Positions 1-64,000 of a stretch of DNA of 64,000 nucleotides are shown here, in pieces (positions within the stretch are counted from its first letter, which is position 1; each line of letters starts with the position of its first letter). The translations under genes were made by a program, and so were the position numbers. The DNA lies in assembly GCA_028344335.1 (NCBI GenBank), contig JAOMAZ010000001.1, positions 11,468 to 75,467 of the forward strand, read 5' to 3'. The notes below the pieces were generated by a model that did no database searches, had not been told where the DNA came from, and worked only from the letters and a program-made list of their open reading frames with translations. This DNA is from Deltaproteobacteria bacterium (lineage in GTDB: Archaea; Thermoplasmatota; Poseidoniia; Poseidoniales; Poseidoniaceae).

Positions 1-915
1 ATCATCGAGTATGTCAGGACGATTTGTTGCTGCGATTATCTTTACCGATTCAAGGGCATCAAAGCCATCTAATTCTGCTAGTAGTTGCATGAGTGTGCGT
101 TGAACTTCTCGGTCTCCACTGGTAGCAGCATCAAGGCGCTTAGCTCCAATTGCATCTATTTCGTCTAAGAAGATGATTGCTGGGGCTTTGTCGCGGGCCA
201 GTGAAAATAGTTCTCTAACCATTCGCCCACCTTCTCCAATATATTTCTGGGCTAATTCACTACCAACCATCCTAATGAAGGTTGCATTAGTTTGAGATGC
301 TACGGCCTTGGCAATCATGGTCTTTCCACAGCCTGGTGGTCCAACAAGCAAAACACCCTTTGGTGGCTCAATACCAACTTTCCGGAATAACTCGGGACTT
401 TCAAGTGGTAATTCAATGGCCTCTCGTAATTTCTCAATCTGTTCATCTAAGCCACCAATATGGTCGTACTCAATATTTGGTGCTTCAATTAATTCTGCTC
501 CACTAACGAGTGGATCCCAAGCATCATGGAGAACGTCAGTTACTGCTAATGTGTCTTGATTGAGTGCAACTCTGGTGCCCGGCTTCAAGCGTGAAAGACC
601 TAAGCGTTGGTTAACTGCAACTTGAAAGACGGTCCCATTAGAAGAACGGACAATTGCTGATTCATCGTTTAGGATATCTTGTATGTGCCCAATGATTAGC
701 GGTGGGCTCTTTAGCATACGAATTTCTTCATCTAATCTTGCAGTACGCTTCTTCAATTTATTGATATCACTTTCCAATGATACGCGTTCTGTTATCAAGC
801 GCTGAGCTTTATCATGTAAGGAGCGGTAATCCTGTTCTAACTGGCGTAATTCATCATCAGAGCGGTTCTCTTCACCAACCGAACCCGGCTTCATAGCCTC
901 AACATCAGATGTCAT
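1..915 (-). CDS. pan: Proteasome-activating nucleotidase (AAA+ ATPase, PAN / 26S regulatory subunit homologue). The C-terminus runs off the window edge.
   Basis: Reverse-strand translation from ATG (rc at 913-915) reads MTSDVEAMKPGSVGEENRSDDELRQLEQDYRSLHDKAQRL... (coiled coil). It is followed by Walker A GPPGCGKT and Walker B IIFLDEIDA, then ATNRPDILD. The ORF continues past position 1, so it is absent from the ORF track. Confidence 0.9.
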   Translation of the reverse strand, partial: MTSDVEAMKPGSVGEENRSDDELRQLEQDYRSLHDKAQRLITERVSLESDINKLKKRTARLDEEIRMLKSPPLIIGHIQDILNDESAIVRSSNGTVFQVAVNQRLGLSRLKPGTRVALNQDTLAVTDVLHDAWDPLVSGAELIEAPNIEYDHIGGLDEQIEKLREAIELPLESPELFRKVGIEPPKGVLLVGPPGCGKTMIAKAVASQTNATFIRMVGSELAQKYIGEGGRMVRELFSLARDKAPAIIFLDEIDAIGAKRLDAATSGDREVQRTLMQLLAELDGFDALESVKIIAATNRPDILDD

Positions 916-1027
916 TCAACTATCCTCAGTTTGCCCACCGTTATTCAATGTACTCAAACTCTTTGCTGGAAAATAGTCAATCGTAGGGTTGAATTGGGGG
1001 GAGCGTTGCACAGTCAACGGGGATAGT

Positions 1028-1516
1028 ATGGGCGCCTGTGAATTATGTGGAGCCGAGAAGACTTCTACACGTAGTGTGAAAATGGGAAGGGCAACTGTAG
1101 ATGCCTGCAGTAAATGCATTGATTCAATGAGTCTAGCCACTGTCGCGCCTATTCGAAAACCATCTGAAATTATCCAGAAAAGTGCAAATCATGGAGGATA
1201 TTCTGGAACGGGTAAGAAAGGCCGAGACATTATGCGTAAAGGGAAAAAGGAATTATGCGGGGGGTTTTCTAAAATAATTACCGAGGCTCGTGAAAAAATG
1301 GGTTTAGATAAACGCCAACTAGCTCACAAAATGGCTGAAAAAATAAATGTTATTCAAGCAGCAGAGTCTGGGCGTCCACCTTCTGACACTGTCATTAAAA
1401 AACTCGAAAGAGCCCTTGATATCACCCTGATGGTTGAAACTAAGCCAGATGAAAATAGAATGGTGGGCTCTGGCACAAGTCGTGGTATGAACTTAGGCGA
1501 TTTCTTCGAAGATTGA
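1028..1516 (+). CDS. mbf1: Archaeal multiprotein bridging factor 1 (aMBF1): N-terminal Zn-ribbon plus a Cro/C1-type HTH.
   Basis: MGACELCGAEK...CSKC forms the zinc ribbon. The HTH_3 segment is FSKIITEAREKMGLDKRQLAHKMAEKINVIQAAESGR. Start is placed at the internal Met (1028) of track ORF 989..1516. Confidence 0.8.
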   Translation: MGACELCGAEKTSTRSVKMGRATVDACSKCIDSMSLATVAPIRKPSEIIQKSANHGGYSGTGKKGRDIMRKGKKELCGGFSKIITEAREKMGLDKRQLAHKMAEKINVIQAAESGRPPSDTVIKKLERALDITLMVETKPDENRMVGSGTSRGMNLGDFFED

Positions 1517-1526
1517 GTCGATAAAC

Positions 1527-2090
1527 ATGGCTGAAATTGGAATCCACGCCATCTGGTTAGCTCAAGACGATCCCAGCAAAAATACTGCAGTAAAATTATC
1601 ACGGAAAGGTAAATTAATACTTCATAAGAAAATTTCTCAATTACCAAGGCGAGGAATTATCCTCGACCCTCTTTGCGGCAAAGTATTAGGCCCTGAAGAC
1701 CGAGAATTAATGGATAAAGGAGGGAAGTTAGTTGGACTTGATTGCAGTTGGGCGCAGATTGAAGATAGTGTCAAGAAAGTTGGGAAAAGAACCAAACTGC
1801 GACGAAGGATGCTTCCAATGCTATTAGCCGCCAACCCTGTGAACTGGGGGAAACCTAGTAAGATGACCACAGCCGAAGCACTAGCTGCATCATTATGGAT
1901 ATTAGGAAGAGAGCAGGAAGCCAGAGAATTACTCAATGCATTTAGTTGGGGAGAGGAGTTCTTCAAACTCAATAGACTACCACTCGAGGCCTATACTTCG
2001 GCTAATTCCAGTGGTGAATTGGTAAGGATGCAGATGGATTTCTTCGACCTTCCTGATGAAGTAGTAGCTGCTTTGACTGAGGAAGAATAA
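1527..2090 (+). CDS. tsr3: Tsr3 (DUF367), the SSU rRNA aminocarboxypropyltransferase.
   Basis: The segment GLDCSWAQIED...RRRMLPMLLAANPVNWGKPSKMTTAEALAASLWILG aligns closely with human TSR3 (IDCSWARLDE...[29 protein letters not shown]). Confidence 0.85.
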   Translation: MAEIGIHAIWLAQDDPSKNTAVKLSRKGKLILHKKISQLPRRGIILDPLCGKVLGPEDRELMDKGGKLVGLDCSWAQIEDSVKKVGKRTKLRRRMLPMLLAANPVNWGKPSKMTTAEALAASLWILGREQEARELLNAFSWGEEFFKLNRLPLEAYTSANSSGELVRMQMDFFDLPDEVVAALTEEE

Positions 2091-2102
2091 GACGCGGTAA
2101 CA

Positions 2103-3176
2103 TTGATGACTTGCTCAAGCTGCCAACGGTTCATGACAGGTCCATTGATTGAATGCGTGCCAAATATTAGCGAAGGTACAGACCTTGCTAAAATAGAATC
2201 AATCGTTAATGCTGCAAGAGGTATTGAAGGAGCTCGTGTATTATCTAGTGAACCTGATGCCGATTACAATCGTACCGTGATTACAATTGCAGGAACGCCG
2301 CAGGCAGTTAGTGAAGCGGCCTTTAGATTAATTGCTAGTGCAGCAAAAAATATCGACATGCGGCTACACAAAGGAAACCATGCACGCTTAGGTGCAGTTG
2401 ATGTATGTCCATTTATTCCCTTAGCGGAAATTAGCATGCAAGAATGTTCAGAATTGGCACGCAGCCTCTCTCTGAGGGTTGGTAGTGAATTAGGCCTAAC
2501 TTCCTATCTTTATGGAGCAGCCGCATCAACTGATGTAAGGAGAAACCATAGCCTCCTCAGGAAAGGACAGTACGAGGAATTAGAAGCACGTTTGACTGAA
2601 GGGGAAAATTCAATTCATGAAGAAGAGACTCGGCTACCTGATAATGGTCCATCAATTTGGACAGAAAAGGTTGCAAAGTTCGGTGCCACGATAATTGGTG
2701 CACGAGGTATTTTAGTAGCCTACAATGTTAATCTCGATGAAAAAGAAGCAATAGTAGCAGGGGCAATAGGTAGAACTGTTAGGCAATCCGGCCCACTAAT
2801 AAAGAATGAAGCCGGCCAAAAAATGCCAGTTTCAGGGATGTTGCCGAAAGTTCAGGGAATGGGCTTCCCTTTGGAAGAACATGGAATTTCTCAAGTCTCA
2901 ATGAATTTACAAGACATTAGCATAACGCCAATGCATGTGACATATGAAACAATCAAGTGGTTAGCAAATACCTATGGAATTAAAACTACAGGCAGTGAAT
3001 TAGTTGGTCTTGCTCCGCTAAGTGCTTTTTTAGAGGCTGGAGCATGGTATGATAGCAATGCAGTTAGTGAAGAGCAACTTATCGCAGCGGCAGTTAAGGG
3101 AATGGGCTTAGATGACCTTGGACCCTTTATTGCCGAGCAAAGGATTATCGAAAGAGCACTTACAGGAAGTGACTGA
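2103..3176 (+). CDS. ftcD: Glutamate formimidoyltransferase (formiminotransferase domain of FTCD).
   Basis: N-terminal LIECVPNISEG matches the FTCD signature LVECVPNFSEG. Protein is 357 aa. The cyclodeaminase gene follows 1 bp downstream. An alternative start is at 2133. Confidence 0.8.
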   Translation: MMTCSSCQRFMTGPLIECVPNISEGTDLAKIESIVNAARGIEGARVLSSEPDADYNRTVITIAGTPQAVSEAAFRLIASAAKNIDMRLHKGNHARLGAVDVCPFIPLAEISMQECSELARSLSLRVGSELGLTSYLYGAAASTDVRRNHSLLRKGQYEELEARLTEGENSIHEEETRLPDNGPSIWTEKVAKFGATIIGARGILVAYNVNLDEKEAIVAGAIGRTVRQSGPLIKNEAGQKMPVSGMLPKVQGMGFPLEEHGISQVSMNLQDISITPMHVTYETIKWLANTYGIKTTGSELVGLAPLSAFLEAGAWYDSNAVSEEQLIAAAVKGMGLDDLGPFIAEQRIIERALTGSD

Positions 3177-3809
3177 ATGGCTGAAGATGAATGGTCCGAA
3201 ATGAGTTTGCGTGAATTCCAAACTGCCCTTGCAAGTTCATCGCCAACTCCAGGAGGTGGCACAGCCGCTGCCGTATCACTCGGTCAAGCAGCCGCTCTGT
3301 CTTGCATGGTTGCAGACTTGACACTTGGCAAGGAAAAGTGGAAGAGCGGATGGGAAATTGCCGAAAAGGCCCAAGATTGCGCCATTGGAATGTTCAGCAA
3401 AGCCCTTGACTTGGCTACTGACGATAGCCGTTCATTCGATGCGGTTATGATGTCGTTCAAATTAGCCAAAGATAGCGATGAGGAAAAGGAGATTCGTCGT
3501 CAAGCAATTCACGAGGCTACCTTAGGAGCTGCAGAAGTTCCATTGGAGACAGCAAGACTGGCGCATTCTTTATTGGAGCATCTTCCAGAATTAGCCGAAA
3601 AAGGAAATGTAAACACAGTATCTGATATTGGAGTTGCATCACTTCTCGCATCTGCTGCTTGTAAAGGAGCATTATTCAATGTGGAAATCAATATTTCAAG
3701 TCTACCTGAAGAAATGGGTGGAGCTCTAAAAGAAGAAGCGACCTCAATATTAGAATCTTCAAGGATTTTATCAAGAGCCTGCATGGATGCGGTACGAAAA
3801 AGGCTGTGA
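3177..3809 (+). CDS. Formimidoyltetrahydrofolate cyclodeaminase (FTCD C-terminal domain homologue).
   Basis: SPTPGGGTAAAVSLGQAAAL is the cyclodeaminase-domain motif. Protein is about 210 aa, with the start 1 nt after the preceding stop. Confidence 0.75.
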   Translation: MAEDEWSEMSLREFQTALASSSPTPGGGTAAAVSLGQAAALSCMVADLTLGKEKWKSGWEIAEKAQDCAIGMFSKALDLATDDSRSFDAVMMSFKLAKDSDEEKEIRRQAIHEATLGAAEVPLETARLAHSLLEHLPELAEKGNVNTVSDIGVASLLASAACKGALFNVEINISSLPEEMGGALKEEATSILESSRILSRACMDAVRKRL

Positions 3810-3813
3810 ATAA

Positions 3814-4593
3814 ATGGCTAGCATTGAGGAGCGAGGAATACATCGCCTCAATGATGGAAACTGGTCTCTAGAAAAGGATTGTATCGCCGTTGAATCAGTC
3901 TTGAGCATCGATATTAAATCACCTACTAAATTGGAAAGATGGGTCAGCATTTTGAGAACCCCAGGCAATGATGAAGCCCTAATCAGGGGATTAATCCATT
4001 CAGAGGGCGTAATGACTGATAGTAGAGAATTCCAAATCGTATTGAATGAATCTTCTGCTACCATTCTCGTGACTGATGATTCATATCAAATCGCTGCCAG
4101 AGGACGAATTAGTAATGGCAGTGCATGTGGAATATGTGGCCGTCAAGATTTTTCTGATTTGTTGAATCTGATTCATCAATGCGAGTTAAGACAATTGAAT
4201 ATTGACGATGACATAATTGTTAACCTACCAAATACAATGAAAGATAGTCAAGTCGCTTTCTCTTCAACGGGTGGAATCCATGCCTCTGCCCTATTTACAG
4301 CAGAAGGAGATATGTTGCTAATGATGGAAGATATTGGTAGGCATAATGCTGTGGACAAAGTTATCGGCCAAGCAATAATTAGCGGTATTGAAATGCACAA
4401 TTGCATCCTTTGTTTATCAGGTAGAATTGGTTCAGAATTGGTACTAAAAGCAGCAGCTGCAGGAATCGCTGTAATCATTGCAGTAGGGGCCGCCAGTAGC
4501 ATGGCTATCGACCTAGCAAGAGAGGCAGGAATCGCCATGTATGGTTTTACTCGCAATGGAAGTAGCGTCTCATATAATCGGCCGATTGCATAA
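3814..4593 (+). CDS. fdhD: Formate dehydrogenase accessory sulfurtransferase FdhD.
   Basis: GRHNAVDKVIG hallmark motif, conserved Cys (SACGICG), about 259 aa, located immediately upstream of the FDH subunits. Confidence 0.85.
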   Translation: MASIEERGIHRLNDGNWSLEKDCIAVESVLSIDIKSPTKLERWVSILRTPGNDEALIRGLIHSEGVMTDSREFQIVLNESSATILVTDDSYQIAARGRISNGSACGICGRQDFSDLLNLIHQCELRQLNIDDDIIVNLPNTMKDSQVAFSSTGGIHASALFTAEGDMLLMMEDIGRHNAVDKVIGQAIISGIEMHNCILCLSGRIGSELVLKAAAAGIAVIIAVGAASSMAIDLAREAGIAMYGFTRNGSSVSYNRPIA

Positions 4594-4648
4594 GAATAAG
4601 AGAACAACAGTCAAAGTATGGAACCACCTCGTCAAACATGGTGAGTGG

Positions 4649-6508
4649 ATGACGATCATAGAAAGATGGGATCCCAGCCGACCGGGACATCGATTATTGG
4701 ATGTTCTGAAGAAAGAAATACATAACCGCGGAATGCCAAGCGGAGAGCGAATCCGAGAGATTGCAGAACTTTGTGATACTACTGCTGCAAAGGTGAGGGG
4801 AGCGATTGGCTATTATGCCGAATTAAAACCAAGTGATCACACAGTTAGAGTTTGTACTGGAGAGTCGTGCCGAGCCAGAGGTGCTGATGCTTTAATCAAG
4901 GAATTAGAAGACTCGGGTGAACGAGTTGGAGAGTTGATTTGTGCTGGACTTTGTGCTTGTGGACCTGCGGTACTTCGAGACGAAACTGTACCTCAATTTG
5001 TATCTCAACAAGGAAGCGGCAGTCAATTCTATATCAGCCAAGATAGTACTAGTATTGCGATTGGCTGTGAAGAAATCGCCACCACCTTAATTCAACATAT
5101 TCCGAAAGATTCTGCGTTAATTCGAACAGGGAGTAGAGGTCTATTCCATATTGAGCCTACGCTAGAAGTGGATATAGAAGGTAAAAGACATGCTTTTGGT
5201 CCTATTACCTCGGCAGAGATTCCTTCAATCCTAGATTCAATTACTAATCAACAAATCCATCCGAAATCACTTGGCCTAGTTGAAGATTTACTCAAAAATC
5301 AATCAAGATATGCAATGCAAAGATTTGGTCATGCTAATCCTCTTGATTTGGAAGGAATGAAGGAACTAGGAGCCTACCAAGGATTGGAAAAAACCAAAGA
5401 AATTGGTAGCAAGGCAGTCATTGAAGAATTGAAGACTGCAGGCTTGAGAGGGCGTGGCGGAGCTGGATTCCCAACTCATTTCAAGTGGGCAGCAGCCGCT
5501 GCCGAACAAACGGATTTGAAATTCGTAGTGGCAAATGCCGATGAAGGAGATGCTGGTACATTCATCGACCGGATGATAATGGAAGGTGATCCTCATGCAT
5601 TAATCGAGGGGATGGCGATTTGCGCTCAAGTAATAGGGGCAAGTCAGGGGAAAGTCTACCTTAGGAGCGAATATCCTCATGCTGAAGTAACACTGGAAAG
5701 TGCCTTACAAGGTGCAAGAAATGAGGGAATCCTTGGAGACCATTTTGATATTGAGATAGCAATTGGAGCTGGCTCATATGTTTGTGGGGAAGAAACAGCG
5801 CTGCTTGAGAGCCTTGAAGGCAGGAGAGGAGAAGTTAGGGCACGCCCACCATTTCCAACAACTTCTGGTCTATTCGGTAAACCTACAATCGTCAATAACG
5901 TCCTGACATTCGCCTTAGCGGCGGCAATAATGAGAGTTGGAGGAGAGCATTACGGAAGCCTCGGAGTCGAATCAAGTAAGGGCACAGTAGTTGTTCAAGC
6001 AACTGGTACCTTAGAACGTCCTGCTTGTTTCGAGATTCCTTTTGGTGGAAGTATTGGTACTATACTCGATTCATGGTGTGGATGTGAGGAAGTAGTTGCA
6101 GTACAAGCAGGAGGGCCTCTTGGTTCGGTATTCAAAATGCAAGAAATGTATGATATAGAATTATCATTTGAGGGTTTGGCAAATGCAGGTGGCTTACTTG
6201 GCCATGGTGGTTTCGTTTGTTATGATGCTGATTTTGACGCTCATAAGGAAGTTGTTGGCTGGATGCGTTTCTTCCGCGACGAGAGTTGTGGAAAATGCAC
6301 CCCGTGTCGGATCGGCACTCAACGGGCTTTGGAATTGATTGAACGCTTGGGTGGAGACATGGAAAAAGAAGGCGATAAGAAATTACTGACCGACCTAGAT
6401 GATTTAATGACCTCAACCTCTCTCTGTGCACTTGGTGGATTAGCGATGAACCCAGTGCGCTCGACCATGGAACGTTGGCCAGCCGCCTTTGGGGGTGAAC
6501 AGAAATGA
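4649..6508 (+). CDS. fdsB: NAD(P)-linked formate dehydrogenase beta subunit: a NuoE-like [2Fe-2S] domain fused to a NuoF-like FMN/NADH/4Fe-4S domain (FdsB-type).
   Basis: The NuoE-like N-terminus (VCTGESCRARGAD...) is followed by the NuoF glycine-rich segments GLRGRGGAGFPT and ANADEGDAGTF, and Cys clusters CGKCTPCR. The start is uncertain: the track ORF begins at 4541 and the first plausible Met after the fdhD stop is at 4649. Confidence 0.8.
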   Translation: MTIIERWDPSRPGHRLLDVLKKEIHNRGMPSGERIREIAELCDTTAAKVRGAIGYYAELKPSDHTVRVCTGESCRARGADALIKELEDSGERVGELICAGLCACGPAVLRDETVPQFVSQQGSGSQFYISQDSTSIAIGCEEIATTLIQHIPKDSALIRTGSRGLFHIEPTLEVDIEGKRHAFGPITSAEIPSILDSITNQQIHPKSLGLVEDLLKNQSRYAMQRFGHANPLDLEGMKELGAYQGLEKTKEIGSKAVIEELKTAGLRGRGGAGFPTHFKWAAAAAEQTDLKFVVANADEGDAGTFIDRMIMEGDPHALIEGMAICAQVIGASQGKVYLRSEYPHAEVTLESALQGARNEGILGDHFDIEIAIGAGSYVCGEETALLESLEGRRGEVRARPPFPTTSGLFGKPTIVNNVLTFALAAAIMRVGGEHYGSLGVESSKGTVVVQATGTLERPACFEIPFGGSIGTILDSWCGCEEVVAVQAGGPLGSVFKMQEMYDIELSFEGLANAGGLLGHGGFVCYDADFDAHKEVVGWMRFFRDESCGKCTPCRIGTQRALELIERLGGDMEKEGDKKLLTDLDDLMTSTSLCALGGLAMNPVRSTMERWPAAFGGEQK

Positions 6509-9204
6509 GTAATGAATTCACCATGATAATTGACGGTACTATGGTTATTGGGCATGAAGGTCAAACAGTCATGCAAGTAGCCAGAGATAATGAAATTAAA
6601 ATTCCAAGTCTTTGTGATTCACCTCATCTTGCTGCATTCGGTTCTTGCCGAATATGTGTCGTAGAAGTGGATGGGATGCGCGGCACGCCTTCTTCTTGCA
6701 CTACCCCAGCAAATGCAGGAATGCAAGTTTCAACAACCAGTGATAGATTGTGGGAATTGCGAAGAGGGTTGACTGAACTCTATGTGAGTGAACACCCACT
6801 CGACTGCCTGACTTGTACTGCTAACGGAGATTGTGAGTTACAAGATGTTGCGGCAGAAGTTGGATTGAGGGAAATTCGCTATGACAATACTCCTTCTTGT
6901 GAAGGCATGCCAATCGATGAATCAAACCCCTTCTTTTCTTTTGACCCAAGTAAATGCATTGTCTGTTCTCGTTGCATCAGGGCCTGTGATGATATTCAAG
7001 CAACCCATGCTCTATCGCTAGATGGGAGAGGTTTCTTCAGCCGAATAATTGCTGGTGCAGATGAATTATTTATGGATTCAGATTGTGTATCATGTGGTGC
7101 TTGTGTCAACGAATGTCCAGTTGCTGCCCTTGAAGACACCGTCGAGAGAAAGCATGGCAAGCCAGATGCGTATGTTCGTACTACTTGCGCATTTTGCGGA
7201 GTCGGCTGTCAATTCGACGCTGGTGTCAAAGGTGGAAAACTAGTCTCGATGATTCCAGTTGCTGAGTCTCCTGTCAATCAGGGTCATTCTTGTGTCAAAG
7301 GGAGGTTCGCTTCAGCCTATGTCCATCACCAAGATAGGCTGACAGTTCCGCTGGTTCGTGATTCAATAGAAGATGAATTTAGAGAAGCAAGTTGGGAGGA
7401 GGTTTATGGCCTAATTTCGTCAAAATGGCAAAATCTGATTAGTACTCAGGGTCCTGATTCTCTCGGAATAATTACTTCTTCGCGTTCTACAAATGAACTC
7501 AACTATCTTGGCGCAAAATTGATGCGAGCTGTTGTTGGAACTAATAATGTGGATAATTGTGCAAGAGTATGCCATTCTGCAACTGTCAAAGGAATGATGA
7601 CGGTATTTGGTGCGGGGGCCGGAACTAATAGTTTGAATGATATCGATGAAACCGACTTACTCCTAGTCTCAGGCTGCAATCCCATTCACGGCCACCCAGT
7701 CACAGGCTCAAGAATAGTCCGCGCAAGAAAGCGTGGCATGAGGATGATTGTTGCCGATCCAAAACGCACAGAATTGGCTAAAATAGCCGATATTCACCTG
7801 CAATTAAGACCAGGTACAAATGTCGCCCTTTACCAAGGCTTGGCCCATATCATCCTACGGGAAAACTTGCAAGCCGGTGATGAATGGATGTCTTCTAGAA
7901 CCGAGAACCTTGAGCCATTCAAGGAAATGGTCAAATTGATGACGCCTGAATTATGTTCAGAACTGACTACCATCCCAGTCGAAACATTGGAATCCGCAGC
8001 AAGATTGTACGCCAAGGCCGATGCTGCAATGTCCGTACACGGCCTAGGTATGACTGAGCATAGTCATGGCTCTGAAGGTGTTATGGCACTCTCAAGTCTT
8101 GCACTGCTGACAGGAAATGTAGGCCGGCTAGGAACCGGAATCAATCCACTGAGGGGTCAAAATAATGTTCAGGGTTCATGTGACATGGGTGCTCTCCCTA
8201 ATGTCTATACAAATTATCAATCAGCAGACGACCCTCAAGTAAGACAGAAATTTGCTACTGCATGGAATGTAGAAGTTCCAACTAAACCGGGAATGACTTA
8301 TCCTGCTATGCTAGAAAGTGTTAGCGAAGGTGGGCTGAAATCACTATACATGATTGGCTCAGATATTGCCCACACAGACCCAAATAATCTACAGGTTATT
8401 GAGGCATTATCCAATTTGGAATTACTCATTGTTCAAGATATATTCTTCTGTGAATCTGCAAAGTTGGCCCATATCGTGCTGCCAGCTGCCTCATTCTTGG
8501 AATCCGATGGAACCTATACAAACGGTGAGAGAAGAATTCAGCGAATTCGAAAAGCTATCGATGCACCTGGTCAAGCAAAGCAGGATTGGATAATCGTCAA
8601 GGAATTAGCAGAAGCGATGGGCCACCCTATTGCATTTAGTGAGGATTGCTCTGATGTGTGGGATGAATTAGCGGCATTAACACCCAACTTCGTAGGAATC
8701 TCCTATGATAGGTTAGAGGATATAGAAGCCGTTCAATGGCCGGCGCCAACTACTGAACATCCTGGCACTTCTGTCATGCACCAAGACCAATTTTCGAGGG
8801 GGTTGGGCCATTTTGTTGCCCCTGAGTTTTCTGAGCCAAATGAAACTGCGAGCGATGATTACCCATTTATCCTAGTAACTGGTAGGAACCTCTATCACTA
8901 CAATGCAGCAACTCAAACAAGACGTAGTGGTCTTGTTGAATTCAGAGGTACTGATTACCTAGAAATACACCCAGAAGACGCTGAAAGACTTGGCATTGAA
9001 GACAATACTGAAATCTGGATTTCAAGCCCTCGGAATAAGATTAAAATGTTAGCAAAACACAATGATGATGTGAGAATAGGTAATCTATTCACAACTTTCC
9101 ACTTCCCAGAACTTGGAATCAACACCGTAATCAGTTCTTCATCCGATGGTTATACTCGTTGCCCCGAATACAAGGTCCAAGCTGTTGCCATAAGTGCCGT
9201 TTAA
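6505..9204 (+). CDS. fdsA: Formate dehydrogenase alpha subunit, a molybdopterin enzyme of the Cys type (FdsA/FdhF-like).
   Basis: An N-terminal 2Fe-2S and 4Fe-4S Cys-rich region (CRICVV, CIVCSRCIRAC, CVSCGACVNEC) is followed by CAFCGVGC. The active-site motif NNVDNCARVCHSATV carries Cys where selenoprotein FDHs have Sec (CARVUH). The ATGA overlap with fdsB couples translation. Confidence 0.9.
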   Translation: MSNEFTMIIDGTMVIGHEGQTVMQVARDNEIKIPSLCDSPHLAAFGSCRICVVEVDGMRGTPSSCTTPANAGMQVSTTSDRLWELRRGLTELYVSEHPLDCLTCTANGDCELQDVAAEVGLREIRYDNTPSCEGMPIDESNPFFSFDPSKCIVCSRCIRACDDIQATHALSLDGRGFFSRIIAGADELFMDSDCVSCGACVNECPVAALEDTVERKHGKPDAYVRTTCAFCGVGCQFDAGVKGGKLVSMIPVAESPVNQGHSCVKGRFASAYVHHQDRLTVPLVRDSIEDEFREASWEEVYGLISSKWQNLISTQGPDSLGIITSSRSTNELNYLGAKLMRAVVGTNNVDNCARVCHSATVKGMMTVFGAGAGTNSLNDIDETDLLLVSGCNPIHGHPVTGSRIVRARKRGMRMIVADPKRTELAKIADIHLQLRPGTNVALYQGLAHIILRENLQAGDEWMSSRTENLEPFKEMVKLMTPELCSELTTIPVETLESAARLYAKADAAMSVHGLGMTEHSHGSEGVMALSSLALLTGNVGRLGTGINPLRGQNNVQGSCDMGALPNVYTNYQSADDPQVRQKFATAWNVEVPTKPGMTYPAMLESVSEGGLKSLYMIGSDIAHTDPNNLQVIEALSNLELLIVQDIFFCESAKLAHIVLPAASFLESDGTYTNGERRIQRIRKAIDAPGQAKQDWIIVKELAEAMGHPIAFSEDCSDVWDELAALTPNFVGISYDRLEDIEAVQWPAPTTEHPGTSVMHQDQFSRGLGHFVAPEFSEPNETASDDYPFILVTGRNLYHYNAATQTRRSGLVEFRGTDYLEIHPEDAERLGIEDNTEIWISSPRNKIKMLAKHNDDVRIGNLFTTFHFPELGINTVISSSSDGYTRCPEYKVQAVAISAV

Positions 9205-9251
9205 ATCATTGGTGGCAATTGATAAGAGAAGGATGCCCAGCGTAAGCCACC

Positions 9252-11264
9252 ATGGTCAAGCAGGCGTTGATGCGATTAGCGGATGGAATCCCATCACAAT
9301 TGCCTGAATATCCTGCTATTGATGCTGTTATTGATCAAGCGCCAGCAAGAAAACAAATACTCTCAGCAAGAGATAAAGAATTGGCAATTCGGAATGCTTT
9401 GAGATATATCCCTGAAAAATGGCATGCAACTTTGGCTGCGGAATTCAAGCAAGAATTAGAGATATTTGGGCGCATCTTCATGATGCGTTTTAGGCCAACA
9501 GAATATGAGATGAAAGCATATCCAATCACAAATTATCCTGCAAAATGCAAACAAGCAGCGAGTATTATGCTGATGATTCAAAACAACCTTGACCCCGCAG
9601 TAGCACAATTCCCCCATCAATTAATCACTTATGGAGGCAATGGGGCGGTATTTCAAAACTGGATTCAATACCATTTGGTGATGCAATATCTAAGCCAGAT
9701 GACAGAGAATCAAAGCCTTGTCATGTATTCTGGCCACCCACTGGGACTCTTCCCTTCGCATCCCGATTCTCCACGGGTTGTCATCACCAATGGCATGGTC
9801 ATCCCAAATTATAGTTCTCAAGATAATTATGAGCGCCTAAATGCACTTGGGGTTTCCCAATATGGACAAATGACTGCGGGTTCATACATGTATATCGGAC
9901 CACAAGGAATCGTCCATGGGACAACTATCACACTGCTCAATGCAGCCCGCATGAAACTCGGCATAGCAAGTGATGCAAGCCTTGCAGGGATCTGCTACGT
10001 AACATCGGGACTAGGGGGGATGTCAGGTGCTCAAGCCAAGGCAGCGGTAATCGCTGGTTGTGTTGGTGTCATCTCAGAAGTTAACCCAATCGCAGCAAGA
10101 AAGCGCCATGAACAGGGTTGGTTAAGTGAACTCTACGAAGATGTCGACCAAGTCATCGATCGAATGTTAGAAGCAAAAGCTAACGGTGAGGCGATATCAA
10201 TCGGCCATGTTGGGAATATTGTTGACCTCTGGGAAAGACTTGTTGAGCGAGATATCCAAATCGAATTAGGCAGTGACCAAACAAGCCTACACAATCCATG
10301 GCAAGGTGGATACTTTCCCGTAGGAGTTGATTTTGAAGAAGCAAAACTGATGATGTCCCAAAACCCTTCGAGGTTCAAAAAAGAAATCCAATCCACCTTG
10401 CTAAGGCATGCAAAAGCAGTCAATACAATGGTGGAAAGAGGCACATATTTCTGGGATTATGGTAATGCCTTCTTACTTGAGGCAAGTCGAGCAGGCGCAG
10501 ATATTTGCGATGCAAACGGTGATTTTATTCATCCATCTTATGTTGAGGACATCATGGGTCCACGCTGTTTTGACCTTGGATTCGGACCCTTTCGATGGGT
10601 CTGTTGCTCGGGAAGCAAAGAAGACCTTGAGGTGACCGATAATATTGCCAAGCAGGTGCTCGAAGAAATGGCAACGACTGCTCCTTTAGAGATTCAACAG
10701 CAATTGAAGGATAATATCCAATGGATCGGCGCTGCGGGGATGAACAGGATGGTTGTTGGTAGTCAAGCAAGGATTCTCTATGCTGATGAGGAGGGCCGAA
10801 AGCGAATTGCCTCTGCATTTAATGAAGCAATAAAAGATGGAGTTATTAGTGCTGGAATCGTTTTAGGTAGAGATCATCACGATGTATCTGGGACAGATAG
10901 TCCATATCGTGAAACTGCCAATATCAAGGATGGTTCCAATCTTTGCGCTGATATGGCCATCCACAACGTCATCGGGGATTCATTTAGAGGTGCAACTTGG
11001 GTGAGTATCCACAATGGTGGAGGTGTTGGTTGGGGAGAAGTGATTAACGGTGGCTTTGGAATGTATCTCGATGGAAGTCAAGATTCTGAAAGGCGTTTGA
11101 ACTCAATGTTATCATGGGATGTCAACAACGGAATTGCTCGGCGTGCATGGGCAAGAAACCCAGAGGGAATATTTGCAATCAAGCGTGCCATGCAGAAGGA
11201 GCCTTTGCTCAAAGTTACCTTGCCAAATCTAGTAGATAACGAGATTATCGAAAATTTATTCTAA
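9252..11264 (+). CDS. hutU: Urocanate hydratase of the long, eukaryote-like UROC1 type.
   Basis: 670 aa. ALRNALRYIPEKW...AYPITNYPAKCKQAASIMLMIQNNLDPAVAQFPHQLITYGGNG...LVMYSGHPLGLFPS...VITNGMVIPNYSS aligns along its length with human UROC1. Confidence 0.9.
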   Translation: MVKQALMRLADGIPSQLPEYPAIDAVIDQAPARKQILSARDKELAIRNALRYIPEKWHATLAAEFKQELEIFGRIFMMRFRPTEYEMKAYPITNYPAKCKQAASIMLMIQNNLDPAVAQFPHQLITYGGNGAVFQNWIQYHLVMQYLSQMTENQSLVMYSGHPLGLFPSHPDSPRVVITNGMVIPNYSSQDNYERLNALGVSQYGQMTAGSYMYIGPQGIVHGTTITLLNAARMKLGIASDASLAGICYVTSGLGGMSGAQAKAAVIAGCVGVISEVNPIAARKRHEQGWLSELYEDVDQVIDRMLEAKANGEAISIGHVGNIVDLWERLVERDIQIELGSDQTSLHNPWQGGYFPVGVDFEEAKLMMSQNPSRFKKEIQSTLLRHAKAVNTMVERGTYFWDYGNAFLLEASRAGADICDANGDFIHPSYVEDIMGPRCFDLGFGPFRWVCCSGSKEDLEVTDNIAKQVLEEMATTAPLEIQQQLKDNIQWIGAAGMNRMVVGSQARILYADEEGRKRIASAFNEAIKDGVISAGIVLGRDHHDVSGTDSPYRETANIKDGSNLCADMAIHNVIGDSFRGATWVSIHNGGGVGWGEVINGGFGMYLDGSQDSERRLNSMLSWDVNNGIARRAWARNPEGIFAIKRAMQKEPLLKVTLPNLVDNEIIENLF

Positions 11265-11276
11265 GGAGGAAGATGT

Positions 11277-12809
11277 ATGGAAATAGAACTTGACGGAAGA
11301 AACCTAAGCATGGAAGAACTACTCCTTGTAGCAACCGGTGTTGCTGATGCAATTATTTCTGAAACAGCCAAAACAGGGATTGAAGCAGCAACAAAAACAG
11401 TTGAAGGCATCATTGAGAGAGGAGAAGTAGCCTATGGAATCAACACAGGGTTCGGGGCTCTTTGCAATACGAGTATCGACTCCTCTAAACTGGGGGACTT
11501 ACAAGCAAACCTGATTCGAAGCCATGCCTGTGGGATAGGAGAAGCCATGGAAGTAGTGCCGGTAAGGGCAATGATGTGTGCCCGTGCGAACTCATTATGC
11601 CGAGGTAATAGCGGTATTAGAATCGAAGTTATCCAAAGAATTCTCGACATGCTAAATCTTGGCCTAACACCTGTTGTTCCTAGAATTGGTTCCCTTGGAG
11701 CCTCTGGGGACCTTGCGCCTCTTTCCCATGTTGCTTTGACTATCATGGGAGAAGGCAGCGTAATTGACCAATACGGAGAATTCTATGATACTGCTCAGGC
11801 ATTGGCTAATAACGATTTGAAGCCAATTCAACTCCAAGCAAAGGAAGGACTTTCTCTAATTAATGGGACTAGTCAAATCCTTTCTTGGCTAACTATTTCT
11901 CACGCCATCCTAAGCGATCTTTTGCCGTTGGCAGACCTAATTCTCTCAACCTCAATCGAGGCATTAAGCGGCTCTATTGCACCAAGTGATGAACGCATAC
12001 ATACAGCAAGGCCTCACCCTGGTCAAGCGCTTGTTGCTAATCGAATTCTAAGAGCCCTAAACAATTCTGAAATCAATCAAGCCCATGCAGATTGTGATAA
12101 AGTTCAGGATCCATACTCCTTTCGATGCGCTCCACAAGTACATGGACCTGCAAATGAAGTCCTTCAAAGGCTAGGTGATGTGATAACAATAGAATTGAAT
12201 TCTGCAACAGATAACCCACTGATTTTTCCAGAACCAAATAACCCTGGTCCACACGAAGTCGTTAGTGGTGGAAACTTCCATGGAGAGATACTCGCCCTAA
12301 CCGCAGATGCAATGAATGCCGCTGTTCATGAAATTGCCAGCATTAGTGAGAGGAGAATGGACACCCTCTTGGATACAAAACGTAGTGGACTTCCTGCCTT
12401 CTTAGCCAATGAAAGCGGCCTTGAATCTGGAATGATGATTGTGCAATATGCAGCCGTAGCTGCAATCGCTGACCTTCGCGCCCACTTAGGACCTCATACC
12501 ACCTTTAGCCTCTCAACCTCAGCCAATCAAGAAGACCATGTTAGTATGGGTGCCACTGCTGCTTGGCATCTCTTCCAAAGCGCCCAAAGGCTAGCAGATA
12601 TCCTGTCCTGTGAAGCAATAATCGCTTGTGAAGGGTTGGAGCACCATCAAGAAAAGGCAGGAGATGGCGTGGATGCGCTCTACAAGCACGTTAGAACATT
12701 GGTAGAGCCATTACAGGGAGACCGCTCATTAGCAGGTGAAATGGCCGATTTAGCTAATGATTTCCTCAATGGAATTGGGGATGAAAATATTCACCCTTAC
12801 CTTGAGTGA
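11277..12809 (+). CDS. hutH: Histidine ammonia-lyase (MIO cofactor).
   Basis: GSLGASGDLAPLSHVAL contains the Ala-Ser-Gly MIO-forming triad. Protein is 510 aa. Confidence 0.9.
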   Translation: MEIELDGRNLSMEELLLVATGVADAIISETAKTGIEAATKTVEGIIERGEVAYGINTGFGALCNTSIDSSKLGDLQANLIRSHACGIGEAMEVVPVRAMMCARANSLCRGNSGIRIEVIQRILDMLNLGLTPVVPRIGSLGASGDLAPLSHVALTIMGEGSVIDQYGEFYDTAQALANNDLKPIQLQAKEGLSLINGTSQILSWLTISHAILSDLLPLADLILSTSIEALSGSIAPSDERIHTARPHPGQALVANRILRALNNSEINQAHADCDKVQDPYSFRCAPQVHGPANEVLQRLGDVITIELNSATDNPLIFPEPNNPGPHEVVSGGNFHGEILALTADAMNAAVHEIASISERRMDTLLDTKRSGLPAFLANESGLESGMMIVQYAAVAAIADLRAHLGPHTTFSLSTSANQEDHVSMGATAAWHLFQSAQRLADILSCEAIIACEGLEHHQEKAGDGVDALYKHVRTLVEPLQGDRSLAGEMADLANDFLNGIGDENIHPYLE

Positions 12810-13781
12810 TTAATCATCCAACAAGATATCAAGAGAATTCCAAACTTCGCGTATTCCGGTCAACTGTCTAATCCTGAAGCGGAATGCTGTGGCGTTTGAG
12901 ATATCTCCTCGAGACATCAATAAGTCCACGCGGCGGTCTAATTCAACCGCTAATCGCACCTTTTCTTCCACAACACGATATAGTGCATAGGCATGTTCCA
13001 TATCCTGATATTTTAGAGCAGGTTCCAACTCACTAACGTCGAAGCCCATTCGCCTCCAAGCCAATATCCGTCTGCGCAAAATTGCAGTAGTAAAACCAGC
13101 AGATGGTAGGCGAGTTAGGTGACTCAGTTTTGCCGAGCCGTCTTCATGTACCTCCACTTCTGAAGTTGTTTCAACTACCTCTTCCGATGCTTCAACTTCT
13201 TCTTCATGAATAATGACCTCGTCAATTGCAGCCTCAGGTAGTTCCCAAACAGGCGCCTCACGTCTTAAACGAGCGATTTCTGTTGTCATAAACGCCTTTG
13301 GTTCAACTGGACAAACAAGCCTCCATGTAGTTGCAGAAATATCATCTGACATTGAACGTAAAAAAGTCAAAACCGCTGCAAATCCATGCAGGCTCATCAA
13401 ATGTTCGACCCCGTCTAAAACGATTATACCAGACTTCTCAGATATCCTCTCTCTAATTTTCATCGCCAAACGCTCAAGACTTGGACTAACGGCACTCGGA
13501 GAATCTCGTTCAGTCAACCAACCTACTTCAACAGTATTGATATCAATCTTGCCAATCAAGCGACGAGGCGGTAATCTAGTTAGCAATAATGAATGATAAC
13601 CCGATGAATTCACCAAGTCTAGCCATTCAAACATGGCCTCCATTCCCTCTTCCAAAAGGTGGGTTGAGCCACCCTCTGGCAGAAGCCCCATACCGCTGCG
13701 ATGCTCCGCCATCATACCTCGCCCCTTGTTGACGGCTCTTGACCATGACGCCCATAAGAATAGAATGGTCAGTATTCCCAC
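12810..13781 (-). CDS. DUF835-like protein (degenerate RecA/KaiC-like fold without a P-loop) with an acidic linker and a C-terminal helical domain.
   Basis: SGIIVLDGVEHLMSLHGFAAVLTFLRSMSDDISATTWRLVCPVEPKAFMTTEIARLRREA resembles the DUF835 core. It is followed by the acidic stretch EEEVEASEEVVETTSEVEVHEDG. The start is uncertain because internal Mets are available. Confidence 0.5.
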   Translation of the reverse strand: MGILTILFLWASWSRAVNKGRGMMAEHRSGMGLLPEGGSTHLLEEGMEAMFEWLDLVNSSGYHSLLLTRLPPRRLIGKIDINTVEVGWLTERDSPSAVSPSLERLAMKIRERISEKSGIIVLDGVEHLMSLHGFAAVLTFLRSMSDDISATTWRLVCPVEPKAFMTTEIARLRREAPVWELPEAAIDEVIIHEEEVEASEEVVETTSEVEVHEDGSAKLSHLTRLPSAGFTTAILRRRILAWRRMGFDVSELEPALKYQDMEHAYALYRVVEEKVRLAVELDRRVDLLMSRGDISNATAFRFRIRQLTGIREVWNSLDILLDD

Positions 13782-13845
13782 TGCTGGTGCACTTTCATCC
13801 GCATATCATTATAACGTGCATTGAAGTGCCGAGAATGGGTTCTCT

Positions 13846-15675
13846 ATGTCTGGAAATGATGATGCGAACGATGGAATGGCAGAATGCGGCGCATGTAGGG
13901 CCGTAGTACCGGTTGACTCAGAGGAATGTCCAGGTTGCGGAATATCCTTTACTGGAGTCAGTGAAACAAGTCTTGGAGAATGTGGGGCTTGTGGCGCATT
14001 AGTCGCTTTGGAAAGCAAAGCATGCCCTCAATGCGGCGTTGTTTTCGTAGCAGATGATGTCATTTCCATCCTTGGAGACTGGCTTTCAGCCACCGGATTA
14101 ACAGTGGCAGACCTATTCAAGCGATTCGATGAAAACGAAGATGGCGTTATCGAAGCACACGAATTCAAGAGCGGCCTGTTGGCACTCAATATTGCTGATC
14201 TCCCAGAATCTCAAGTTGACCGCCTAGTCAAAGCACTCGATGATGACGGAAATGGCGTTATCGACCTAGAAGAACTTGAATCTACATTCTCATCACCTGA
14301 CAATGCTCCCGCTAAGGATGTTGGACCAGAAGAAGAAGAAACTACTGAGGAAGACTCAAACGAAGAGGAGGAAGACTCAAACGAAGAGAGTGAAGAGTCG
14401 GTTGAGGAAGAAGATTCCGCAGAAGAGGACGAAGAGGAAAGTTCCGATGACAAAGCTGAAGAAACTGCCGAGGAAGACTCAAGTGAAGAAGAAGAGGAAA
14501 GTTCTGATGGCGAAGAGGAAACTACAGAGGAAGACTCAAGCGAAGGGGATGAAGATGATTCAACTGAGGATGAAGATGATTCAACTGAGGATGAAGAAGA
14601 AATCCCCGACACACCTTTAGCACGTATGGTTAAGAATTTCAAAGATGCAGGATATAGCGTCAAAGAAGCCTTCGAGCATATGGATGTAAACAATGATGGT
14701 GAAATCGACGGCGAAGAGATGACAAAAGCCCTAGCAGAATTCGGCGGTGGTACCATCGATGAAGAGGATGTTAGTGCAGTAATGGAAGAATTAGACCTAG
14801 ATGAGAATGGAGTTATTACCCTTGACGAGCTAATGGTAGCATTTGGAGTTCCAGCCGAAGAAGAGCCTGAGGAGGATGAAAAGCCTAAGGAAGAATCCAA
14901 GCCAGAGAAGGAGTTTCCCACCGACCTTCAAAAGAAATTGATGTCAAAGAAAGCCAACGATATCTTTTGGCCAATAATGCACACTTTATTCGCTGTATTC
15001 GCATTACTCTGGGTACTAAATGGAATGGGTACATTCGTAGATGGCGAAGGTGGCAGCATAGAATTTGAAGGAAAAACCGTTGCTTGCGACACTGATTTTC
15101 ATGGAAAGTGTAAAAATTCACTAACACCATTTTCAGGAGATGGTTTGACATCTTCAATGCCTGCCGCATTCTATGCTGATGGAATCATCTTCATGATTCT
15201 TGGTTTCTCGGGTCTAGGTGCAAGTCTCTATGCACACTTGATTTTGATGAAAGCCTGGAGAGCCAAAGTAAAAGGCGACGAGGGTGACGATGAAGTAGCT
15301 AAAGAAGAGGATTCAGATTCAAAAGAAGATTCAGATTCAAAGGAAGATGAAGATTCTGATGATGAGTCCGATGACGATGATGAGTCCGATGACGATGATG
15401 AGTCTGATGACGATGATGAGTCCGATGACGACGATGAATCCGATGACGACGATGACGACGATGAATCCGATGACGACGATGAATCCGATGACGATGATGA
15501 GTCCGATGACGATGATGACATCGATGTAGGTTCGAGAGTCGGAGTTGAAGTTGACGGTGAAGAGATCTTTGGAACCATCATTTCATTCGATGATGATGAA
15601 GATACAGTCACCATAGAAGACGAGGAAACTGGCGATGAAATCGAGGCTCCTCAAGACACCATGTTCTTGGAGTGA
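13846..15675 (+). CDS. Membrane-anchored poly-acidic Ca2+-binding-like protein: double Zn-ribbon, 4 EF-hand loops, 2 TM helices and a poly-Asp/Glu/Ser tail.
   Basis: Two Cys4 ribbons: CGACRAVVPVDSEECPGCG and CGACGALVALESKACPQCG. Four EF loops: DENEDGVIEAHEF, DDDGNGVIDLEEL, DVNNDGEIDGEEM, DLDENGVITLDEL. TM segments: IFWPIMHTLFAVFALLWVLNGMG and IIFMILGFSGLGASLYAHLILM. Acidic runs at about 14330-14620 and 15270-15530, including (ESDDD)n. Confidence 0.75.
   Translation: MSGNDDANDGMAECGACRAVVPVDSEECPGCGISFTGVSETSLGECGACGALVALESKACPQCGVVFVADDVISILGDWLSATGLTVADLFKRFDENEDGVIEAHEFKSGLLALNIADLPESQVDRLVKALDDDGNGVIDLEELESTFSSPDNAPAKDVGPEEEETTEEDSNEEEEDSNEESEESVEEEDSAEEDEEESSDDKAEETAEEDSSEEEEESSDGEEETTEEDSSEGDEDDSTEDEDDSTEDEEEIPDTPLARMVKNFKDAGYSVKEAFEHMDVNNDGEIDGEEMTKALAEFGGGTIDEEDVSAVMEELDLDENGVITLDELMVAFGVPAEEEPEEDEKPKEESKPEKEFPTDLQKKLMSKKANDIFWPIMHTLFAVFALLWVLNGMGTFVDGEGGSIEFEGKTVACDTDFHGKCKNSLTPFSGDGLTSSMPAAFYADGIIFMILGFSGLGASLYAHLILMKAWRAKVKGDEGDDEVAKEEDSDSKEDSDSKEDEDSDDESDDDDESDDDDESDDDDESDDDDESDDDDDDDESDDDDESDDDDESDDDDDIDVGSRVGVEVDGEEIFGTIISFDDDEDTVTIEDEETGDEIEAPQDTMFLE
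15355..15520 (+). repeat. In-frame 15-bp tandem repeat (gat gac gat gat gag tcc, about 11 copies) encoding (DDDES)n. It is preceded by two 18-bp repeats encoding DSDSKE.
   Basis: Direct reading shows gatgagtccgatgacgatgat iterated with minor third-position variants. Alternate-frame track ORFs 15347..15529 (MSPMT repeats) and 15228..15614 (Ser-rich) are artefacts of this periodicity. Confidence 0.85.
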
Positions 15676-15679
15676 GGTC

Positions 15680-16045
15680 ATGGACCTGCTATCCGTCTTC
15701 GACGGACTAAGTGCCTGTCCATTATGTGGAACTTTACAAAAATCAGGAATGTCTCGATGCCCTGAATGTGGTACTTTCAATACATCAACTCAATTTGAAG
15801 AGCGACCTATTCCACACGTAGAAGATCGGATTAAAACGACTCCAGCAGACCCTACTCAATACAGCCTAAACCCAAATATTGAAATCCCAATTGATGACAA
15901 TGTAGAGGTTGAAGATATGACAACCTCATGGGGTGGCGGAAATACAAATTTTGGCCTCGGCGATGATGAAATCGATACAACGAGGGATGTTGACCTGAAA
16001 TCTCTGAATATCCCCTCTGCTGAAACTCTATTTGAAGAAGAATAA
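15680..16045 (+). CDS. Small Zn-ribbon protein with an acidic C-terminal region.
   Basis: MDLLSVFDGLSACPLCGTLQKSGMSRCPECGTF gives a CxxC...CxxC ribbon. The C-terminus is Asp/Glu-rich and ends ETLFEEE. The start is 5 nt after the preceding stop, and the ORF is trimmed from track ORF 15635. Confidence 0.55.
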   Translation: MDLLSVFDGLSACPLCGTLQKSGMSRCPECGTFNTSTQFEERPIPHVEDRIKTTPADPTQYSLNPNIEIPIDDNVEVEDMTTSWGGGNTNFGLGDDEIDTTRDVDLKSLNIPSAETLFEEE

Positions 16046-16152
16046 AAAACTATTAGTGAGATGGCATTTTAATAAACTATTATTAGTAATTCAATGATGC
16101 TGGAATATCGGAGTATTCATATCTAAAAGTCCAATCGAGGAGATTGATTCGC

Positions 16153-16305
16153 ATGGCTGAGTATCAAGGATTCTGTCTGAAATGCAAGACATATGGACCA
16201 ATTAATAATCACGAGCACTTCACTATGAGCAATGGCAGAAAGCGCGTAGCTGGCTCATGTAGTGGAAAGGGATGCACTGGTAGAATCTCTAAAATTATCG
16301 CTTAA
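16153..16305 (+). CDS. 50-aa Cys4 zinc-ribbon mini-protein. It falls below the 60-aa cutoff of the ORF track.
   Basis: Reads MAEYQGFCLKCKTYGPINNHEHFTMSNGRKRVAGSCSGKGCTGRISKIIA, with GGAG 8 nt upstream of the ATG. The intact CxxC...CxxxxC spacing suggests a real gene. Confidence 0.4.
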   Translation: MAEYQGFCLKCKTYGPINNHEHFTMSNGRKRVAGSCSGKGCTGRISKIIA

Positions 16306-16371
16306 TTCTCATCTCTGCTAAATGGCTTAACCAATTCAAATAAATATACGCGCTCTATCGATTAACTCAGC

Positions 16372-16447
16372 GGGCTCGTGGTCTAGGGGTCATGACGTTG
16401 CCTTGACATGGCAAAGATCGCCAGTTCAATTCTGGCCGAGCCCACCA
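16372..16447 (+). tRNA. tRNA-Val (anticodon GAC), with CCA encoded.
   Basis: Manual fold gives acceptor GGGCTCG/CGAGCCC, D arm GTCT..TGAC, anticodon stem TTGCC/GGCAA with loop TTGACAT (anticodon GAC), T arm GCCAG-TTCAATT-CTGGC, discriminator A, then CCA. Confidence 0.85.
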
Positions 16448-16636
16448 ATAATATCGAACAACACGATTTCTAAGTGTCGAAAATCTTGGTTGGCAACAAA
16501 CACCAATTTCCTCCCCCTAGGGGGGGATGAAGGCCTATATTTTACTCTCATCAATAATTATATCTTGTTAAACGCATGACTGCAAGGCTATTGGTGGAAA
16601 ATTATGAAGTCCTCAAACTTCCAAAATAAAAATAAA

Positions 16637-16679
16637 GGCGTATAATACATATTATACGCCCCCCCTGCTATCGTTTTTT
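16637..16679. terminator. Bidirectional hairpin terminator: 11-bp perfect stem GGCGTATAATA/TATTATACGCC flanked by T-tracts on both strands.
   Basis: The plus strand reads hairpin, then CCCCCC, then tgctatcgTTTTTTc. On the minus strand the hairpin is followed by TTTATTTTTATTTTGG. It lies 28 nt beyond the stop of the minus-strand ORF 16689..16988. Confidence 0.6.
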
Positions 16680-16688
16680 CTTCAATAA

Positions 16689-16988
16689 TCAGAAATCTTC
16701 GCTATCAACAACAAAAATCCCGACCAAAGGAGGTCCATTCAGCACAACTTCCAGTCCGCCATCCTTTTCATCTAATTCTGAAACAGACCTCATCGCCACT
16801 CCTATCGCCTGCTCCTTCTCGTAAAGAGCTTGTAACAAAAATGTCCCTGCAGTATTAGCCGACTCGCCAACCCATGATCGAAGACAACCTGGTGATTCTT
16901 TTCGAAGTAAAGAGCGGACTTTCAACATTCTACGTAACCGAGCAGCATATCCATCCTTGCTAACCAATACTACAGTTTCCAACCACAT
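16689..16988 (-). CDS. Hypothetical 99-aa protein downstream of hutI.
   Basis: Clean ORF, co-oriented with and 81 nt downstream of hutI, followed by a hairpin and T-tract. No family recognised from sequence. Confidence 0.4.
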   Translation of the reverse strand: MWLETVVLVSKDGYAARLRRMLKVRSLLRKESPGCLRSWVGESANTAGTFLLQALYEKEQAIGVAMRSVSELDEKDGGLEVVLNGPPLVGIFVVDSEDF

Positions 16989-17069
16989 ATCATCACGTTT
17001 GATTTAACCTTAAACTTCGAATTAATTTCTTTTCTACTAAACACATTATATTATTACTTTAATCTTAAT

Positions 17070-18275
17070 TCAATGAAGTAAGAACTCGCCCCCAACAAGA
17101 GTTCCGACAAATGGTGAATGCCCGGGCCGAGAACACCAAGCCTCCCAATTTGGAGAATCTAGGATGTTCAAATTTGCAGCGCCACCAACGACGATTTGGC
17201 CGTGCGTCAAATCTGCATCATGCATGACATTCTCAGCCGGGTTTCGAGAAACTGCTACTAGTGAAGCAAGAGGGTCAATTCCCATCCTCTGAGAAAGTAA
17301 AGAACCAATAAATGGTAAAGACAGTGTCCGGCAATTGGGATTGTAATCGCTAGCAGCACACCAAGCCCACTCTTCATCAATGCATTGTTGCGCAGGAGGG
17401 AAATGTGTCTCCCCCATTGAATAAGGGGTCGCTGGCAAGAAACATTGCATGCTGTTAGCATCATTAGCAGCAGCCCGTGCTTCATCAGAACTCCAATGAG
17501 CATGATCGCCAGATTGGGAGCCCAATTCAGCCGCTAATGCAAGCCCCCCGCCATCCACAAACTCATCTACATGAAGTCGGATGTCCATACCTCCAGCCTT
17601 GGCTGCTTTGCAAAGCTCCTCAGTCTCTTCAATACTAAACCAACCAGGCTCACAAAACACATCAGCAGAACGCGCCATCCCAGAATCAAGCACTGCGGGT
17701 AATTGTTCAGAAAGAAGCTCTTCGAAATAGTCACTACGGCTCATGTTTGGAGGAGCGGCATGGGCACCTAACCAAGTAGAATCAATAGAAAGGCCATGTA
17801 AAGAAACTGCGGCCTCCAATAAACGCAATTCTGAGTCCGTATTCAAGCCATAACCACTCTTTACCTCCAAAGCAGTCGTGCCATGACGTAAGGCCATCTC
17901 CATACGTGAAAGGCCACATTCCAACAAAGACTCCATGCTCATCTCCCTTGTTGCAGCAACAGTACTTGCAATACCGCCGCCTCTAGCAGCAATATCTGCA
18001 TATGACATCCCATTCAGGCGCCAGCGTAATTCACGAGAGCGATCCCCCCCCCATAGTAAGTGAGTATGTGCATCGACCAAGCCTGGTATTACTGCCCTAC
18101 CTCCTACTTCCAAGACCTGATGACCATTGATATCAACAAAATTAAGTTCATTTCCTCGAAGTCCTCCGAGGTATTCATCGCGTAGGTTTTCAGAATCTCC
18201 GATTCTGGTGATTATACCATTATCAACAACGATACCCATTCCACTTGAAGATACTAATAACTCATCATTAGACAT
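17070..18275 (-). CDS. hutI: Imidazolonepropionase (amidohydrolase superfamily).
   Basis: PGLVDAHTHLLWGG metal-binding motif with HAHWSSDE. The start is placed at the Met of MSNDELLVSSSGMGIVVDNG (about 402 aa). The longer track ORF would overlap kae1 head-on. Confidence 0.85.
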   Translation of the reverse strand: MSNDELLVSSSGMGIVVDNGIITRIGDSENLRDEYLGGLRGNELNFVDINGHQVLEVGGRAVIPGLVDAHTHLLWGGDRSRELRWRLNGMSYADIAARGGGIASTVAATREMSMESLLECGLSRMEMALRHGTTALEVKSGYGLNTDSELRLLEAAVSLHGLSIDSTWLGAHAAPPNMSRSDYFEELLSEQLPAVLDSGMARSADVFCEPGWFSIEETEELCKAAKAGGMDIRLHVDEFVDGGGLALAAELGSQSGDHAHWSSDEARAAANDANSMQCFLPATPYSMGETHFPPAQQCIDEEWAWCAASDYNPNCRTLSLPFIGSLLSQRMGIDPLASLVAVSRNPAENVMHDADLTHGQIVVGGAANLNILDSPNWEAWCSRPGHSPFVGTLVGGEFLLH

Positions 18276-18411
18276 GGATGACCCACGAAGTGGACCCTCT
18301 CCACCAGAAAGATGTGCCAATGGACCAAGGTCCAATAACAGACTCGCCATGCACTACGCTACGAGGGTACGGTTCAAATGGACTGCCCTTGAGCAAGGTA
18401 CGGGTAATGAC

Positions 18412-19413
18412 ATGTTAGGAGCGGTTCTTGGTATCGAATCAACTGCCCATACCTTCTCAATGGGTATGGTTGACAGCGAAGGAGTACCCACTCCTTCAGT
18501 CTCCTCAATGCTACAACCAAAGGAAGGAGGAATCCATCCACGAGAGGCTGCGGATCATCATGCTGATATTAGTAAAAATGTGTTGGAGGAATTACTCTCC
18601 AAAGAAGAATTGAAAATAAGCGCGGTTGCATTCTCTCAAGGCCCTGGTCTTGCTCCTTGCTTGCGAGTTGGAGCATCAGTAGCAAGGTCGATTGCAACTA
18701 CTCTAGATGTGCCGCTCATAGGTGTGAATCACTGTGTGGCCCACATCGAAATTGGACGAGAACAATGCAATTGTGATGACCCAGTGCTTCTCTATGTATC
18801 TGGAGGCAACACCCAAGTCATTAGCAGAGTAGGAGATAGATACAGGGTATTAGGTGAAACATTAGACGTAGGTATTGGCAACATGTTGGATAAATTTGCT
18901 AGAATAAACGGCATGGCATTTCCAGGTGGTCCGAAAATAGAAAAACTAGCTGCGGAATGGTTAGAGGAGAATCCTAATCCGAGGATGGAAGGTTTGGAGT
19001 TGCCATATGCTGTACACGGCATGGACTTGCAGTTCTCAGGGCTTTACACAGCAGCCAAACACATGGTTGAAAAAGGTACAGAATTAGGTGCCGTTTGTTG
19101 GTCATTGCAAGAACATGCATTTGCTGCTTCTGTAGAAGTAGCAGAAAGGGCATTGGCGCATACTGGTAAAACAGAAATCCTACTTGGTGGCGGAGTTGCT
19201 TGTAATAATAGGCTAAGAGAAATGGTAACTAAAATGGCTGAAGACCGAAAAGGTAGTGCTCATGTTCCAGATAGGATGTTTTGTGTCGATAATGGGGCGA
19301 TGATAGCAAGACTAGGTTGGCTACACCTAAAGCAAAAAGAGCATACTACCTTGGAAAACAGTGCTGTAAATCCGCAGTTAAGAACAGACCAGACTGTGAT
19401 TACTTGGTCTTGA
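18412..19413 (+). CDS. kae1: Kae1, the tRNA N6-threonylcarbamoyladenosine (t6A) synthesis protein (KEOPS catalytic subunit).
   Basis: MLGAVLGIESTAHTFSMGMV... with the GVNHCVAHIEIG His motif and YVSGGNTQVI. The start is trimmed to the Met of the conserved N-terminus; the track ORF starts at 18127. Confidence 0.85.
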   Translation: MLGAVLGIESTAHTFSMGMVDSEGVPTPSVSSMLQPKEGGIHPREAADHHADISKNVLEELLSKEELKISAVAFSQGPGLAPCLRVGASVARSIATTLDVPLIGVNHCVAHIEIGREQCNCDDPVLLYVSGGNTQVISRVGDRYRVLGETLDVGIGNMLDKFARINGMAFPGGPKIEKLAAEWLEENPNPRMEGLELPYAVHGMDLQFSGLYTAAKHMVEKGTELGAVCWSLQEHAFAASVEVAERALAHTGKTEILLGGGVACNNRLREMVTKMAEDRKGSAHVPDRMFCVDNGAMIARLGWLHLKQKEHTTLENSAVNPQLRTDQTVITWS

Positions 19414-19494
19414 GTAGGATAGCATTTGTAACGACTCACTGCGAGCCCTAACTACCCCAATAATGGGAAATTGAAAGTAATCGCAAGGTTGAGG

Positions 19495-19845
19495 CTAGGC
19501 TCCAATCACTTGGTAATCATCACTTAGGGGAGTTGCGCCTGTCTCTATCAGGATGATTTTACCATCCTTGAATCGAGCGAAGGACAAAACTGCTTCCGAG
19601 TCTGAACCGTTAGCGAAGTGCGCAATGCTATGCATAACTCCAATTTCGTCGTTCTCATACAATATTCTCTCGTGTTCTCCACTAACTGCATCTCTGCTTA
19701 CGAAACCTAGCAAATCCTCCTTACCCATGGTCATTCCACCTACATGTGGATTGAATACAAAATCGTCATGAATTATGTCTGCTAGAGCAGTTGTGTCTTT
19801 AGATGTCAAGGCGTCAAAATAGGCTTGTAAAATCCCCATAATCAC
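19495..19845 (-). CDS. NTF2-like / SnoaL-like small protein.
   Basis: 116 aa. The N-terminus ILQAYFDALTSKDTTALADIIHDDFVF resembles SnoaL/DUF4440-type NTF2 folds. Confidence 0.45.
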   Translation of the reverse strand: MIMGILQAYFDALTSKDTTALADIIHDDFVFNPHVGGMTMGKEDLLGFVSRDAVSGEHERILYENDEIGVMHSIAHFANGSDSEAVLSFARFKDGKIILIETGATPLSDDYQVIGA

Positions 19846-20016
19846 CCGAATAAGAACTAGGATATGAGAATTTCCAGTACATTTTCTGGTGAACGATTCG
19901 ATTTGCTCTTTCTTCTGAACCTATCCGCACACACTTCGCAAAACCGGATGGAGAATTATGTGAAGATACCAAACGAGTGGACTACTCCTAGAGAGCCCAG
20001 ATGCCTCAAAGGAGAC

Positions 20017-20442
20017 TTAGCAGCAACCGTGCTCCCGCATAGGTGCTGCAACAAACTCAACCTTGTCGACATCTTGGGTATTGTTCAGTTTATCAATTGC
20101 TTTTCTAAAGGAAAGCGCATTACCACGAACCTGCATCGTATCAACGCAAGAATGGCTTTCCGTCAAGCAATTATGATGGAAAGAGAATACATCGATTTCA
20201 TGAGAATGACGCAATTCCATGAGTTTATTTTCGACCCCGTGCTGGTAATAGATTACAATAGTGCCTTCCAATAAAGTGTCATTGTCCATTGTTTTAAGGT
20301 CGCCTCTGCGCTTAGCTTCAGCAAAATGTAGACTTGCATCACGCAAAAACATACTCCGGTTTTTATAGCCAGAATCGGTGATTAATCGTGCTAATTGTTC
20401 GGCGAACTCGTTGTCCGTACTGAATGAGAGTATTCGACTCAT
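20017..20442 (-). CDS. nikR: Nickel-responsive regulator NikR: ribbon-helix-helix domain plus C-terminal metal-binding domain.
   Basis: The RHH N-terminus is MSRILSFSTDNEFAEQLARLI. The C-terminal H...H...HHNCLTE...H pattern matches the NikR high-affinity Ni site (E. coli HVHLDHDNCLE). Confidence 0.75.
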   Translation of the reverse strand: MSRILSFSTDNEFAEQLARLITDSGYKNRSMFLRDASLHFAEAKRRGDLKTMDNDTLLEGTIVIYYQHGVENKLMELRHSHEIDVFSFHHNCLTESHSCVDTMQVRGNALSFRKAIDKLNNTQDVDKVEFVAAPMREHGCC

Positions 20443-20453
20443 GATACTGTCTC

Positions 20454-20481
20454 TATGACGAAATTAATAATAGTTTTCATA
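20454..20481. promoter_or_regulatory. Candidate NikR operator: inverted repeat TATGA-N18-TCATA in the 62-nt nikR/ZIP divergent intergenic region.
   Basis: The sequence ctcTATGAcgaaattaataatagtttTCATAtacc begins 12 nt upstream of the nikR start codon. It resembles the E. coli NikR box GTATGA-N16-TCATAC. An AT-rich TATA-like element lies between the half-sites. Confidence 0.5.
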
Positions 20482-20504
20482 TACCTATTAGTGGAGGCGA
20501 TGGC

Positions 20505-21647
20505 ATGGCAGAAGCACCATTTCTTTACGTTGCACTAACTCTAGTTATAGCCCTAATCGCTGGACTGATACCTGTTTTCTCAAAGATAAAAGACAATCAA
20601 GAGCGGTTGAAAATTATGACCGCCATAGCATCTGGAATTATTATTGCCTCTGCAATGCTGGTTGTAATTCCAGAAGGATACGAAATTGCAACCCAAGAAG
20701 ATGCACATACTGAGGATGATGCCTTAGCAGGTTCAATCGCTTTAGTATTGCTCGAAGTTAATCACGGAGATATTACTAATGCGCAAGCAATCGAGGAGAT
20801 TGAAGGTCTCCTCGGAGGTCATGATGATCACGACGGCCATGAAGAAGAATCTGATCACGACAGCCATGAAGAAGAATCGAATCATGAAGCCAGTGATGAA
20901 ACACTTTCCGATTCTGTAAAGCACATCATCGAAGAATATGAGGAAGGTGCGATTAATGCAACTGCTGCCTTAAATGAGATTGAAACTGCAATATCCGGCC
21001 ACAATCATGCTGGCGAAGAAAGTCATGCTGAGCATATTAATGGACTACTGTTGGGTGGAGCGATTCTCGCAGGGTTCATGATGATGTTCATCCTTGAAGG
21101 TTCGGGAATTGGCCATGCTGTTCACGAGGAGCACCACAACCACGGCGATGAGCATGGGCACGAGCATGTCCACCACAGCAACTCCGGCTGGATGTTAGTT
21201 CTCGGTTTGACCCTGCACTCCGCAACCGATGGTTTGGCAATAGGTGCAGCTGCAGCATCTGGTAGTATCGCATTGACCGCGACCGTTGCCCTTGCAGTAT
21301 TGATTCACAAAGCACCAGCTGCATTTAGCCTAGGTGTCTTCTCGATGCACGAGAGAGAAGAGAGAAATGATACAATCAAAGATGTTGTCATTTTTTCACT
21401 CGCTACACCTGTCATGATGCTATTAGCATACTACGCTCTTGCAGACCTAGAGTCTCACCTCATCGGTTTGGCTATGCTATTCTCCGCTGGAACTTTTCTC
21501 TACATTGCAACCGTAGACACATTGCCTGATATCCACAACCCAGAAACAGGAAAGAAAGCGGTGATGTACGTTCTAGTAGGAGTTGCAATCCTGACACTTC
21601 TACTGATTTTAGCAAATACTGTAGGCTTACTTGAGCATGCTCATTGA
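20505..21647 (+). CDS. ZIP-family divalent metal transporter (ZupT/GufA-like) with His/Asp/Glu-rich loops.
   Basis: Multiple TM helices. Two His-rich loops: HDDHDGHEEESDHDSHEEESNHEA and HAVHEEHHNHGDEHGHEHVHH. ZIP TM4/TM5 signatures: LHSATDGLAIGAA and LIHKAPAAFSLGV. Confidence 0.75.
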   Translation: MAEAPFLYVALTLVIALIAGLIPVFSKIKDNQERLKIMTAIASGIIIASAMLVVIPEGYEIATQEDAHTEDDALAGSIALVLLEVNHGDITNAQAIEEIEGLLGGHDDHDGHEEESDHDSHEEESNHEASDETLSDSVKHIIEEYEEGAINATAALNEIETAISGHNHAGEESHAEHINGLLLGGAILAGFMMMFILEGSGIGHAVHEEHHNHGDEHGHEHVHHSNSGWMLVLGLTLHSATDGLAIGAAAASGSIALTATVALAVLIHKAPAAFSLGVFSMHEREERNDTIKDVVIFSLATPVMMLLAYYALADLESHLIGLAMLFSAGTFLYIATVDTLPDIHNPETGKKAVMYVLVGVAILTLLLILANTVGLLEHAH

Positions 21648-22039
21648 AAAATCGCATGGTAGCCCTTGTGAACAACCGTTTTCAACAACGTTCATTTTTG
21701 AACATACATAATGACAGGTAGTTTGTCATTTTTCGCGCTTTCCATCAACGCAAACGGAACCATAACCAATGAACAAAGCATAAACAATGAGCCGACACAA
21801 CAACCGTCTGACACGGCCATTGAACCAGAACTGGTTGAACCACCACCCCATACAATCAACAACACACCAATAACAAAGGCAACGGTTGTAAGGATGTCAT
21901 GGAATAGGCATATTATGTTACCAATGGATGGATGTCAGTAACTTCTCTGCACACCCTCTGTATTTTATTTTCCGGTACAAAGGGGTTCAGTGGTTTGATA
22001 CAGACGCTAGCCCGTAAGGACGGTGGGCCATTCGAGTAG

Positions 22040-22462
22040 CTAATATGCGTCTGCGTAATCATTTCTCGCCTCTGATGTTTCCACCAGATACTCCACAAAC
22101 TCAAACTCATTGCCATCCTCATCAAAAAAATAAGCCCTCTTCCTTGCTGAATGTAGAGGCACTTCCATACCTTCTCTATAACCAGCAGAACGCATCCTCA
22201 AGCATAAAGCATCCAGTTCATCCACCACAAATCCAAGGTGATTTAATCCCGGATGCACATAGGGCTCATGAGGGCCTTTCACAGTTGCACCTCTATCTTC
22301 AATTGCGATATAATGAGTTGAGGAGCCAAAATGAACCCACCTTCCTGTGCGCCCAATATTATCAGCCCTAACCTTCCAGTCCGGAAATGCTGTAGAAAGG
22401 AAGAGAAGCGTTTTATCGATATCAACAACGGTCATGTTTACGTGTTCCAGAAAGGGCTCCAT
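22040..22462 (-). CDS. VOC-family protein (glyoxalase / bleomycin-resistance / dioxygenase fold).
   Basis: The MEPFLEHVNMTVVDIDKTLLF...HIAI...HLGFVVDEL pattern is typical of VOC. Confidence 0.6.
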   Translation of the reverse strand: MEPFLEHVNMTVVDIDKTLLFLSTAFPDWKVRADNIGRTGRWVHFGSSTHYIAIEDRGATVKGPHEPYVHPGLNHLGFVVDELDALCLRMRSAGYREGMEVPLHSARKRAYFFDEDGNEFEFVEYLVETSEARNDYADAY

Positions 22463-22666
22463 ACATTGCTCAAGCGTTCAAAAGAGAATAAGGTGCCGAT
22501 TAAATATTCATCACTTTTTACCTTCCCACGTACTGTATATCTGTGTCATATCAACGCCAAATGAGGAACCTGAAAATAGGAGAAGTGGCCCCTGTTGAGG
22601 CCAAGACTCCTTTCAAAAGCGTTATCAGCCTAAGACGCGGCCAAGGCACTTGAGGTTGATTTCCAC

Positions 22667-23458
22667 TTGCGACGCAGAGACGAGGATGTGCCCAATCCCT
22701 TTTCCAAAGGGCCTGCTCGCCCTACCCGTAAAGTGCCACCAAAGTCTAAGCCTCAGCCAAAAAAACAAAACCGTCCTCAACCCCAGCATTCTACTAAGGC
22801 AGCAGCCGATAAAAAGCGCAAAGAAGCACTGGCTCAATTGAAAAACCAATCTAACCAATCTGCTAGTGGTCCTGCAAAAGCAGGGGGTGGCGACCGTGGT
22901 TCAAAAACTACTGCTAATGTGTCCGGTAGGAAAAAGGAAATAAAACAGGAAACTCGAGAGGACCGCCTTGCTGAATTAAGCCGTCAACAACGAGTCATGG
23001 GTGGGGAGACTGAGATCAAACCAGGAGTTGCCAAAAAGCAACATGAATCTTCAATCAAGCCTTCAGAAGAAGCAATCGCTTCAGTTCAACCAAAGGCAGA
23101 GCCAGTCAATGTCTTTGCTCCAAAGCCAAAGGGTGCAAAGGCAAAGGCCGGAGCGCCTGCTCGTCGCTTTAATAGGCGCCGAGAAAAGAAGGGTGGAGGT
23201 CGCCAACCACAGGTTAAAAAATTAGACCGCCGCAAGTATTTGGAATACAAGTACGTGGTTCGTGATTTATTAGATGATGATGCTATCGATGAAGAGAACC
23301 GCTCTAATGTGCTTGGACAAGTCTGGGCAAAAGGCGAGAGGATTAGTGTCGATGCGGCTATTGAATTCATAGATGAAAAACAAACAGAACTGATAATCCC
23401 CAAGAGTGTTGCAGATGACTTGCGTTCTCTTGTAAAGAAATATACAACTAAGAGATAA
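22667..23458 (+). CDS. Lys/Pro/Gln-rich basic protein with a low-complexity N-terminal half and a structured acidic C-terminal roughly 80 aa. Hypothetical, possibly nucleic-acid binding.
   Basis: The N-terminal roughly 180 aa is dominated by K, P, Q, A and R. The C-terminus KYLEYKYVVRDLLDDDAIDEE...SLVKKY looks globular. The start is uncertain. Confidence 0.45.
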   Translation: MRRRDEDVPNPFSKGPARPTRKVPPKSKPQPKKQNRPQPQHSTKAAADKKRKEALAQLKNQSNQSASGPAKAGGGDRGSKTTANVSGRKKEIKQETREDRLAELSRQQRVMGGETEIKPGVAKKQHESSIKPSEEAIASVQPKAEPVNVFAPKPKGAKAKAGAPARRFNRRREKKGGGRQPQVKKLDRRKYLEYKYVVRDLLDDDAIDEENRSNVLGQVWAKGERISVDAAIEFIDEKQTELIIPKSVADDLRSLVKKYTTKR

Positions 23459-23467
23459 GGTGTTAAA

Positions 23468-23962
23468 ATGGACGAAGATTTGAAAATGGAAAAAGATATG
23501 ATTGCTAGTGTACATTATACTGGTACTTTGAAAGATGGTGAACAATTTGACAGCAGTGAAGGTCGTGACCCTCTAACTTTTCTAGTTGGGCACATGCAGA
23601 TGATCCCCGGCTTTGAAGAAGAAATGATAGATGCTAAGGTTGGCGAAAGTAGAACCTTCACCCTTACACCTGACCGTGCCTATGGTCAGCGCGACGAAAG
23701 CGGAATCATCGAGATTCCTCGTGAACAATTTCCCGAAGAAATGGAATTGGAAGTAGGAATGACTCTTGTTGCTGATATGGAAAATGGACCTGCCCCTTTC
23801 AATATCCTTGAAGTAAATGATACAATTGTTAAGGCTGACTTCAACCATAAGTTGGCTGGAGAATCCCTTACCTTTACTGTTGAGATAGTCGAACTACGCA
23901 AAGCTAGCGAAGAAGAGTTGGCACACGGCCATGCTCATGGACCCGGCGGACACCATCACTGA
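23468..23962 (+). CDS. slyD: SlyD-like FKBP-type peptidyl-prolyl isomerase with an insert-in-flap domain and a His-rich C-terminal metal-binding tail.
   Basis: The FKBP core is VHYTGTLKDGEQFDSS...LTFLVGHMQMIPGFEE. The C-terminus reads ELAHGHAHGPGGHHH. Confidence 0.8.
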   Translation: MDEDLKMEKDMIASVHYTGTLKDGEQFDSSEGRDPLTFLVGHMQMIPGFEEEMIDAKVGESRTFTLTPDRAYGQRDESGIIEIPREQFPEEMELEVGMTLVADMENGPAPFNILEVNDTIVKADFNHKLAGESLTFTVEIVELRKASEEELAHGHAHGPGGHHH

Positions 23963-24012
23963 GCCAACATCCATGCGGAAGGCTTGAGCATGGAATCGGT
24001 TGTGAGTTAATC

Positions 24013-25602
24013 ATGGGGCGGCAGCCATCTAGCCGGAAAGAGCAGTGGAAGACACTGGGTGGCTTGGATGTTCCAGCCAATTCCGGTGCTCATCACGACC
24101 AAGATGTTGGCTCTCCAGGACAGCCACCATATACTCGTGGCATCCATTCTTCGATGTACCGCTCACGCTTTTGGACAATGCGTCAATATGCTGGGTTTTC
24201 TTCTGCTAAAGCCACTAATGACCGATTCAAATTGTTACTAGATAGAGGCCAAAGCGGCCTTTCTGTAGCCTTTGACTTACCTACTCAATTAGGTTTGGAT
24301 GCAGATGATCCACTATCAGAAGGTGAAGTTGGTAAAGTGGGTGTTTCTATCTCTTGCTTGGAAAATATGCGCCAATTATTCGATGGGATCCCAATGGATA
24401 AGGTCTCTACTTCGATGACTATCAATGCTCCAGCAATGGTCTTACTTGCCATGTACATAGCGGTAGCTGAAGAACAAGGAGTTGATCCTGCTTCTTTGAG
24501 GGGGACTATTCAAAATGATATTCTCAAAGAATACATCGCCCGAGGAACCCATATCTTCCCACCAAATGCATCGATGCGTTTGATAACCGATATTTTCGAT
24601 TATTGTTCTCAGTCTGTACCCCAATGGAATACGATAAGTATCAGCGGTTATCACATTCGGGAGGCTGGCTCTACTGCCGTTCAAGAAGTTGCTTTCACCT
24701 TGTCAAATGCCTTGGCTTATGTAGAGGAGGCTGTTGGCTCTGGGCTTGATATTGATGTCTTTGGTCCTCGTCTATCGTTTTTCTTTAATTGCCATAATGA
24801 TTTCTTTGAAGAGGTAGCAAAATTTAGAGCAGCGCGAGCATTATGGTATGAACTAATCAACGAAAAATACTCTCCCCAAAACCCGAAAAGCGCCATGTTA
24901 CGCTTCCATACCCAAGTAGCAGGAGTTTCGCTAACCGCCCAACAACCCTTGAACAATGTAGCAAGAGTTACCATACAAGCACTGGCCGCAGTGTGTGGAG
25001 GCACTCAATCCCTTCACACAAATTCCTATGATGAAGCATTAGGGCTCCCCACGGAGGAAAGCGCTACTGTTGCGTTACGAACTCAACAAGTTATTGCCGA
25101 AGAAAGTGGTGTTGCTGACGTTGTAGACCCACTTGGAGGGTCATGGTATGTGGAAGACCTAACACGACGATTGAAGGATGCTGCTAAGAAAGAAATAAAG
25201 AAAATAGAGGAAATGGGAGGGGCTATGAAAGGAATAGAAGCAGGCTACCAACAGCGCTGCATCCATGAAACTGCATATCAACATCAAAACATGGTTGAAT
25301 CGGGAGAAAGGAGAATTATCGGAGTCAACCATGCTCAAATGGTAGAAGATGAGCCCAAAGCGGGCCAAGCTCTTGACCCAACTGTTGGAATTGAGCAATC
25401 TAAATTACTCCTAAAATTGAGACAAAGTAGGGATGAAATAGAGTGTTGCGATTCTATTGAAAAAATAACTCAAGCAGCAAAAGGAGATGAAAATTTATTC
25501 CCACTGGTTATCGATGCTGTGAAAGCAGGTGCAAGCCTTGGCGAAATCATCAATGCGATGAAGAGTGTTTTTGGAACCTACATGGCGCCAAGCGGATTTT
25601 GA
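24013..25602 (+). CDS. mcmA: Methylmalonyl-CoA mutase catalytic (N-terminal, substrate-binding) subunit, with no B12-binding domain in this ORF.
   Basis: GQPPYTRGIHSSMYRSRFWTMRQYAGFSSAKATNDRF...GQSGLSVAFDLPTQLG matches the canonical MCM alpha TIM-barrel N-terminus. The protein is 529 aa and stops before the B12 module. Confidence 0.85.
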   Translation: MGRQPSSRKEQWKTLGGLDVPANSGAHHDQDVGSPGQPPYTRGIHSSMYRSRFWTMRQYAGFSSAKATNDRFKLLLDRGQSGLSVAFDLPTQLGLDADDPLSEGEVGKVGVSISCLENMRQLFDGIPMDKVSTSMTINAPAMVLLAMYIAVAEEQGVDPASLRGTIQNDILKEYIARGTHIFPPNASMRLITDIFDYCSQSVPQWNTISISGYHIREAGSTAVQEVAFTLSNALAYVEEAVGSGLDIDVFGPRLSFFFNCHNDFFEEVAKFRAARALWYELINEKYSPQNPKSAMLRFHTQVAGVSLTAQQPLNNVARVTIQALAAVCGGTQSLHTNSYDEALGLPTEESATVALRTQQVIAEESGVADVVDPLGGSWYVEDLTRRLKDAAKKEIKKIEEMGGAMKGIEAGYQQRCIHETAYQHQNMVESGERRIIGVNHAQMVEDEPKAGQALDPTVGIEQSKLLLKLRQSRDEIECCDSIEKITQAAKGDENLFPLVIDAVKAGASLGEIINAMKSVFGTYMAPSGF

Positions 25603-25611
25603 GGTGAAAAA

Positions 25612-26037
25612 GTGACGGATATTGGAAGGGTTTTCATTGACCATATTGGCATTGCTGCGTCATCTCTTGAGGAAGGTTCGAAATTCTGGAGATTATTAGG
25701 ATTGGCCCAAGGTGAGCAGGATGAGGTGAACGAGGAGCAGGGGGTAGTAACTCGTTTTTTCGAAGTTGCAGCCTCTAAATCTAGGCCCCCTATGCTGGAG
25801 ATTCTTGAGCCGACTGGTGAGGATACTCCAATTGGGAAATTCCTCTCAAGTCGAGGTCCGGGCATTCAACAACTTTGTTTAAGAGTTGAAAATATAAAGC
25901 AAGTTATTGACCATTTACTTGAAAATGGTATTACAATGATTGACAAATCTCCGCGCCAGGGGGTAGGAGGAAGCATCATTGCATTCGTCCATCCCAAAAG
26001 TACCGGCGGCGTTTTAGTGGAATTGACTCAGCATTGA
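25612..26037 (+). CDS. mce: Methylmalonyl-CoA epimerase (VOC family).
   Basis: IDHIGIAASSLEEG...VLVELTQH is typical of MCEE/glyoxalase-I-like proteins. It lies 10 nt after mcmA. Confidence 0.7.
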   Translation: MTDIGRVFIDHIGIAASSLEEGSKFWRLLGLAQGEQDEVNEEQGVVTRFFEVAASKSRPPMLEILEPTGEDTPIGKFLSSRGPGIQQLCLRVENIKQVIDHLLENGITMIDKSPRQGVGGSIIAFVHPKSTGGVLVELTQH

Positions 26038-26068
26038 CTTCAAGAACCTTTGGCGATTCGGCTATTTA

Positions 26069-26371
26069 ATGCGCACCTGTATTGACCACCTAATCTCTCA
26101 AGCGCACCTTGATGTTGTTCGTGTTCGAAGTGAAGTAGAATTTATTACCGGATCTCTTGAAGACCTACGTCAACAAGAAAAAATCAGCAACGATGCTTTC
26201 CTTGATGCTGGTGCAATAACTGGTGCATTGGAAATGATTGCCAACCATATCGACTTAGGTGTACCACAAAGAGAAGTTGGAGAATTACTACGTGCACAAC
26301 TAAGCCGTGCTGATTCTATCGAAGAAAAGCACCCTGGACTAAATGCCGCAATTGAAGCATTAAGGGGATGA
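26069..26371 (+). CDS. Hypothetical 100-aa helical protein.
   Basis: Clean ORF, 4-nt overlap with the downstream ABC ATPase gene, no recognisable motif. Confidence 0.35.
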   Translation: MRTCIDHLISQAHLDVVRVRSEVEFITGSLEDLRQQEKISNDAFLDAGAITGALEMIANHIDLGVPQREVGELLRAQLSRADSIEEKHPGLNAAIEALRG

Positions 26372-27210
26372 ACACCTTGTCTACCCTACTGACTTCAAGT
26401 GGGGTTGTCAAGCAGTTTGGGGAAATTAGAGCTGTTGATGGTGTTAATCTAAGTCTAAAAAGAGGGGATATAGTTGGCCTTGTTGGTGGTAATGGGGCAG
26501 GAAAAACAACGATGCTGAGGCTTTTATGCGGGTTATACAGACCGACTGAAGGTGGGATTTCCTTTCATTCAAAGTCTGGAGAAAATAGACCAATCCATGA
26601 AATTAGGGAAAAACTTGGAGTGGTGCCAGAATCTACTGGCCTCTATCACCGCTTGACTGCATGGGAAAATATTCGCTACCACTCCCGCTTGCATGGAATA
26701 GATGATGATGTTGCGTGGAATAGAACCTTGAGATTCGCAAATGCACTTTCAATTTCTGATGAATTACACAGGCATACACGTGGATTTAGTCGAGGAATGC
26801 GCCAAAAGACAGCTCTGCTGAGGGCATTAGTTCATGGTCCTGAAATTCTCCTATTAGATGAGCCAACTGCCGGCCTAGATGTTACTAGCGCCAGAATGGT
26901 AAGAGAATTAGTCCGCAAACTAAGAGACGAAGGTGGCACCGTCATTTACAGCACTCATCATTTGGCTGAGGCTCAAATGGTTTGCGACCGAATTATAATC
27001 ATGCATAATGGACAAATACGTTGTGATGGCACTCCGGATGAATTGATGGCAGAAACTAATACTGGAAATTTGGAAGACGCCTATGTTGCGTTAACTTCAG
27101 ATGTTGCAAGAACTGATTCAATAGAAGAAAAAGAGGGTAAGATGGCCCGTATTTGGCGGACTTTGTTGACTCCTTCACGACACAATAAGGAGGTTGCTGA
27201 AGATGAGTAA
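26368..27210 (+). CDS. ABC transporter ATP-binding protein.
   Basis: Walker A GGNGAGKTT, Q-loop, ABC signature and Walker B LLLDEPTAGLD, with the H-loop YSTHHL. Confidence 0.9.
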   Translation: MNTLSTLLTSSGVVKQFGEIRAVDGVNLSLKRGDIVGLVGGNGAGKTTMLRLLCGLYRPTEGGISFHSKSGENRPIHEIREKLGVVPESTGLYHRLTAWENIRYHSRLHGIDDDVAWNRTLRFANALSISDELHRHTRGFSRGMRQKTALLRALVHGPEILLLDEPTAGLDVTSARMVRELVRKLRDEGGTVIYSTHHLAEAQMVCDRIIIMHNGQIRCDGTPDELMAETNTGNLEDAYVALTSDVARTDSIEEKEGKMARIWRTLLTPSRHNKEVAEDE

Positions 27211-28444
27211 TTTCGCCCTTAGATTACGTAGGGTTCGCACCATTGCGTGGAAGGAATTAGTTGATTTTGTCCGAGATTGGCGTACTTTAGTTGCTGTGAT
27301 TGTCATCCCATTGCTAATATTCCCTCTGCTTTTCTTCGCTTTACCAAAGATTCTACAAATGGAGGCTGAAGAACGGCAAGCAAATGTATTAGATATTATT
27401 ATTCAAGGTGATTCACCAGACCAAGATTTGTTTACCTTATTTGATGAATCTCTTCTCAATTATAGTAGTGAATCATTACCAAATGGACTTGATGGAGATT
27501 TATCTCAACCTATGGGGGATGACGAGCGCCTGAGAAATATGGAAGTCTCTGCCATCTTGCGGCTTCAGCATAACCAAACTAACGGTACGTGGAATTATGC
27601 TATATTGAGAGATTCTACTCAGGAATTATCAGGTGAGGCATTCAGCAGAATCCTTGAAGATCTCAAATTATGGGAGAGTAATTTGACTAATGAGACTCTA
27701 GTTGCAAATGGTCTTGACCCCGAAGATACGCTCAATCCAATCCGTTGGAGTGGTGACTCTGATAATGCAGATGTGGCCTCTGATGCCGAACAAGCGGGTT
27801 GGGCACTTTCACTGTTTATTCCGATGATTGTCGCCATGTGGACCGCCTCTAGTGCAATTCAACCCTCGATTGATATGACTGCAGGGGAAAGAGAACGCGG
27901 TACAATGGAGGCGGTTCTTTGTTTGCCAGTCAAACGTTTTGATTTATTGGCGGGGAAATGGTTAGCAGTTGCAACGATTTCTGGAACTGGAGTTATTCTC
28001 CAAGTTGTTGGTCTACTATTTGCTGTTCAATTTATCACTAGCAGTAATTCATTCCTGCAAATGCCTGCTCTTTCAACCAGCGCCTTTCTATTGTTATTAG
28101 CAGCCGTATTATTATTCACAGTCATGGTTGTGGCCTTTGAATTGGCATTAGCAGTTCGTTCAAGAAGTGTGAAAGAAGCTGGGAGTGTACTCGGGCCAAT
28201 GATTATTCTCATCATTTTCCCTGCTCTATTTGCCCAATTTATCAATCTTGAGGGTATTGAAGGATTCTGGTTTGCAATTCCCGTAGTCAATATTTTACTT
28301 GCGATGAGGGAATTGCTAACTGATCGAGTAATTAGTGGACATGTGTTAATCTGGTTTGGAAGTAGTCTAGTCTATGCCTTACTTGCTGCTTGGTATGCAT
28401 CGAAGCAATTCAATCGTGAAGACTTGGTTGAATCAATTTCTTAA
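27194..28444 (+). CDS. ABC-2 type transporter permease with a large extracytoplasmic loop.
   Basis: An N-terminal TM helix is followed by a roughly 170-aa hydrophilic loop and about 5 C-terminal TM helices. The start overlaps the ATPase gene. Confidence 0.7.
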   Translation: MLKMSNFALRLRRVRTIAWKELVDFVRDWRTLVAVIVIPLLIFPLLFFALPKILQMEAEERQANVLDIIIQGDSPDQDLFTLFDESLLNYSSESLPNGLDGDLSQPMGDDERLRNMEVSAILRLQHNQTNGTWNYAILRDSTQELSGEAFSRILEDLKLWESNLTNETLVANGLDPEDTLNPIRWSGDSDNADVASDAEQAGWALSLFIPMIVAMWTASSAIQPSIDMTAGERERGTMEAVLCLPVKRFDLLAGKWLAVATISGTGVILQVVGLLFAVQFITSSNSFLQMPALSTSAFLLLLAAVLLFTVMVVAFELALAVRSRSVKEAGSVLGPMIILIIFPALFAQFINLEGIEGFWFAIPVVNILLAMRELLTDRVISGHVLIWFGSSLVYALLAAWYASKQFNREDLVESIS

Positions 28445-28501
28445 TATTCGCCCAGTATTACTCAGCGAATACTTCTTAGGTTCTATGCTTTACCCATAAG
28501 C

Positions 28502-28675
28502 ATGGGGAAAGTCAGTCTTGACATGCCAGGTGAACTTCTTGAAGATCTCAAGAAACATGTGGGAGAGGATAAAAAATTCGTTAGCGTTGCCGATGCAATT
28601 CGCACCGCTTGCCGTAAAATGTTAGATCATTTAGACGAAATCGACAGCAGAGCAGGCCGCCTGGGAGATGGATGA
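28502..28675 (+). CDS. Small ribbon-helix-helix (CopG/Arc-like) protein of 57 aa, absent from the ORF track.
   Basis: MGKVSLDMPGELLEDLKKHVGEDKKFVSVADAIRTACRKMLDHL has the RHH beta-strand plus two helices pattern. The stop lies 1 nt before the folE start. Confidence 0.5.
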   Translation: MGKVSLDMPGELLEDLKKHVGEDKKFVSVADAIRTACRKMLDHLDEIDSRAGRLGDG

Positions 28676-28676
28676 T

Positions 28677-29252
28677 ATGAGTACAAGAGAGGAGGCTGAA
28701 GCAGCAGTCAAGACTTTGTTGCAATATCTTGAGAAGGATAGCGAAAGAGAAGGATTAGAAAAGACTCCAAAAAGGGTTATCGATTCATGGGGAGAAATCT
28801 TTGCAGGATATCAACAAAATTCAGCAGATGTACTGGAGGCCACTTTCAATAGCGAAGGTTATGATGGAATCGTTCTATTACGAGATATCGAGTTCAACTC
28901 TACCTGCGAACATCACCTTCAACCATTCAGTGGACGGGCTCATGTTGCCTACATTCCGGTAGAGCGAATAGTCGGTATAAGCAAGTTAGCACGTATTGTC
29001 GAAATGCATGGCCGCCGCCTTCAAAACCAAGAAAGAATTACCAAAGGAATTGCTGATGACCTTGAGAAACACCTCTCGCCCCTAGGAACTGCCGTCATAA
29101 TCGAAGCCCGCCATGGCTGCATGACTTGCCGAGGTGTACGTAAACAAAATGCTATCATGACAACTAGTGCAATGCGCGGTGTGTTCTTTGAAAAAGCTGA
29201 GGCGAGAACGGAATTAATGCAATTAATCCGTAGTGCACCACTCTCTAATTAA
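28677..29252 (+). CDS. folE: GTP cyclohydrolase I (FolE).
   Basis: The C-x-H-H region is NSTCEHHLQPFSGRAHVAYIP, followed by CMTCRG. The start may be 28668. Confidence 0.85.
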   Translation: MSTREEAEAAVKTLLQYLEKDSEREGLEKTPKRVIDSWGEIFAGYQQNSADVLEATFNSEGYDGIVLLRDIEFNSTCEHHLQPFSGRAHVAYIPVERIVGISKLARIVEMHGRRLQNQERITKGIADDLEKHLSPLGTAVIIEARHGCMTCRGVRKQNAIMTTSAMRGVFFEKAEARTELMQLIRSAPLSN

Positions 29253-29261
29253 GGTGAGATA

Positions 29262-29918
29262 ATGGAAAATTGTACGTTGGCTGGAGGGGGTTTTGAGGGA
29301 GATAACCCAGCCCACCTTGCTGCTGTTTATCCTGTCGTTGAAATCTTTAATTCCGTACAAGGAGAGGGTTATCACGCCGGAATTTCGAGTATTTTTATCC
29401 GCTTTGGACGATGTAATTTGGCTTGTGAATGGTGCGATACAGATTTTTCCAAATGGGTTGATATGACTGTTATTGATATTCTCGGAGTTATTGCCAAGTA
29501 TCCTGCAGAGAATGTTATTTTAACAGGTGGAGAGCCAATGCTACAAGACCTCTGGCCCCTCGTTAATTGCTTGCGAAAAAGGGGTAAAAAAATTGCTATT
29601 GAAAGTAATGGGAGCATAGAAATTCCCGAAGGTCTAATCGACTGGATCTGTATATCTCCTAAGGACCAAATGTATCCTCAGGTGGCCATTAAACAGCGAA
29701 AAGGTGACGAATTGAAAGTAGTCTATGTCGGCCAAGAACTCTCCCTTTATGATGAGCTTAAACAAGGCTTTAAACATCATTTCATTCAACCATGCTACTT
29801 TGAAAATCAGAGTATAGAATGGAATGGAAGTAACTTCCAAGCAACAGAAAAATTAGTCAAAGAAAACCCTCAATGGCGCTTAAGCCTTCAAACTCACAAA
29901 TGGATGGGTGTAGACTGA
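29262..29918 (+). CDS. queE: 7-carboxy-7-deazaguanine synthase QueE (radical SAM).
   Basis: CNLACEWCDT radical-SAM CxxxCxxC motif, about 218 aa, position in the folE-queE-queC-queD cluster. Confidence 0.8.
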   Translation: MENCTLAGGGFEGDNPAHLAAVYPVVEIFNSVQGEGYHAGISSIFIRFGRCNLACEWCDTDFSKWVDMTVIDILGVIAKYPAENVILTGGEPMLQDLWPLVNCLRKRGKKIAIESNGSIEIPEGLIDWICISPKDQMYPQVAIKQRKGDELKVVYVGQELSLYDELKQGFKHHFIQPCYFENQSIEWNGSNFQATEKLVKENPQWRLSLQTHKWMGVD

Positions 29919-30691
29919 TGCGAGCTGTAATTGCGCTATCTGGCGGTATGGATTCCACTGCCCTTTTGATACGACTTCTTGCTGATGGCTACAAGGTTAG
30001 TTGTTTATCCTATGAATACGGTCAAAAACACAATATCGAATTAGAAAGAGCGACGAAAAACATCCTCTACCTCTGTCAAAATGGGTACCAAATTGAGCAC
30101 CGAATAGTTAACCTAGAAAGCGCAATGGGGGTTTTTCATTCTGCCCTAATCAAGGGTGGGGAAGATATACCAGAAGGGCATTATGAAGAAGAACAAATGA
30201 AAACAACAGTAGTACCAAACCGTAATGCAATATTTTCCTCTATTCTTTACGGCTATGCCCTTTCTATTGCTTTGAGGGAGAATACCCGTGTCATGATAGC
30301 CTTAGGTGTTCATTCAGGGGACCATGCGATTTATCCAGACTGCAGGCCAGAATTTTATCAAAGCCTTGAACATGCATTCAAAGTTGGCAATTGGGATAGC
30401 GAAAAAGTTGAGTTTCACCTACCTTACATCGATGGTGATAAAATAACGATTCTTAGGGATGCAGAACAAGCAATAAATAAATTAGGCTTAGATTTCAATA
30501 CTATTTTTAGAAATACAAATACCTCCTATAACCCAGATTCAGATGGGCGCTCTTCAGGAAAATCAGGTGCAGATATTGAGAGAATTCTCGCCTTCCATGC
30601 AATTGATAGAAAAGACCCAATCAAATATGTAGATGAATGGCAAGTAGTTCTTGAACATGCCATTAAAGTAGAGGAGGAGATGAAAACATGA
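29918..30691 (+). CDS. queC: 7-cyano-7-deazaguanine synthase QueC (PP-loop ATPase).
   Basis: MRAVIALSGGMDST PP-loop motif. The ATG overlaps the queE TGA (tgATG). The track ORF starts 45 nt upstream. Confidence 0.85.
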   Translation: MRAVIALSGGMDSTALLIRLLADGYKVSCLSYEYGQKHNIELERATKNILYLCQNGYQIEHRIVNLESAMGVFHSALIKGGEDIPEGHYEEEQMKTTVVPNRNAIFSSILYGYALSIALRENTRVMIALGVHSGDHAIYPDCRPEFYQSLEHAFKVGNWDSEKVEFHLPYIDGDKITILRDAEQAINKLGLDFNTIFRNTNTSYNPDSDGRSSGKSGADIERILAFHAIDRKDPIKYVDEWQVVLEHAIKVEEEMKT

Positions 30692-31137
30692 CGACTATAA
30701 TTCGCCGCTGGGTTGAGACTGATACGGGACATAGGGTGCCAAACCACAAATCGAAATGCCGACATATGCACGGGCACCGCTACCGTTGGGAAGCAGAAAT
30801 AGAAGGTGATGTTGTCACTGAGCCAGGAGTTTCAGAAGAAGGAATGCTAATCGATTTTTCAGATGTTTCAGCAATTTTGAACGAGTATATTCACGATATT
30901 GTTGACCATGCATTCCTTGTCTATTCAGGAGACCAAGATGGATTAGCAGCATTAGAGGTTTTAGGAGACCAACATAGGACTGTAATCATGGAGTTTGTTC
31001 CAACCGCAGAAAATCTCGCCAAGTGGGCATTTGAAGCAGTTGAACCCCATCTCAAAACAGCCTATGGAAACCGCTTGCGATTAGTGGCGATTCACGTTAG
31101 AGAAACTCCGAAGTCTTGGGCAACTTGGAGAAAGTAA
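30688..31137 (+). CDS. queD: 6-carboxy-5,6,7,8-tetrahydropterin synthase QueD.
   Basis: CRHMHGHRYRWE zinc-binding Cys-x-H-G-H motif. Protein is 149 aa, with a 4-nt overlap with queC. Confidence 0.85.
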   Translation: MTTIIRRWVETDTGHRVPNHKSKCRHMHGHRYRWEAEIEGDVVTEPGVSEEGMLIDFSDVSAILNEYIHDIVDHAFLVYSGDQDGLAALEVLGDQHRTVIMEFVPTAENLAKWAFEAVEPHLKTAYGNRLRLVAIHVRETPKSWATWRK

Positions 31138-31162
31138 TCAACAAAAGTAGTTTATTGGGTTT

Positions 31163-31954
31163 TTATTCTAAACGCCTTCTTCGGCCACGCTTCCACTCTT
31201 CATCTCCAGATACTTTCTGAAGTGCCGTGGTTGCTTCAACCAACGCACCAATCAATTGTTGTGCTTCAAGATCGTTTGGTAATCCTTTCATGATAATTCG
31301 ATCTAGAGTTTTTCCAACCATTCTAGATTTTGTGCCTTCATATGACAGTGCAGTTGTATAATCTGAAATCGCTTTCTTAAGAGTGATTCTTATCCCTCCT
31401 GTCAAGGATTCTTCTTCCTTTCTTTCTGTTTTATCCCTAGAAAAATCATACAGAATCAAAGCAACAGCATGAGATAAATTGCAAATTGGATAACCCTCCC
31501 AAGTATTAATTGTCATCAATAAATCGCATAAATCCAACTCGGGAGTTGTCAGCCCGACCCCTTCTTCACCAAATACAATGGCAACTTTCCCTGTATGTTG
31601 GACTGCTTTTGATGCAGCTTCTTCTGGGGAAATCAAATGCCGAAATGATGTTTTTAAACCGCCTTCTTTCTTTCCACTTGTACCAATTACTAGACCAATA
31701 TCTTGCATACAGGAATCCCAAGTTTCAAAGGTTTCGAGATTATCCAAAATTGAACCCGCAAATTTCGCACGTTTTCTTGCTTCTTCATCAACCTCACAAT
31801 GTGGTTCGACTAATCTTAGTTCTGTGAAACCAAAATTTAGCATTGCTCGGCAAACTGCTCCAAGATTCCCAGGGTGGGAAGTTCTCATCAGTACGATGAT
31901 TGGAAGAAAACCAAAATTAGGAAGGGGAGCATCTGGTCGATTACCCAATTTCAT
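31163..31954 (-). CDS. SpoU/TrmH-family RNA 2'-O-methyltransferase (TrmJ-like).
   Basis: HPGNLGAVCRAMLNFG motif 1 and AIVFGEEGVGL, with a C-terminal extension. A T-rich tract lies downstream at 31140-31160, shared with the convergent queD. Confidence 0.75.
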   Translation of the reverse strand: MKLGNRPDAPLPNFGFLPIIVLMRTSHPGNLGAVCRAMLNFGFTELRLVEPHCEVDEEARKRAKFAGSILDNLETFETWDSCMQDIGLVIGTSGKKEGGLKTSFRHLISPEEAASKAVQHTGKVAIVFGEEGVGLTTPELDLCDLLMTINTWEGYPICNLSHAVALILYDFSRDKTERKEEESLTGGIRITLKKAISDYTTALSYEGTKSRMVGKTLDRIIMKGLPNDLEAQQLIGALVEATTALQKVSGDEEWKRGRRRRLE

Positions 31955-31985
31955 TCCTCCTCTTTGAGGTTCAATCTCTTTTCAT

Positions 31986-32008
31986 CCCACGCTATTATCC
32001 AGCGTGGG
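31986..32008. repeat. Perfect 8-bp inverted repeat CCCACGCT-attatcc-AGCGTGGG (hairpin) downstream of the r-protein operon.
   Basis: Read directly from the sequence. It lies inside the unsupported track ORF 31951..32187 (-). Confidence 0.5.
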
Positions 32009-32201
32009 TCAAATGCTTGGTAAATGAAAGCAATAAATCCACCTTTATGCCTATCGGGCATGGAAATAGAGCGCTTCCTAACGTGATGTTGATTTCTCAG
32101 ATAAAACAAGCATGAATCTATGACAGATTGATCAGGGTGATTAATGCTAACAGGGCGGTGGTCCAGATTAATGAGGACCTTGGGCAATTGCCCACCTCCA
32201 T

Positions 32202-32393
32202 TCAGTCTGTGCGACGCAGTCGGTAGCGGGTGACATATCCGGCTATCCAGTTGCGCAATCGCTTGTTTGGAACGTCAGTTAGTTTTTCGACCATCTTCTT
32301 GTTATGGTCAAAACTCTCGGTGAAATGTTCTCCGTGGTCCTTGACCAAACGGATCGCACGAATCTTGATGAATGATGGACGAATATTTCCCAT
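32202..32393 (-). CDS. rps17e: Ribosomal protein S17e.
   Basis: MGNIRPSFIKIRAIRLVKDHGEHFTESFDHNKKMVEKLTDVPNKRLRNWIAGYVTR matches S17e (MGRVRTKTVKKAAR...KKLRNKIAGYVT). Confidence 0.85.
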   Translation of the reverse strand: MGNIRPSFIKIRAIRLVKDHGEHFTESFDHNKKMVEKLTDVPNKRLRNWIAGYVTRYRLRRTD

Positions 32394-32398
32394 GTTTT

Positions 32399-32674
32399 TC
32401 ACTCCTCTACTAATTTTACTTCTATTGGAATATCTGGCTCGTCGTGGCGAGTTATTTCCAAGCGTATTTTACGTGGTGGATTTTCGATTCCATTCTTCCA
32501 GATTGCCTCATTAACGGCTTGATCTATCCAAATTTCCTCATCTTCCCTGACCTTTAGGTGGCGAATTACTTCGTTGCGAATGATTTTGATTGCCCTTGGG
32601 CTACGCTTGAATCGGGTGATATTCCATGCCTTGCGGAGTGGAACAACCAACTCACTAACTGCTGCTCTTGCCAT
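32399..32674 (-). CDS. rpl31e: Ribosomal protein L31e.
   Basis: 91 aa. VIRHLKVREDEEIWIDQAVNEAIWKNGIENPPRKIRLEI is typical of L31e. It sits 6 nt downstream of L39e. Confidence 0.85.
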   Translation of the reverse strand: MARAAVSELVVPLRKAWNITRFKRSPRAIKIIRNEVIRHLKVREDEEIWIDQAVNEAIWKNGIENPPRKIRLEITRHDEPDIPIEVKLVEE

Positions 32675-32680
32675 TCTTAA

Positions 32681-32836
32681 TCACCTCTGAAGTTTACTGC
32701 GCCTCCAGTGGTGGCGCTTTGGATGGGTGGTCATCTTACGTGCGGTCTTCATCATAACCCACACTGGAACTCTACGGTTCTGGTTAGTAACCTTGTTGAG
32801 ACGGATTTTCTTTGCTGCGGGCTTATTTCTTGCCAT
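32681..32836 (-). CDS. rpl39e: Ribosomal protein L39e of 51 aa, absent from the ORF track.
   Basis: Reverse-strand translation gives [51 protein letters not shown], matching L39e (NRRVPVWV...THPKRRHWRR). Confidence 0.85.
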
Positions 32837-32846
32837 CTTCATCACC

Positions 32847-33215
32847 TCAGATACGTCGAATCGACGAAATGTGTTTTTTCTCTTCTAGGCCTGCTAGAAT
32901 CTTCTTCAAGGATAAATCATTAACAGGTATGGAAATTCTACCTTCTTTGTCCAAATCCGCTAATTGCTGGCGGACTTGCTCTGCCAATTCTGGGCGAGAT
33001 AGTTCTAAACGAGCTAATCTTTCTCTTGCTTCTGAGGAAAGGACGGTTTTCATAGCCGTTGCTAAATTTGATTTGTTTTCTGCTTCTGCTGCAGATTGTT
33101 CTTCTTTTTGCATTTGCGAAAGAGCATCTCTCTCCATTTGTTCACGCATTTCAACAAGACGCTGCTGCCTTAGACGAGTAAGTTCATCGTCTTGTGCTGC
33201 CGTCATAATGCTCAA
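32847..33215 (-). CDS. PDCD5/TFAR19-family dsDNA-binding protein, a conserved archaeal r-protein-operon member.
   Basis: [16 protein letters not shown]...[25 protein letters not shown] fits the PDCD5 family pattern. Confidence 0.7.
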
Positions 33216-33227
33216 CCTCTCACATCC

Positions 33228-33731
33228 TCAATAAATCTCGAGTCCAGGGTAGGATTCATCTGCTTGTGCACGAACTTGGCGGGCGATTTCATCGAGGAGT
33301 TTATGGCCTGCTGGAGTGATTATTCTACCCTTGTAGATAGTTTGTTCCTCATCATCGATATTCTTGATGGTTTTCTCCGCCACCTTTTGTAGCAGACCAG
33401 CGGCCTCAAGTTGAATCAAAACTGTACGGATGATCTTGCGGCTTCCTTGAGCGGCTCTATTTGGTGCAACATTGCGCTCAAGTTTCCCTCCGAATGCCTG
33501 TGCTAGAAGGTTCGTTCCGATAGGCCCTTCCCGTCCTACTTTTCGTAATACTGCGGCGCTGCGCTGTATCCACCAATCATCTTGACTAGGGGGGCGCTCT
33601 CGGTGGATTCCTGTCTTCACTACAGATGCCCATTCAGGCATCTCAAATCCATCCATATCTCCAAGCTTAGAAGCGAGTGCTGGAATCAAGAAATCAGCAG
33701 GAACATCGTGGAACGTGGTCATGACAGGCAC
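33228..33731 (-). CDS. rps19e: Ribosomal protein S19e.
   Basis: TFHDVPADFLIPALASKLGDMDGFEMPEWASVVKTG resembles the S19e N-terminus (VKDVPA..FI.A.A..LK......P.W.D.VKTG). Confidence 0.85.
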   Translation of the reverse strand: MPVMTTFHDVPADFLIPALASKLGDMDGFEMPEWASVVKTGIHRERPPSQDDWWIQRSAAVLRKVGREGPIGTNLLAQAFGGKLERNVAPNRAAQGSRKIIRTVLIQLEAAGLLQKVAEKTIKNIDDEEQTIYKGRIITPAGHKLLDEIARQVRAQADESYPGLEIY

Positions 33732-33880
33732 CGAGCGTCTCGCCGACTGACCTCCCCTATTTGAAGGAAACGGGGAGTCAAAGGCTTAGCAACCGAGGTA
33801 TCTAGTGCCTTTTGAGTGTTGAGTTCTTATTCTTTTTTGTTAGGCTTAAACACAAATCTTTGAAAGAAGTATTGTTGTGG

Positions 33881-34690
33881 ATGACTTCGATGAGGAAGGC
33901 GTTGGCACAGAATCCAAATCTGCTTCGCACCTTAATTGGTTTATCCTTCACCCTCGTATTCGTATTGTCTTATGCAGTATATGGGGCAACAATTGATACG
34001 GAGTACTATGTTTATTCTACTGAAAGAAATGAGTCTTCGGCAGAATTAACTCTGCTCCATAAAGACGTCTCTCAAGATGATGATGGTAATGAATGGACAA
34101 CTTGGCTTTGGCAGGCTGACGTCAACAGAACCAACTTAACTTGGATTAACTCGAGTTTACTAGGTGCACCAAGTGATTCAATATTGAAAGTAATCAATAC
34201 TGCTGGTTGGTATAGCCATGAATTACTGGGAGAAAGGACCGACCTGTCATTCAATTGCGCCGTCGAATGTGAGAAAAAAACATCTCACTCTAAGGCTGCC
34301 GAAGACGGGAGTGCAATGGTCATCGGTTTGATTCATACCGACCCAGCCCGCAGAGATGGAGGAACCGTTCATGCAGATAGTGAGGCTGAAGCATTAGAAC
34401 TGATTGCTGAAATTCTCAATCAAAGTTACTCAGAAGGAGTTTGGCAAATCCAAGTAGTTTCACCGGGGAACCACAGTATTGAGCCACAGGTTGAGTTGCT
34501 GCATGTCAATGAACAATTCGCCTCAATGGAACCATTTGCTCTCGATACTGCAACCGAAATGATGTGGTCGTTGGCTGCAGTTATTGGTTGCTTTATCATC
34601 GTCTTAGTGCCATTGATGACGATTTTCATAATCTCAAGAATGCGAGAAAAAGGAGAGGTAGAAATTACCCTTTCGGATGCTGAAGAGTAA
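33881..34690 (+). CDS. Membrane protein with N- and C-terminal TM helices and an extracytoplasmic Trp-rich domain. Hypothetical.
   Basis: TM segments are LIGLSFTLVFVLSYAVYGA and MMWSLAAVIGCFIIVLVPLMTIFII. It lies directly upstream of the giant surface protein. The track ORF starts at 33812. Confidence 0.5.
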   Translation: MTSMRKALAQNPNLLRTLIGLSFTLVFVLSYAVYGATIDTEYYVYSTERNESSAELTLLHKDVSQDDDGNEWTTWLWQADVNRTNLTWINSSLLGAPSDSILKVINTAGWYSHELLGERTDLSFNCAVECEKKTSHSKAAEDGSAMVIGLIHTDPARRDGGTVHADSEAEALELIAEILNQSYSEGVWQIQVVSPGNHSIEPQVELLHVNEQFASMEPFALDTATEMMWSLAAVIGCFIIVLVPLMTIFIISRMREKGEVEITLSDAEE

Positions 34691-34755
34691 ATATTTTCAA
34701 TAACAATGCACGGTTAGGGTTAATTATATAGTTGTCAGAAGGCGGAACGACGACG

Positions 34756-37700
34756 ATGCGTAAAGCCTTATTCTTGTGTTTTTTGATGCTTGCATCTTCA
34801 TCACTGGTGATGGTAGATAATGCAGAATCCGCATCAGGTAGATCTGGAATTGATGTATATATCAGCGATTATTCATTTGATTATGTAAATAGTGCTGATG
34901 TAAATACTTACAAAATGTTCAGTAGCAACTATCCCATCGCTGGATTCAATAAACCCGAAACACTGTTTATCACTGATGGAGTATTAGGTGCTGACTTACG
35001 TATTTCCTTTACCATATCAAATGATGGCACCAGTGATTCTTCAGGGTTCGCTGCAAACGTTGTTATCCTGCACGATGAATATATAGAATTTGAATTGCTT
35101 AACACCACTGTTCAAGTCTCGAACGTCCCAGCGCAGGGCACTTCAACCGTTTCTTTTGATTGGATTCCAAACTATGCTGGGAATCATAGTCTTGTCATCG
35201 ATTTAGCAAATACAAATGATGACAATTATGCAAATAATATGAGAACTCGTCATTTAACAATCGCTTGGCTTTACGATAATTGCGATGATTTAGCCCAATG
35301 GTCTGCAGGAACAGGTTGGCAGGCTAGTAGTGATGCAACTATTTCGATGAACTCCGCATGCCATGTAGGTAATGGAGAATCCAGCACCTATGGTGATGGC
35401 TGGTCTACTTCACTTGACACACCAGTTTGGGACTTATCTGATATTGCTACGAATCCAACGAGAGTTATTGGATACGGGTTTTTCTACACAGGGTCGATTC
35501 TAAGTGGTGATTCAATATCTCTACAGGCAAGAAAAAATGATGGATCTTGGGAAGAACTAGGAACCATGACGGGAACAATTGATGGTAGTTTTCAAGATGG
35601 TAGTACAAATTGGCAAACATTCTCCAACACTGTAGGTTCTCAAACTACTCCAGTCATTCCAATGCAGCCTCGGCATTTTCATACATCAAGTCAATTGAGA
35701 TTCCACTTTTCATCAGACTCATCTGGTAATGCGATTGGTTATTGGATTGATGATATCGTTTTGCTATACGACCAAAAAGCAAAGGTGGAGGAATTTGATT
35801 GGAATATCGGTACTGTTAGTTCTGCTGCAGCACAACGCGAAGAATGGTCAGATCAAACGATTATTATCCAAAATAACGGCAACCTTTCTGACAAATTCAT
35901 CCCTAGTGTGAGTGGCCTACCTGATGATTGGGAGGTAATCTATACTCATGAGGGTGGCTCGAATATTGATGCCCCCAATGGAGTCAGAGTAGCGCCAGGT
36001 GAAAGTAAGAATCTACATGTCAAGATAAAGCCCGGTCCAAATGCATCATTGGGAGTTGAATCCTATTTATTGGACATCAGGAGTATGGAACAAAGTAGCG
36101 TCTTTGATTCAAGAAATGTAAGTATCACTGTTTTGGCAGACTTCATTCCTTCTATTCAACCTCAAACCACAACGCCTGTGTGTGCCGCAGGAAATTCATG
36201 TGAATTCTTTATCACGGTAGAGAACATCGGAGATAGTAGTGATACTTTCGATCTTGAAGTTTCACCATTTGATGTAAAGACAGGATGGTCGCTTGGCCTT
36301 GCATGGGACCAATCAACTTCAATCGTAGTTGCACCAGGAACTCCAGAATTAGTCAAAATGATGGTGAGTGTTCCAGAAGGAGAAGCACCCGACGTTAGCA
36401 GTAGTGTTAATTTTCAAGCGACCAGCAGAACTGACCCCGAAAGAAGCGATAGCATCCAAGTTTCAGCAGCAGCAGCGATGGTATCAGCAGCAGAATTCTC
36501 AATTGAATCTGAAAATATTCCGAGTAACGGATGGGAAGTAGAACCTAGTGGAAGCATTGTAATTAGATTCTCACTTTGGAATAATGCCAGCCGCCAGGAC
36601 ACATTTTCTTTCAGCCTTGATGTTCAAGGTGGGCGAACTTGGAATGTGGATGTGCAAGACTATCCTGACCTTCCTATCAACCCAGGAAGCAGTGCGACAT
36701 ACGTTGTAACTATTACTGCACCAAGCACTGCTCAAGCAGGAGACCCTGGTCCTGTTTTGACTCCTCAAGCCAACAGCATTCGTTCAAACATGAGTGCAAG
36801 TACTTTCCAGTTTTCAGAATTAAGAGTTAGTACCCTGCATGATTTGGTATTGAGAGCCAGTGATATGCCACCCTATATCACACCCGGAATTGGCACTGGC
36901 TTCAATATTGAAATTGAAAACGATGGTAATGGGCCAGTAGATGCACTTCTGGATTTGCCAGATTTGCCATCAACATGGCAGTGGTGGTCTGTGGTTGATG
37001 GTGTCAATATAACAGGGCCAATTAGGCTCAGTCCATCATATGAACAAATGGATATTGCTTATGTTGAGTTGTTTATTCTAGCGCCGGCTGATGAAAGTGC
37101 TGGAGAAAGCCTTGAATTCAGCATTGTCGTTGAACCTTGGGAAGGCGAGGATATTGATTTGACAAATAATGAAATCATTCACGAAGTTATCACTTCTCAA
37201 GTTCGTCAACCAGTACTATATCCACCCGAAGAAAGTGAATATCGAATGAATACAGATGGTACAATCACCATTTATTTCAATGTCTTAAATCTGGGAAATA
37301 CCCGCGAATCTGAAATGAAAGTTAGGGTTGATCATACGTCAACTCCAGCCGCAGCCGACATTACTACCCTCCTTGAGAGAGGTAGCAAATCAAGTGCTGC
37401 GGGACAATGGTTGACTAGTAGCGTTTTGGCTGGTCAACAAGTGGAATATATGCTAACGGTAATTGCTGATTCCGATCTAACTTTAAACACCAGATTAAAT
37501 TTGAAAATTACCGTAGTTGGTGGATTAGATGAATTTTCTCAACCACTAATGCTAGAATACGAGTTCACTATTCTCGCAGATGTTCGTAGAGAGGTCACCG
37601 CTAATTTACTGGCTCCCACAGATGGCGAAGCCCTGAAATCTGGAGAAGAACATGTTTTCACTGTTGAATTAGAAAGCCACTCCTCAATTCCTGAAATAAT

Positions 37701-38550
37701 AACCTTGAATTTTACAGGCACAAGGACTCTTATTTGTAATGGTAATCCAATAGATTCTGGAAATTATACTATGACTTTACAACCACCTCCAAGCCACACC
37801 TCTACCTTTGACAAAGTGATTTGTAAAGCAACACAGGGGGGTAGCGGTGATAGTGGTGAAATTCAAATCACTATTTCAATTGAAAATAACGAAATTACAA
37901 GTTGGACAATTTCATCTGATTGGCAGCAAAAACAAGTTGCTAACAAGGGGTTCCTTGGTGGAGTAGGTGAAACAGAATATATCGCAGGAGGTGCTGGAGT
38001 GCTTCTTCTTGTTGTCATAACTTTACTCGTATTAGCTCGTAAGGGAAGTGAGGAGGAAGAATATGAAGGTGAAGAAGAATATGACGATGGGGAGGATAAC
38101 TATTCGGCAAAAGTTTTGGCTCAGGTTGAGCAGAACTACCAAACTTATCCACCAGCAACGCGCGTTGAAACAATCCCTTCGGGCCCACCCACCACTCAAA
38201 TCATGCCGGTAGTACAAGAGCCTGTTATTCAGGAGCCAAAACAATGGTCACGTGAGGAATTATTGGCATCTGGATGGACTAATGACCAGATAGTTACATC
38301 TTATCCACATTTGGCAGTATTAAGTGCAAGTTCATTGACCACTGCCTTCGATTCTCTTGGAGGTGATAGTGCGCCACAAGAACCGGAACAGGGAGATGGG
38401 CCAGCTCTTCCTGCTGTTAATTGTGTTATTACTGGACAAGAATTGACCTCAAATGACCAATGGGCCCAATGTGCCTCATGTGGTGCCTGGGCAGAAGCGA
38501 CAGCAAAAGCAGGCTGTGAGAATTGCCCACGTTGTCGAGCAGCATGGTGA
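34756..38550 (+). CDS. Giant type-I membrane surface protein: signal peptide, multiple CARDB/DUF11-like beta-sandwich modules, a C-terminal TM helix, and a roughly 170-aa cytoplasmic tail ending in a Cys4 Zn-ribbon.
   Basis: The signal peptide is MRKALFLCFLMLASSSLVMVDNAESASG. Repeated N-x-G-N/D motifs include IIIQNNGNLSD, ITVENIGDSSDTFDLEV, IEIENDGNGPVDA and FNVLNLGNTRESEM. The TM helix is GAGVLLLVVITLLVLA. The tail reads EEEEYEGEEEYDDGED...CASCGAW...CENCPRC. The track start is 34732. Confidence 0.75.
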   Translation: MRKALFLCFLMLASSSLVMVDNAESASGRSGIDVYISDYSFDYVNSADVNTYKMFSSNYPIAGFNKPETLFITDGVLGADLRISFTISNDGTSDSSGFAANVVILHDEYIEFELLNTTVQVSNVPAQGTSTVSFDWIPNYAGNHSLVIDLANTNDDNYANNMRTRHLTIAWLYDNCDDLAQWSAGTGWQASSDATISMNSACHVGNGESSTYGDGWSTSLDTPVWDLSDIATNPTRVIGYGFFYTGSILSGDSISLQARKNDGSWEELGTMTGTIDGSFQDGSTNWQTFSNTVGSQTTPVIPMQPRHFHTSSQLRFHFSSDSSGNAIGYWIDDIVLLYDQKAKVEEFDWNIGTVSSAAAQREEWSDQTIIIQNNGNLSDKFIPSVSGLPDDWEVIYTHEGGSNIDAPNGVRVAPGESKNLHVKIKPGPNASLGVESYLLDIRSMEQSSVFDSRNVSITVLADFIPSIQPQTTTPVCAAGNSCEFFITVENIGDSSDTFDLEVSPFDVKTGWSLGLAWDQSTSIVVAPGTPELVKMMVSVPEGEAPDVSSSVNFQATSRTDPERSDSIQVSAAAAMVSAAEFSIESENIPSNGWEVEPSGSIVIRFSLWNNASRQDTFSFSLDVQGGRTWNVDVQDYPDLPINPGSSATYVVTITAPSTAQAGDPGPVLTPQANSIRSNMSASTFQFSELRVSTLHDLVLRASDMPPYITPGIGTGFNIEIENDGNGPVDALLDLPDLPSTWQWWSVVDGVNITGPIRLSPSYEQMDIAYVELFILAPADESAGESLEFSIVVEPWEGEDIDLTNNEIIHEVITSQVRQPVLYPPEESEYRMNTDGTITIYFNVLNLGNTRESEMKVRVDHTSTPAAADITTLLERGSKSSAAGQWLTSSVLAGQQVEYMLTVIADSDLTLNTRLNLKITVVGGLDEFSQPLMLEYEFTILADVRREVTANLLAPTDGEALKSGEEHVFTVELESHSSIPEIITLNFTGTRTLICNGNPIDSGNYTMTLQPPPSHTSTFDKVICKATQGGSGDSGEIQITISIENNEITSWTISSDWQQKQVANKGFLGGVGETEYIAGGAGVLLLVVITLLVLARKGSEEEEYEGEEEYDDGEDNYSAKVLAQVEQNYQTYPPATRVETIPSGPPTTQIMPVVQEPVIQEPKQWSREELLASGWTNDQIVTSYPHLAVLSASSLTTAFDSLGGDSAPQEPEQGDGPALPAVNCVITGQELTSNDQWAQCASCGAWAEATAKAGCENCPRCRAAW

Positions 38551-38589
38551 GGCGACAGCATCATCAATAAACAGCAACAGGGTGAATCG

Positions 38590-38763
38590 ATGGTATTACC
38601 TCCTTTGTGGTATGCTCTCTTTGTCATCGTCTCCTTTCTTGGGATAGCAACTTGGTACCTGAAAAATTTCACTAATAAGGTCAATTTGATGCGCTTTTCC
38701 GCCCTACTTGGTTCAGCATGCATGGCTAGTTTAGCTATTTGGACATGGCAGATGGAGATTTAA
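38590..38763 (+). CDS. 57-aa two-TM small membrane peptide, absent from the ORF track.
   Basis: Reads MVLPPLWYALFVIVSFLGIATWYLKNFTNKVNLMRFSALLGSACMASLAIWTWQMEI. The stop TAA lies 2 nt before the ATG of the PqqD-like gene. Confidence 0.4.
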   Translation: MVLPPLWYALFVIVSFLGIATWYLKNFTNKVNLMRFSALLGSACMASLAIWTWQMEI

Positions 38764-38765
38764 TT

Positions 38766-39284
38766 ATGACAGAACTTCCTGGTGTAGAAGAGCATGAATT
38801 GGCCTCTACCTACCCCACACGCCTTCCGGTTTGGTGGGGTAGGGAAGGAGTAGCAGGAGTTTCTCCTGATGAAGCAGGAACCACTGGCCGAAAAGTAGTC
38901 TTGAGGTTCGAGAAAAAATTTAACAAATTAGAAAAGTTGGTCTTCAAATTTCTTGGAGGAGCAAAGGAAATGAAACGCTCCCTCGATAGCCTCAACAGCA
39001 TGCTTTGGGAATTATCTGATGGTAGCAGAACTTTTGCTGAAATTTGTACAATCATGGACTCGCTCTTTCACGAAAAGGTCGCCCCAGTACAAGACCGTAC
39101 AGCACTTGGCCTAAACCAATTTCAACGACTCGGGGTACTGGCAATTCTGAAAACCAAATTTGATCAAGGATGGCCGACAGGACCGGGGGTTATCCCACCT
39201 TCACAAACGATGACTGAAAGGGTTGATGGCATAGATTCAGAACCCATAGATGGGGAAATTGTGGAATGGCCTTTAGAGTCCTAA
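38766..39284 (+). CDS. PqqD-family / RiPP-recognition-element (RRE)-like peptide-binding protein.
   Basis: LNSMLWELSDGSRTFAEICTIMDSLFHEKVAPVQDRTALGLNQFQRLGVLAI resembles the PqqD fold consensus (LNETAAFIWELLDGKRTVEEI...). The start is trimmed to the Met after the small ORF stop; the track ORF starts at 38739. Confidence 0.55.
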   Translation: MTELPGVEEHELASTYPTRLPVWWGREGVAGVSPDEAGTTGRKVVLRFEKKFNKLEKLVFKFLGGAKEMKRSLDSLNSMLWELSDGSRTFAEICTIMDSLFHEKVAPVQDRTALGLNQFQRLGVLAILKTKFDQGWPTGPGVIPPSQTMTERVDGIDSEPIDGEIVEWPLES

Positions 39285-39617
39285 TACATCTTCAGGTGGC
39301 CTACCAATAACTGCTAATTTGCCATTATCATGAATTGGCCTTTGCATCAATATTGGGTATTCCACAACTAATTTCGCAACCACATCTGCATTGTCCAAGT
39401 CTTCTGTGGAAGCCCCACTTTGTGAAAATTCTGCTTCTCCTGTTCTAATTAAGGTCCGAACCCCACTTTGAAGACGCAGTGCAAGGCTTCTTACTTCATC
39501 AAAAGTTAATGGTTGTTTGAGATATTCGACCACAGTAAATTCAATGGCACTCTCGTTTAGCAATTGAAAAGCCTGTCTAGATTTTGAGCAGCGAGGATTG
39601 TGGTAGAGGGTTCCCAT
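39273..39617 (-). CDS. arsC: ArsC-family (glutaredoxin-type arsenate reductase / Spx / YffB) protein.
   Basis: LYHNPRCSKSRQAFQLL...YPILMQRPI parallels E. coli ArsC (ITIYHNPACGTSRNTLEMI...HPILINRPI). The catalytic Cys is in NPRCSKSR. Confidence 0.75.
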   Translation of the reverse strand: MGTLYHNPRCSKSRQAFQLLNESAIEFTVVEYLKQPLTFDEVRSLALRLQSGVRTLIRTGEAEFSQSGASTEDLDNADVVAKLVVEYPILMQRPIHDNGKLAVIGRPPEDVLGL

Positions 39618-39639
39618 GGTCCACCCAAGGGGAGCTAGT

Positions 39640-40383
39640 TCACAACTCTTGCCAAAGAATCCTCAGTCCAATTCCATCTGAACACTTGTCTACAGGGGCA
39701 GAGGCACGAGCGCCACATCTTGTTGCTTCAGATTCAGTGAACCATGAACCACCTTTGTGAACTCGTCTACCTGCGTCTCCTCCTACAACTCTTGGATTCC
39801 CGTCCAATGGTACAGCTTGATGATTTGAGTGCCAATTATCCAAGCACCATTCACCAACATTTCCACAAATATCATGTAAACCCCATGGATTAGGGTCTTT
39901 TTGACCTACAATATTGGTTTTCGCTCCTGAATTTCCTGCATTCCAAATATGTTGGTGAATTGCATGGTCTGCATCACCACAATACCAATCTGAAGTAGTT
40001 CCAGCCCTTGCCGCATATTCCCACTCAGCCTCACTAGGTAATCGGAAAGTGCCCCTTGCATGCCATCCTTCTTCACCTAAATGCTCATGTAATTTTTCTC
40101 CAAACTGTGTTGCTTCAAGCCAACTTACTCTTTCTACAGGTCTTAATCCAGCTTCGAATCCCTGCTGAAATTTACTTGGATTAAATCCCATTACAGCAGA
40201 CCAAACGCTTTGAGTTACAGGTCTTGTAGAAAACCAATAATCTCTCTCTATCTTGACTTTTTGAACCGGCCCTTCGCTCGGAGAGGCGCCTCCTCCTTCT
40301 TTTCCCATCAAAAAAGAACCTTTAGAGATGAAAATGAAATCCTGACCGAGCGAGTCGGTCTTAGTTTGCATTTCATTCACCAT
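39640..40383 (-). CDS. FGE-sulfatase (SUMF1/EgtB C-terminal-type) domain protein.
   Basis: RLPSEAEWEYAARAG and CGNVGEWCLD signature motifs with HKGGSWF. The start is trimmed to Met7 of the track ORF. Confidence 0.75.
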   Translation of the reverse strand: MVNEMQTKTDSLGQDFIFISKGSFLMGKEGGGASPSEGPVQKVKIERDYWFSTRPVTQSVWSAVMGFNPSKFQQGFEAGLRPVERVSWLEATQFGEKLHEHLGEEGWHARGTFRLPSEAEWEYAARAGTTSDWYCGDADHAIHQHIWNAGNSGAKTNIVGQKDPNPWGLHDICGNVGEWCLDNWHSNHQAVPLDGNPRVVGGDAGRRVHKGGSWFTESEATRCGARASAPVDKCSDGIGLRILWQEL

Positions 40384-40918
40384 CGCGCAATAAAGATGCA
40401 TGTTTTACTACTGAAGCAACTAATTTTTCCAACCTTTCAATATTACTTTTATCTGACAGGTCTCCATCTTCAGTAAATGCTTCCTTGACATTGCCAATAG
40501 CTAATTGTTCGGGCACAACCCAACCATGTAACCAACGGATACAGATTCTCAAGTGGTTGAGAGTATTGGAATTAGCAATTCCACCTAATGTCGACATCAG
40601 GCCGAAAACCTTGCCCCCCACGTGATCCATATAGAGCCAGTCAAGGGTGTTTTTCATGACTCCTGACATAGTACCGTGATATTCAGGACTTGCAAGAAGA
40701 AAGCCGTCGCAACTACTGGCCAAAGCCTGAAATTCCTTAACGGTTTCATTTTGCCAACAACCGTCTTCTCCTACCAGCGGTAGAGGCTTTTCAGCAATGT
40801 CCCAAAATATGGCTTCAGCACCCAGTTTTTCTGCTTCTTTCAACGCTAATGACACCAACATACTGTTTTTTGAGGTTGAACCATAACTTCCTGATAAACC
40901 GAGAATCTTGCTACCCAT
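40373..40918 (-). CDS. NAD(P)H-dependent FMN reductase (flavodoxin-like fold).
   Basis: KILGLSGSYGSTSKNSMLVSLA...SPEYHGTMSGVMKNTLDW is typical of the NADPH-dependent FMN reductase family. Confidence 0.7.
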   Translation of the reverse strand: MGSKILGLSGSYGSTSKNSMLVSLALKEAEKLGAEAIFWDIAEKPLPLVGEDGCWQNETVKEFQALASSCDGFLLASPEYHGTMSGVMKNTLDWLYMDHVGGKVFGLMSTLGGIANSNTLNHLRICIRWLHGWVVPEQLAIGNVKEAFTEDGDLSDKSNIERLEKLVASVVKHASLLRDGE

Positions 40919-41004
40919 AGAGACTGGGAAAGATACATCCTTCAAAGAAGTTGAGATGAACTTGATTCGGTAATGCTTATCTCAAGTTCAGTGCGGTTGA
41001 GTAA

Positions 41005-43335
41005 TTGGTGCCCACTGTGACTGTAGATGATATCCCCGCCGCCGCGCCTAATCTTAAAGATCCCAGCATCTCAAGCAATGCCTTGGAAAGTGCGGGTTTA
41101 GGTAGTATGATTGCAGAAAGTGCAGAACCTGAATCGCCCGAAGAGGACCCATGGGCAATGGGTCCCGACGATTTTGAAGAAATACCAGAAGTTGCAATCG
41201 TAGATATCAGGGATGATATCGAAGAAATCACCTCCCCAGATGATGACAATGAAGTCGAAGCATTGATTGCAGAAGGTGAAGCTCTAACTCGTGAGGGTAG
41301 CAATAAAGAAGCGTTAGCATCGTTCAACAAGGCAATCGCTGCAGACCCCGGTGCAGAAATGGCGTGGTTCAATCGCGGCGTCATTCTTGAAGCCCAAGGC
41401 GATACTCGCGGGGCCCGCCAATCTTTTGGGATTACATTGGACTTGAATCCAGAACATGGCCCTGCGGCTGCAAACTTGGCTATCATCCTCGATAGAATGG
41501 GGGATTCTCAAGGTGCTAAGCGCTGGGCTGAAGTCGCTTTGGAAAGTTTCCCTGGACATCACTTATTGCTCGGCTTGGTTCGTAATAACAACAGCCAAAG
41601 TCATGGCGTAGTTTCAGGTGCCAAGGATGCAGATGTCAAGATGATGGGGCAAGCTCAAGCTTCAGAGGCAGCACCAGAACGCGCAGATTTAGTTTGGTCC
41701 GAAGATGATGTCGCATCGGCAATGGATACACATGGCTTGAGAGATCGTGAAGCAGTCTTGGAAGAAGCAAGATTGCATGATGTGGATGGTAATTTATACC
41801 TTGACAAAGAGGAATTGCATTCGGCTGCAGGTTTAGTTGCTGCAAAACAAGCTGCCACTGTTGAAGCAGAAAGCAGGGCAACTGCTAGAGAAGAAACCGC
41901 ACCGACTACCGAACTAGCACCTGCTGGTCCTGATTTGGATAGCCTTTGTGAACAAGCTACAGGATTACTCCGCTCCGGAGATGCTCGTGGAGCCTTGGCG
42001 ATGCTGATGGAGCATCTGCACTCGGATGCAGCACAGCACCCTTCCTGTTGGCGTGTTGCTGCGGGAGCGATGGCGCGCTTGGAATTGAATGATAATGCAA
42101 TAGATGCTTTTACTCATGCTCTAACTTTGGATGATAGCGATTCCTCAGGCTGGTATAATTTGGGTGCAATTCACAAGCGGAAGGAAGACATGAGTTCCGC
42201 AGTTGACTGTTTCAGTAGGGCTCTTGCATTGAATCCTGACTATAGTAGAGCCTGCTATGCATTAGCAACAGGTTGTTTAGACATTGGTGATGTAGAAGCC
42301 GCAGTAAATGCTTGGAGAAAATTACTAACAATCGAACCAAATCATGATTCAAAAGAGGATTTCGGGACATTATTGGTTGAACTTGGTGAAGGTGAAGCAA
42401 AAGTACTGGAACTAGCAGGTGGATTACCTCCAACTATGCCTGAGGGGCCAGCCCTTGCTGAAGAGGCAATCACTTACATCAATAAAGATACACCTTTGAT
42501 GGCAAGAGCCCTCAGTGTTGCAGGTAAGCATACAGATTCAGTTCTTTGCTGGAAAGAGTTATTGAAAGTTGATAAAGAAAATGCCGATTGGTGGCTTGGA
42601 TTAGCAAATGCATTGGCAGCAGCTGGAGATGAGGCTACTGCAGCACGATGCAGACAAAAATACGAGGCCCTTTCTGGTGCTTCACCTTCTGTCGAAGTGG
42701 CCAACGAAACCATGTCTTCCCAGCCACAAACAATGGTAGAGGAAGTCCCTCAACCTGAACCAGCACCAGTAGAGAATGTTGTGCCAGCTGTTGACCTATC
42801 AATGCCTGAACCAACTCCTGCACCAACTCCAGAACCATCCCCTAAAGTGGATTTGGCTAAAGCGGCTCTCGATGCTTCCCAAAAAGCAGCATCAATCCCA
42901 ATCATAGCGCCTGTTGCTTCCAACGCAATAGCAAATCAAGATGTTGAATGGTATAACAAGGGATTAGCCCTTTTATCTGAAAAGAAGTATCAACAATCGC
43001 TTTCATGTTTTGATAAGGCACTACCTCTGTTTACTCACGACGATAATATGGTAATTAGAATCCTCAACGCTAGAGGAAACTGTTTTTACTATCTTGAAGA
43101 ATATCCAAAATGTATCGAAAACCACCACAAAGCTATGCTAATCGAGCCAACCTCGGTAACCGGAGCGACCCTCTACAACATGGGTACTGCCTATGGAGAA
43201 ATGGAAAGGTTTCCCGATGCAATAAAGTGCTTCGAGCAAGCAATTCCTCGTGGATTAACCAAGGAACAGCAGAAATTGGCCAAAGAGCAAATCCGCCGCT
43301 GTAAATTACTTCTCAAAGAACAAGAGAAAAAGTAA
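41005..43335 (+). CDS. TPR-repeat protein with an acidic N-terminus and a Pro/Glu-rich linker.
   Basis: Multiple 34-aa TPR units (e.g. EALASFNKAIAADPGAEMAWFNRGVILEAQGD; AVDCFSRALALNPDYSRACYALATGCLD). The PEP/PTP linker is EVPQPEPAPVENVVPAVDLSMPEPTPAPTPEPSP. The start is uncertain. Confidence 0.7.
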   Translation: MVPTVTVDDIPAAAPNLKDPSISSNALESAGLGSMIAESAEPESPEEDPWAMGPDDFEEIPEVAIVDIRDDIEEITSPDDDNEVEALIAEGEALTREGSNKEALASFNKAIAADPGAEMAWFNRGVILEAQGDTRGARQSFGITLDLNPEHGPAAANLAIILDRMGDSQGAKRWAEVALESFPGHHLLLGLVRNNNSQSHGVVSGAKDADVKMMGQAQASEAAPERADLVWSEDDVASAMDTHGLRDREAVLEEARLHDVDGNLYLDKEELHSAAGLVAAKQAATVEAESRATAREETAPTTELAPAGPDLDSLCEQATGLLRSGDARGALAMLMEHLHSDAAQHPSCWRVAAGAMARLELNDNAIDAFTHALTLDDSDSSGWYNLGAIHKRKEDMSSAVDCFSRALALNPDYSRACYALATGCLDIGDVEAAVNAWRKLLTIEPNHDSKEDFGTLLVELGEGEAKVLELAGGLPPTMPEGPALAEEAITYINKDTPLMARALSVAGKHTDSVLCWKELLKVDKENADWWLGLANALAAAGDEATAARCRQKYEALSGASPSVEVANETMSSQPQTMVEEVPQPEPAPVENVVPAVDLSMPEPTPAPTPEPSPKVDLAKAALDASQKAASIPIIAPVASNAIANQDVEWYNKGLALLSEKKYQQSLSCFDKALPLFTHDDNMVIRILNARGNCFYYLEEYPKCIENHHKAMLIEPTSVTGATLYNMGTAYGEMERFPDAIKCFEQAIPRGLTKEQQKLAKEQIRRCKLLLKEQEKK

Positions 43336-43340
43336 ACTGA

Positions 43341-44696
43341 ATGGTGTATCTTATGTTAAACCCTGTTGAGGAAGTCATCCAAAGATTAGTAGATGCAGGG
43401 TTGGATGAAAAAGAAGCAAATATTGCAGTTTCCATGGCCGGCCGTTCACCGATGAAGGCAAGCCAAATCGGTAAACTTGTAGGCGTTAGTAGAATGGACG
43501 CATATAACACTCTAAAACGCTTGCAAGAGAAAGGGATGATCAAATCCACCGTCGATAAACCAATGCGTTTTGCGGGCCTAACTATCGCAGAAATATTCCA
43601 TCAACTAATCAACCGAGAAGAAGCAGAATTGCGTAGATTACGAAGCCATTTAGAGGAATTAGAAAGTGGCCCTGCGGAGGCTTTCATCAGCATACCACCT
43701 GAAGTTAAGGAAGCCACATTTACGGTAATCAAAGATAGTACCCACATCCAAGCAGCAATAGAAAGAATGGTCGACGATTCAGAAGAAGAAGTCATCATGA
43801 TGCTTGGTCGCTGGGGGATTCTACATCTCGTCAGGAGTGGTTGTATCGATGCTCTAAACAATGCTGCGATGCGTGGAGTGAAGGTAAGGGTAATTGCAGT
43901 CCTTGAAGAAAAGAACTCCAAGTTCTTCGATAAATTGGATGATGCTATCGAAGTCAGACATTGCAATGATTCCAATGCTGGAATCTCAATATTTGATGAT
44001 GATGCGGCTGTTCAATTAATTTCAATTGAGGAAAATCCTGTCGGGCGAGGTAAAAATGATAGTGCCCTAGTTGTAGAATCTCAAGGCTATAATAAGGCGC
44101 AGCGTGAATTAGTTGATTCCTTATGGGCCGATGCAATAGACATAAACAGCGCCAGAAGTAAAATTCTCCAAGGAAATCTAATTGAACCCCTTAAGGTAGT
44201 TTTAGGAGAAGGATCATTCTATCAAAGATTAAGAATTGGGATTCGAGAATTATCTTCTGTGCCGAATGCTGTGCTGCGAAATAAGGGGGAAATAATTGGA
44301 ATAAATCCACAGAATATTACTTTAGATTTAATGGGTATTTCTTTTGATGATTTAATGCGCGATATCGGCAATAGAATTGGAGAGGAGATTGCAACTTCAG
44401 CCTCATTAATAGATAATGAAGAGAATTTCAATAATGAATTACAGAAAATTTGGAATGAATTGGGGATGGGTGAATTAATTTTAGAGGGAAACCCCCCAAA
44501 TTCAATCACTGTTATCGATTCTAAAGCATGTCAAAGCGGGGCTGAAGTGGGGAGGCTATTTTGCCACTTAGATGAAGGTATACTTGAAGGAGTAATGAAA
44601 TCAAGACATGGCTATTCAAGTGTTTCAGTAAAACGAAATTGTCCGGTTGATGGCTCCGTCTCCTGCCAATTCGAAATTCAACTACTGAATGAATAA
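43341..44696 (+). CDS. TrmB-family transcriptional regulator with a C-terminal V4R-like Cys-containing domain.
   Basis: The N-terminal winged HTH is KASQIGKLVGVSRMDAYNTLKRLQEKGMIKS. The C-terminus SKACQSGAEVGRLFCHLDEGILEGV...VKRNCPVDGSVSCQFEI fits the V4R C..G...C...G....C..G..C.F.I pattern. Confidence 0.6.
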   Translation: MVYLMLNPVEEVIQRLVDAGLDEKEANIAVSMAGRSPMKASQIGKLVGVSRMDAYNTLKRLQEKGMIKSTVDKPMRFAGLTIAEIFHQLINREEAELRRLRSHLEELESGPAEAFISIPPEVKEATFTVIKDSTHIQAAIERMVDDSEEEVIMMLGRWGILHLVRSGCIDALNNAAMRGVKVRVIAVLEEKNSKFFDKLDDAIEVRHCNDSNAGISIFDDDAAVQLISIEENPVGRGKNDSALVVESQGYNKAQRELVDSLWADAIDINSARSKILQGNLIEPLKVVLGEGSFYQRLRIGIRELSSVPNAVLRNKGEIIGINPQNITLDLMGISFDDLMRDIGNRIGEEIATSASLIDNEENFNNELQKIWNELGMGELILEGNPPNSITVIDSKACQSGAEVGRLFCHLDEGILEGVMKSRHGYSSVSVKRNCPVDGSVSCQFEIQLLNE

Positions 44697-44820
44697 TCAA
44701 CGCACATATTGAAGAAGGTCCCCTTCTTGCCTTAGGCTGATAATCATGGATTGCGGTACCTGTCCGACCAGTGAAGTGGTCACCATTGAAGTCCCCAAAG
44801 TGGTTCAATGCAATGTTTCG

Positions 44821-45126
44821 ATGAGCGAATCTGCGGTTAAAATGCTTGCCGATGCTTTCGGTGAAGATCGTACTTCAGCACTTTTAGTTGGGGTACTTTC
44901 AGGTGGATGTTCGGGCTATATGTATGATTTGCAAATCGTAGAAGAAACCGATGTAGATTGCCAAGAGCATGTGATTGAAGGCTTCAAAGTACTAATTCCA
45001 AATCATGCAAGCCATATGCTTGATGGGATTCGTATCGATTATATCGACCGTTTAATGGGGGGTGGATTCAAAATTGAGAATCCCGGTGCAGAACGCTCCT
45101 GTGGTTGCGGAGAGAGTTTTGGATGA
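44821..45126 (+). CDS. iscA: Fe-S cluster insertion/carrier protein of the IscA/HesB/ErpA (A-type carrier) family.
   Basis: GGCSGYMYDL and the C-terminal CGCGESFG A-type-carrier Cys motifs. The start is trimmed to MSESAVKMLADAF; the track ORF starts at 44746. Confidence 0.8.
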   Translation: MSESAVKMLADAFGEDRTSALLVGVLSGGCSGYMYDLQIVEETDVDCQEHVIEGFKVLIPNHASHMLDGIRIDYIDRLMGGGFKIENPGAERSCGCGESFG

Positions 45127-45833
45127 ATGGCTTCAGTTTTGAAGAACGCACCCTATTGATTATTCGAGGTAAGAATCGATTATCATTCATCAATAACCTA
45201 TCTACTAACAAGGCTGATTTCTTGGAAGTAGGACAGACTATTGAAACTATTTTCACAGATGTCAATGCCCGAATAATTGACTTAGCAATAATCGGCCAAA
45301 TGGAAGAAGCGACTTTCATTATTGGCCACCAAGCTAACCATTCAAGACTGCTGACTCATCTTTTACAACGTTCAAATCTAGATGCAGTAGAGATGACAGA
45401 TTCAAGCACATTAAACCAATTCATCCGTCTAAATGAAAACCATGATCGCGAAGTGTGGACAACTAGAAATGACGCTACTTTAGTATCAGACGGTCCATTT
45501 ACATTAGTGGTATTATCGAAACAGAAATCATCTTCTAAATTCACAGAAGGACTTAATGAAACTTGTTTAGAAGAAAAAAGAATCAAGGCATTGCGGCCTG
45601 GGCCTGCTGAATTGACTGCAAAGTTCACACCCTACAATATTGGATTAGGGCACCTTGTTAGTGAGACAAAAGGATGCTACCTTGGGCAAGAAGTATTGGC
45701 CAGAATGCAGAGCCGAGGAAAGAAAGGGAAACAGTTGATTCTTGTAAAAGGCGAGGATCTCCAAATTGGAAAAAATGGAGTCACTAGTGCCGCAAATAAC
45801 CATGGTTTGGCGGTCATCACTCCTCTTGGCTGA
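45123..45833 (+). CDS. ygfZ: YgfZ/CAF17/IBA57-family folate-binding Fe-S cluster assembly factor (GcvT-like fold).
   Basis: The family signature K-G-C-Y-x-G-Q-E is present as TKGCYLGQEV. About 236 aa. The ATG overlaps the iscA TGA (ATGA). Confidence 0.7.
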   Translation: MNGFSFEERTLLIIRGKNRLSFINNLSTNKADFLEVGQTIETIFTDVNARIIDLAIIGQMEEATFIIGHQANHSRLLTHLLQRSNLDAVEMTDSSTLNQFIRLNENHDREVWTTRNDATLVSDGPFTLVVLSKQKSSSKFTEGLNETCLEEKRIKALRPGPAELTAKFTPYNIGLGHLVSETKGCYLGQEVLARMQSRGKKGKQLILVKGEDLQIGKNGVTSAANNHGLAVITPLG

Positions 45834-46971
45834 GGAATGAAAGATCTGGACGTATTGGCATTGTAGAGTCATCATTATCTAGGCGACTTGGTAAATTATC
45901 GATCATTCCAAATGTTACTGCATCACGCTCTTTGATGACCGCTTTGCCCAATAGTCTATCTCGCATCGAACATTCCACATGCAATAATAAACGGTCTTCA
46001 TGACGATTGAATGAATATGATACTGGGTCAAGGACTTCAACGACCTGTTGAGCAAAAGTATCCCTTACTTTCTTACCTCGCCTTTGAGCATAACCAATTT
46101 CTACCGCCATTCCTACAACTGTAACCGAAAATAAAACCAATAGCACTGTTAGCGCGAAAAGTATGGAATTTCCACCTCTGGCTTCTGCCATCAAATCTCT
46201 TCCTAAAAGGAATAACAGTCCGACTCCGACGAGTGGGTTGATGTATGATTCAGCCCATGCTTCAACTTGCATTAGACTGGTTCTTGAAGCATCAGCAAAA
46301 ACTAATTCCGCGGCGATGGCATTGGAAATTACTTCCAATACTGACAACATCGCGAGATAAATAACTCCCGAAATTAAAAATTCCACCCAAAAATCAGTTC
46401 TGAAACTCCAGTGAACGATTAACCAAGCAAATAGCCCTAAGAATACCGAACGTGGCATGCGGTGAAATGAGACTAAATCCTGACGTAATTTATCATGGTC
46501 TCTGTGCACTTGTGGAATATGGATAATCCCCCACTTTGTCCAATCCTGTAGATATTTCAAAGAAGATACCAACAATTTTCTGTCAATTAATACCCATTCA
46601 GTAAAGGCCATCAAAGGCAATACAAGCAAGAATAATGGTGAAGCAAGTAATACTGCAACCGGTAAAATAATCAATGCTGGAAGTAAAATAAAGTGATGAA
46701 GACCAAGGGGGAAAAGGACATCTGTTTCGATTAATCTAACTCGTTCAATAGTAATATTACGTTGTCTTGCCTCATCATCCAACTTTTCACGATGCCTTTC
46801 CAATGATTGACCGCTATCAAGAATTGCTCTGACGTGAGCCCTGTATTCTTGCTGGTCAAGGGTTTTGCCAACATACATATGCCAAACTAATCGAGCTGGA
46901 ATAGCCATTAATAATGGAAGAGCTAATATTGCAATTGACCAAAGCAGAGCCTCGATATCAAGTTCCTGCAT
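45817..46971 (-). CDS. Polytopic membrane protein. Hypothetical.
   Basis: 384 aa with at least 7 hydrophobic helices. No motif recognised. Confidence 0.45.
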   Translation of the reverse strand: MQELDIEALLWSIAILALPLLMAIPARLVWHMYVGKTLDQQEYRAHVRAILDSGQSLERHREKLDDEARQRNITIERVRLIETDVLFPLGLHHFILLPALIILPVAVLLASPLFLLVLPLMAFTEWVLIDRKLLVSSLKYLQDWTKWGIIHIPQVHRDHDKLRQDLVSFHRMPRSVFLGLFAWLIVHWSFRTDFWVEFLISGVIYLAMLSVLEVISNAIAAELVFADASRTSLMQVEAWAESYINPLVGVGLLFLLGRDLMAEARGGNSILFALTVLLVLFSVTVVGMAVEIGYAQRRGKKVRDTFAQQVVEVLDPVSYSFNRHEDRLLLHVECSMRDRLLGKAVIKERDAVTFGMIDNLPSRLDNDDSTMPIRPDLSFLSQEE

Positions 46972-47011
46972 GTTAATGCGTAGTGCTGTTATTTGATGAG
47001 GCTATTGGCCA

Positions 47012-48019
47012 ATGCCAAGGTTCATTGACATTATCGAAAGCCAATGGACTATGGCACGCATTGCAGTGGTTGATGGAATGGCTAGTCAGGCAGTAAACCA
47101 TCTCGCATCATTGGGGAATGAAGTAGTTGAGGGATTTATCGAAAAGGAGATGCTATCACATGGTGCTTTAGAAGGATTTGATGCAATTATCGTCAGGTCT
47201 GCAACCAAATTAACCGCCGAAGTTATCAGCGCGAGTAAAGGTTTGAAGGTTATTGGTAGAGCCGGAGTTGGAGTAGATAATATCGACCTAGATGCAGCAA
47301 TAGAGGCTGGAATTACCGTTGTCAATGCGCCACGTGCAGCAACTACAAGTGTGATTGAATTAACCATTGCTCACCTATTGACCTCAACAAGAAAACTAGC
47401 AATCTCCAACCAGGGTCTGAAAGCAGGTTTATGGGAAAAGAATATGATGAAAGGTAGTGAGATTTCAGGGAAAGCACTTGGGTTCGTGGGTTTTGGAAGA
47501 ATCGCTCAAGGAGTTGCAACGATGGCGAAGGCTTTTGGAATGGAAATTCATGCTTATGACCCATATTTACCAAAACAAATTGCAGAACGACTTGAGGCCC
47601 GTATGCACGATCATGTAAATGATTTATTCAGGATGTGCACTCATATCACCATCCATTGCAACCTGACTGAAGAAACATATCATTTAGTTAATGCACAAAG
47701 GTTGGCTTTGATGCCTCAATTAGGCAAGGATGGTGTTGCGTGTGGTAGCCATGTGGTAAATTGTGCCCGTGGAGGTATTGTCGATGAAGATGCGGCATTT
47801 GCTGCCTTGGAGTCAGGTGAATTGACTACGCTTGCTCTCGATGTCTTTGAGGTTGAACCGGTTGATCCTGAGAATCCACTATTACAACATCCAGGCTTCC
47901 ATGGAACCCCTCATATCGGGGCAGCAACTTTGGAAGCCCAAGTCAGAGTGGGGATGAATATTGCCGATGCCGTCAATGCTGCCTTGACAGGCGAGGATGT
48001 CGCTACTCGCGTCGCTTGA
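47012..48019 (+). CDS. D-isomer-specific 2-hydroxyacid dehydrogenase (SerA/PHGDH-like, without an ACT domain).
   Basis: GFVGFGRIAQGVA Rossmann NAD motif, CARGGIVDE, and the catalytic-region motif H.G. A possible start is at 47048. Confidence 0.75.
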   Translation: MPRFIDIIESQWTMARIAVVDGMASQAVNHLASLGNEVVEGFIEKEMLSHGALEGFDAIIVRSATKLTAEVISASKGLKVIGRAGVGVDNIDLDAAIEAGITVVNAPRAATTSVIELTIAHLLTSTRKLAISNQGLKAGLWEKNMMKGSEISGKALGFVGFGRIAQGVATMAKAFGMEIHAYDPYLPKQIAERLEARMHDHVNDLFRMCTHITIHCNLTEETYHLVNAQRLALMPQLGKDGVACGSHVVNCARGGIVDEDAAFAALESGELTTLALDVFEVEPVDPENPLLQHPGFHGTPHIGAATLEAQVRVGMNIADAVNAALTGEDVATRVA

Positions 48020-48632
48020 AAAGAGTCGAAACATAAGGTCTCTTAGCCCCTGAAGGAGTTGAATGAACATGTCTCTTAAACAGAATTAATTCAAAATCTG
48101 AACCTAAAAATTGCTCTAACATTTCCTCATCATATCGTTGTAAGTCTAAGCCTGAACATTGTGGCGCACCTTCTGGTGAAAATGTTTCAATGATGACGAA
48201 ACCACCCCTTTTCACAACCCTCTTTAGGTTCTTTAGATAACCTTGTTTTTCTATGTTTGAGGTGAAGAAATGTAGCACTGCTCTATCATGCCATAAATCG
48301 ATTGAGTTTTCTTCAATATCTAAAGGGTAGGTGATGTCTGCAACTTCCCATGTGATTAAGTCCGCCAATCTTTTCCTACTTACTGCCAAAGCAGAAGCGC
48401 TAATATCCATAGCTACAATATTGCTGTAACCTTCATCCAATAAGTCATCGAGCAGAGTAGTGGCGCCACTCCCCACGTCTAAGATTCTTGCATCTTTGAT
48501 AATTCCTGAGTTGTTAATAAATTCTATACTAACCTCATGCTGTGCCTGAAACCATCCTACTTCTTGGGCTGATTTTAATGAATATACGGATTGCCAATGT
48601 TCCTTTGTTGAATGACTTCTCTTGGCCACCAT
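48003..48632 (-). CDS. Class I SAM-dependent methyltransferase (TPMT/TehB-like).
   Basis: ILDVGSGATTLLDDLLDEGYSNIVAMDIS motif I and post-I. The HWQSVY N-terminus is reminiscent of thiopurine-methyltransferase-like proteins. Confidence 0.65.
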   Translation of the reverse strand: MVAKRSHSTKEHWQSVYSLKSAQEVGWFQAQHEVSIEFINNSGIIKDARILDVGSGATTLLDDLLDEGYSNIVAMDISASALAVSRKRLADLITWEVADITYPLDIEENSIDLWHDRAVLHFFTSNIEKQGYLKNLKRVVKRGGFVIIETFSPEGAPQCSGLDLQRYDEEMLEQFLGSDFELILFKRHVHSTPSGAKRPYVSTLFKRRE

Positions 48633-48776
48633 GATTCGGCATCGTGGCTGAGTTGATGAATACTTTCACTTTCAGCGCCGCCCCCTGCGAAACAAAGGTA
48701 GTCCTCGGCTGGAAAGAACACATATGGGTAATCCTGAAAGTGAAAGTGTTCTATGTGCGAAGCCTCTGTTGGTTGT

Positions 48777-49439
48777 ATGGACGGATTCATACCCCTGCAA
48801 TTCAAGGAAAGGGAAGTGGAAGAAATGCTGCGATTAGCTGAGGCCACATATTGTGAAATGAGGGAGCGTAGAACTACTCGTCAATTCAGTGATAAAGAGG
48901 TACCTAAGAGATTATTGGAATTAGCGATTAAAAGCGCTAGCACTGCTCCAAGCGGCGCTCATTTACAGCCATGGACTTTCGTAGTAATCTCAAATCAAGA
49001 GTTGAAGCAAAAAATTAGAGTTGCAGCTGAAGAAGAAGAATTGAAAACCTACCAAGACAGAATGCCCGAAGCCTGGGCAGAATTACTGGAACCCTTGGGC
49101 ACAGACCATGTCAAGGAACATATTACCACCGCACCATGGTTGGTTATTCTATTCAAACAAAATAAAAGGTTGCGCGACAATGGAGAATGGGGGCCAACCT
49201 ATTACGCTACAGAATCAGTTGGAATTGCGGCTGGTATATTCATCTCAGCAATTCATAAAATGGGCTTGTGTACATTGACTCATACCCCCTCACCTATGGG
49301 CTTCTTGCGTCAAATTCTCGAGCGTCCAGAACACGAATCGGCGATATTATTGATGCCTGTTGGATATCCGGCAGAAGATGCACAAGTACCAGACTTGCAA
49401 AGAAAACCTCTTGATGAAATTAGTATTTGGTTTGAATAA
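48777..49439 (+). CDS. Iodotyrosine deiodinase (IYD)-subfamily flavoprotein of the nitro-FMN reductase superfamily.
   Basis: RRTTRQFSDKEVP...TAPSGAHLQPWTFVVISNQELKQKIRVAAEEEELKTYQDRM...KEHITTAPWLVILFKQ...YYATESVGIAAGIFISAI...LMPVGYPAEDAQVPDLQRKPLDEI aligns with human IYD (RRSVR...TAPSGAHTEPWTFVVV...EEEEINYMKRM...KEYLDTAP...[24 protein letters not shown]). Confidence 0.8.
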   Translation: MDGFIPLQFKEREVEEMLRLAEATYCEMRERRTTRQFSDKEVPKRLLELAIKSASTAPSGAHLQPWTFVVISNQELKQKIRVAAEEEELKTYQDRMPEAWAELLEPLGTDHVKEHITTAPWLVILFKQNKRLRDNGEWGPTYYATESVGIAAGIFISAIHKMGLCTLTHTPSPMGFLRQILERPEHESAILLMPVGYPAEDAQVPDLQRKPLDEISIWFE

Positions 49440-49443
49440 TTAG

Positions 49444-50559
49444 GTGATAACCGTGAATGATGAGCGAATTATCATCCATTGTGACATGGATGCTTTTTTC
49501 GCTGCAGTAGAAACTTTGCACCATGATCTTAACCCTGAAATACCGTTGATTCTAGGATCAGATCCTCAAGGTGGCCGGGGACGGGGCATCGTCTCAACTT
49601 GCAATTATGCTGCTCGTAAATATGGAATACATTCAGCGATGCCAATTTCAGAAGCATGGAGACGATGCCCTGGAGCACCTCATGGGACCGGATTGTACAT
49701 GATCAGTACACGTGGATTATATCGGCGGGCGAGTCGTAAAGTTATGGAAATATTAGCAAAATATGCCGATAAATTTGAGCAAGCAAGTATTGATGAGGCA
49801 TATTTGGATGTGACTGATTATGTCAAAAATGATTGGGATAAAGCATTGGCATTGGCAAGGCAGTTGCAATCGGAAATTAAAGAAAAGCTACAACTTGGTT
49901 CAAGCTTTGGCATTGGCCCAACCCGCATCGTTGCAAAAATGGGAAGCGAAGAAAACAAGCCCGCAGGTATCCACATAACAAGGCCTGAACAAGTGATGGA
50001 GTTTTTCACACAAAGAGCATGTCGAGCCGTGCCTGGAATTGGTCCGGCATCTGCAACTCGATTGGCTGAATGCGGTATTGAAACGATGGATGAGGCCTAT
50101 TCGATGGGGGAATTAGCACTTGGAAGAGCCATTTCAGAAAGAAGTGCAAAATGGATGATCAGGGTGGTAGAAGGAAGAACTTCCAATGAAGTTAGCCCAC
50201 TTAGAAGTCGAAAGTCAATTGGTAAAGAACATACCTTTTCCAAAGATACTACCGATGTGGAACTTATTTTAAAAAGACTTGAGATGCTAATCGAGAGAGT
50301 CTTTGAACGAATGAAAAAAATGCAAATCTGTGCCCGATTGGTAGAAGTTAAAATTCGCTACAAAGGCTTTGAAACCCATACAGTACATCGTTCAATTCCA
50401 GTTGCCATGGATGAAATATCGGTGTTCCGCAGGCTTGCTAATCGCTTATTTGCAGAAAGTTATGAACAACAAAGGGCGGTTCGTTTAGTTGGCTTTAGAG
50501 TTGGCCAATTGGACATGCAAGCAAGCAAACAAACTATTCTTTTCAACGAAGAAGAATAA
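49444..50559 (+). CDS. dinB: DNA polymerase IV (Y-family, DinB/Dbh).
   Basis: IIHCDMDAFFAAVE active-site motif, SIDEAYLDV, and the little-finger domain. Confidence 0.9.
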   Translation: MITVNDERIIIHCDMDAFFAAVETLHHDLNPEIPLILGSDPQGGRGRGIVSTCNYAARKYGIHSAMPISEAWRRCPGAPHGTGLYMISTRGLYRRASRKVMEILAKYADKFEQASIDEAYLDVTDYVKNDWDKALALARQLQSEIKEKLQLGSSFGIGPTRIVAKMGSEENKPAGIHITRPEQVMEFFTQRACRAVPGIGPASATRLAECGIETMDEAYSMGELALGRAISERSAKWMIRVVEGRTSNEVSPLRSRKSIGKEHTFSKDTTDVELILKRLEMLIERVFERMKKMQICARLVEVKIRYKGFETHTVHRSIPVAMDEISVFRRLANRLFAESYEQQRAVRLVGFRVGQLDMQASKQTILFNEEE

Positions 50560-50560
50560 G

Positions 50561-53041
50561 TCACTCAAGTTTGTGCATTGCAGTCAATACATCAGTGAAG
50601 TCAACTAAATCTGTAGGTATTGATATTCCTTCAATCGGCGCATTCAATGATAGACCTGCATCCTTTTTTTGTTTCCAAGTTGCACTGTTAAACTCTTGAA
50701 TTGAATTACTTAATGCACATAGGTCCGAATCGCATACGATTGGAGTTTCAGGGAATTTGCGAACATCTACAGCACTACTCTCGTACAGAGTTGAGGTGAT
50801 ATGGTGGCTGAAAAAGGGACACACAGGGGAGAAGGCAGCCATGAAGTCTCGAACAATTCTGTGAATTGTCCAAGCAGCAGATTGGTCACCATCATAAAGA
50901 CGAGTCTTGGCCATCTCCAACCAATGGCTAGGTAGGATTCCAGTGCCAAAATTTTTCAATGCTTGAGTAGCACTGTAAATATCTAATGCTGACCAATTTT
51001 CTTGAACCTGAGACATGCACATTGAAAACTCTGAGAGTATCCATCTATCCTCAATATTGAGGTGGCTTGGAGTGCTATCTAAATCATCAGGAACTTCAAA
51101 CTGACTCGCAAAACGTGCCACATTGAATAACTTGGTCAAAACTCCAAAATACTTGGCTTCAATCTCCTCAGGATTGATATGAAAATCATCTCCAACTTGG
51201 GCATCACACGCCTTCCAAAGGCGAAAACATTCACTACCAATTTTATTGGCCTTTAATTGCACTTGCTTTCCATCTGTACCCTTGATCTTCCAACTTCCGG
51301 TTCGCCCACTAGCGCCGCATTCCAAAACCGTATCAGCATCAATTCCATTTCCAAGAGATTTACTCATTTTACGGCCCCAAGGGTCCATTCCAAGTCCATC
51401 AATCCAGACATTAGAAAAACCAGGTTTATCGAGTAATAAAGTGCTCTTAAGCAGAGTATAATAGAGCCAAGTTCGAACGATTTCTTTTCCTTGCGGCCTC
51501 AAACTAGTTGGAAAAGCTTTGTCGAATACATCTGGTTGATTTAGATAACCACTGACGAAAAGATTCGAATTAGATGAATCCATCCATGTGTCAAATACCT
51601 TAGATTCACCAACTACCTTACCTAAATCATCTTTCAACTCATCCCAACTCCCAAGCATCTCTCTGCTCTCCCTGTCAAGCACATCCGAACCAGAAGGAGG
51701 TTCTTCTCTCCATGGTTGAACATAGGTACCAGAAGGAGCAACTATGACTTTACTTTCATCTTCAGAATACCAAATTGGGATTTCAGTATGGTACCAGCGT
51801 CTTCGGCTGATGGGCCAATCAATACTGATATTTTGCATCCAATCTAGGAGGAATTGCTTGTTTCTAGGAGGTACAAAATTGATTTCCTCGATATGCTCTT
51901 TCATCCTTTCCTGAATGTGGGTTTGTCGCACATACCATTCCTTGAGTAAGATTGTTTCAACTGGGTTTTTACCTCTCTCACTGACTGGGACTTCCTGTTC
52001 TTTTTCTTGGATTTGGTGAATGCGCCCTTGTTGTTCTAGGCTTTCAATAACCGATTCACGAGCATCCTTTACTTTCATTCCAGTCAAAGGGCCAGAAATT
52101 GAAGTCATGCATCCATCGAGGTCGATTGCCTGAAATGGCTTCAATCCAAGTTCACGGAAAACTGCCACATCATTTTGGTCGCCAAAAGAACAAACCATCA
52201 GGACTCCACTTCCAAACTCGGATTTTACCGAAGGGTGTGTTACTATGTTTACGAAATTATCTCTACCTTCAACTTCTACTGGCAGGATAATTTTTTTGCC
52301 AACAAGGTGAGAATAACGGTCATCATCAGGATGAACTGCCACAATGCCGCAAGCACAAATCAATTCAGGTCTAGTGGTTGAAATAATGACTTCCTCACCA
52401 TCTTCAGTTTGCCATTTTATATCGACCAATTTGCTTATACGGTTAATACGCTCAACTTCAGCATCTGCGATGGTGGTCTTTTCAACTGGGTCATAGATAT
52501 TTGGACGTAAATCTTCGATGATTTCTCCCATCTTGAATAATTTAGAAAAAATTGATTGAGTTACTGCTCGGTATTCCGTTGAGTCCGTTAAATATTCCCT
52601 TGCAAAGTCACATGAAAGTCCTACTCTTGCTGCAGTATCGCGCATTGCTTGAGTAAACTCCTCGATTGTCTCTCTACAAAGGTGGATGAAATCACCTCTA
52701 TCATAGGTTCTCATCTTCTTTCCATGTTTCTTTTCAACGGTAAATTCAATGTTGATACCGTTTCTATCCACTCCCCATGGGAAGAACACTTCCTTGCCCA
52801 ATAGTCTTTGACTCCTTGCAATAACATCAATCATCGAATATTGTGCAACAGCGCCAATATGCCATGTGCCAGAGGGGTATGGAGGAGGGGTATCAATGAC
52901 AAATATCTCTTTTCCTGAGTCAGGATTGAATCCATATCGAAGGTCATATCCTGAATCAGAATAATGCGCTTCTTGGATTCTCTTTTCAAGGTCTACGGTC
53001 CATCTCTTCTCAGGCAGGCGGGGCTTTGCCATCCATCTCAC
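50561..53041 (-). CDS. valS: Valyl-tRNA synthetase.
   Basis: VIDTPPPYPSGTWHIGAV...IDVIARSQRLLGKEVFFPWGVDRNG matches the archaeal ValRS N-terminus (IDTPPPFTSGTLHLGHV...). It has a KMSKSLGN motif and is 826 aa. Confidence 0.85.
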   Translation of the reverse strand: MRWMAKPRLPEKRWTVDLEKRIQEAHYSDSGYDLRYGFNPDSGKEIFVIDTPPPYPSGTWHIGAVAQYSMIDVIARSQRLLGKEVFFPWGVDRNGINIEFTVEKKHGKKMRTYDRGDFIHLCRETIEEFTQAMRDTAARVGLSCDFAREYLTDSTEYRAVTQSIFSKLFKMGEIIEDLRPNIYDPVEKTTIADAEVERINRISKLVDIKWQTEDGEEVIISTTRPELICACGIVAVHPDDDRYSHLVGKKIILPVEVEGRDNFVNIVTHPSVKSEFGSGVLMVCSFGDQNDVAVFRELGLKPFQAIDLDGCMTSISGPLTGMKVKDARESVIESLEQQGRIHQIQEKEQEVPVSERGKNPVETILLKEWYVRQTHIQERMKEHIEEINFVPPRNKQFLLDWMQNISIDWPISRRRWYHTEIPIWYSEDESKVIVAPSGTYVQPWREEPPSGSDVLDRESREMLGSWDELKDDLGKVVGESKVFDTWMDSSNSNLFVSGYLNQPDVFDKAFPTSLRPQGKEIVRTWLYYTLLKSTLLLDKPGFSNVWIDGLGMDPWGRKMSKSLGNGIDADTVLECGASGRTGSWKIKGTDGKQVQLKANKIGSECFRLWKACDAQVGDDFHINPEEIEAKYFGVLTKLFNVARFASQFEVPDDLDSTPSHLNIEDRWILSEFSMCMSQVQENWSALDIYSATQALKNFGTGILPSHWLEMAKTRLYDGDQSAAWTIHRIVRDFMAAFSPVCPFFSHHITSTLYESSAVDVRKFPETPIVCDSDLCALSNSIQEFNSATWKQKKDAGLSLNAPIEGISIPTDLVDFTDVLTAMHKLE

Positions 53042-53190
53042 TCCATGGCCGATAAGACAGTCAACGCCTTACGTCCACGGCCGGCTCCAACCAGTTACCT
53101 ATGAACCCGCCGCAATGCAAGGAGTTATCAGATACGGTTGATTTGCAACTTATCTTCACCATGTGTTAAATCGGTCTTGCCAACGCCAGC

Positions 53191-56100
53191 ATGGGCTTGA
53201 CCATGGCAGGAGAGGCAGAAGATAGTTCACCAAAGGGTGACCAAAAGTCTGCTGCCAAGGCTAAAGACAGGCTTTCAAACTTAGTTGGGCATGGCAAACA
53301 GAAAGCTGGAATGCTTGGCTCACACATGGCTAAAAAAGTGAAAAACTTTGATCCTAAATCAGCCACACAAGCGGTGCTACATGCCCCAAATGCTTTGAAA
53401 AGGGAATACAAAAGAGGTGGCCCTTCAGGCGTCATAACCAAGTTCCCAGCCTTAACTATCGCCATCTTCCTATTCGGGACATTATTCTTTGTTTACCATA
53501 GCGGGTTCATGGATATTGATGAAGCAAATCCTCGGCCTTGGCAAATCAAAGGAGAACCAAGTCTCAACGTGAATGGTAGTCTTGATGTCTACTTGCCTGA
53601 AGGGGACCCTGTTGCAGATGCTATCAAAGAAGTGCAAAAGGATTGGTCGACCAATGTTTTGATTATCTACGTCGAATTAGAAGGTTCATCTAGTAATATA
53701 ACAGACAGAGGGATCCTTCTCGAAATAGACCGGCTCGAAAAGAAATTGAATTACCTGCAATCTGACCCAACCGATGATGTAGATTACATTCTCTCTCTAT
53801 CAACTGTAGTAAAGGAAGTTAATTCCAGTGCACCAAGAGTTGCCAAGGCCTTCATAGAAGAAGCAGGTGAACTTGGTTGTAATAATAATGATGATTGTTT
53901 GACGAGAGATGTGGCAGGCCAACTATCTGAACAAGTGAACGATTGGGAATGGTTACTTGGTGAGTACAGCATTCCAAACCAAGATAGAATTGGCCAAATA
54001 ATCGATCAGATGTATGATTGCTATGAAGAAGATGGAGTTGAAAAATGTGAACCAACTCCTGGACTTGACAAACTTGCCAGAGATACCGATGGCGATGGAA
54101 ACCTCGACAGAGCCGTCATCATTGTCGCGGTCAATGAGAGTATTCCAACCAATGTTTTGATCAAAGGGTACCGAGAAAACATCACAGCCCTCGCAGAAAC
54201 TCCAAGACCTTGTGACCCTGAAGACCCCGGAGGAGAGTCATGCACCTGGGCGCAACGTGGATTGAATATGTCATTAACTGGCCCAGTTCCAATCACCAAT
54301 GCAGTCACAGAATTCTCCTTCAAGTTATTCTGGCAGATCTTCCCTATCGCAGTTATTCTAGTCGCTTTGGGTCTTTTCGTATTCCATTCTGATTTGCTTC
54401 AAACTGGAAGTATTCGCGCAGTTCAAGGAATTAAGGTCATCATTATCGCTGGACTCCCTACCCTTTGTTCAGTATTCTGGACATTGGGGATAATCGGTTG
54501 GATGGGCTATGAGGTAACGATGACGGTCATTATTGTCGGACCTATTTTATTGGCATTAGGAGTATCTTATGGGTTGCACATTACTAATCGTTATGCTGAA
54601 GAAAGCGGTGACCCCTCAGAAAAGATGAGAATCGCCTTTGCTTCAACGGGGAAAGCCGTTTTCCTATCAGCGATAACTACTGTTATTGGGTTTATTTCAC
54701 TAACCTTCACACCAATGGCTCCGATTGCCACGGTAGGATGGGCATTGAGTGGCGGAATAATCGTAGTTTACTTCCTGACGATGATAATGGTCCCCAACCT
54801 GACCATTTTATTAGATTTAAAGAAGGCTAAACATCCACCATTACCGGTTTTTGATGCAGCGGTTGATATTCCATTGAAATGGAATGTACCCGTCATTGCT
54901 GTCTTCATACTTCTTATCGGATTATCAGGTACTTGGGGAATGGAAAATGTTGAGGAAAATATCGATCTTTTGGGAATGGCTCCCGAAGATGAGCCAGCGG
55001 TTAAAAAGATGAAACAATATAGCTCGGAATTCGAAGCAGGTCAAATTGGTATGCTCCTCATTGAGGGATATATCAAAGGAGATTCAGACGATAGTATTCC
55101 GGAAAACGATGATCCATTCAAAAATTTGCAGGGTATTGAGAACCTATCGGCAAAATTAAATCTCGTCGACCATACTACTGCAGTTAGTATTGTGTTCCTA
55201 ATGAAATCAGTTGGTGTGTCAGTTAATTTATCTGGAACAGACCTGCAAATACCTTGTGAATTACTTCCTGATGGAATCGACGAATTGTGTGAATTGATTA
55301 TTGGCAATGAAGTTGATGACGACCTAACATTCTGGCGTCTACTAGAAGATATCGATAAGAACCCAGCTCTCACCGAGAACTCCAAACAAAGGCAGCAAAT
55401 TTTCCTACTCAATGTATTCTACAATAGTCTAACCGATGAGACGAGATACCTATTCACTGAACCTAACTATGCCAAGTCATTAATTTACATAGATATGCCA
55501 TTTTTACCGGTAAAGGATACCGAAAAATCAGTTGTTGACATCAACCAACATGCATCGATGACTTATGCAGAAGGTAATGTCCGAAGTGGCGAACTAACTG
55601 GTGTTGCTGCTGTTGCAATAGCAGTCAATAACCTCATCGTTGATTCCCAATGGTCATCTCTTGCTTTCGCGGTCATCCTGACTTTGATTACCCTTGGAAT
55701 TGTGTTCAAGGATTTGCGGTTTGCCTTATGGACAACGTTGCCCGTAGTAGCGACAGTTGCGCTGCAATGGATGGTGATGGCATATCTCGAAGTTTCATTG
55801 TCATTAGTTACCGTTATGATCGGCTCAATTTTAGTCGGTGTTGGAGTAGATTTCTCAATACATATAGCTAACCGCATACGCGAATTGGGAGGAGGGATAG
55901 AAGCCATACGGACTGCAACAGTTTCTACTGGTATGTCATTATTCGAAGCCGCAACTGTCACTACATTAGGATTAGTAGCCGCTTACCAAATCCCTATTCC
56001 TGAAATTCAGCCATTCGTAACTGTAGTCATAGTGCTATTGTGGATTGCCGCTGCCAGCGCATTATTACTATTACCTGCAATTTTCGTCACTCTCGAAAAA

Positions 56101-56232
56101 TTAGGTATGGGGAGTACTGGTGGAGCCGAAGCGATGATGAGAAAACTAGGATTGACAGGTTCACAAGTTGCAGCTCGCGATGGCTCAATAGATGCAGTTG
56201 TTGTGATGGATGATGTTGAGGATGCCTGGTGA
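53191..56232 (+). CDS. RND-superfamily exporter (MMPL-like, 12 TM in two bundles with large extracytoplasmic domains).
   Basis: Two hydrophobic 6-TM blocks, at roughly aa 370-540 and 800-970, each follow a large hydrophilic domain. The architecture is typical of MMPL/RND exporters. Confidence 0.7.
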   Translation: MGLTMAGEAEDSSPKGDQKSAAKAKDRLSNLVGHGKQKAGMLGSHMAKKVKNFDPKSATQAVLHAPNALKREYKRGGPSGVITKFPALTIAIFLFGTLFFVYHSGFMDIDEANPRPWQIKGEPSLNVNGSLDVYLPEGDPVADAIKEVQKDWSTNVLIIYVELEGSSSNITDRGILLEIDRLEKKLNYLQSDPTDDVDYILSLSTVVKEVNSSAPRVAKAFIEEAGELGCNNNDDCLTRDVAGQLSEQVNDWEWLLGEYSIPNQDRIGQIIDQMYDCYEEDGVEKCEPTPGLDKLARDTDGDGNLDRAVIIVAVNESIPTNVLIKGYRENITALAETPRPCDPEDPGGESCTWAQRGLNMSLTGPVPITNAVTEFSFKLFWQIFPIAVILVALGLFVFHSDLLQTGSIRAVQGIKVIIIAGLPTLCSVFWTLGIIGWMGYEVTMTVIIVGPILLALGVSYGLHITNRYAEESGDPSEKMRIAFASTGKAVFLSAITTVIGFISLTFTPMAPIATVGWALSGGIIVVYFLTMIMVPNLTILLDLKKAKHPPLPVFDAAVDIPLKWNVPVIAVFILLIGLSGTWGMENVEENIDLLGMAPEDEPAVKKMKQYSSEFEAGQIGMLLIEGYIKGDSDDSIPENDDPFKNLQGIENLSAKLNLVDHTTAVSIVFLMKSVGVSVNLSGTDLQIPCELLPDGIDELCELIIGNEVDDDLTFWRLLEDIDKNPALTENSKQRQQIFLLNVFYNSLTDETRYLFTEPNYAKSLIYIDMPFLPVKDTEKSVVDINQHASMTYAEGNVRSGELTGVAAVAIAVNNLIVDSQWSSLAFAVILTLITLGIVFKDLRFALWTTLPVVATVALQWMVMAYLEVSLSLVTVMIGSILVGVGVDFSIHIANRIRELGGGIEAIRTATVSTGMSLFEAATVTTLGLVAAYQIPIPEIQPFVTVVIVLLWIAAASALLLLPAIFVTLEKLGMGSTGGAEAMMRKLGLTGSQVAARDGSIDAVVVMDDVEDAW

Positions 56233-56396
56233 GAAATCTCCTTGAGAGCAATAAAAACGTTGATTTCAAACTCGAACCTCGTAAAACATCACAGCCGTCC
56301 AAACTACGGGTGAATGATTCATGCTAACAAAATCAAAAATTGAAGTGGATTGCTCATACTGAAAACCCTCATACCACCAATGCCCCTCCACTCTCC

Positions 56397-56873
56397 ATGA
56401 CCAAACACTGGCTCATGAAATCCGAGCCCAATGCTTACCATTGGAATCAACTCCTAAAAGACAAAACCACTCACTGGGATGGAGTCAGAAATTATCAGGC
56501 AAGAAACACCATGAGAGACCTAATGAAAATAGGTGATCTCGTACTATTTTATCACTCCAACTGCAAACCACCCCACATAGCAGGCATTGCCAAGGTCTGC
56601 AAAGAAGGATACCCAGACCACACTTCTTGGGACCCTGATTCCCATTACTTCGATGAAAAATCTTCGCCCGAAAACCCTCGCTGGATGATGGTTGACATCG
56701 AAGCAATTCAATCTATGGAAACTATTGTTGACTTGCCTCAAATGAAAGGAGACCCATCTCTAGAAGGAATGCCATTATTGGCTAAAGGGCAACGCCTTTC
56801 AGTACAGCCAGTATCACCTGAGCACTTTCAACGAGTTTGCCAACTTGGTGGTTTGGAGGAATTATTGTGGTAA
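56397..56873 (+). CDS. EVE (PUA-like) domain protein.
   Basis: HWLMKSEPNAY...WDGVRNYQARNTMRDLMKIGDLVLFYHSN...IAGIAKVCKEGYPD matches the EVE/thymocyte-nuclear-protein-1 pattern. The start is trimmed from track ORF 56340. Confidence 0.75.
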   Translation: MTKHWLMKSEPNAYHWNQLLKDKTTHWDGVRNYQARNTMRDLMKIGDLVLFYHSNCKPPHIAGIAKVCKEGYPDHTSWDPDSHYFDEKSSPENPRWMMVDIEAIQSMETIVDLPQMKGDPSLEGMPLLAKGQRLSVQPVSPEHFQRVCQLGGLEELLW

Positions 56874-58075
56874 AGCAAATTCCTGTATCCAAGAGGGCAT
56901 CTCAAATTGAATATGCAATTCGTGATGTTGTTGTTCCAGCAACTGCTTTAGAAGCAGAAGGCCATGAAATAATAAAACTCAATATCGGTGATCCAATTGC
57001 CTATCCTGGCCTGCCCACGCCAAGTCATATGGTCGAGGCATTTCAAGCTGCACTCGGCAGAGGAGAAAATGGCTATTCTCCATCATATGGTTTGCCAGCA
57101 TTACGCTCAGCAATCGCAGAAGATGAAATATCAAAGGGGTGGGCATGTAATCCCGAAGATGTCTATGTTTGCCATGGTGTTACTGAGGCACTACAAATTA
57201 TATTTGCAGCAACTCTTGAAAGTGGAAATAAAGTTCTAGCACCAGGCCCACATTACCCCCCATACATGGCATATCCACAAATGTATGATGCTTCCACAAT
57301 TGAATACCGACTTGATGCCGATGATGGCTGGAAAGTTGATTTTGATGATATCGAAAAGAAAATGGATGATAATGTCCGATTACTTGTCATGATTAATCCA
57401 AATAATCCAACCGGAAATGTTGCTTCAGCAGATGAAATCGACAGACTTCTTGATATTGCAAAAAAGTGGCCAAATTGCATGATTATTGCAGATGAAATCT
57501 ATGATGGATTAGATTTTACAGACACTCAAGTCAGTATTGCAAGCAGAAGTTTTGAGGTACCAGTTTTGGTATTGAATGGAGTCAGCAAAGTCTACTATGC
57601 ACCAGGATGGAGAATAGGCTATTTAGCCATACATGATCCTACCTCAAAAATGAACGATGTTAGGGATGGAATAGAAAGAATACTTCGCAGCCGTCTTTGC
57701 GCTTCTACTCCTGCCCAAATGGGATACATTGCGGGCCTAAAGGGAGATCGGAGGTGGATGGATAACCACACTTCTAAAGTGATGAAACAAAGAGAATTAT
57801 GCCTTCAGAGAATTTCTGAAATTGAAGGCTTAGAAGTACAATCTCCTGGTGGCGCATTTTACATGTTCGTGAGGTTGACAGATGAAAAGTGGGCAAATGA
57901 CGATAAAAAATTCGTTCTTGATTTACTACATGAAGAACATGTGCTTGCCGTACACGGAAGTGGTTTTTCAAGTGAATTAGGCAAGGGGCACTTCAGAATT
58001 GTTTATCTTCCAAACATTGATACACTTAACATTGCATTCGATAGAATCGACTCATTCTTAACTCGCCACAGATAG
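56837..58075 (+). CDS. PLP-dependent aminotransferase, class I (aspartate/alanine aminotransferase family).
   Basis: LNIGDPIAYPGLPTP, NPNNPTGNV and the region around SKVYYAPGWRIGY (conserved PLP-Lys context). The start may be GTG 56867, 7 nt before the EVE stop. Confidence 0.8.
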   Translation: MPTWWFGGIIVVKQIPVSKRASQIEYAIRDVVVPATALEAEGHEIIKLNIGDPIAYPGLPTPSHMVEAFQAALGRGENGYSPSYGLPALRSAIAEDEISKGWACNPEDVYVCHGVTEALQIIFAATLESGNKVLAPGPHYPPYMAYPQMYDASTIEYRLDADDGWKVDFDDIEKKMDDNVRLLVMINPNNPTGNVASADEIDRLLDIAKKWPNCMIIADEIYDGLDFTDTQVSIASRSFEVPVLVLNGVSKVYYAPGWRIGYLAIHDPTSKMNDVRDGIERILRSRLCASTPAQMGYIAGLKGDRRWMDNHTSKVMKQRELCLQRISEIEGLEVQSPGGAFYMFVRLTDEKWANDDKKFVLDLLHEEHVLAVHGSGFSSELGKGHFRIVYLPNIDTLNIAFDRIDSFLTRHR

Positions 58076-58108
58076 TAAGGAATTAGTCTTTGTAACCATG
58101 ACTTTGAT

Positions 58109-61100
58109 GTGCCCTTAGGTCTTGGGAAGGGCATGGGCGTATACGAAGCCGTAGGCTTCGCACACACGAGGAAGGTGATTTTCCCCCTTTTATTGGTTCT
58201 TTCTTTACTCCTTTCTTTGCCTTTAGTAAGTGCACAAGATGAAGTTGAAGAAGAAAATGAAGGTGCTGAAGTTATTGACCAAGGCGCTCTCAAATTTGAG
58301 CATTTTTATCCCCTTATTTTGATGCTAGTTTTAGCATTTATTGTATGGCGATATATGGTCCCAAGTGCCCTTTCATCACTCCAAGTCGCCTTTGAAATAG
58401 ACGATGGTCTGATGGAGGTACATAGGCTAACGAGTAGCCGAGAAGATGCAAGGAGTTTGTTGAAACTTCCATCTGTTGGAATTGGGATTTTAGCTTATAT
58501 GATGGCGATTTCAGGGGTTTTATTGCTTATTGCGGAACTTATTTTCAATCCAGTGGTTTACTTAGAACTAAATGTGTGGATTATGTTTGTATTGATTCTC
58601 ATACCAGTCCTTGTCTCTCCACTAATCACGATGAACGCACAATTACAGCAATTAGGAAGTAGCGGTACAAAGAAGAAAAAACCACTTCAAGCACTTTTGA
58701 AAAGGCTGGCCACACTTTCAATTCTTCTTGCAGCAACAGGAGCCGTGTTTTGGTATAGTATACAATTGAATGGAATGGTTACCCCTGTTTGGTTTATTTA
58801 TGGACTGTTGGTTTTCATGGGACCTACAATATTGGCTTATGGTCGAATCATGGGCGCATCATGGAATATGTTGATGCTTTCAAAAATGCGAACGATATTG
58901 AAGAAAGAGACTCCTATCGACCCAGACCCCCCTACCTTTGGCAAACAGGTTAGCTCCATTCTCCTTCTTTTCTTCCTTCTAACTATGCCAATTGCTGCAT
59001 TAAACGGAATAATTACGGTACTTTATGTGATGCTTGATGAACCTGCGAATGCCGAGGATATCTTGAACTTCGGAGGAATTATCGGGCATTCACTCTATAC
59101 ATGGGCGATTCAAGATGGTGCTGTGCAAGAAGTACTCCGCCAGTGGGTAGATGTCAAAGATATGGCTGGGTTCTTAGCGATTTATCTCTCACTTAATGTT
59201 GCAATTGTTGGCCTTGCTTTCATTTTTGAATTAACTGGCAACCTTTTCCTTGGAGGTCAAGCGTTTGGAGGAATTGGCGGAGTGTTACTGGCTTCACCGC
59301 GTGAAATAAGGTCCGAAGAGCCATCACAATCAAAGATTCTTTACTTCGCATTCGCTGGTTTTAGCGGTTATACTGTGATGTTGCTGATTATGATTTGTTA
59401 CAAAGAATTCAGCCATTTCATGCCCTTTACTGGCTGGATGAGTAACAAAGGATTCGGTGAAGAAGTAATTCTCACTGGAACTTGGCTGTTCATAGCAGTC
59501 GGTCAAGCAATATTTTTGTTAACTTGGATTTTATCAATCGTGAGGTTTGGCTCCTTGAAAAGACTTCAATTCGACCTCAACCCCGAACAGAGGCGTGAAG
59601 GTGCCATCATGACTGGTGGTGGAACCGGTCTGACTGAATATGTAGACAAGGCAGCCGGGCGAGATGATGTTGATGCCTTGAGGAGATTCCAAAGAGATAA
59701 ATTTCAGGGGGTTGATGAATCTATAGTTAGGTTGGAAAAGCTTCGTGCCTCAATGCTTGAAAAAGCGTTGCGGGGCTTATGGCCATTGGCTTTGGAAGAA
59801 GCAAGAAAGGTATTGGCAGTTCAGGGTGGTGAGGATGATGAAGCAAGGATGCTGATGGCAGTAGGTCATATTGCATGCAGAAGATTGGATGCTGCACGTG
59901 AAGCGTTGCATGGCCTTGAACAAGCAGATGGTTATGATGAGCCAGAATTAATTAGTTTCATGATCGAGTGGTTGGACCCGTGGAATGGCAATGTTTCAGA
60001 AGATGACATTTGGGATTGGGAAAATAATCCGACCATGGATCACGTTAAATTCCTTAATCAGCGCTTTAGAACTTGGAAGGCTGACGAAGATGAAATGAGC
60101 GCTCATAGCGACCGCCTAACTTCTGTTGGCGATCTTGGGACTATTGCCATTCTAAGAGCCCAAAACCGTTCAGAACAGGCAATTGATATAGCTGTTGAAT
60201 TGATAAAACGAGACCCATTATCAGCACGAGCAAGAATTGCAGTAGCCCTTTGCCTCCTAGATATTGGAGATTGGCACGGGGCCCGAGACATTACTACTGA
60301 ATTACTAGAAAGCGATACCCTTGACCCGCGTGTCCAAGGCTTAGCATTGGCAATGGGTATGCAAAACAAAGATATTGACGAGATGGAAGTGCGTTTAATC
60401 GAAGGAGATCAGATGGAAGGAAGGAGATGGATTGATGCTGCACCTTGCAATCCCACTGCTGCCTTATTGGTCAAGGGAGGGGGGGACGAAGCCGTCAACG
60501 CCAATGTCTTCATTGCGGCTGGAGAAGCAGTAAAAAATAAAGTCACTCCGAGGTTTAAAGCAAGCAAATTATGGGTGGCATTCACTTGGTTGGTGATGAT
60601 GCCTACATGGGCAATGATTGGAATATTTGCTGCTGAGAAAGTAGGCAATACCGCAGGAATGGCCCTTGGAATAAGCATCATTACCCTCCATATATTTGGA
60701 ATAAGATTCGCGAGTAATGCTAGAAAGGACATTAAATTCCGGGACCAAAAGGGTATGATTAGTTATGCCCGCCGCCTTAAGCGGAATGGCGTTAAACTAG
60801 AGTCTGATAATGTTCCTGTGGCAAATCACCTTTTGCTTAATGGTCTGTTAATGACGGTAAATGGAAATGTATACGATGTTGGATACCCCGCATGGATGTT
60901 CTTACGCTTCGAGGTTGAGAAAGAAAAATTGGTGAAAAACAGAATTTCCCGAGCAGCAAAGAAAATGCGCAAGGGTACCAAACCTAGAACTCAACGCTTA
61001 GGTAAGGGATGGTGGTTGAAGCATGAGCGAGAGCGAGGAAGAGACTTACCAGTGCTTGAAGAAATAATTGGACCCCCTGCATACCGAGGTAGGGCACAAC

Positions 61101-61297
61101 ATATTGCAATGAAAAAGGGTGGAATGAAGGGTTCAAATATTCTAAAGAAAAAGACATCGGGCAGGAGATCGGTTGCTAACAGAGATATGTCTAATCGAGG
61201 GGTCCCTCAGAATACTAGACGCTCTGAACGCACACCGGCAAGACGTCCCGCACAGAGAGGTCAAGAAAGCAGTAATGATGGTTTCGATTTCAGTTGA
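58109..61297 (+). CDS. Large polytopic membrane protein with a central TPR-like cytoplasmic domain and an Arg/Lys-rich C-terminal tail. Hypothetical.
   Basis: At least 10 predicted TM helices in the first roughly 480 aa. A helical repeat domain spans about aa 520-760, followed by two more hydrophobic helices. The last 130 aa are highly basic (KKMRKGTKPRTQRLGKGWW...RRSERTPARRPAQRGQ). Confidence 0.55.
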   Translation: MPLGLGKGMGVYEAVGFAHTRKVIFPLLLVLSLLLSLPLVSAQDEVEEENEGAEVIDQGALKFEHFYPLILMLVLAFIVWRYMVPSALSSLQVAFEIDDGLMEVHRLTSSREDARSLLKLPSVGIGILAYMMAISGVLLLIAELIFNPVVYLELNVWIMFVLILIPVLVSPLITMNAQLQQLGSSGTKKKKPLQALLKRLATLSILLAATGAVFWYSIQLNGMVTPVWFIYGLLVFMGPTILAYGRIMGASWNMLMLSKMRTILKKETPIDPDPPTFGKQVSSILLLFFLLTMPIAALNGIITVLYVMLDEPANAEDILNFGGIIGHSLYTWAIQDGAVQEVLRQWVDVKDMAGFLAIYLSLNVAIVGLAFIFELTGNLFLGGQAFGGIGGVLLASPREIRSEEPSQSKILYFAFAGFSGYTVMLLIMICYKEFSHFMPFTGWMSNKGFGEEVILTGTWLFIAVGQAIFLLTWILSIVRFGSLKRLQFDLNPEQRREGAIMTGGGTGLTEYVDKAAGRDDVDALRRFQRDKFQGVDESIVRLEKLRASMLEKALRGLWPLALEEARKVLAVQGGEDDEARMLMAVGHIACRRLDAAREALHGLEQADGYDEPELISFMIEWLDPWNGNVSEDDIWDWENNPTMDHVKFLNQRFRTWKADEDEMSAHSDRLTSVGDLGTIAILRAQNRSEQAIDIAVELIKRDPLSARARIAVALCLLDIGDWHGARDITTELLESDTLDPRVQGLALAMGMQNKDIDEMEVRLIEGDQMEGRRWIDAAPCNPTAALLVKGGGDEAVNANVFIAAGEAVKNKVTPRFKASKLWVAFTWLVMMPTWAMIGIFAAEKVGNTAGMALGISIITLHIFGIRFASNARKDIKFRDQKGMISYARRLKRNGVKLESDNVPVANHLLLNGLLMTVNGNVYDVGYPAWMFLRFEVEKEKLVKNRISRAAKKMRKGTKPRTQRLGKGWWLKHERERGRDLPVLEEIIGPPAYRGRAQHIAMKKGGMKGSNILKKKTSGRRSVANRDMSNRGVPQNTRRSERTPARRPAQRGQESSNDGFDFS

Positions 61298-62708
61298 ATG
61301 GACTGAATTTTGGAGCATCATAGGCTGAGGATTCAGTAGGCCAGCAATAATGAATTCGGTTGAATTGTTCTTTTAATATCCGTGCTCTTTGACGAACTTC
61401 ACTATCACTCTCTCCCACGGCGGATAAATGAATCAGTTCTGCAACTTCATCCATCTCATCCTCTTTCATTCCTAAACGTGTCATTTCAGGACTGCCTATT
61501 CTAATACCAGATGGGTTGATTGCAGAAGTGTCACCAGGTAGCATGTTCTTATTCATAACTAAACCACAAGATTCTGCCCGCAAACTGACTTCTGCACCTC
61601 CTCCAAATCCAGAGACATCAACTAGTAAAGTGTGACTTTCAGTAAAGCCTTGGTCAGCGGCAAAAACTTTCATTCCACGATTCCATAATGATTCCCCGAG
61701 TGCCTTGGCATTAGATATCATCTGCTTGGCATAGTCGACTTGGAATTCTTGGGCTTCTGCAAGTGACACACCTAAAGCAGCGACATTATGAAGGTGATGG
61801 TTCGAATGAACTCCGGGGAAAACAGAACTTCTAATGGCTCTATGTAAACGCTTTCCATTGTTTAATTCTCGGTCCTCATTTGCTAAAATAATCCCATGCT
61901 GAGGACCAGCGAATGTCTTGTGAGTAGAAGCACATAGTAGGTCTACACCATCTCCAATTGGGTCTTGAAAACAACCACCTCCGATTAATCCTAGAACGTG
62001 AGCAGCATCGTACATGATAGTTGCATTTACTTCTCTAGCAGCTTCAATTATTGAATCAAGTTCAACGGGGAATAAAAATACTGATTGGCCAACATAACAC
62101 ACATTTGGTTTCTCCCTGCCTATCATTTCCACTGCCAATTGTGTATCGATAGACATGGTCTCAGGAATTGATGGATAAGTCATTGTTTGAAGACCGCGCA
62201 AACCAGCAGCCCCGAATCTTTGAGTCGAGATATGAGCGCCTGCTGCCAATTCTGGAGCCATGAAAACGTCCCCAGGTTTTGAAATTGCGAATAATGCTGA
62301 AATATTAGCAGAAGTACCAGATACGGGTCGAACATCGGCAAAGGGAGACTTGAATAATCTCTTTGCTAAATCCTCAACATGGGTTTCAATCGGATCATAA
62401 TCCGCATTACCCTCATAATACCTTGATCCAGGGAGACCTTCTGCGTAACGATTGTGAAGGTCGCTACAAAACATTTCTGCTGCTCTTGGACTTACTAGAT
62501 TCTCACTGGCAATCAGTGGAATACTTTTCTCAAACCTTCGATGATGTTGCATCACTTGGTTTTGTAGCCAATGTAATGAGGCGGAAGGCTCAGCATTAGA
62601 AGGAGGAAAGGCTGGTGGTTCAGGAAATGGCACATCACCCATGAACATGCCTTCTTCAGACGGTGTATGAGCATAATGGTCGAGTACACTCAGAATCAAA
62701 GATGTCAA
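61290..62708 (-). CDS. glyA: Serine hydroxymethyltransferase.
   Basis: PLIASENLVSPRAAEM and CASTHKTFAGPQHGIIL (PLP-Lys in THKT). There is an N-terminal extension of about 40 aa, so the true start may be at an internal Met near 62648. Confidence 0.85.
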   Translation of the reverse strand: MTSLILSVLDHYAHTPSEEGMFMGDVPFPEPPAFPPSNAEPSASLHWLQNQVMQHHRRFEKSIPLIASENLVSPRAAEMFCSDLHNRYAEGLPGSRYYEGNADYDPIETHVEDLAKRLFKSPFADVRPVSGTSANISALFAISKPGDVFMAPELAAGAHISTQRFGAAGLRGLQTMTYPSIPETMSIDTQLAVEMIGREKPNVCYVGQSVFLFPVELDSIIEAAREVNATIMYDAAHVLGLIGGGCFQDPIGDGVDLLCASTHKTFAGPQHGIILANEDRELNNGKRLHRAIRSSVFPGVHSNHHLHNVAALGVSLAEAQEFQVDYAKQMISNAKALGESLWNRGMKVFAADQGFTESHTLLVDVSGFGGGAEVSLRAESCGLVMNKNMLPGDTSAINPSGIRIGSPEMTRLGMKEDEMDEVAELIHLSAVGESDSEVRQRARILKEQFNRIHYCWPTESSAYDAPKFSPFN

Positions 62709-62721
62709 GGACTACAACGAG

Positions 62722-63801
62722 ATGGCTCATTACATGCCAATCATCGATGCCCCAGATTCAATCCATGATTCTGCGATGAGCCAACGGTTAGCAATGCGTT
62801 TTTCCTTACAATCAGGATTATATAATGAAATATCTCAAACCGGTTCAATTCATTTGATTCAATCCGTCGATGGATTTCTTGATTGGTTCAATCTAATCGA
62901 AGAACTTGCTCAAAAACCCCTAGGGCGCCGTTTGGCACATGCTGCTGCAGATCACGAAACTCTTCACTTGATTAACCGTACTGTACCTCCACCAAGAGGG
63001 TTTTTTAGCAAGAAAAAGCGTTTGAATTGGCTTCTTGAAGATTGGCAAGAGAGAGGCATAGGAAGCCTAAGGGAACTTTCTGAAGGGAATATTCAGGTAA
63101 GTGAACAAGTCCAATCTGCAATGGCAGGAGGTCAGGCTGCAGGAGCATGGGAATTCTTGACATCTAAGCGTTATCGATTTCGCTGGGAACAAGTTGATGC
63201 ATCCAAAACCAATATTATTCTCGACCATGACCCTAGAATTTCTCAACCTCCAAGGAAAGTCATGCCTATTTGGAAGGAAAAAAACTCACAAAGTATTGGG
63301 AAGTTTGTTGATGTAGATACTCATCCCAATGGTTGGCAATTTAGAGGAAATCGCTCATTTTTACTTGGAAGAGACCTGTTGCTTCGGTTTGAGGATGAAA
63401 TACTCCCTCATATAGAGATAAAATTTGATGATGGATTAGTTGTTTTTAATGGACTTGATGATTCATCAAGGGAAGTGGTTTGGAACATATTTACACGCGG
63501 TCAAATGCAATCCTACCTAATAGGAGACGACCATGTTTTGATTGATGAAGTTGAACGCTGGAAAGAAATTGTAGATTTTAGACTAACACCAACTGGAATG
63601 GGGGAACTAAAAGAGGTGGATGGATTTGATCAACATGGCGGTGTTAAATTTACCTTTGAACAGGTCTATCATCCTGCTTTTGTACTTGGAATGCTAATGG
63701 GTTTTTGGCAACGTGCATATGGTAGAGATTGTAGAGGAGAGTGGGTCAACGAAGGGGATAATCATGTATTCATTATCTGTGGCCGACATATCTTGGCTTG
63801 A
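62722..63801 (+). CDS. Hypothetical 359-aa soluble protein.
   Basis: Clean ORF with no recognisable motif. It is divergent from glyA. Confidence 0.4.
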   Translation: MAHYMPIIDAPDSIHDSAMSQRLAMRFSLQSGLYNEISQTGSIHLIQSVDGFLDWFNLIEELAQKPLGRRLAHAAADHETLHLINRTVPPPRGFFSKKKRLNWLLEDWQERGIGSLRELSEGNIQVSEQVQSAMAGGQAAGAWEFLTSKRYRFRWEQVDASKTNIILDHDPRISQPPRKVMPIWKEKNSQSIGKFVDVDTHPNGWQFRGNRSFLLGRDLLLRFEDEILPHIEIKFDDGLVVFNGLDDSSREVVWNIFTRGQMQSYLIGDDHVLIDEVERWKEIVDFRLTPTGMGELKEVDGFDQHGGVKFTFEQVYHPAFVLGMLMGFWQRAYGRDCRGEWVNEGDNHVFIICGRHILA

Positions 63802-63931
63802 AACTTGATGCAACGTCTGAAAAGGGTACTGCGAGACATAACTAAGTGTCCAACTACCCATAGGGTTTATTGATGAAACAGGGCTCGCCGAAAGCACTGC
63901 TCATGACCATGTCATGAAAGGGGGACAAAAG

Positions 63932-64000
63932 ATGGCGGTTTCACATAATCAAATGGCATATGCTGCCATTCTCTCAACCATGATGTTTGGTGCTATTTTC
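63932..64000 (+). CDS. Start of a membrane protein (MAVSHNQMAYAAILSTMMFGAIF...). It is partial and runs off the window.
   Basis: ATG at 63932, followed by a hydrophobic segment that continues to the window edge. Confidence 0.3.
   Translation, partial: MAVSHNQMAYAAILSTMMFGAIF

Follow-up and report, generated by a model that had tools for sequence, protein, structure and literature searches.

A histidine-degradation locus of Poseidoniales archaea with an embedded formate dehydrogenase module

We found a formate dehydrogenase (FDH) module embedded among the histidine-degradation (hut) genes of an archaeon of the Poseidoniales (Marine Group II, MGII). The analysis covered a 64,000-nucleotide stretch of DNA, referred to as the window; the source is marine and planktonic, and near-identical loci are present in Poseidoniales MAGs. 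In the reading that we prefer, which we regard as about evenly poised between right and wrong, the one-carbon (C1) unit carried by folate is converted to formate, and formate is oxidized to CO2 with a gain of NADH. All enzymes of the cluster are of known types, and the functional link between the hut and FDH genes is suggestive. MGII archaea are uncultured and very abundant. Genome papers on MGII discuss protein and lipid degradation, but histidine, urocanate, and formate are mentioned in neither of the two main surveys, and our literature search found no report that connects hut genes or FDH with MGII or Poseidoniales, or FDH with formiminotransferase. The features of the locus are summarized in Table 1.

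Table 1 Features of the hut-FDH locus and its surroundings in the window.
Feature	Position	Strand	Evidence or remark
aMBF1-like HTH protein	989..1516	+	PF01381 31 bits; TIGR00270 88 bits, below cut-off
tsr3, 16S rRNA aminocarboxypropyltransferase family	1527..2090	+	PF04034 134 bits; NF002621 179 bits vs cut-off 152
ftcD, glutamate formimidoyltransferase, transferase domain only	2103..3176, likely start ATG 2106	+	FTCD_N 194 bits; FTCD 130 bits
FTCD_C-family cyclodeaminase-like gene	3177..3809	+	PF04961 174 bits
fdhD, sulfurtransferase maturing the FDH molybdenum cofactor	3814..4593	+	PF02634 182 bits; TIGR00129 152 bits vs 141
fdsG-fdsB fusion	4649..6508 (longest ORF from 4541)	+	2Fe-2S_thioredx, Complex1_51K, and NADH_4Fe-4S domains
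fdsA, catalytic subunit of predicted Cys-type Mo/bis-MGD NAD-linked formate dehydrogenase	6505..9204	+	TIGR01591 777 bits vs 666
hutU, long-type (~670 aa) urocanate hydratase	9252..11264	+	three urocanase domains; TIGR01228 412 bits vs 375
hutH, histidine ammonia-lyase	11277..12809	+	TIGR01225 569 bits vs 539
DUF835 protein	12810..13781	-	PF05763 66 bits
hutI, predicted imidazolonepropionase	17070..18350, likely start Met26 at 18275	-	TIGR01224 292.2 bits vs cut-off 298.15; amidohydrolase domains
TPR/TrmB junction, 5-nt gap, without FDH module	43330..43345	+	empty counterpart of the FDH site of other lineages

The plus strand from 1527 to 12809 carries tsr3, ftcD, the FTCD_C gene, fdhD, the fdsG-fdsB fusion, fdsA, hutU, and hutH, in this order. 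In profile searches, the genes that the initial annotation had named in this interval all lay where it had placed them, on the plus strand, and passed family thresholds. Its count of eleven genes is too high, as there are eight, or nine when aMBF1 is included. The position given for hutI, 17070-18275, holds if translation starts at Met26; this gene is read from the minus strand, 4.3 kb downstream of the run, and is conserved in a second locus (L054). The genes are interleaved rather than fused, and fdsB-fdsA lies on the opposite strand in a sister clade, so the description as one fused supercluster is not retained.

The intergenic gaps from aMBF1 through hutH are 10, 12, 0, 4, -53 or +55, -4, 47, and 12 nt. 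The N-termini of FdsB homologues align from ATG 4649 (MTIIERWDPSRPGH), which gives the 55-nt gap to fdhD; the apparent overlap of fdhD and fdsB thus probably reflects the choice of the longest ORF. Short gaps are the norm in the window, and tight packing is not special to the cluster: 12 of the 23 same-strand neighbour pairs outside it are also separated by 13 nt or less (median 9), approximately 89% of the window is coding, and 39 of its 50 genes are on the plus strand. The short gaps that had been pointed out are therefore real but not distinctive. The tsr3 gene is unrelated to histidine or formate, yet it lies 10-12 nt from its neighbours. The first gene of the co-directional run, aMBF1, has no pathway role and is syntenic in all MGII arrangements. 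At the other end, the DUF835 gene is convergent with hutH with zero spacing. It adjoins hutH in both arrangements of the linked locus described below (classes A and B) and in an FDH-less locus (L014), and its product is a candidate sensor or regulator.

All core enzymes exceeded the curated cut-offs except HutI, which was 6 bits short. HutU matched the 681-aa urocanase 6uek_A, presumably the Trypanosoma cruzi enzyme, over its full length with 853 bits, compared with approximately 340 bits for short bacterial HutU. The alignment to 6uek_A begins at residue 2, whereas short bacterial enzymes align only from approximately residue 96-104. HutU thus carries an N-terminal extension of approximately 85-100 residues homologous to long urocanases, and the proposal of a UROC1-like long urocanase was borne out end to end. 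The representative of its 50%-identity cluster is an Acidobacteriota protein of 680 aa with 63% identity. In an Acidobacteriota locus (L064), a long urocanase gene stands alone, a context that says nothing about origin. A 677-aa ORF in a Vicinamibacterales locus (L003) was considered as a further long urocanase and rejected as a spurious high-GC ORF with no Pfam match. HutH contains the MIO motif GASGDL, with the MIO-forming Ala-Ser-Gly at residues 142-144.

The two genes at 2103-3809 match FTCD domains, as had been anticipated. The ftcD product scored 274 bits against TIGR02024, a prokaryotic equivalog with a cut-off of 221, and aligned to the FTCD structure 1tt9_A over residues 3-326 (215 bits). 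The ftcD stop codon (TGA, 3174-3176) is directly followed by ATG 3177 of the FTCD_C gene; these are two ORFs and not a single bifunctional polypeptide. The best solved relative of the FTCD_C protein is the methenyl-THF cyclohydrolase 7vg4 (110 bits), ahead of the FTCD cyclodeaminase domain (71 bits) and the cyclodeaminase 1o5h (61 bits). Against the FchA model it scored 152 bits, below the cut-off of 275. In MGII, the FTCD_C gene invariably accompanies ftcD. By context, we assign the protein as a formimino-THF cyclodeaminase, the rival activity being that of a methenyl-THF cyclohydrolase. At the gene level, HutH, HutU, FtcD, a predicted HutI, and a putative cyclodeaminase are all present, in agreement with the complete folate-linked route from histidine to glutamate claimed earlier.

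FdsA matched solved FdsA structures with 898 bits (9wxb_B) and 884 bits (6tg9_A). Its active-site motifs, CARVCHS at 352 (Cys352-His353) and RGQNNVQG at 550, are present and the molybdopterin site is intact. The N-terminal part consists of NuoG-like Fe-S domains (Fer2_4, NADH-G_4Fe-4S_3, Fer4_7, and Molybdop_Fe4S4). FdsB matched beta subunits of NAD-dependent FDHs (6vw7_B, 415 bits; 6tg9_B, 410 bits; 9wxb_C, 400 bits). By its matches and motifs, FdsA is a Cys-type molybdopterin FDH; it is not a Nuo paralogue, the result that the initial annotation had said would refute its reading. NuoE-like FdsG is not encoded separately. A PF01257 domain (39 bits) with a Cx4C...Cx3C motif is located at the N-terminus of FdsB, followed by the NuoF-like FMN/NAD(H) module, and the fused FdsG domain has probably retained its function. 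A tblastn search with FdsD (PF11390) of a bacterial relative (L056) detected none in the window or in any MGII locus. From its sequence, FdsGB-FdsA is a bacterial-type enzyme with predicted NAD-dependent molybdenum formate dehydrogenase activity.

We compared the arrangement of the hut and FDH genes across MGII. In class A, the co-directional order recurs in loci L013, L015, L021, and L048 at 78-80% FdsA identity. In class B, a second clade (L004-6, L011-12, and L046; FdsA identity 71-73%), the same gene set is found with fdsB-fdsA inverted. The hut-FDH linkage is older than the source lineage. The hut locus itself is conserved across Poseidoniales, so the module is not the oddity for an archaeon that it had been taken for. 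Of the 14 MGII FDH loci flanked on each side by 3 kb or more, only two contain hut genes; the linkage is lineage-restricted, and most MGII FDH modules lie apart from hut genes. In other MGII lineages, the module (fdhD-fdsB-fdsA) is located between the TrmB and TPR genes or alone after SerRS. The TPR proteins at the TrmB site are orthologues that share 60% identity over their C-terminal part. FdhD, an FdhF/YdeP-family enzyme (TIGR01701, 900 bits vs 582), and an MFS transporter occupy the tsr3-hutU slot in at least four Poseidoniaceae-type lineages. The hut cluster of L014 is present without any molybdenum enzyme.

As regards single or repeated recruitment of FDH, the FdsA and FdhD trees differ on the placement of the two classes. 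Neighbour-joining trees of FdsA join classes A and B as sister groups at a bootstrap value of only 56%; in the FdhD tree, class A groups with modules of the TrmB site, apart from class B.

In the proposed pathway, HutH would take ammonia off histidine, the long-type HutU would hydrate urocanate, and HutI, the product of the nearby minus-strand gene, would open the ring to give formiminoglutamate. FtcD would transfer the formimino group to tetrahydrofolate, or to the folate analogue of this organism, with release of glutamate, and the FTCD_C protein would form methenyl-THF with loss of ammonia. Up to this point, the steps are assigned at the level of gene identity only. Enzymes of the FolD type and of the Fhs or PurU type, whose genes would lie elsewhere, may then convert methenyl-THF to formate, which FdsGB-FdsA, matured by FdhD, would oxidize to CO2 with a gain of NADH. 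The FDH probably also takes formate from other sources.

Pfam scans of essentially all ORFs of at least 120 aa detected no folD, fhs, or purU in the cluster or in the window. In approximately 1.08 Mb of fetched loci, tblastn with E. coli FolD and with an approximate Fhs query gave no match. The E. coli PurU query had its sole match in the bacterial-like L056, where purU adjoins fdsGBA-fdhD-fdsD, and none in any MGII locus. The initial annotation had suggested a dedicated pathway from histidine to reducing power. As the FolD and Fhs/PurU steps are absent from the cluster, the window, and the fetched MGII loci, and the FDH modules mostly lie away from hut genes, this suggestion is plausible only.

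The strongest competing explanation is that FDH is a general formate oxidizer and that its position is incidental: molybdenum enzymes would have been swapped beside a resident fdhD that happens to be near hut, and the arrangement inherited in a compact genome. We consider this possible, though somewhat improbable. The location of the majority of MGII FDH modules elsewhere, the TPR/TrmB junction of the window as an empty alternative site, and the short gaps typical of this genome are consistent with it. Furthermore, the unrelated genes tsr3, aMBF1, PAN, MetRS, CNNM, and DUF835 are as syntenic as the pathway genes, folD, fhs, and purU are not linked, and class B has fdsB-fdsA in the reverse orientation. 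The presence of fdhD alone could drive the replacement of one molybdenum enzyme by another, and L014, which keeps its hut cluster without such an enzyme, counts against the pathway reading, as does the fact that a cyclohydrolase, and not a cyclodeaminase, is the best solved relative of the FTCD_C protein. However, two different FDH-family enzymes share the slot beside hutU in divergent lineages, the hut-FDH linkage outlived an inversion, and an FDH makes good biochemical sense beside a route that leaves a C1 unit on folate. The recurrence of FDH-like enzymes at the hut slot supports the reading in which histidine is oxidized through formate to CO2 and NADH. Two precedents also favour it: in L056, FDH genes cluster with purU, a gene for formate production, and a THF-linked oxidation with FDH subunits has been described for SAR11. 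In a stronger form of this reading, which seems to us unlikely, the slot from tsr3/fdhD to hutU in Poseidoniales would be reserved for C1 disposal in the histidine catabolic island, and FdsGB-FdsA in some lineages, or an FdhF/YdeP-type enzyme plus MFS transporter in others, would have been recruited or exchanged there under selection.

It is quite improbable that the genes are co-transcribed as a single operon whose sole purpose is to turn histidine into reducing power. They are co-directional with gaps of at most 55 nt, and their order is repeated in L013 and L015. No T-run of five or more was found in any intergenic gap of the cluster, all such runs being inside genes. A scan for TATA-like heptamers on the plus strand (600-12900) gave one match, TTTAAAT at 9200, which overlaps the fdsA stop codon and lies 52 nt before hutU. 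The heptamer has no predictive value here, because hardly any other gene of the window is preceded by it. Against an operon, hutI is on the other strand, and tsr3 and aMBF1 belong to the same run. One transcript is not conserved, since fdsB-fdsA is inverted in class B; hutUH and ftcD-fdhD must therefore have their own promoters there. The proposed pathway would not require one shared transcript.

It is very improbable that the molybdoenzyme acts on something other than histidine-derived formate, either reducing CO2 for formyl-THF or using another formyl compound: FdsABG-type enzymes are reversible in vitro and the YdeP-family enzymes of the slot in other lineages have an unsettled substrate, but the active-site signature of FDH is complete in FdsA, which also scores above the FDH equivalog cut-off. 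Net CO2 reduction is unlikely because MGII are described as aerobic photoheterotrophs (PMC6336850).

The repeated occurrence of an FDH-type enzyme within a conserved hut locus provides a concrete hypothesis testable in metatranscriptomes: C2 of histidine would be fully oxidized via folate and formate, NADH would be gained, and the three nitrogens would leave as ammonia or glutamate. The locus points to molybdenum enzymes that the core molybdenum-cofactor pathway of Poseidoniales may serve. It also gives a context lead on the function of the FdhF/YdeP family. If the slot is indeed a C1-disposal position, the role of these enzymes would be to oxidize histidine-derived formate, and histidine would hold a privileged place among the energy and nitrogen substrates of the most abundant archaea of the surface ocean.

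The FDH module resembles the FdsABG(CD) enzymes of Rhodobacter capsulatus and Cupriavidus necator (6tg9, 6vw7) in its conserved Cys-His-Arg and adjacent FdhD/FdsC-type maturase. It differs in that FdsG is fused to FdsB, FdsD was not detected in any MGII locus, and fdhD comes first, whereas L056 has the canonical order fdsG, fdsB, fdsA, fdhD, fdsD. For SAR11, a THF-linked C1 oxidation that uses folD and fhs and ends in FdhF/FdsB/FdhD has been proposed (PMC3160333). There, methylated compounds supply the C1 units and both folD and fhs are known, whereas here histidine is the proposed source and neither gene was located. The two systems are alike in leading from folate C1 through formate to CO2 and reduced nucleotides, in the FDH subunit types, and in belonging to streamlined marine heterotrophs.

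With mammalian FTCD and UROC1, the locus shares the match to the FTCD structure and, as in 6uek, the N-terminal extension and full-length homology of the urocanase; unlike in mammals, the formiminotransferase and cyclodeaminase are two genes. These features are not specific to eukaryotes, because long urocanases occur in Acidobacteriota and a fused FTCD in a Vicinamibacterales bacterium (L003). The earlier label of a eukaryote-type or metazoan-like module was overstated for these reasons, because the formiminotransferase model is prokaryotic, and because PMC12288474 describes separate formiminotransferase and cyclodeaminase genes in a bacterial hut cluster, FN1404-FN1407 of Fusobacterium nucleatum, which encodes a folate-linked route. 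The hut section of that paper mentions no FDH association. The F. nucleatum route consists of the same five enzyme families, with the two formimino genes separate and clustered with hut and the C1 unit passed to folate; the Poseidoniales locus differs from it in its archaeal host, long-type urocanase, and interleaved FDH module.

ORF listing and profile scans of the window were used to establish the gene run. The co-directional plus-strand run described in the initial annotation was confirmed, with eight genes from tsr3 to hutH, or nine when aMBF1 is counted, rather than the eleven first reported. tsr3 and aMBF1, which belong to the same tight run, are functionally unrelated to its other members. 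In its longest reading frame, fdsB overlaps fdhD by 53 nt. Based on the N-termini of homologues, its start is most likely the ATG at 4649; thus, the overlap would be only apparent and the true spacing a 55-nt gap.

Features of the window (positions in nt)
Feature	Position	Strand	Evidence or content
aMBF1	989-1516	+	HTH_3
tsr3	1527-2090	+	PF04034
ftcD	2103-3176	+	FTCD_N and FTCD domains; TIGR02024 274 bits (cut-off 221)
FTCD_C protein	3177-3809	+	PF04961
fdhD	3814-4593	+	TIGR00129 152 (cut-off 141)
fdsB (longest ORF)	4541-6508	+	NuoE-like and NuoF-like domains
fdsA	6505-9204	+	TIGR01591 777 (cut-off 666)
TTTAAAT	9200-9206	+	overlaps fdsA stop codon, 52 nt 5' of hutU
hutU (670 aa)	9252-11264	+	TIGR01228 412 (cut-off 375)
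hutH	11277-12809	+	TIGR01225 569 (cut-off 539)
DUF835 protein	12810-13781	-	convergent with hutH, zero spacing
EF-hand protein (609 aa)	13846-15675	+	N-terminal double zinc ribbon, several EF-hand pairs
hutI	17070-18350	-	292 bits, slightly short of cut-off 298
Mutase and glyoxalase-fold genes	24013-26037		methylmalonyl-CoA mutase large subunit, then glyoxalase-fold protein 10 nt on
Tight run	28668-31137		GTP cyclohydrolase I, radical-SAM protein, QueC, PTPS/QueD-like gene
CARDB/Ig-like repeat protein	34732-38550		1272 aa
TPR gene	41005-43335		orthologue of class C module flank
TrmB-like gene	43341-44696		orthologue of class C module flank
GCV_T/YgfZ-like protein	45105-45833		short, folate-binding
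Serine hydroxymethyltransferase	61290-62708	-	

Outside the cluster, same-strand neighbours are separated by 13 nt or less in 12 of 23 pairs, the coding fraction of the window is approximately 89%, and 39 of the 50 genes lie on the plus strand; the short gaps of the cluster are no distinguishing mark within the window. The TTTAAAT sequence is the sole plus-strand TATA-like heptamer within 600-12900, and such heptamers are also missing 5' of nearly all other genes of the window.

The domains and TIGR02024 score of FtcD confirmed its annotated identity, and HutH carries the MIO motif GASGDL. HutU matched the 681-aa urocanase structure 6uek_A over residues 2 to 666 with 853 bits, whereas short bacterial urocanases gave approximately 340 bits, with the alignment starting only around residue 100, in agreement with its assignment to the long type. 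The FTCD_C protein is ambiguous by sequence. Its best solved relative was the methenyl-THF cyclohydrolase 7vg4 (110 bits), followed by 71 bits to the FTCD cyclodeaminase domain and 61 bits to the cyclodeaminase 1o5h, and its score against the FchA equivalog (152) was under the cut-off of 275. We named it a cyclodeaminase because it was paired with ftcD in all MGII loci seen.

FdsA gave 898 and 884 bits to the solved FdsA chains 9wxb_B and 6tg9_A, and keeps Cys352-His353 (CARVCHS) and the arginine motif RGQNNVQG. It is thus predicted to be a genuine Cys-type molybdopterin formate dehydrogenase, as had been proposed. FdsB matched NAD-dependent FDH beta subunits with 415, 410, and 400 bits. Its N-terminus is a NuoE/FdsG-like 2Fe-2S domain, indicating that FdsB is an FdsG-FdsB fusion. 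FdsD was absent from the window and all compared MGII loci. One relative FdsA (P0041), with the source label 'Opitutales bacterium', shares 71% identity with the MGII enzyme, and the bacterial matches after it drop to approximately 52%; P0041 probably derives from a mis-binned MGII contig.

MAGs bearing the labels Candidatus Poseidoniales and 'Methanobacteriota archaeon' contain near-identical loci (FtcD identity 90-92%), and the FdsA and FtcD relatives carry the names Thalassarchaeaceae, Poseidoniaceae, or Poseidoniales. The window belongs to Marine Group II (MGII), phylum Thermoplasmatota. Gene contexts were sampled from the FdsA side, including 42 metagenome loci, and from the FtcD side, and all sampled loci (L numbers) were scored by tblastn with the window proteins, resulting in five arrangements. 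Class A has the co-directional order of the window (L001, L002, and L054, FdsA 95-96%; L013, L015, L021, and L048, 78-80%). Class B has the same gene set with fdsB-fdsA inverted, divergent from hutU and convergent with fdhD (L004-6, L011-12, and L046, 71-73%). As a single transcript, the proposed supercluster would thus not be a conserved feature. In class C, fdhD-fdsB-fdsA stands alone, flanked on one side by TrmB/Fe-S-biosynthesis/2-hydroxyacid dehydrogenase genes and on the other by a TPR gene (L007, L026, L028, L031, L051, and others), and in class D, fdsB-fdsA stands alone, for example after SerRS (L009, L044). Class E is the hut locus without FdsAB, either lacking any Mo enzyme (L014) or ordered hutH-hutU-MFS-[FdhF/YdeP-family oxidoreductase]-fdhD-tsr3-aMBF1 in four sampled Poseidoniaceae-type lineages (oxidoreductase TIGR01701 900 bits, cut-off 582). 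At L057:3169-7541, and also in L058-L063, the tsr3-hutU slot holds fdhD, a 724-765 aa molybdoenzyme of this family, and an MFS transporter; in these Poseidoniaceae-type loci, ftcD-FTCD_C lies beyond PAN on the other strand.

The TPR and TrmB-like genes of the window abut with a 5-nt gap and no FDH module between them; as orthologues of the class C flanks, they mark an empty alternative site. Since the module lies between these orthologues in L007, L026, L028, and others, it has moved between two genomic sites. In a neighbour-joining tree of FdsA, the MGII sequences were monophyletic (100%), classes A and B were sisters with a bootstrap of only 56%, and class C was scattered at the base; a weak FdhD tree grouped class A with class C, and class B apart. 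The hut locus is an old feature conserved in the order, and the FdsGBA module is mobile within MGII genomes, with its linkage to hut confined to one or two sub-lineages.

Whether FDH and histidine breakdown are functionally tied is, in our judgement, evenly balanced. In the proposed scheme, FtcD would transfer C2 of histidine to folate, FolD together with either Fhs or PurU would set this carbon free as formate, and the NAD-linked FDH would oxidise the formate to CO2 with formation of NADH; a parallel THF-linked oxidation is described in SAR11 (PMC3160333). A tie is favoured by the hut-FDH linkage outlasting the inversion of fdsB-fdsA, by the slot beside hutU holding either of two distinct FDH-family enzymes, in both cases together with FdhD, by the fitting chemistry, and by purU adjoining the FDH operon in a bacterial relative (L056). 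The first three of these points also speak against incidental synteny, in which FDH would lie beside the hut genes without any functional tie; we regard this explanation as possible but somewhat doubtful. In its favour, and against a tie, are the location of most FDH modules elsewhere (hut genes occur in 2 of 14 MGII-type metagenome FDH loci, counting only those flanked on each side by 3 kb or more) and the equal synteny of unrelated housekeeping genes. Moreover, the enzyme swap beside fdhD is explicable without hut, and searches of the cluster, the window, and all MGII loci compared detected no folD, fhs, or purU.

The DUF835 gene adjoins hutH in all hut arrangements with that flank visible (classes A, B, and L014), and its product could be a sensor or regulator associated with hut. 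The EF-hand protein keeps its place beside it in L004 and L011, both of class B; archaeal proteins seldom carry multiple EF-hands. Elsewhere in the window, the run beginning with GTP cyclohydrolase I looks like a cluster for synthesis of preQ0, the archaeosine precursor, and the glyoxalase-fold protein is likely a methylmalonyl-CoA epimerase. The CARDB/Ig-like protein is presumably a surface protein, with a 1444-aa CARDB protein at the orthologous position of L007. The GCV_T/YgfZ-like and serine hydroxymethyltransferase genes suggest a folate-type C1 carrier in this organism.

No literature report of hut genes or FDH in MGII was found, and histidine, urocanate, formate, and folate are unmentioned in the main MGII genome surveys, one of which describes molybdenum-cofactor synthesis as a core trait. 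All the enzyme families and the proposed chemistry are already known; the gene-neighbourhood pattern in this abundant uncultured archaeal order appears to be new.

The label 'eukaryote-type' given to the histidine route did not hold as worded, as separate transferase and cyclodeaminase genes are known in bacteria, and fused FTCD and long urocanase are also bacterial. An Acidobacteriota protein (63% identity) represents the cluster of long urocanases. A Vicinamibacterales contig (L003:4627-10597) encodes a fused 558-aa FTCD with both domains; approximately 1.5 kb upstream lies a conflict-system gene for a TOTE-type archaeo-eukaryotic primase-helicase-DUF559 protein. The bacterial-like FDH locus L056:5209-13825 (FdsA identity 49%) is a C1-oxidation cluster, with purU and a Zn-dependent alcohol dehydrogenase gene directly upstream of the operon. 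It has the canonical order fdsG, fdsB, fdsA, fdhD, fdsD, unlike the window, in which FdsG is fused to FdsB. The folate-linked route is described in F. nucleatum and 'some bacteria', and the F. nucleatum hut cluster, like the window, encodes transferase and cyclodeaminase as two separate genes (PMC12288474).

Follow-up and report, generated by a model that had tools for sequence, protein, structure and literature searches.

Genes and features at the locus

The window analyzed here, the whole stretch of 64,000 nt of DNA, contains an open reading frame (ORF) at nucleotides 13846..15675 of the forward strand that encodes a protein of 609 amino acids between an ATG start codon and a TGA stop codon. 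From its N-terminus, the protein comprises a double zinc ribbon, an EF-hand pair, an acidic linker, a second EF-hand pair, a transmembrane (TM) hairpin with an ectoloop, an acidic tail, and an SH3-like barrel; its database name is only 'EF-hand domain-containing protein'. A TATA-like element, ATTATAA, is located 38 nt before the ATG (13808..13814, +), and the conservation of ATTATA in at least 80% of 31 aligned homologous loci makes it a putative promoter element. Five nucleotides downstream of the EF-hand gene begins a putatively co-transcribed gene for a small soluble protein (15680..16045, +; 121 amino acids from the Met at 15680), which has one CxxC-x10-CxxC ribbon, DPxxYSxxPN and WxGGxxDF motifs, and an acidic C-terminus. 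Divergently encoded on the other side (12810..13781, -; probable true start at nt 13712-13715) is a protein with a DUF835 (inactivated KaiC-like) domain and a conserved C-terminal helical domain.

Marine Group II (MGII) archaea, which are uncultured, rank with the most abundant archaea of the plankton. The EF-hand gene belongs to a family that is present in single copy throughout the order Poseidoniales (146 species genomes, MGIIa and MGIIb both), while its hairpin module is nearly absent beyond that order, with 52 matches among 1.84 billion representatives. The nearest genome is DUDM01000050.1, from Candidatus Poseidoniales archaeon UWMA-0357, which is 90% identical over the hairpin. Within the family, the ribbons, the EF-hand ligands, the hairpin, the ectoloop, and the barrel are near-invariant, and conservation is lowest in the acidic tracts. 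As judged from this pattern of conservation, selection falls on the EF-hand ligands, the ribbons, the hairpin with its ectoloop, and the C-terminal barrel, and not on the sequence or length of the acidic tracts.

The first-pass annotation of this DNA proposed that disruption of the ORF in related genomes would point to a low-complexity artefact. We considered such an artefact as a spurious or decaying ORF arising from purine-rich repeats. The ORF does contain DNA tandem repeats, and a long Ser-rich antisense ORF (14211-14921, -) shows that repeats can generate ORFs. However, of the 120 homologues retrieved, 117 have an intact ORF in which each repeat is flanked by near-invariant folded modules, the hairpin and the C-terminal domain are carried by one ORF in 73 of 79 genomic loci, and a conserved, putative promoter element stands ahead of the gene. 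We consider the artefact reading effectively refuted.

The same annotation ranked this protein as its strongest candidate for something undescribed. This holds for function, since our literature search found no published description of what the protein does. It does not hold for the family itself, which is large, order-wide, and already present in the NCBI and JGI databases under generic names; moreover, calcium-binding domains in MGIIa/MGIIb-specific families have been remarked upon (Meheust et al. 2022). A search of NCBIfam returned only sub-threshold, generic matches (the XopAW EF-hand effector at 30 bits against a cutoff of 120, and the PRK14559 ribbon), and therefore no equivalog. One marine metatranscriptome paper that mentions EF-hands was set aside, as its subject is algae and not MGII.

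Zinc ribbons and EF-hand pairs

The double zinc ribbon (aa 12-67; 13879..14046, +) consists of two CxxC-x10-CxxC knuckles whose eight Cys residues, at aa 14/17/28/31 and 46/49/60/63, are all invariant in the family. Thus, the two N-terminal ribbons described earlier are present, with a spacing of x10 rather than the x17 that had been given. A profile search against DZR (PF12773) scored 25.5 bits for the target protein against a gathering score of 27.3, while homologues scored 27.3 and 31.6 bits, at or above that threshold. The predicted zinc ribbon is therefore recognized at the level of the family and falls marginally below threshold in the target sequence.

Two EF-hand pairs follow, each identified by Pfam, by PROSITE PS00018, by conservation, and by sequence matches in the PDB. 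Pair 1 (aa 84-148; 14095..14289, +) contains the loops DENEDGVIEAHE (nt 14128-14163) and DDDGNGVIDLEE (nt 14239-14274), and pair 2 (aa 269-333; 14650..14844, +) contains DVNNDGEIDGEE (nt 14683-14718) and DLDENGVITLDE (nt 14794-14829). The four loops, located at aa 95, 132, 280, and 317, each fit PS00018 and have Asp at position 1, Gly at position 6, Ile at position 8, and Glu at position 12, exactly as first described. In 20,000 composition-preserving shuffles of the protein, the mean number of PS00018 matches was 0.047 and the maximum was 2, compared with the 4 observed. The profile check proposed with the annotation gave a clear answer: EF-hand_7 matches in two stretches that correspond to the two pairs (E = 2.8e-20, 72.9 bits, cutoff 30), and EF-hand_1 matches in four (4.4e-20, 70.1 bits, cutoff 25.4). 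A lack of EF-hand profile significance, which had been named as grounds for rejection, is thus the opposite of what we found, and the profiles and canonical loops place both pairs in EF-hand clan CL0220. The EF-hand ligand positions are invariant across 25 homologues of 40-85% identity, and every family member keeps four to seven canonical loops with Glu at position 12, a long subfamily having six or seven. From these features, we infer that the loops bind Ca2+.

The nearest relatives of both EF-hand pairs in the PDB are calmodulin, CML, centrin, troponin C, SCaMC, and CDPK, with E values of 1e-7 to 1e-13. These are sensor-type proteins, but calmodulin is so prevalent in the PDB that they tilt the choice between sensor and buffer only weakly toward a sensor. 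Like calmodulin, CML, centrin, and troponin C, the MGII protein carries its canonical 12-residue loops in two pairs, with helices on either side of them. It differs from them in being an archaeal, membrane-anchored protein whose pairs are split by a polyanionic linker of 112 amino acids and are fused to the double zinc ribbon, to the hairpin of two TM helices with its ectoloop, and to the SH3-like barrel. Bacterial EF-hand proteins, EfhP of Pseudomonas aeruginosa, CabD, CasA, and calerythrin among them, are likewise prokaryotic, have canonical EF-hand loops, and have been proposed as Ca2+ relays, yet we found no sequence relationship to these four beyond the EF-hand itself. EfhP has two EF-hands, is predicted to be periplasmic, and its Kd has been measured at 13.7 uM (PMC9132961), whereas members of the MGII family have four to seven EF-hands and additional modules in a two-pass membrane protein that is predicted to hold its EF-hands in the cytoplasm.

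Membrane hairpin, C-terminal barrel, and acidic tracts

Hydrophobic helices at about aa 368-397 and 440-470 bear out the earlier proposal that the protein is anchored in the membrane by a two-TM hairpin. The first helix is preceded by a Lys-rich juxtamembrane segment (together aa 357-397; 14914..15036, +) and carries the near-invariant residues F357, P358, Q362, K368, D372, W375, P376, H379, W389, and N392. The second helix and its basic exit (aa 440-472; 15163..15261, +) carry the conserved residues F442, Y443, D445, G446, G456, L465, W471, and R472. The segment between the helices (aa 398-439; 15037..15162, +) is a predicted external mini-domain with a VxGxGG motif, a beta-hairpin, the motif C414...C422-x-N-S-L-T-P, and an S-M-P motif, and no other part of the membrane module is conserved as strongly. 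It had gone unmentioned in the first-pass annotation. In an AF2 model of moderate confidence (pLDDT 71.5), the helices pair as a hairpin and the loop contains a beta-hairpin.

Among 114 family members, the hairpin flanks are rich in Lys and Arg (medians 4 and 5), and the loop is acidic (K+R 1, D+E 9) with exactly two Cys residues in every member, which are probably joined in a disulfide bond. The N-terminus is acidic and lacks a signal peptide. This charge distribution suggests a topology in which the ribbons, EF-hands, acidic tracts, and barrel are cytoplasmic, and only the loop lies outside. STIM1-type sensors follow a shared logic, in that their EF-hands are membrane-tethered through TM helices. 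Unlike STIM1, however, the MGII protein has two TM helices rather than one, has predicted cytoplasmic EF-hands, and lacks a SAM domain and a coiled-coil/CAD region. Some homologues match EF-hand_STIM1 below threshold (27.8-30 bits, cutoff 32.2), but SAM is absent from them and EF-hand_STIM1 does not appear among the target's Pfam matches at E<=1; these matches reflect no more than the general resemblance among EF-hands.

The ectoloop module is autonomous, since it is duplicated in an EF-less, double-hairpin paralogue whose neighbors are a VWA-domain protein and proteins without an assigned identity. Its conservation, autonomy, and duplication in a paralogue encoded beside a VWA-domain protein, together with the housekeeping-like occurrence of the family in single copy across the order, would suit an organizer of the cell envelope. 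In such an organizer, the ectoloop would fasten the protein to the S-layer or some other surface component, a sub-membrane assembly would be arranged by the polyanionic arms and interaction domains on the cytoplasmic side, and the EF-hands would be constitutively Ca2+-loaded and structural. We regard this as quite unlikely, given that canonical EF-hand loops with Glu at position 12, which are typical of regulatory Ca2+ sites, are kept in every member, that the neighboring gene encodes a signaling-type DUF835 protein, and that nothing points to a surface partner.

The last 51 amino acids (aa 559-609; 15520..15672, +), also left out of the first-pass annotation, form a near-invariant folded domain that ends in MFLE. 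This domain has the five strands of a bent beta-barrel, and we are confident in assigning it as an SH3-like (Tudor/KOW/Sm-like) barrel, which is typically an interaction module. It bears a weak Sm1-motif similarity to LSm5, which forms rings (E = 0.058). This similarity would fit the idea that the hairpins oligomerize, perhaps through the barrel, into an EF-gated pore that acts as a Ca2+-regulated ion channel or transport regulator, following the logic of two-TM channels with cytoplasmic Ca2+-sensing domains. Such a pore would be consistent with two TM helices that have a structured loop between them, with the invariant polar or special residues in or beside those helices (D372, H379, N392, D445, G446, and G456), and with a modest helical periodicity of conservation (P about 0.03-0.05). 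Profile and fold searches gave no sequence or fold similarity to known ion-channel families (two-TM P-loop channels, MscL, CorA, and MCU), and none of the channel signature motifs GMN, TVGYG, and WDxxEP is visible in the target sequence. We hold a channel to be quite unlikely. More generally, the TM hairpin model had no significant structural neighbor in a Foldseek search (best E 0.9), and a PDB profile search with the TM module gave nothing significant (best E 0.67). The RyR, IP3R, and CNG pore regions that appeared in the fold search are noise (E>=0.9), and a Pfam PFF1_TM match at aa 449-552 was treated as compositional because it is sub-threshold (17.8 bits, cutoff 32.3) and spans TM helix 2 and the acidic tail.

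The two acidic tracts are built from DNA tandem repeats. Linker 1 (aa 151-262; 14296..14631, +) is rich in Glu, Asp, and Ser, has a net charge of -60, contains 21-nt and 57-nt repeats, and varies in length and sequence among homologues. The Asp-rich tail (aa 478-558; 15277..15519, +), of the form (ESDDDD)n, contains an 18-nt repeat present 9.4 times at nt 15358-15518 and ranges from 46 to 136 amino acids in homologues; Asp makes up 53% of aa 491-575. The contiguous tracts total approximately 193 amino acids, with 198 residues in windows of at least 60% D/E and 219 at at least 50%. The figure of more than 250 poly-Asp/Glu/Ser residues given earlier therefore stands only as the D+E+S total of the whole protein, which is 270.

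Given this composition, we considered the proposal that the protein is a calsequestrin- or parvalbumin-like buffer, in which approximately 200 poly-Asp/Glu residues and the EF-hands serve as a membrane-tethered, high-capacity, low-affinity sink for Ca2+ that leaks in from seawater. Seawater contains about 10 mM Ca2+, and the Asp-rich tails of calsequestrin and calreticulin bind Ca2+ with low affinity. The MGII protein is 35.5% D+E, and it is the only one of the 50 ORFs in the window with such tracts. Every homologue keeps an acidic tail and an overall D+E content of 26-36%, and both tracts stay strongly acidic throughout the family, so polyanionic character is selected and charge may do more than provide a spacer. 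However, tract length and sequence drift freely, the tracts consist of slippage-prone repeats, and in the subfamily with six or seven EF-hands linker 1 is less acidic and structured. The invariance of the zinc ribbons, the conservation of the ectoloop, the SH3-like barrel, and the dedicated partner in the operon would all be superfluous in a pure buffer, whose low-affinity carboxylate sites would presumably face competition from cytoplasmic K+ and Mg2+.

The resemblance to calsequestrin and to the calreticulin C-domain lies in the long Asp/Glu-rich tracts, the Asp-rich tail being similar in composition to calsequestrin's acidic C-terminal tail. Calsequestrin is defined by three thioredoxin-fold domains (PMC7016017), whereas the MGII protein has no match to Calsequestrin (PF01216) or Thioredoxin in Pfam even at E<=1, its tracts are not conserved in sequence, and the lack of a signal peptide and the positive-inside statistics (n=114) predict that its acidic tracts and EF-hands lie in the cytoplasm rather than a storage lumen. 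The two proteins are not homologous. Because there is no thioredoxin fold, the predicted location is cytoplasmic, and conservation is at its weakest in the acidic tracts, the calsequestrin-like store of the first-pass annotation is not supported, and a buffer in any form seems unlikely. Where that annotation had offered a Ca2+ buffer or sensor, the sensor fits better, and we suggest that the calsequestrin analogy stay out of annotation.

Linked genes and a proposed role

The small zinc-ribbon gene lies 2-7 nt downstream of the EF-hand gene or overlaps its stop codon in nearly all loci, and it stays adjacent even in a divergent member with a different wider context. The DUF835 gene is found divergently upstream wherever that flank exists. 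However, synteny extends across the order for all eight genes of the neighborhood, the hut genes among them, and general conservation of the genome, rather than function, may therefore explain why DUF835 is adjacent. The EF-less paralogue adjoins the VWA-domain and unassigned proteins rather than DUF835, and thus lends no support to a link between hairpin and DUF835.

Taken together, we favor, with a probability of roughly one in two, a reading of the protein as a two-pass, membrane-tethered, cytoplasmic Ca2+-responsive sensor or scaffold that is specific to the Poseidoniales/MGII. In this sensor or scaffold, the N-terminal part with its double zinc ribbon and two calmodulin-like EF-hand pairs, and the C-terminal part with its acidic tail and SH3/Tudor-like barrel, would face the cytoplasm, leaving only a small conserved loop of approximately 45-60 amino acids exposed outside. 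Binding of Ca2+ to the four canonical loops would change the conformation or availability of the zinc ribbons and the barrel, which would in turn engage soluble partners. The likeliest partners would be the small co-transcribed zinc-ribbon protein and the divergently encoded DUF835 protein. The ectoloop could supply an outside cue or an anchor point, and the main task of the polyanionic tracts would be that of flexible spacers repelled by the membrane, perhaps with some weak binding of cations. Domain content, conservation, distribution, and gene linkage are shown here, and from them we infer the topology, the binding of Ca2+, the identity of the partners, and the direction of signaling.

To our knowledge, Ca2+ signaling in archaea is essentially uncharacterized. 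A conserved membrane protein with four to seven EF-hands would offer a handle on whether MGII archaea signal with intracellular Ca2+, all the more as a dedicated operon partner and a signaling-type neighbor accompany it and its soluble parts are expressible. The two orphan modules defined here, the TM hairpin with its Cys-Cys ectoloop and the SH3-like barrel, could become family models. A more ambitious reading, which we consider improbable, is that the three genes form a self-contained, MGII-specific archaeal Ca2+ pathway. Here the two-TM protein would be an outside-in receptor (or a Ca2+-gated conduit) whose ectoloop senses an external cue while its cytoplasmic EF-hands read intracellular Ca2+, and the signal would pass via the zinc-ribbon and SH3-like modules to the small zinc-ribbon protein and a DUF835 hub. 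One possible output would be control of the surrounding histidine-utilization genes. If this were true, archaea would have in this trio their first defined Ca2+ second-messenger module, one built on an orphan membrane fold.

PDB searches with the two linked proteins gave no matches for the DUF835 protein and only generic ribbons (E>=0.1) for the small one, and our literature search found no description of a DUF835 gene paired with an EF-hand membrane protein. In archaeal response regulators, for example REC-DUF835, DUF835 serves as an output domain (Galperin et al. 2018, PMC5847659), and it is thus common to these signaling proteins and to the divergent neighbor. In contrast to the REC-DUF835 regulators, the neighbor has a DUF835 that is not fused to REC; it has its own conserved C-terminal domain, and its gene adjoins that of an EF-hand membrane protein.

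EF-hands, zinc ribbons and acidic tracts

The first-pass annotation placed an ORF at 13846-15675, and one is present there on the forward strand (13846..15675), with an ATG start and a TGA stop, encoding a protein of 609 aa. The four EF-hand loops it quoted are all located in the protein (aa 95, 132, 280 and 317); each fits PROSITE PS00018, and parsing the sequence finds Asp1, Gly6, Ile8 and Glu12 in every one. Because the protein is very acidic, we tested for a chance origin of these loops by shuffling. The whole protein, shuffled 20,000 times, gave a mean of 0.047 PS00018 matches and a maximum of 2, compared to the 4 present. Pfam recovers EF-hand_7 as two pairs (2.8e-20) and EF-hand_1 in four stretches (4.4e-20), and no other ORF of the ~50 in the window contains an EF loop. 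Profile and motif both identify the protein as a genuine member of the EF-hand family. The eight cysteines assigned to two N-terminal ribbons do lie in two knuckles, with a spacing of CxxC-x10-CxxC rather than the x17 originally given; the DZR profile scores 25.5 bits, slightly below its 27.3 cutoff.

A homologue search using the protein with its low-complexity tracts removed returned 1,234 matches, the best 120 of which are all proteins of 500-750 aa with DZR and EF-hand domains. Databases name the homologues 'EF-hand domain-containing protein [Candidatus Poseidoniaceae archaeon]', 'hypothetical protein' or by a generic COG label. An alignment of 25 sequences (40-85% identity) shows complete or almost complete conservation of the eight ribbon cysteines, the Ca-ligand positions in each of the four loops, a juxtamembrane motif (FP...K...D..WP..H), W389, N392, W471, R472, the inter-helix loop (V-x-G-x-G-G ... 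C414 ... C422-x-N-S-L-T-P ... S-M-P..F-Y-x-D-G) and a 51-aa C-terminal domain ending MFLE. Among 117 complete homologues, every member bar one has four CxxC motifs, and each protein has 4, 6 or 7 PROSITE-grade EF loops. We consider it extremely improbable that the ORF is an artefact.

The protein contains two acidic tracts, a linker (aa 151-262, net charge -60) and a tail (aa 478-558); they are unmatched in any other of the roughly 50 ORFs in the window. The earlier count of more than 250 residues of poly-Asp/Glu/Ser holds only for total Asp, Glu and Ser (270); the tracts themselves hold 198 (windows of at least 60% D/E). At the DNA level they are tandem repeats (18 nt x 9.4, also 21-nt and 57-nt units). 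Both tracts are unalignable and variable in length in the 25-sequence alignment, and the 117 complete homologues have tails of 46-136 aa (median 60% D/E) and a D+E share of 26-36% over the whole protein. What the homologues preserve is thus the charge of the tracts, and not their length or sequence. In two species-representative genomes (loci L038 and L052), the membrane hairpin and the C-terminal SH3-like barrel are split between two ORFs, probably by a frameshift in the acidic repeat or by misassembly there. A Ser-rich antisense ORF (14211-14921, minus strand, 236 aa) mirrors the GAA/GAT-rich linker and is a repeat by-product, not a gene. Of the window's other ORFs, only that of a ZIP-family metal transporter (20505-21647, plus strand) includes a short stretch of acidic sequence (30 residues, windows of at least 50% D/E).

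The membrane hairpin and its predicted topology

Two hydrophobic helices, at about aa 368-397 and 440-470, bear out the proposed hairpin, one of two modules that the first-pass annotation left unanalysed. An AF2 model (pLDDT 71.5) consists of a short amphipathic helix, TM1, a loop beta-hairpin and a long TM2, and the module has no significant PDB neighbour by sequence or fold. Conservation is focused on the membrane interfaces and the loop. The invariance of D372, H379, N392 and D445 would suit a Ca2+-regulated channel, but the protein lacks channel similarity of any kind, and we regard this alternative as quite improbable.

No signal peptide is found in the protein, and its N-terminus is acidic. 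Across 114 members, the median K/R count is 4 in the 18 residues preceding TM1 (versus 1 D/E) and 5 in the 15 residues that follow TM2; the loop has 1 K/R versus 9 D/E and, in every member, exactly two cysteines. The positive-inside rule predicts a cytoplasmic location for the ribbons, EF-hands, acidic tracts and barrel and an external one for the loop, in which a disulfide is then plausible. The calsequestrin-like store suggested earlier is disfavoured mainly because this predicted placement leaves no compartment for a store. The protein also misses calsequestrin's defining features, having neither thioredoxin domains (PMC7016017) in a Pfam search nor a predicted luminal location.

A profile of the hairpin module matched only 52 proteins at E<=1e-3 among 1.84 billion cluster representatives. 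Ten atypical matches were scanned with Pfam. In eight of them, EF-hands precede the hairpin. P0145 and P0151, the remaining pair, give no Pfam match; they lack EF-hands and carry TM-ectoloop-TM in two tandem copies with basic flanks. Therefore, the ectoloop is an autonomous conserved module. That the EF-hand protein serves as an envelope organiser strikes us as a slim prospect. Genes of the EF-less paralogous family (L085:1671-3590 and L088:254-2086) lie upstream of those for a 211-aa protein, a VWA-domain protein and an uncharacterised protein of ~526-551 aa.

Gene neighbourhood

The gene order is HutU-HutH (+), DUF835 (-), the EF-hand gene (+), a small Zn-ribbon protein (+), a 99-aa ORF (-), HutI-like (-) and Kae1. 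Of about 79 loci with flanking sequence, essentially all retain this order. Because this synteny is so wide, functional linkage is not provable from the neighbourhood alone. The window holds a near-complete histidine-utilisation block (2103-12809 and 17070-18350). FTCD (FTCD_N/FTCD, 2103-3176; FTCD_C, 3177-3809), FdhD (3814-4593) and a NuoF-like and molybdopterin formate-dehydrogenase-like pair (4541-9204) lie upstream, followed by urocanase (9252-11264), histidine ammonia-lyase (11277-12809) and, on the strand opposite to the rest, a HutI-like amidohydrolase (17070-18350). In every Poseidoniales locus examined, the EF-hand, small Zn-ribbon and DUF835 genes are embedded in this block. At least 80% of 31 loci conserve an ATTATA element located 38 nt upstream of the EF-hand gene's ATG.

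Homologues of the small Zn-ribbon protein begin at its Met16 (ATG at nt 15680), 5 nt past the EF-hand gene's stop; the ORF as mechanically listed (15635-16045) is 15 codons too long at its start. The gene is directly downstream in three divergent members, including locus L090, where the next gene differs, and its CxxC-x10-CxxC ribbon has spacing identical to that of the EF-hand protein's ribbons. This adjacency and shared spacing are more specific than the broad synteny.

DUF835 has been classed among the output domains used by archaeal response regulators, as an inactivated KaiC-like version (PMC5847659). The DUF835 protein here has a conserved C-terminal domain of its own (~110 aa, LPxxGF..IL..RILxWRRMGxDVSxxEPAL ... 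FRIRQLTG), which has no Pfam or PDB match. Homologues of its gene (12810-13781, minus strand) align from Met24 (nt 13712), and the listed GTG start is probably over-extended.

The 99-aa ORF (16689-16988, minus strand), which lies between a tRNA and the HutI-like gene at a position maintained throughout the order, has a weak ABM-monooxygenase match (E=0.07) and no other. A 53-aa Cys-rich ORF (16144-16305, plus strand), with a sub-threshold DUF5679 zinc-ribbon match (21.2 bits versus a cutoff of 27), precedes this tRNA-Val(GAC) (16372-16447, plus strand) and recurs in only some homologous loci.

Proposed role and distribution

By sequence, both EF pairs come nearest to calmodulin, CML, centrin, troponin C, SCaMC and CDPK. 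We assign a probability of about one half to the protein being a membrane-tethered cytoplasmic Ca2+ sensor or scaffold. In such a sensor, the EF pairs would switch upon Ca2+ binding and so alter what the ribbons and barrel bind, the prime candidate partners being the operon-encoded small Zn-ribbon protein and the DUF835 protein. The ectoloop may contribute external input or an anchor. For the acidic tracts, we envisage a role as flexible polyanionic spacers, perhaps with weak cation binding; that the protein is simply a cytoplasmic buffer seems unlikely.

The defining features of STIM are missing from this protein. EfhP, the best-studied bacterial EF-hand signalling protein among those compared, has two EF-hands, a predicted periplasmic location and a Kd of 13.7 uM (PMC9132961); its logic is alike, whereas its architecture and location differ. 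The only published allusion that we found is a remark that four MGIIa/MGIIb-specific families carry 'calcium-binding domains', with architecture and function not given (PMC9258230). The gene is a real, ordinary-looking one of a known kind, an EF-hand protein, and its architecture is undescribed, lineage-restricted and includes two orphan modules.

With one genome scanned per species, 146 genomes encode the hairpin, all of them Poseidoniales-type marine MAGs, including the original MG-II chromosome (CM001443.1); cluster names span Poseidoniaceae and Thalassarchaeaceae. One 4.9-kb contig (CAXQWT010000101.1, locus L078), assigned to a MAG labelled Salipiger bermudensis, has the EF-hand gene with DUF835 and HutH genes upstream, and is probably a mis-binned Poseidoniales contig.

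Follow-up and report, generated by a model that had tools for sequence, protein, structure and literature searches.

A NikR-family regulator with altered metal ligands beside a ZIP permease gene in a Marine Group II archaeon: a candidate zinc-responsive switch of metal uptake

One important question raised by this locus is which metal is sensed by a NikR-family regulator encoded beside a ZIP permease, and through which DNA site it would act. The window, that is, the whole stretch of 64,000 nucleotides that was analysed, comes from a Marine Group II (Poseidoniales) archaeon, and in it the regulator gene and the gene of the His-rich permease are divergent and 62 nt apart (Table 1). According to section 3.2.8 of a 2024 review (PMC11672702), NikR proteins sense nickel only, through a conserved square-planar His3Cys site, and the relevant part of a 2026 preprint likewise treats NikR as a single-metal family. 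The original prediction for this DNA was in line with that view. Its description of the gene pair was borne out by the open reading frames and by profile matches, since the C-terminal domain of the regulator matched Pfam NikR_C (PF08753) with 34.4 bits (cut-off 22) and the permease matched Pfam Zip (PF02535) with 109.7 bits (cut-off 35.1). The length given for the intergenic region was confirmed, both of the His/Asp/Glu-rich loop stretches that had been quoted were found in the translation of the permease, and the remark that a ZIP partner is atypical for NikR was upheld. The permease scored below the ZupT equivalog (47.4 bits, cut-off 252) and is of the "long" type, the one that travels with the regulator.

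Table 1. Coordinates of the features of the regulator/ZIP locus (positions in the window).
Feature	Position	Strand	Basis or remark
NikR-family regulator gene, 141 aa	20017..20442	-	ORF; Pfam NikR_C
Divergent intergenic region, 62 nt, with both promoters and the conserved element	20443..20504		Sequence; upstream alignment
Inverted repeat TATGA (20454-20458)-N18-TCATA (20477-20481)	20454..20481		Chance-level, not conserved
Box B, AATTAATAA (consensus AATTAWTAR), left half-site of the candidate operator	20462..20470		Alignment columns 5-13
Central block, TCATATA (consensus TTAAATA), TATA-box-like	20477..20483	+	Alignment columns 20-26; putative role
Box C, TATTA (consensus TAWTA), right half-site of the candidate operator	20486..20490		Alignment columns 29-33
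GGAGG, Shine-Dalgarno-like, 7 nt before the ZIP ATG	20493..20497	+	Sequence; alignment columns 39-41
ZIP-family permease gene, 380 aa, two long His/Asp/Glu-rich loops	20505..21647	+	ORF; Pfam Zip

The regulator is a distant member of its family. It stayed below the NCBIfam NikR equivalog cut-offs (NF003381, 44 against 105; NF002815, 31.7 against 83; TIGR02793, 23.8 against 175), and its N-terminal region gave no score with Pfam RHH_1. The closest solved structure by sequence was P. horikoshii NikR (2bj1, E 3.2e-8). An AF2 model (pLDDT 75.5) showed N-terminal helices at residues 11-24 and 29-46 and a C-terminal domain with the beta-alpha-beta-beta-alpha-beta topology expected for NikR. When this model was searched with Foldseek, NikR structures came out on top (2bj3, E 1.1e-8), those of H. 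pylori and E. coli were found as well, and the alignments with NikR chains were full-length (136-144 columns). These models indicate that the regulator keeps the NikR fold, an N-terminal ribbon-helix-helix (RHH) followed by an ACT-like metal-binding domain; it does not have the Fur-type winged-helix fold, and Zur is considered here solely as a functional analogue. A four-copy model, in which residues 1-45 of two copies were intertwined, scored 0.82 against 0.24 for the best control, with runs agreeing on at least 91% of contacts and a partner pLDDT of at least 81. Of solved pairs, 20 of 30 came up to the mark, as did 1 of 23 single chains; because solved NikR tetramers exist, the predictor may have reproduced known structures, and the score shows likeness only. 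The regulator is thus predicted to form a homotetramer through its C-terminal domain, as NikR does.

The metal site is where the protein departs from its family. In an alignment with the P. horikoshii and H. pylori proteins, H79, H90 and C99 fall on nickel ligands. The remaining ligand position of the set of four, a histidine in P. horikoshii, in H. pylori and in five canonical-type sequences, is occupied by C92, so that the HxH of the nickel site becomes HxC and the canonical His3Cys set reads His2Cys2. The H...H...HHxC motif from which a nickel site had been read is therefore present, but the ligand set is not the conserved square-planar one, and the alignment of the C-terminal domain recovered the sought nickel-site residues only in part. 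Relative to P. horikoshii NikR, one residue is also inserted ahead of the Cys ligand. Among 30 relatives, H68, H79, H90, H97, C99 and the C-terminal G139-C140-C141 were invariant, and position 92 was Cys in 28 and Ser in the other two. Beside this HxC/GCC clade, a "CC(D/E)V" clade was noted as well. A His2Cys2 site is able to bind nickel as well as zinc.

The transporters encoded beside the regulator are of two kinds. The partner was a ZIP at 20 of the loci of these 30 relatives; of the other ten, eight were scanned and all eight had ZnuA. In a further set of 80 loci, which overlaps the 30, the partner was ZIP in 32, ZnuA in 39 and another gene in 6, and 3 loci were cut. In one near-complete relative, ABC_tran and ABC-3 genes come after that of ZnuA. 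The best solved matches of this ZnuA were AdcA (7jj8, E 3.3e-36), YcdH and AdcAII, with Mn and Fe binding proteins ranking lower, and the three histidines and the glutamate of the ligand positions are retained in the alignment. The regulator was present in 15 of 17 ZnuA-bearing relatives. The partners are therefore ZIP permeases or AdcA/ZnuA-type ABC importers, and among them there was no known nickel importer of the kind that, like nickel enzymes, NikR-family proteins control. From its His-rich loops and the zinc-type alternative partner, the ZIP permease of the window would be a putative zinc transporter. Taken with the changed ligands, this makes it, in our estimation, a little better than even that the two genes form a metal-uptake switch in which the NikR-family protein acts as a zinc-responsive repressor of zinc uptake.

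The nickel assignment was weighed against this reading. The regulator would then be a nickel sensor acting at the corrected operator described below, with the ZIP (in relatives, ZnuABC) as a nickel importer that feeds a nickel superoxide dismutase (Ni-SOD). Such a role agrees with the family membership, with the three retained nickel ligands and with the nickel-only account of NikR in the review section cited above, and the presence of Ni-SOD with its maturation peptidase (sodX) in the genome of the window, and of Ni-SOD in 28 of the 41 genomes searched, leaves room for it. So does the want of a dedicated importer, with NicO above cut-off in none of 61 genomes and CbiM in none of 41. The regulator and Ni-SOD are, however, not linked: in 37 relatives both were found in 17, the regulator only in 8, Ni-SOD only in 7 and neither in 5 (the compared genomes being kin, such co-occurrence counts overstate independence). 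Other nickel clients did not turn up either. Urease was above cut-off in none of 61 genomes, and [NiFe]-hydrogenase was rejected as a client since the matches, in ORFs of about 380 aa, span only profile positions 1-69, as would be expected of complex I NuoD homologues. Nor does the pocket of the ZnuA partner appear to be remodelled, because its ligand positions are kept and it ranks with the zinc-specific AdcA and YcdH. In view of these partners, of the His to Cys change and of the eight relatives with the regulator in which Ni-SOD was not found, the nickel assignment of the original prediction is doubtful, and we regard a nickel sensor as unlikely.

Only slightly less probable is a regulator that responds to Mn, Fe, Co, Cd or Cu, to redox state through its cysteines, or to pH as H. 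pylori NikR does, and that governs a broad divalent-cation importer. In some organisms the substrates of ZIP and ZnuA-family transporters include Mn, Fe or Co; ZupT-like ZIPs and the cluster A-I binding proteins include such carriers, Mn and Fe binding proteins do appear lower in the match list of the ZnuA partner, and the four invariant or near-invariant cysteines could be redox-active. Against this, Cys/His-rich ligands would, from coordination chemistry, be unlike typical Mn or Fe(II) sensor sites, and the His-rich loops found on both partner types, together with the AdcA-like ranking, point to zinc.

The second part of the question is the DNA site. The operator had been placed at a perfect repeat, TATGA-N18-TCATA, said to lie 12 nt from the regulator start codon. 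The repeat is present, at a distance of 11 nt, but it behaves as a chance occurrence. One such 5+5 nt repeat was counted in the window, where shuffled sequences gave a mean of 0.09 and at least one match in 9 of 100 shuffles. A scan for further sites, which had been proposed as a check, returned one match in the 1.32-Mb assembly, the site itself, against 2 per strand with the reversed pattern as control. Homologous regulators gave 109 upstream regions, 97 of them distinct, and the repeat was carried by that of the window alone; it is already gone where the regulator of a relative is still 96% or 89% identical. The left arm falls in sequence that is not conserved, the right arm within a conserved block resembling a TATA box. 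Hence, the repeat is not borne out as an operator.

What is conserved is a different, AT-rich element. An ungapped alignment of 29 upstream regions revealed the pattern AATTAWTAR-N6-TTAAATA-NN-TAWTA, which occupies positions 20462-20490 of the window and consists of box B, a central block and box C. In box B, 22-29 of the 29 sequences agree per column, the core of box C is centred 21 bp from that of box B, and in some relatives the two boxes form a perfect AATTAATA-N16-TATTAATT repeat. A position weight matrix built without the sequence of the window scored this site at 30.3 bits, against 14.0 bits for the next-best in the genome; the sole match in the genome lies at the ZIP gene, and there is none near sodN. 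Five near-complete relatives were examined, and all five carry the element, with at most one mismatch, where the regulator and transporter genes lie. Four genomes have the regulator away from any transporter gene; in each of them the one perfect match stands immediately before a ZnuA gene. Two non-homologous transporter genes are thus preceded by one and the same 27-nt pattern, and in 9 of 9 regulator-bearing relatives tested it was located at a ZIP or ZnuA promoter; no match was obtained in ten regulator-less relatives, each at least 91% complete. The claim that a shared operator would allow autoregulation and repression of the transporter is plausible with respect to the conserved pairing, but the sequence given for it is not supported.

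Some further matches were recorded. Two additional one-mismatch matches in G014 lie on the AT-rich contig 13, between ORFs with RING-finger domains, and were judged to be due to chance; in G067, contig 29 carries two overlapping one-mismatch matches. A search for the half-sites alone (TTAWTAR-N15-TAWTA) gave two matches in the genome of the window, one of them the 20462-20490 site, compared with 0-3 in simulated genomes and 10 with the reversed control, so that this 57%-complete assembly offers no evidence of further half-site pairs.

The AT-rich element could itself be a promoter, partly or wholly. Counted from the start codon of the ZIP gene, the central block is centred 25 nt upstream, and box B is centred 25 nt from the start codon of the regulator, at the expected position of the regulator's own TATA box. 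The central block was rejected as the usual TATA box of this genome, in which TTAWATA heptamers are rare (4 in the 80-nt upstream regions of 811 ORFs) and the hexamers enriched upstream of genes are of the CCTATA/TATAGG type; because of this rarity, its assignment as the TATA box of the ZIP gene is uncertain. The ZIP start codon is preceded by GGAGG, which argues for a leadered mRNA, and in that case box B would instead be at the TATA position. A G-rich block is kept at the place of the GGAGG in the alignment of the upstream regions of relatives, and G is enriched at -9/-8 before ORFs throughout the genome of the window. That the element is nothing but a shared core promoter (TATA/BRE), with the regulator acting elsewhere or not on DNA and the adjacency being historical, would suit its AT-richness and its distances from both start codons, but is quite improbable in view of its occurrence before non-homologous genes, its uniqueness in each genome, its restriction, among the genomes compared, to those that bear the regulator and its unlikeness to the hexamers enriched elsewhere.

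For a zinc-responsive repressor, the following mechanism can be proposed. When zinc is replete, the regulator would load the metal at the remodelled site of the C-terminal domain interface, formed by H90, C92 and C99 with H79 of the neighbouring chain and possibly with the invariant C140/C141. Two RHH dimers of the loaded protein would then bind the half-sites AATTAWTA and TAWTA. Because the bound half-sites would bracket the TATA-like block in the spacer, initiation of ZIP transcription would be blocked, and because box B occupies the TATA position of the regulator gene, this gene would be blocked too. When zinc is scarce, the apo-protein would leave the DNA and the importer would be made.

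Comparison with known systems shows which parts of this proposal have precedents. E. coli NikR shares with the regulator the RHH and ACT-like folds, the tetramer (predicted here) and a regulator gene located beside an importer. The nikABCDE operator is given as GTATGA-N16-TCATAC in section 2.1 of PMC7055735, and in both systems the half-sites are about two helical turns apart, N16 in E. coli and also in the Poseidoniales relatives with the perfect repeat. In contrast, the Poseidoniales half-site is AT-rich and unrelated in sequence, the regulator has His2Cys2 and a C-terminal GCC instead of His3Cys, and the target is a ZIP or ZnuABC and not a nickel ABC importer. P. horikoshii NikR (2bj1/2bj3/2bj7), which is archaeal and represses an importer, is the best match in sequence and fold, but only 26-28% identical; the second His of its HxH is Cys in the regulator, which also has the extra GCC tail. 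The operators of H. pylori NikR are AT-rich and weakly conserved. They resemble the present element in having partly palindromic half-sites able to overlie promoter elements, whereas H. pylori NikR itself is nickel- and pH-responsive, has the canonical His3Cys and a global regulon, and uses another spacing. Bacterial Zur, acting on znuABC/zupT, has the role proposed here, that of a metal-loaded and often autoregulated repressor of high-affinity zinc uptake, although its Fur-family fold is unrelated. Finally, a NikR homologue adjoining a zinc importer is also known from Methanothermobacter (MTH603 / MTBMA_c09830), where it lies beside ZnuABC and where the idea of zinc was raised in section 15.4 of Kaster et al. 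2011 (PMC3087415), a passage that contains no operator or ligand analysis. To judge from the sources consulted, that suggestion is apparently untested so far; it is the only printed zinc suggestion for a NikR homologue that was found, and our literature search brought up none that describes a NikR-like zinc regulator from Marine Group II.

The wider proposal is that a whole NikR clade has switched metal, the His to Cys ligand change and the C-terminal Gly-Cys-Cys having made it the sensor of zinc in the archaea that are most abundant in the surface ocean, in the place of Zur and with one conserved operator gating either ZIP or ZnuABC. We consider the chances of this to be about even. If true, a NikR for a metal other than nickel would be described for the first time, and nature would have done the experiment of turning a square-planar nickel site into a zinc site; with the ligand change of such a zinc-sensing clade defined, the encoding of metal selectivity could be approached directly. 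Transporters adjoining nikR homologues call for caution before they are labelled as nickel transporters. The proposal, if true, would also supply the zinc regulator that has been missing from Marine Group II, members of the Fur/Zur family having turned up in just 5 of the 61 Poseidoniales genomes searched. The habitat of these archaea is zinc-scarce, and in the part consulted of Rinke et al. 2019 (PMC6461757) a zinc transporter is reported in most Poseidoniales and tied to the low zinc of surface waters.

The regulator and ZIP genes are separated by a spacer of 62 nt. The regulator matched the Pfam NikR_C profile with 34.4 bits (cut-off 22) and the NCBIfam NikR equivalogs with only 24-44 bits (cut-offs 83-175), and the permease matched Pfam Zip with 109.7 bits. 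The two His/Asp/Glu-rich stretches quoted from the transporter in the original prediction were both found in this ORF. Downstream, a Lys/Pro/Gln-rich ORF of 263 aa (22667-23458, + strand) showed no Pfam match. A gene 1.8 kb downstream of the ZIP gene (23468-23962, + strand) encodes a peptidyl-prolyl isomerase of the FKBP type (SlyD-like) whose C terminus forms a His-rich tail (HGHAHGPGGHHH); this protein is a possible metal chaperone.

Features of the regulator/ZIP locus (window coordinates)
Feature	Position	Strand	Basis
Regulator gene, 141 aa	20017-20442	-	ORF; Pfam NikR_C match
Repeat TATGA-N18-TCATA	20454-20481
Box B (consensus AATTAWTAR)	20462-20470		conserved in upstream alignment
Central block TCATATA (consensus TTAAATA)	20477-20483		upstream alignment
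Box C (consensus TAWTA)	20486-20490		upstream alignment
ZIP permease gene, 380 aa	20505-21647	+	ORF; Pfam Zip match

The AlphaFold model of the regulator (pLDDT 75.5) contained two RHH helices and a beta-alpha-beta-beta-alpha-beta domain, and its best structural matches were NikR of P. horikoshii, H. pylori and E. coli. A four-copy model scored 0.82, against 0.24 for the best control, with at least 91% of the contacts common to the runs and a pLDDT of at least 81; of 30 solved pairs, 20 reach the mark used for such models, as does 1 of 23 single chains. Since NikR tetramers have already been solved, this predicted NikR-like tetramer indicates likeness and is not proof. In the model, residues 78-79 of one chain contact residues 86-92 of another, as would be expected for an inter-chain metal site, and the C-terminal residues 133-141 pack on residues 93-100 of the partner chain.

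NikR proteins are described as nickel-only sensors acting via a conserved His3Cys site in a 2024 review (PMC11672702), and a 2026 preprint likewise treats the family as nickel-only. The nickel-site motif previously ascribed to the regulator is present but departs from the canonical ligand set on alignment: H79, H90 and C99 align with three nickel ligands, and the fourth position is occupied by C92 (HxH changed to HxC), in addition to a one-residue insertion. H68, H79, H90, H97, C99 and the terminal Gly-Cys-Cys were invariant in 30 relatives, and C92 was present in 28 of them. In a second NikR-like clade (proteins P0150, P0162, P0165, P0174, P0178 and P0189), HxD and Cys-Cys-(Asp/Glu)-Val replace the HxH...C nickel ligands, which may represent another metal switch in this family.

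Counting the window's genome, the regulator was detected in 37 of 61 genomes from the order, and the relatives belong to Candidatus Poseidoniales, Poseidoniaceae and Thalassarchaeaceae, i.e. Marine Group II archaea. The atypical pairing with a ZIP gene was confirmed as real and conserved, a divergent ZIP being found at 20 of 30 loci; eight of the ten others were scanned, and all eight had a ZnuA-family partner. In a second collection of 80 loci, which overlaps the first one, the partner was ZIP at 32, ZnuA at 39 and something else at six (two of these bear the conserved element and resemble ZnuA), and three loci were cut at the contig end. The regulator was present in 15 of 17 ZnuA-bearing relatives. 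One relative has an 856-aa ZnuA as the partner, and genes for an ABC ATPase and an ABC-3 permease come after it. Among solved structures this protein is closest to AdcA (E 3.3e-36), YcdH and AdcAII, all zinc-binding lipoproteins, with manganese/iron binding proteins ranking lower, and His, His, His and Glu occupy the aligned positions, which we take to be the metal ligands. This partner (L122:6909-9479, - strand; also L117:2-2413) contains an insertion of several hundred residues between the two ZnuA lobes, carrying EF-hand calcium-binding domains (EF-hand_7, 53 bits; SPARC_Ca_bdg). In a minority of Poseidoniales (L103:1985-2416, L116:1-2310, L092 and L120) the regulator adjoins an HxlR-type regulator or a collagen-repeat/DUF7151 surface protein and no transporter; two TAATAATAAT-like boxes lie upstream, and the full element is missing there and found instead at a distant znuA. 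In three of the four genomes whose znuA is unlinked from the regulator (L124:1031-1423, L125:1571-2185 and L126:1094-1555), the neighbouring gene on the upstream side of znuA codes for a small protein with a double zinc ribbon.

As NikR operator, the inverted repeat TATGA-N18-TCATA had been proposed. It occurs once in the window (shuffle mean 0.09; at least one match in 9 of 100 shuffles), and a scan of the whole assembly (1.32 Mb, 57% complete) gave this one match, against two per strand for the reversed-pattern control. The repeat was looked for upstream of homologous regulators in 109 regions (97 distinct) and is present in that of the window alone; its left arm lies in unconserved sequence and is already absent in relatives with a 96% and 89% identical regulator, and its right arm falls within the central block. 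Being neither significant nor conserved, this repeat was rejected as the operator.

Ungapped alignment of the upstream regions yielded instead the AT-rich element AATTAWTAR - cATTTn - TTAAATA - nn - TAWTA. Boxes B and C of several relatives make up a perfect inverted repeat, AATTAATA-N16-TATTAATT, with the same N16 spacing as the E. coli NikR operator GTATGA-N16-TCATAC (PMC7055735). The ZnuA-linked loci have a spacer of 85-89 nt with an additional regulator-proximal box (ATAATAATT); the distance between boxes B and C stays fixed despite the longer spacer, which argues that box B would be more than the TATA box of the regulator gene.

A weight matrix of the element built from 28 relatives, with the window left out, scored the window site at 30.3 bits versus 14.0 bits for the next-best site genome-wide. 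The pattern TTAWTAR-N7-WAWATA-NN-TAWTA, with at most one mismatch, matched the regulator/transporter locus in five of five near-complete relatives, and the only two extra matches in those genomes were both on one genome's AT-rich contig. In four genomes where the regulator lies away from any transporter, the sole perfect match was directly upstream of a ZnuA-family gene (4/4), and the pattern was absent from all ten genomes without a detected regulator (each at least 91% complete), eight of which encode a shorter kind of ZIP (~285 aa); the genomes compared are kin and these counts are not independent. Because the element lies ahead of two transporter genes that are unrelated to each other and occurs together with the regulator, it is operator-like, unlike a gene-specific promoter, and on these sequence comparisons it is a well-supported candidate operator that takes the place of the earlier repeat. 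The AT-rich contig 13 of one relative's assembly (G014; L039, L040) encodes RING-finger (C3HC4) domain proteins, unusual in an archaeon, which suggests a viral or eukaryotic contaminant.

The usual TATA-to-start distance of leaderless archaeal mRNAs is 25 nt. Both box B, relative to the start codon of the regulator, and the central block, relative to that of the ZIP gene, are centred at this distance, and either might be the TATA box. Bearing on the choice are a GGAGG located 7 nt ahead of the ZIP ATG, a genome-wide Shine-Dalgarno-like G peak at -9/-8 and the rarity of TTAWATA heptamers upstream of the genes of this assembly. In its upstream regions, CCTATA/TATAGG hexamers are also enriched and positions -30 to -24 carry a weak T/A signal; together with the G peak this suggests that leadered genes occur alongside leaderless ones and that the TATA consensus is unusual.

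Regarding the metal, zinc is more likely than nickel, and we consider it, with some reservation, the probable signal of the regulator. Both partner types (ZIP and ZnuA) are zinc-type, the ligand set is altered and Cys-rich, and no more than 5 of 61 genomes gave a Fur/Zur match. Urease (0/61), NicO (0/61) and CbiM (0/41) gave no match above the cut-off in the genomes searched, which is counted for zinc. Hydrogenase-family matches did not extend beyond the first 69 positions of the profile, although the ORFs are ~380 aa long, and probably correspond to complex I subunits. Rinke et al. (2019; PMC6461757) tied a Poseidoniales zinc transporter to zinc-poor surface water. That the regulator senses nickel, in the nickel-uptake regulon of the original prediction, is unlikely, even though a Ni-SOD (154 bits; contig 9 of the window's assembly, 17229-17615; L121:6197-6784 and 5908-6270) adjoining its S26-type maturation peptidase is encoded in the same genome, Ni-SOD occurs in 28 of 41 genomes searched, and no NicO or CbiM importer that would provide a nickel entry route was found in the order. 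Against it stand the zinc-type partners, the changed ligands and the independent distribution of regulator and Ni-SOD, on which this ranking of signals is based: among 37 relatives, 17 had both, eight only the regulator, seven only Ni-SOD and five neither. Some other signal is slightly less likely still.

A NikR homologue adjoins ZnuABC in Methanothermobacter (Kaster et al. 2011; PMC3087415), and non-nickel NikR-like regulation is already hypothesised in print; our literature search found no test of the Methanothermobacter suggestion and nothing on such a regulator in Marine Group II. The novelty lies in the form coupled to a ZIP gene across a short spacer, where both promoters can be served by a single element.
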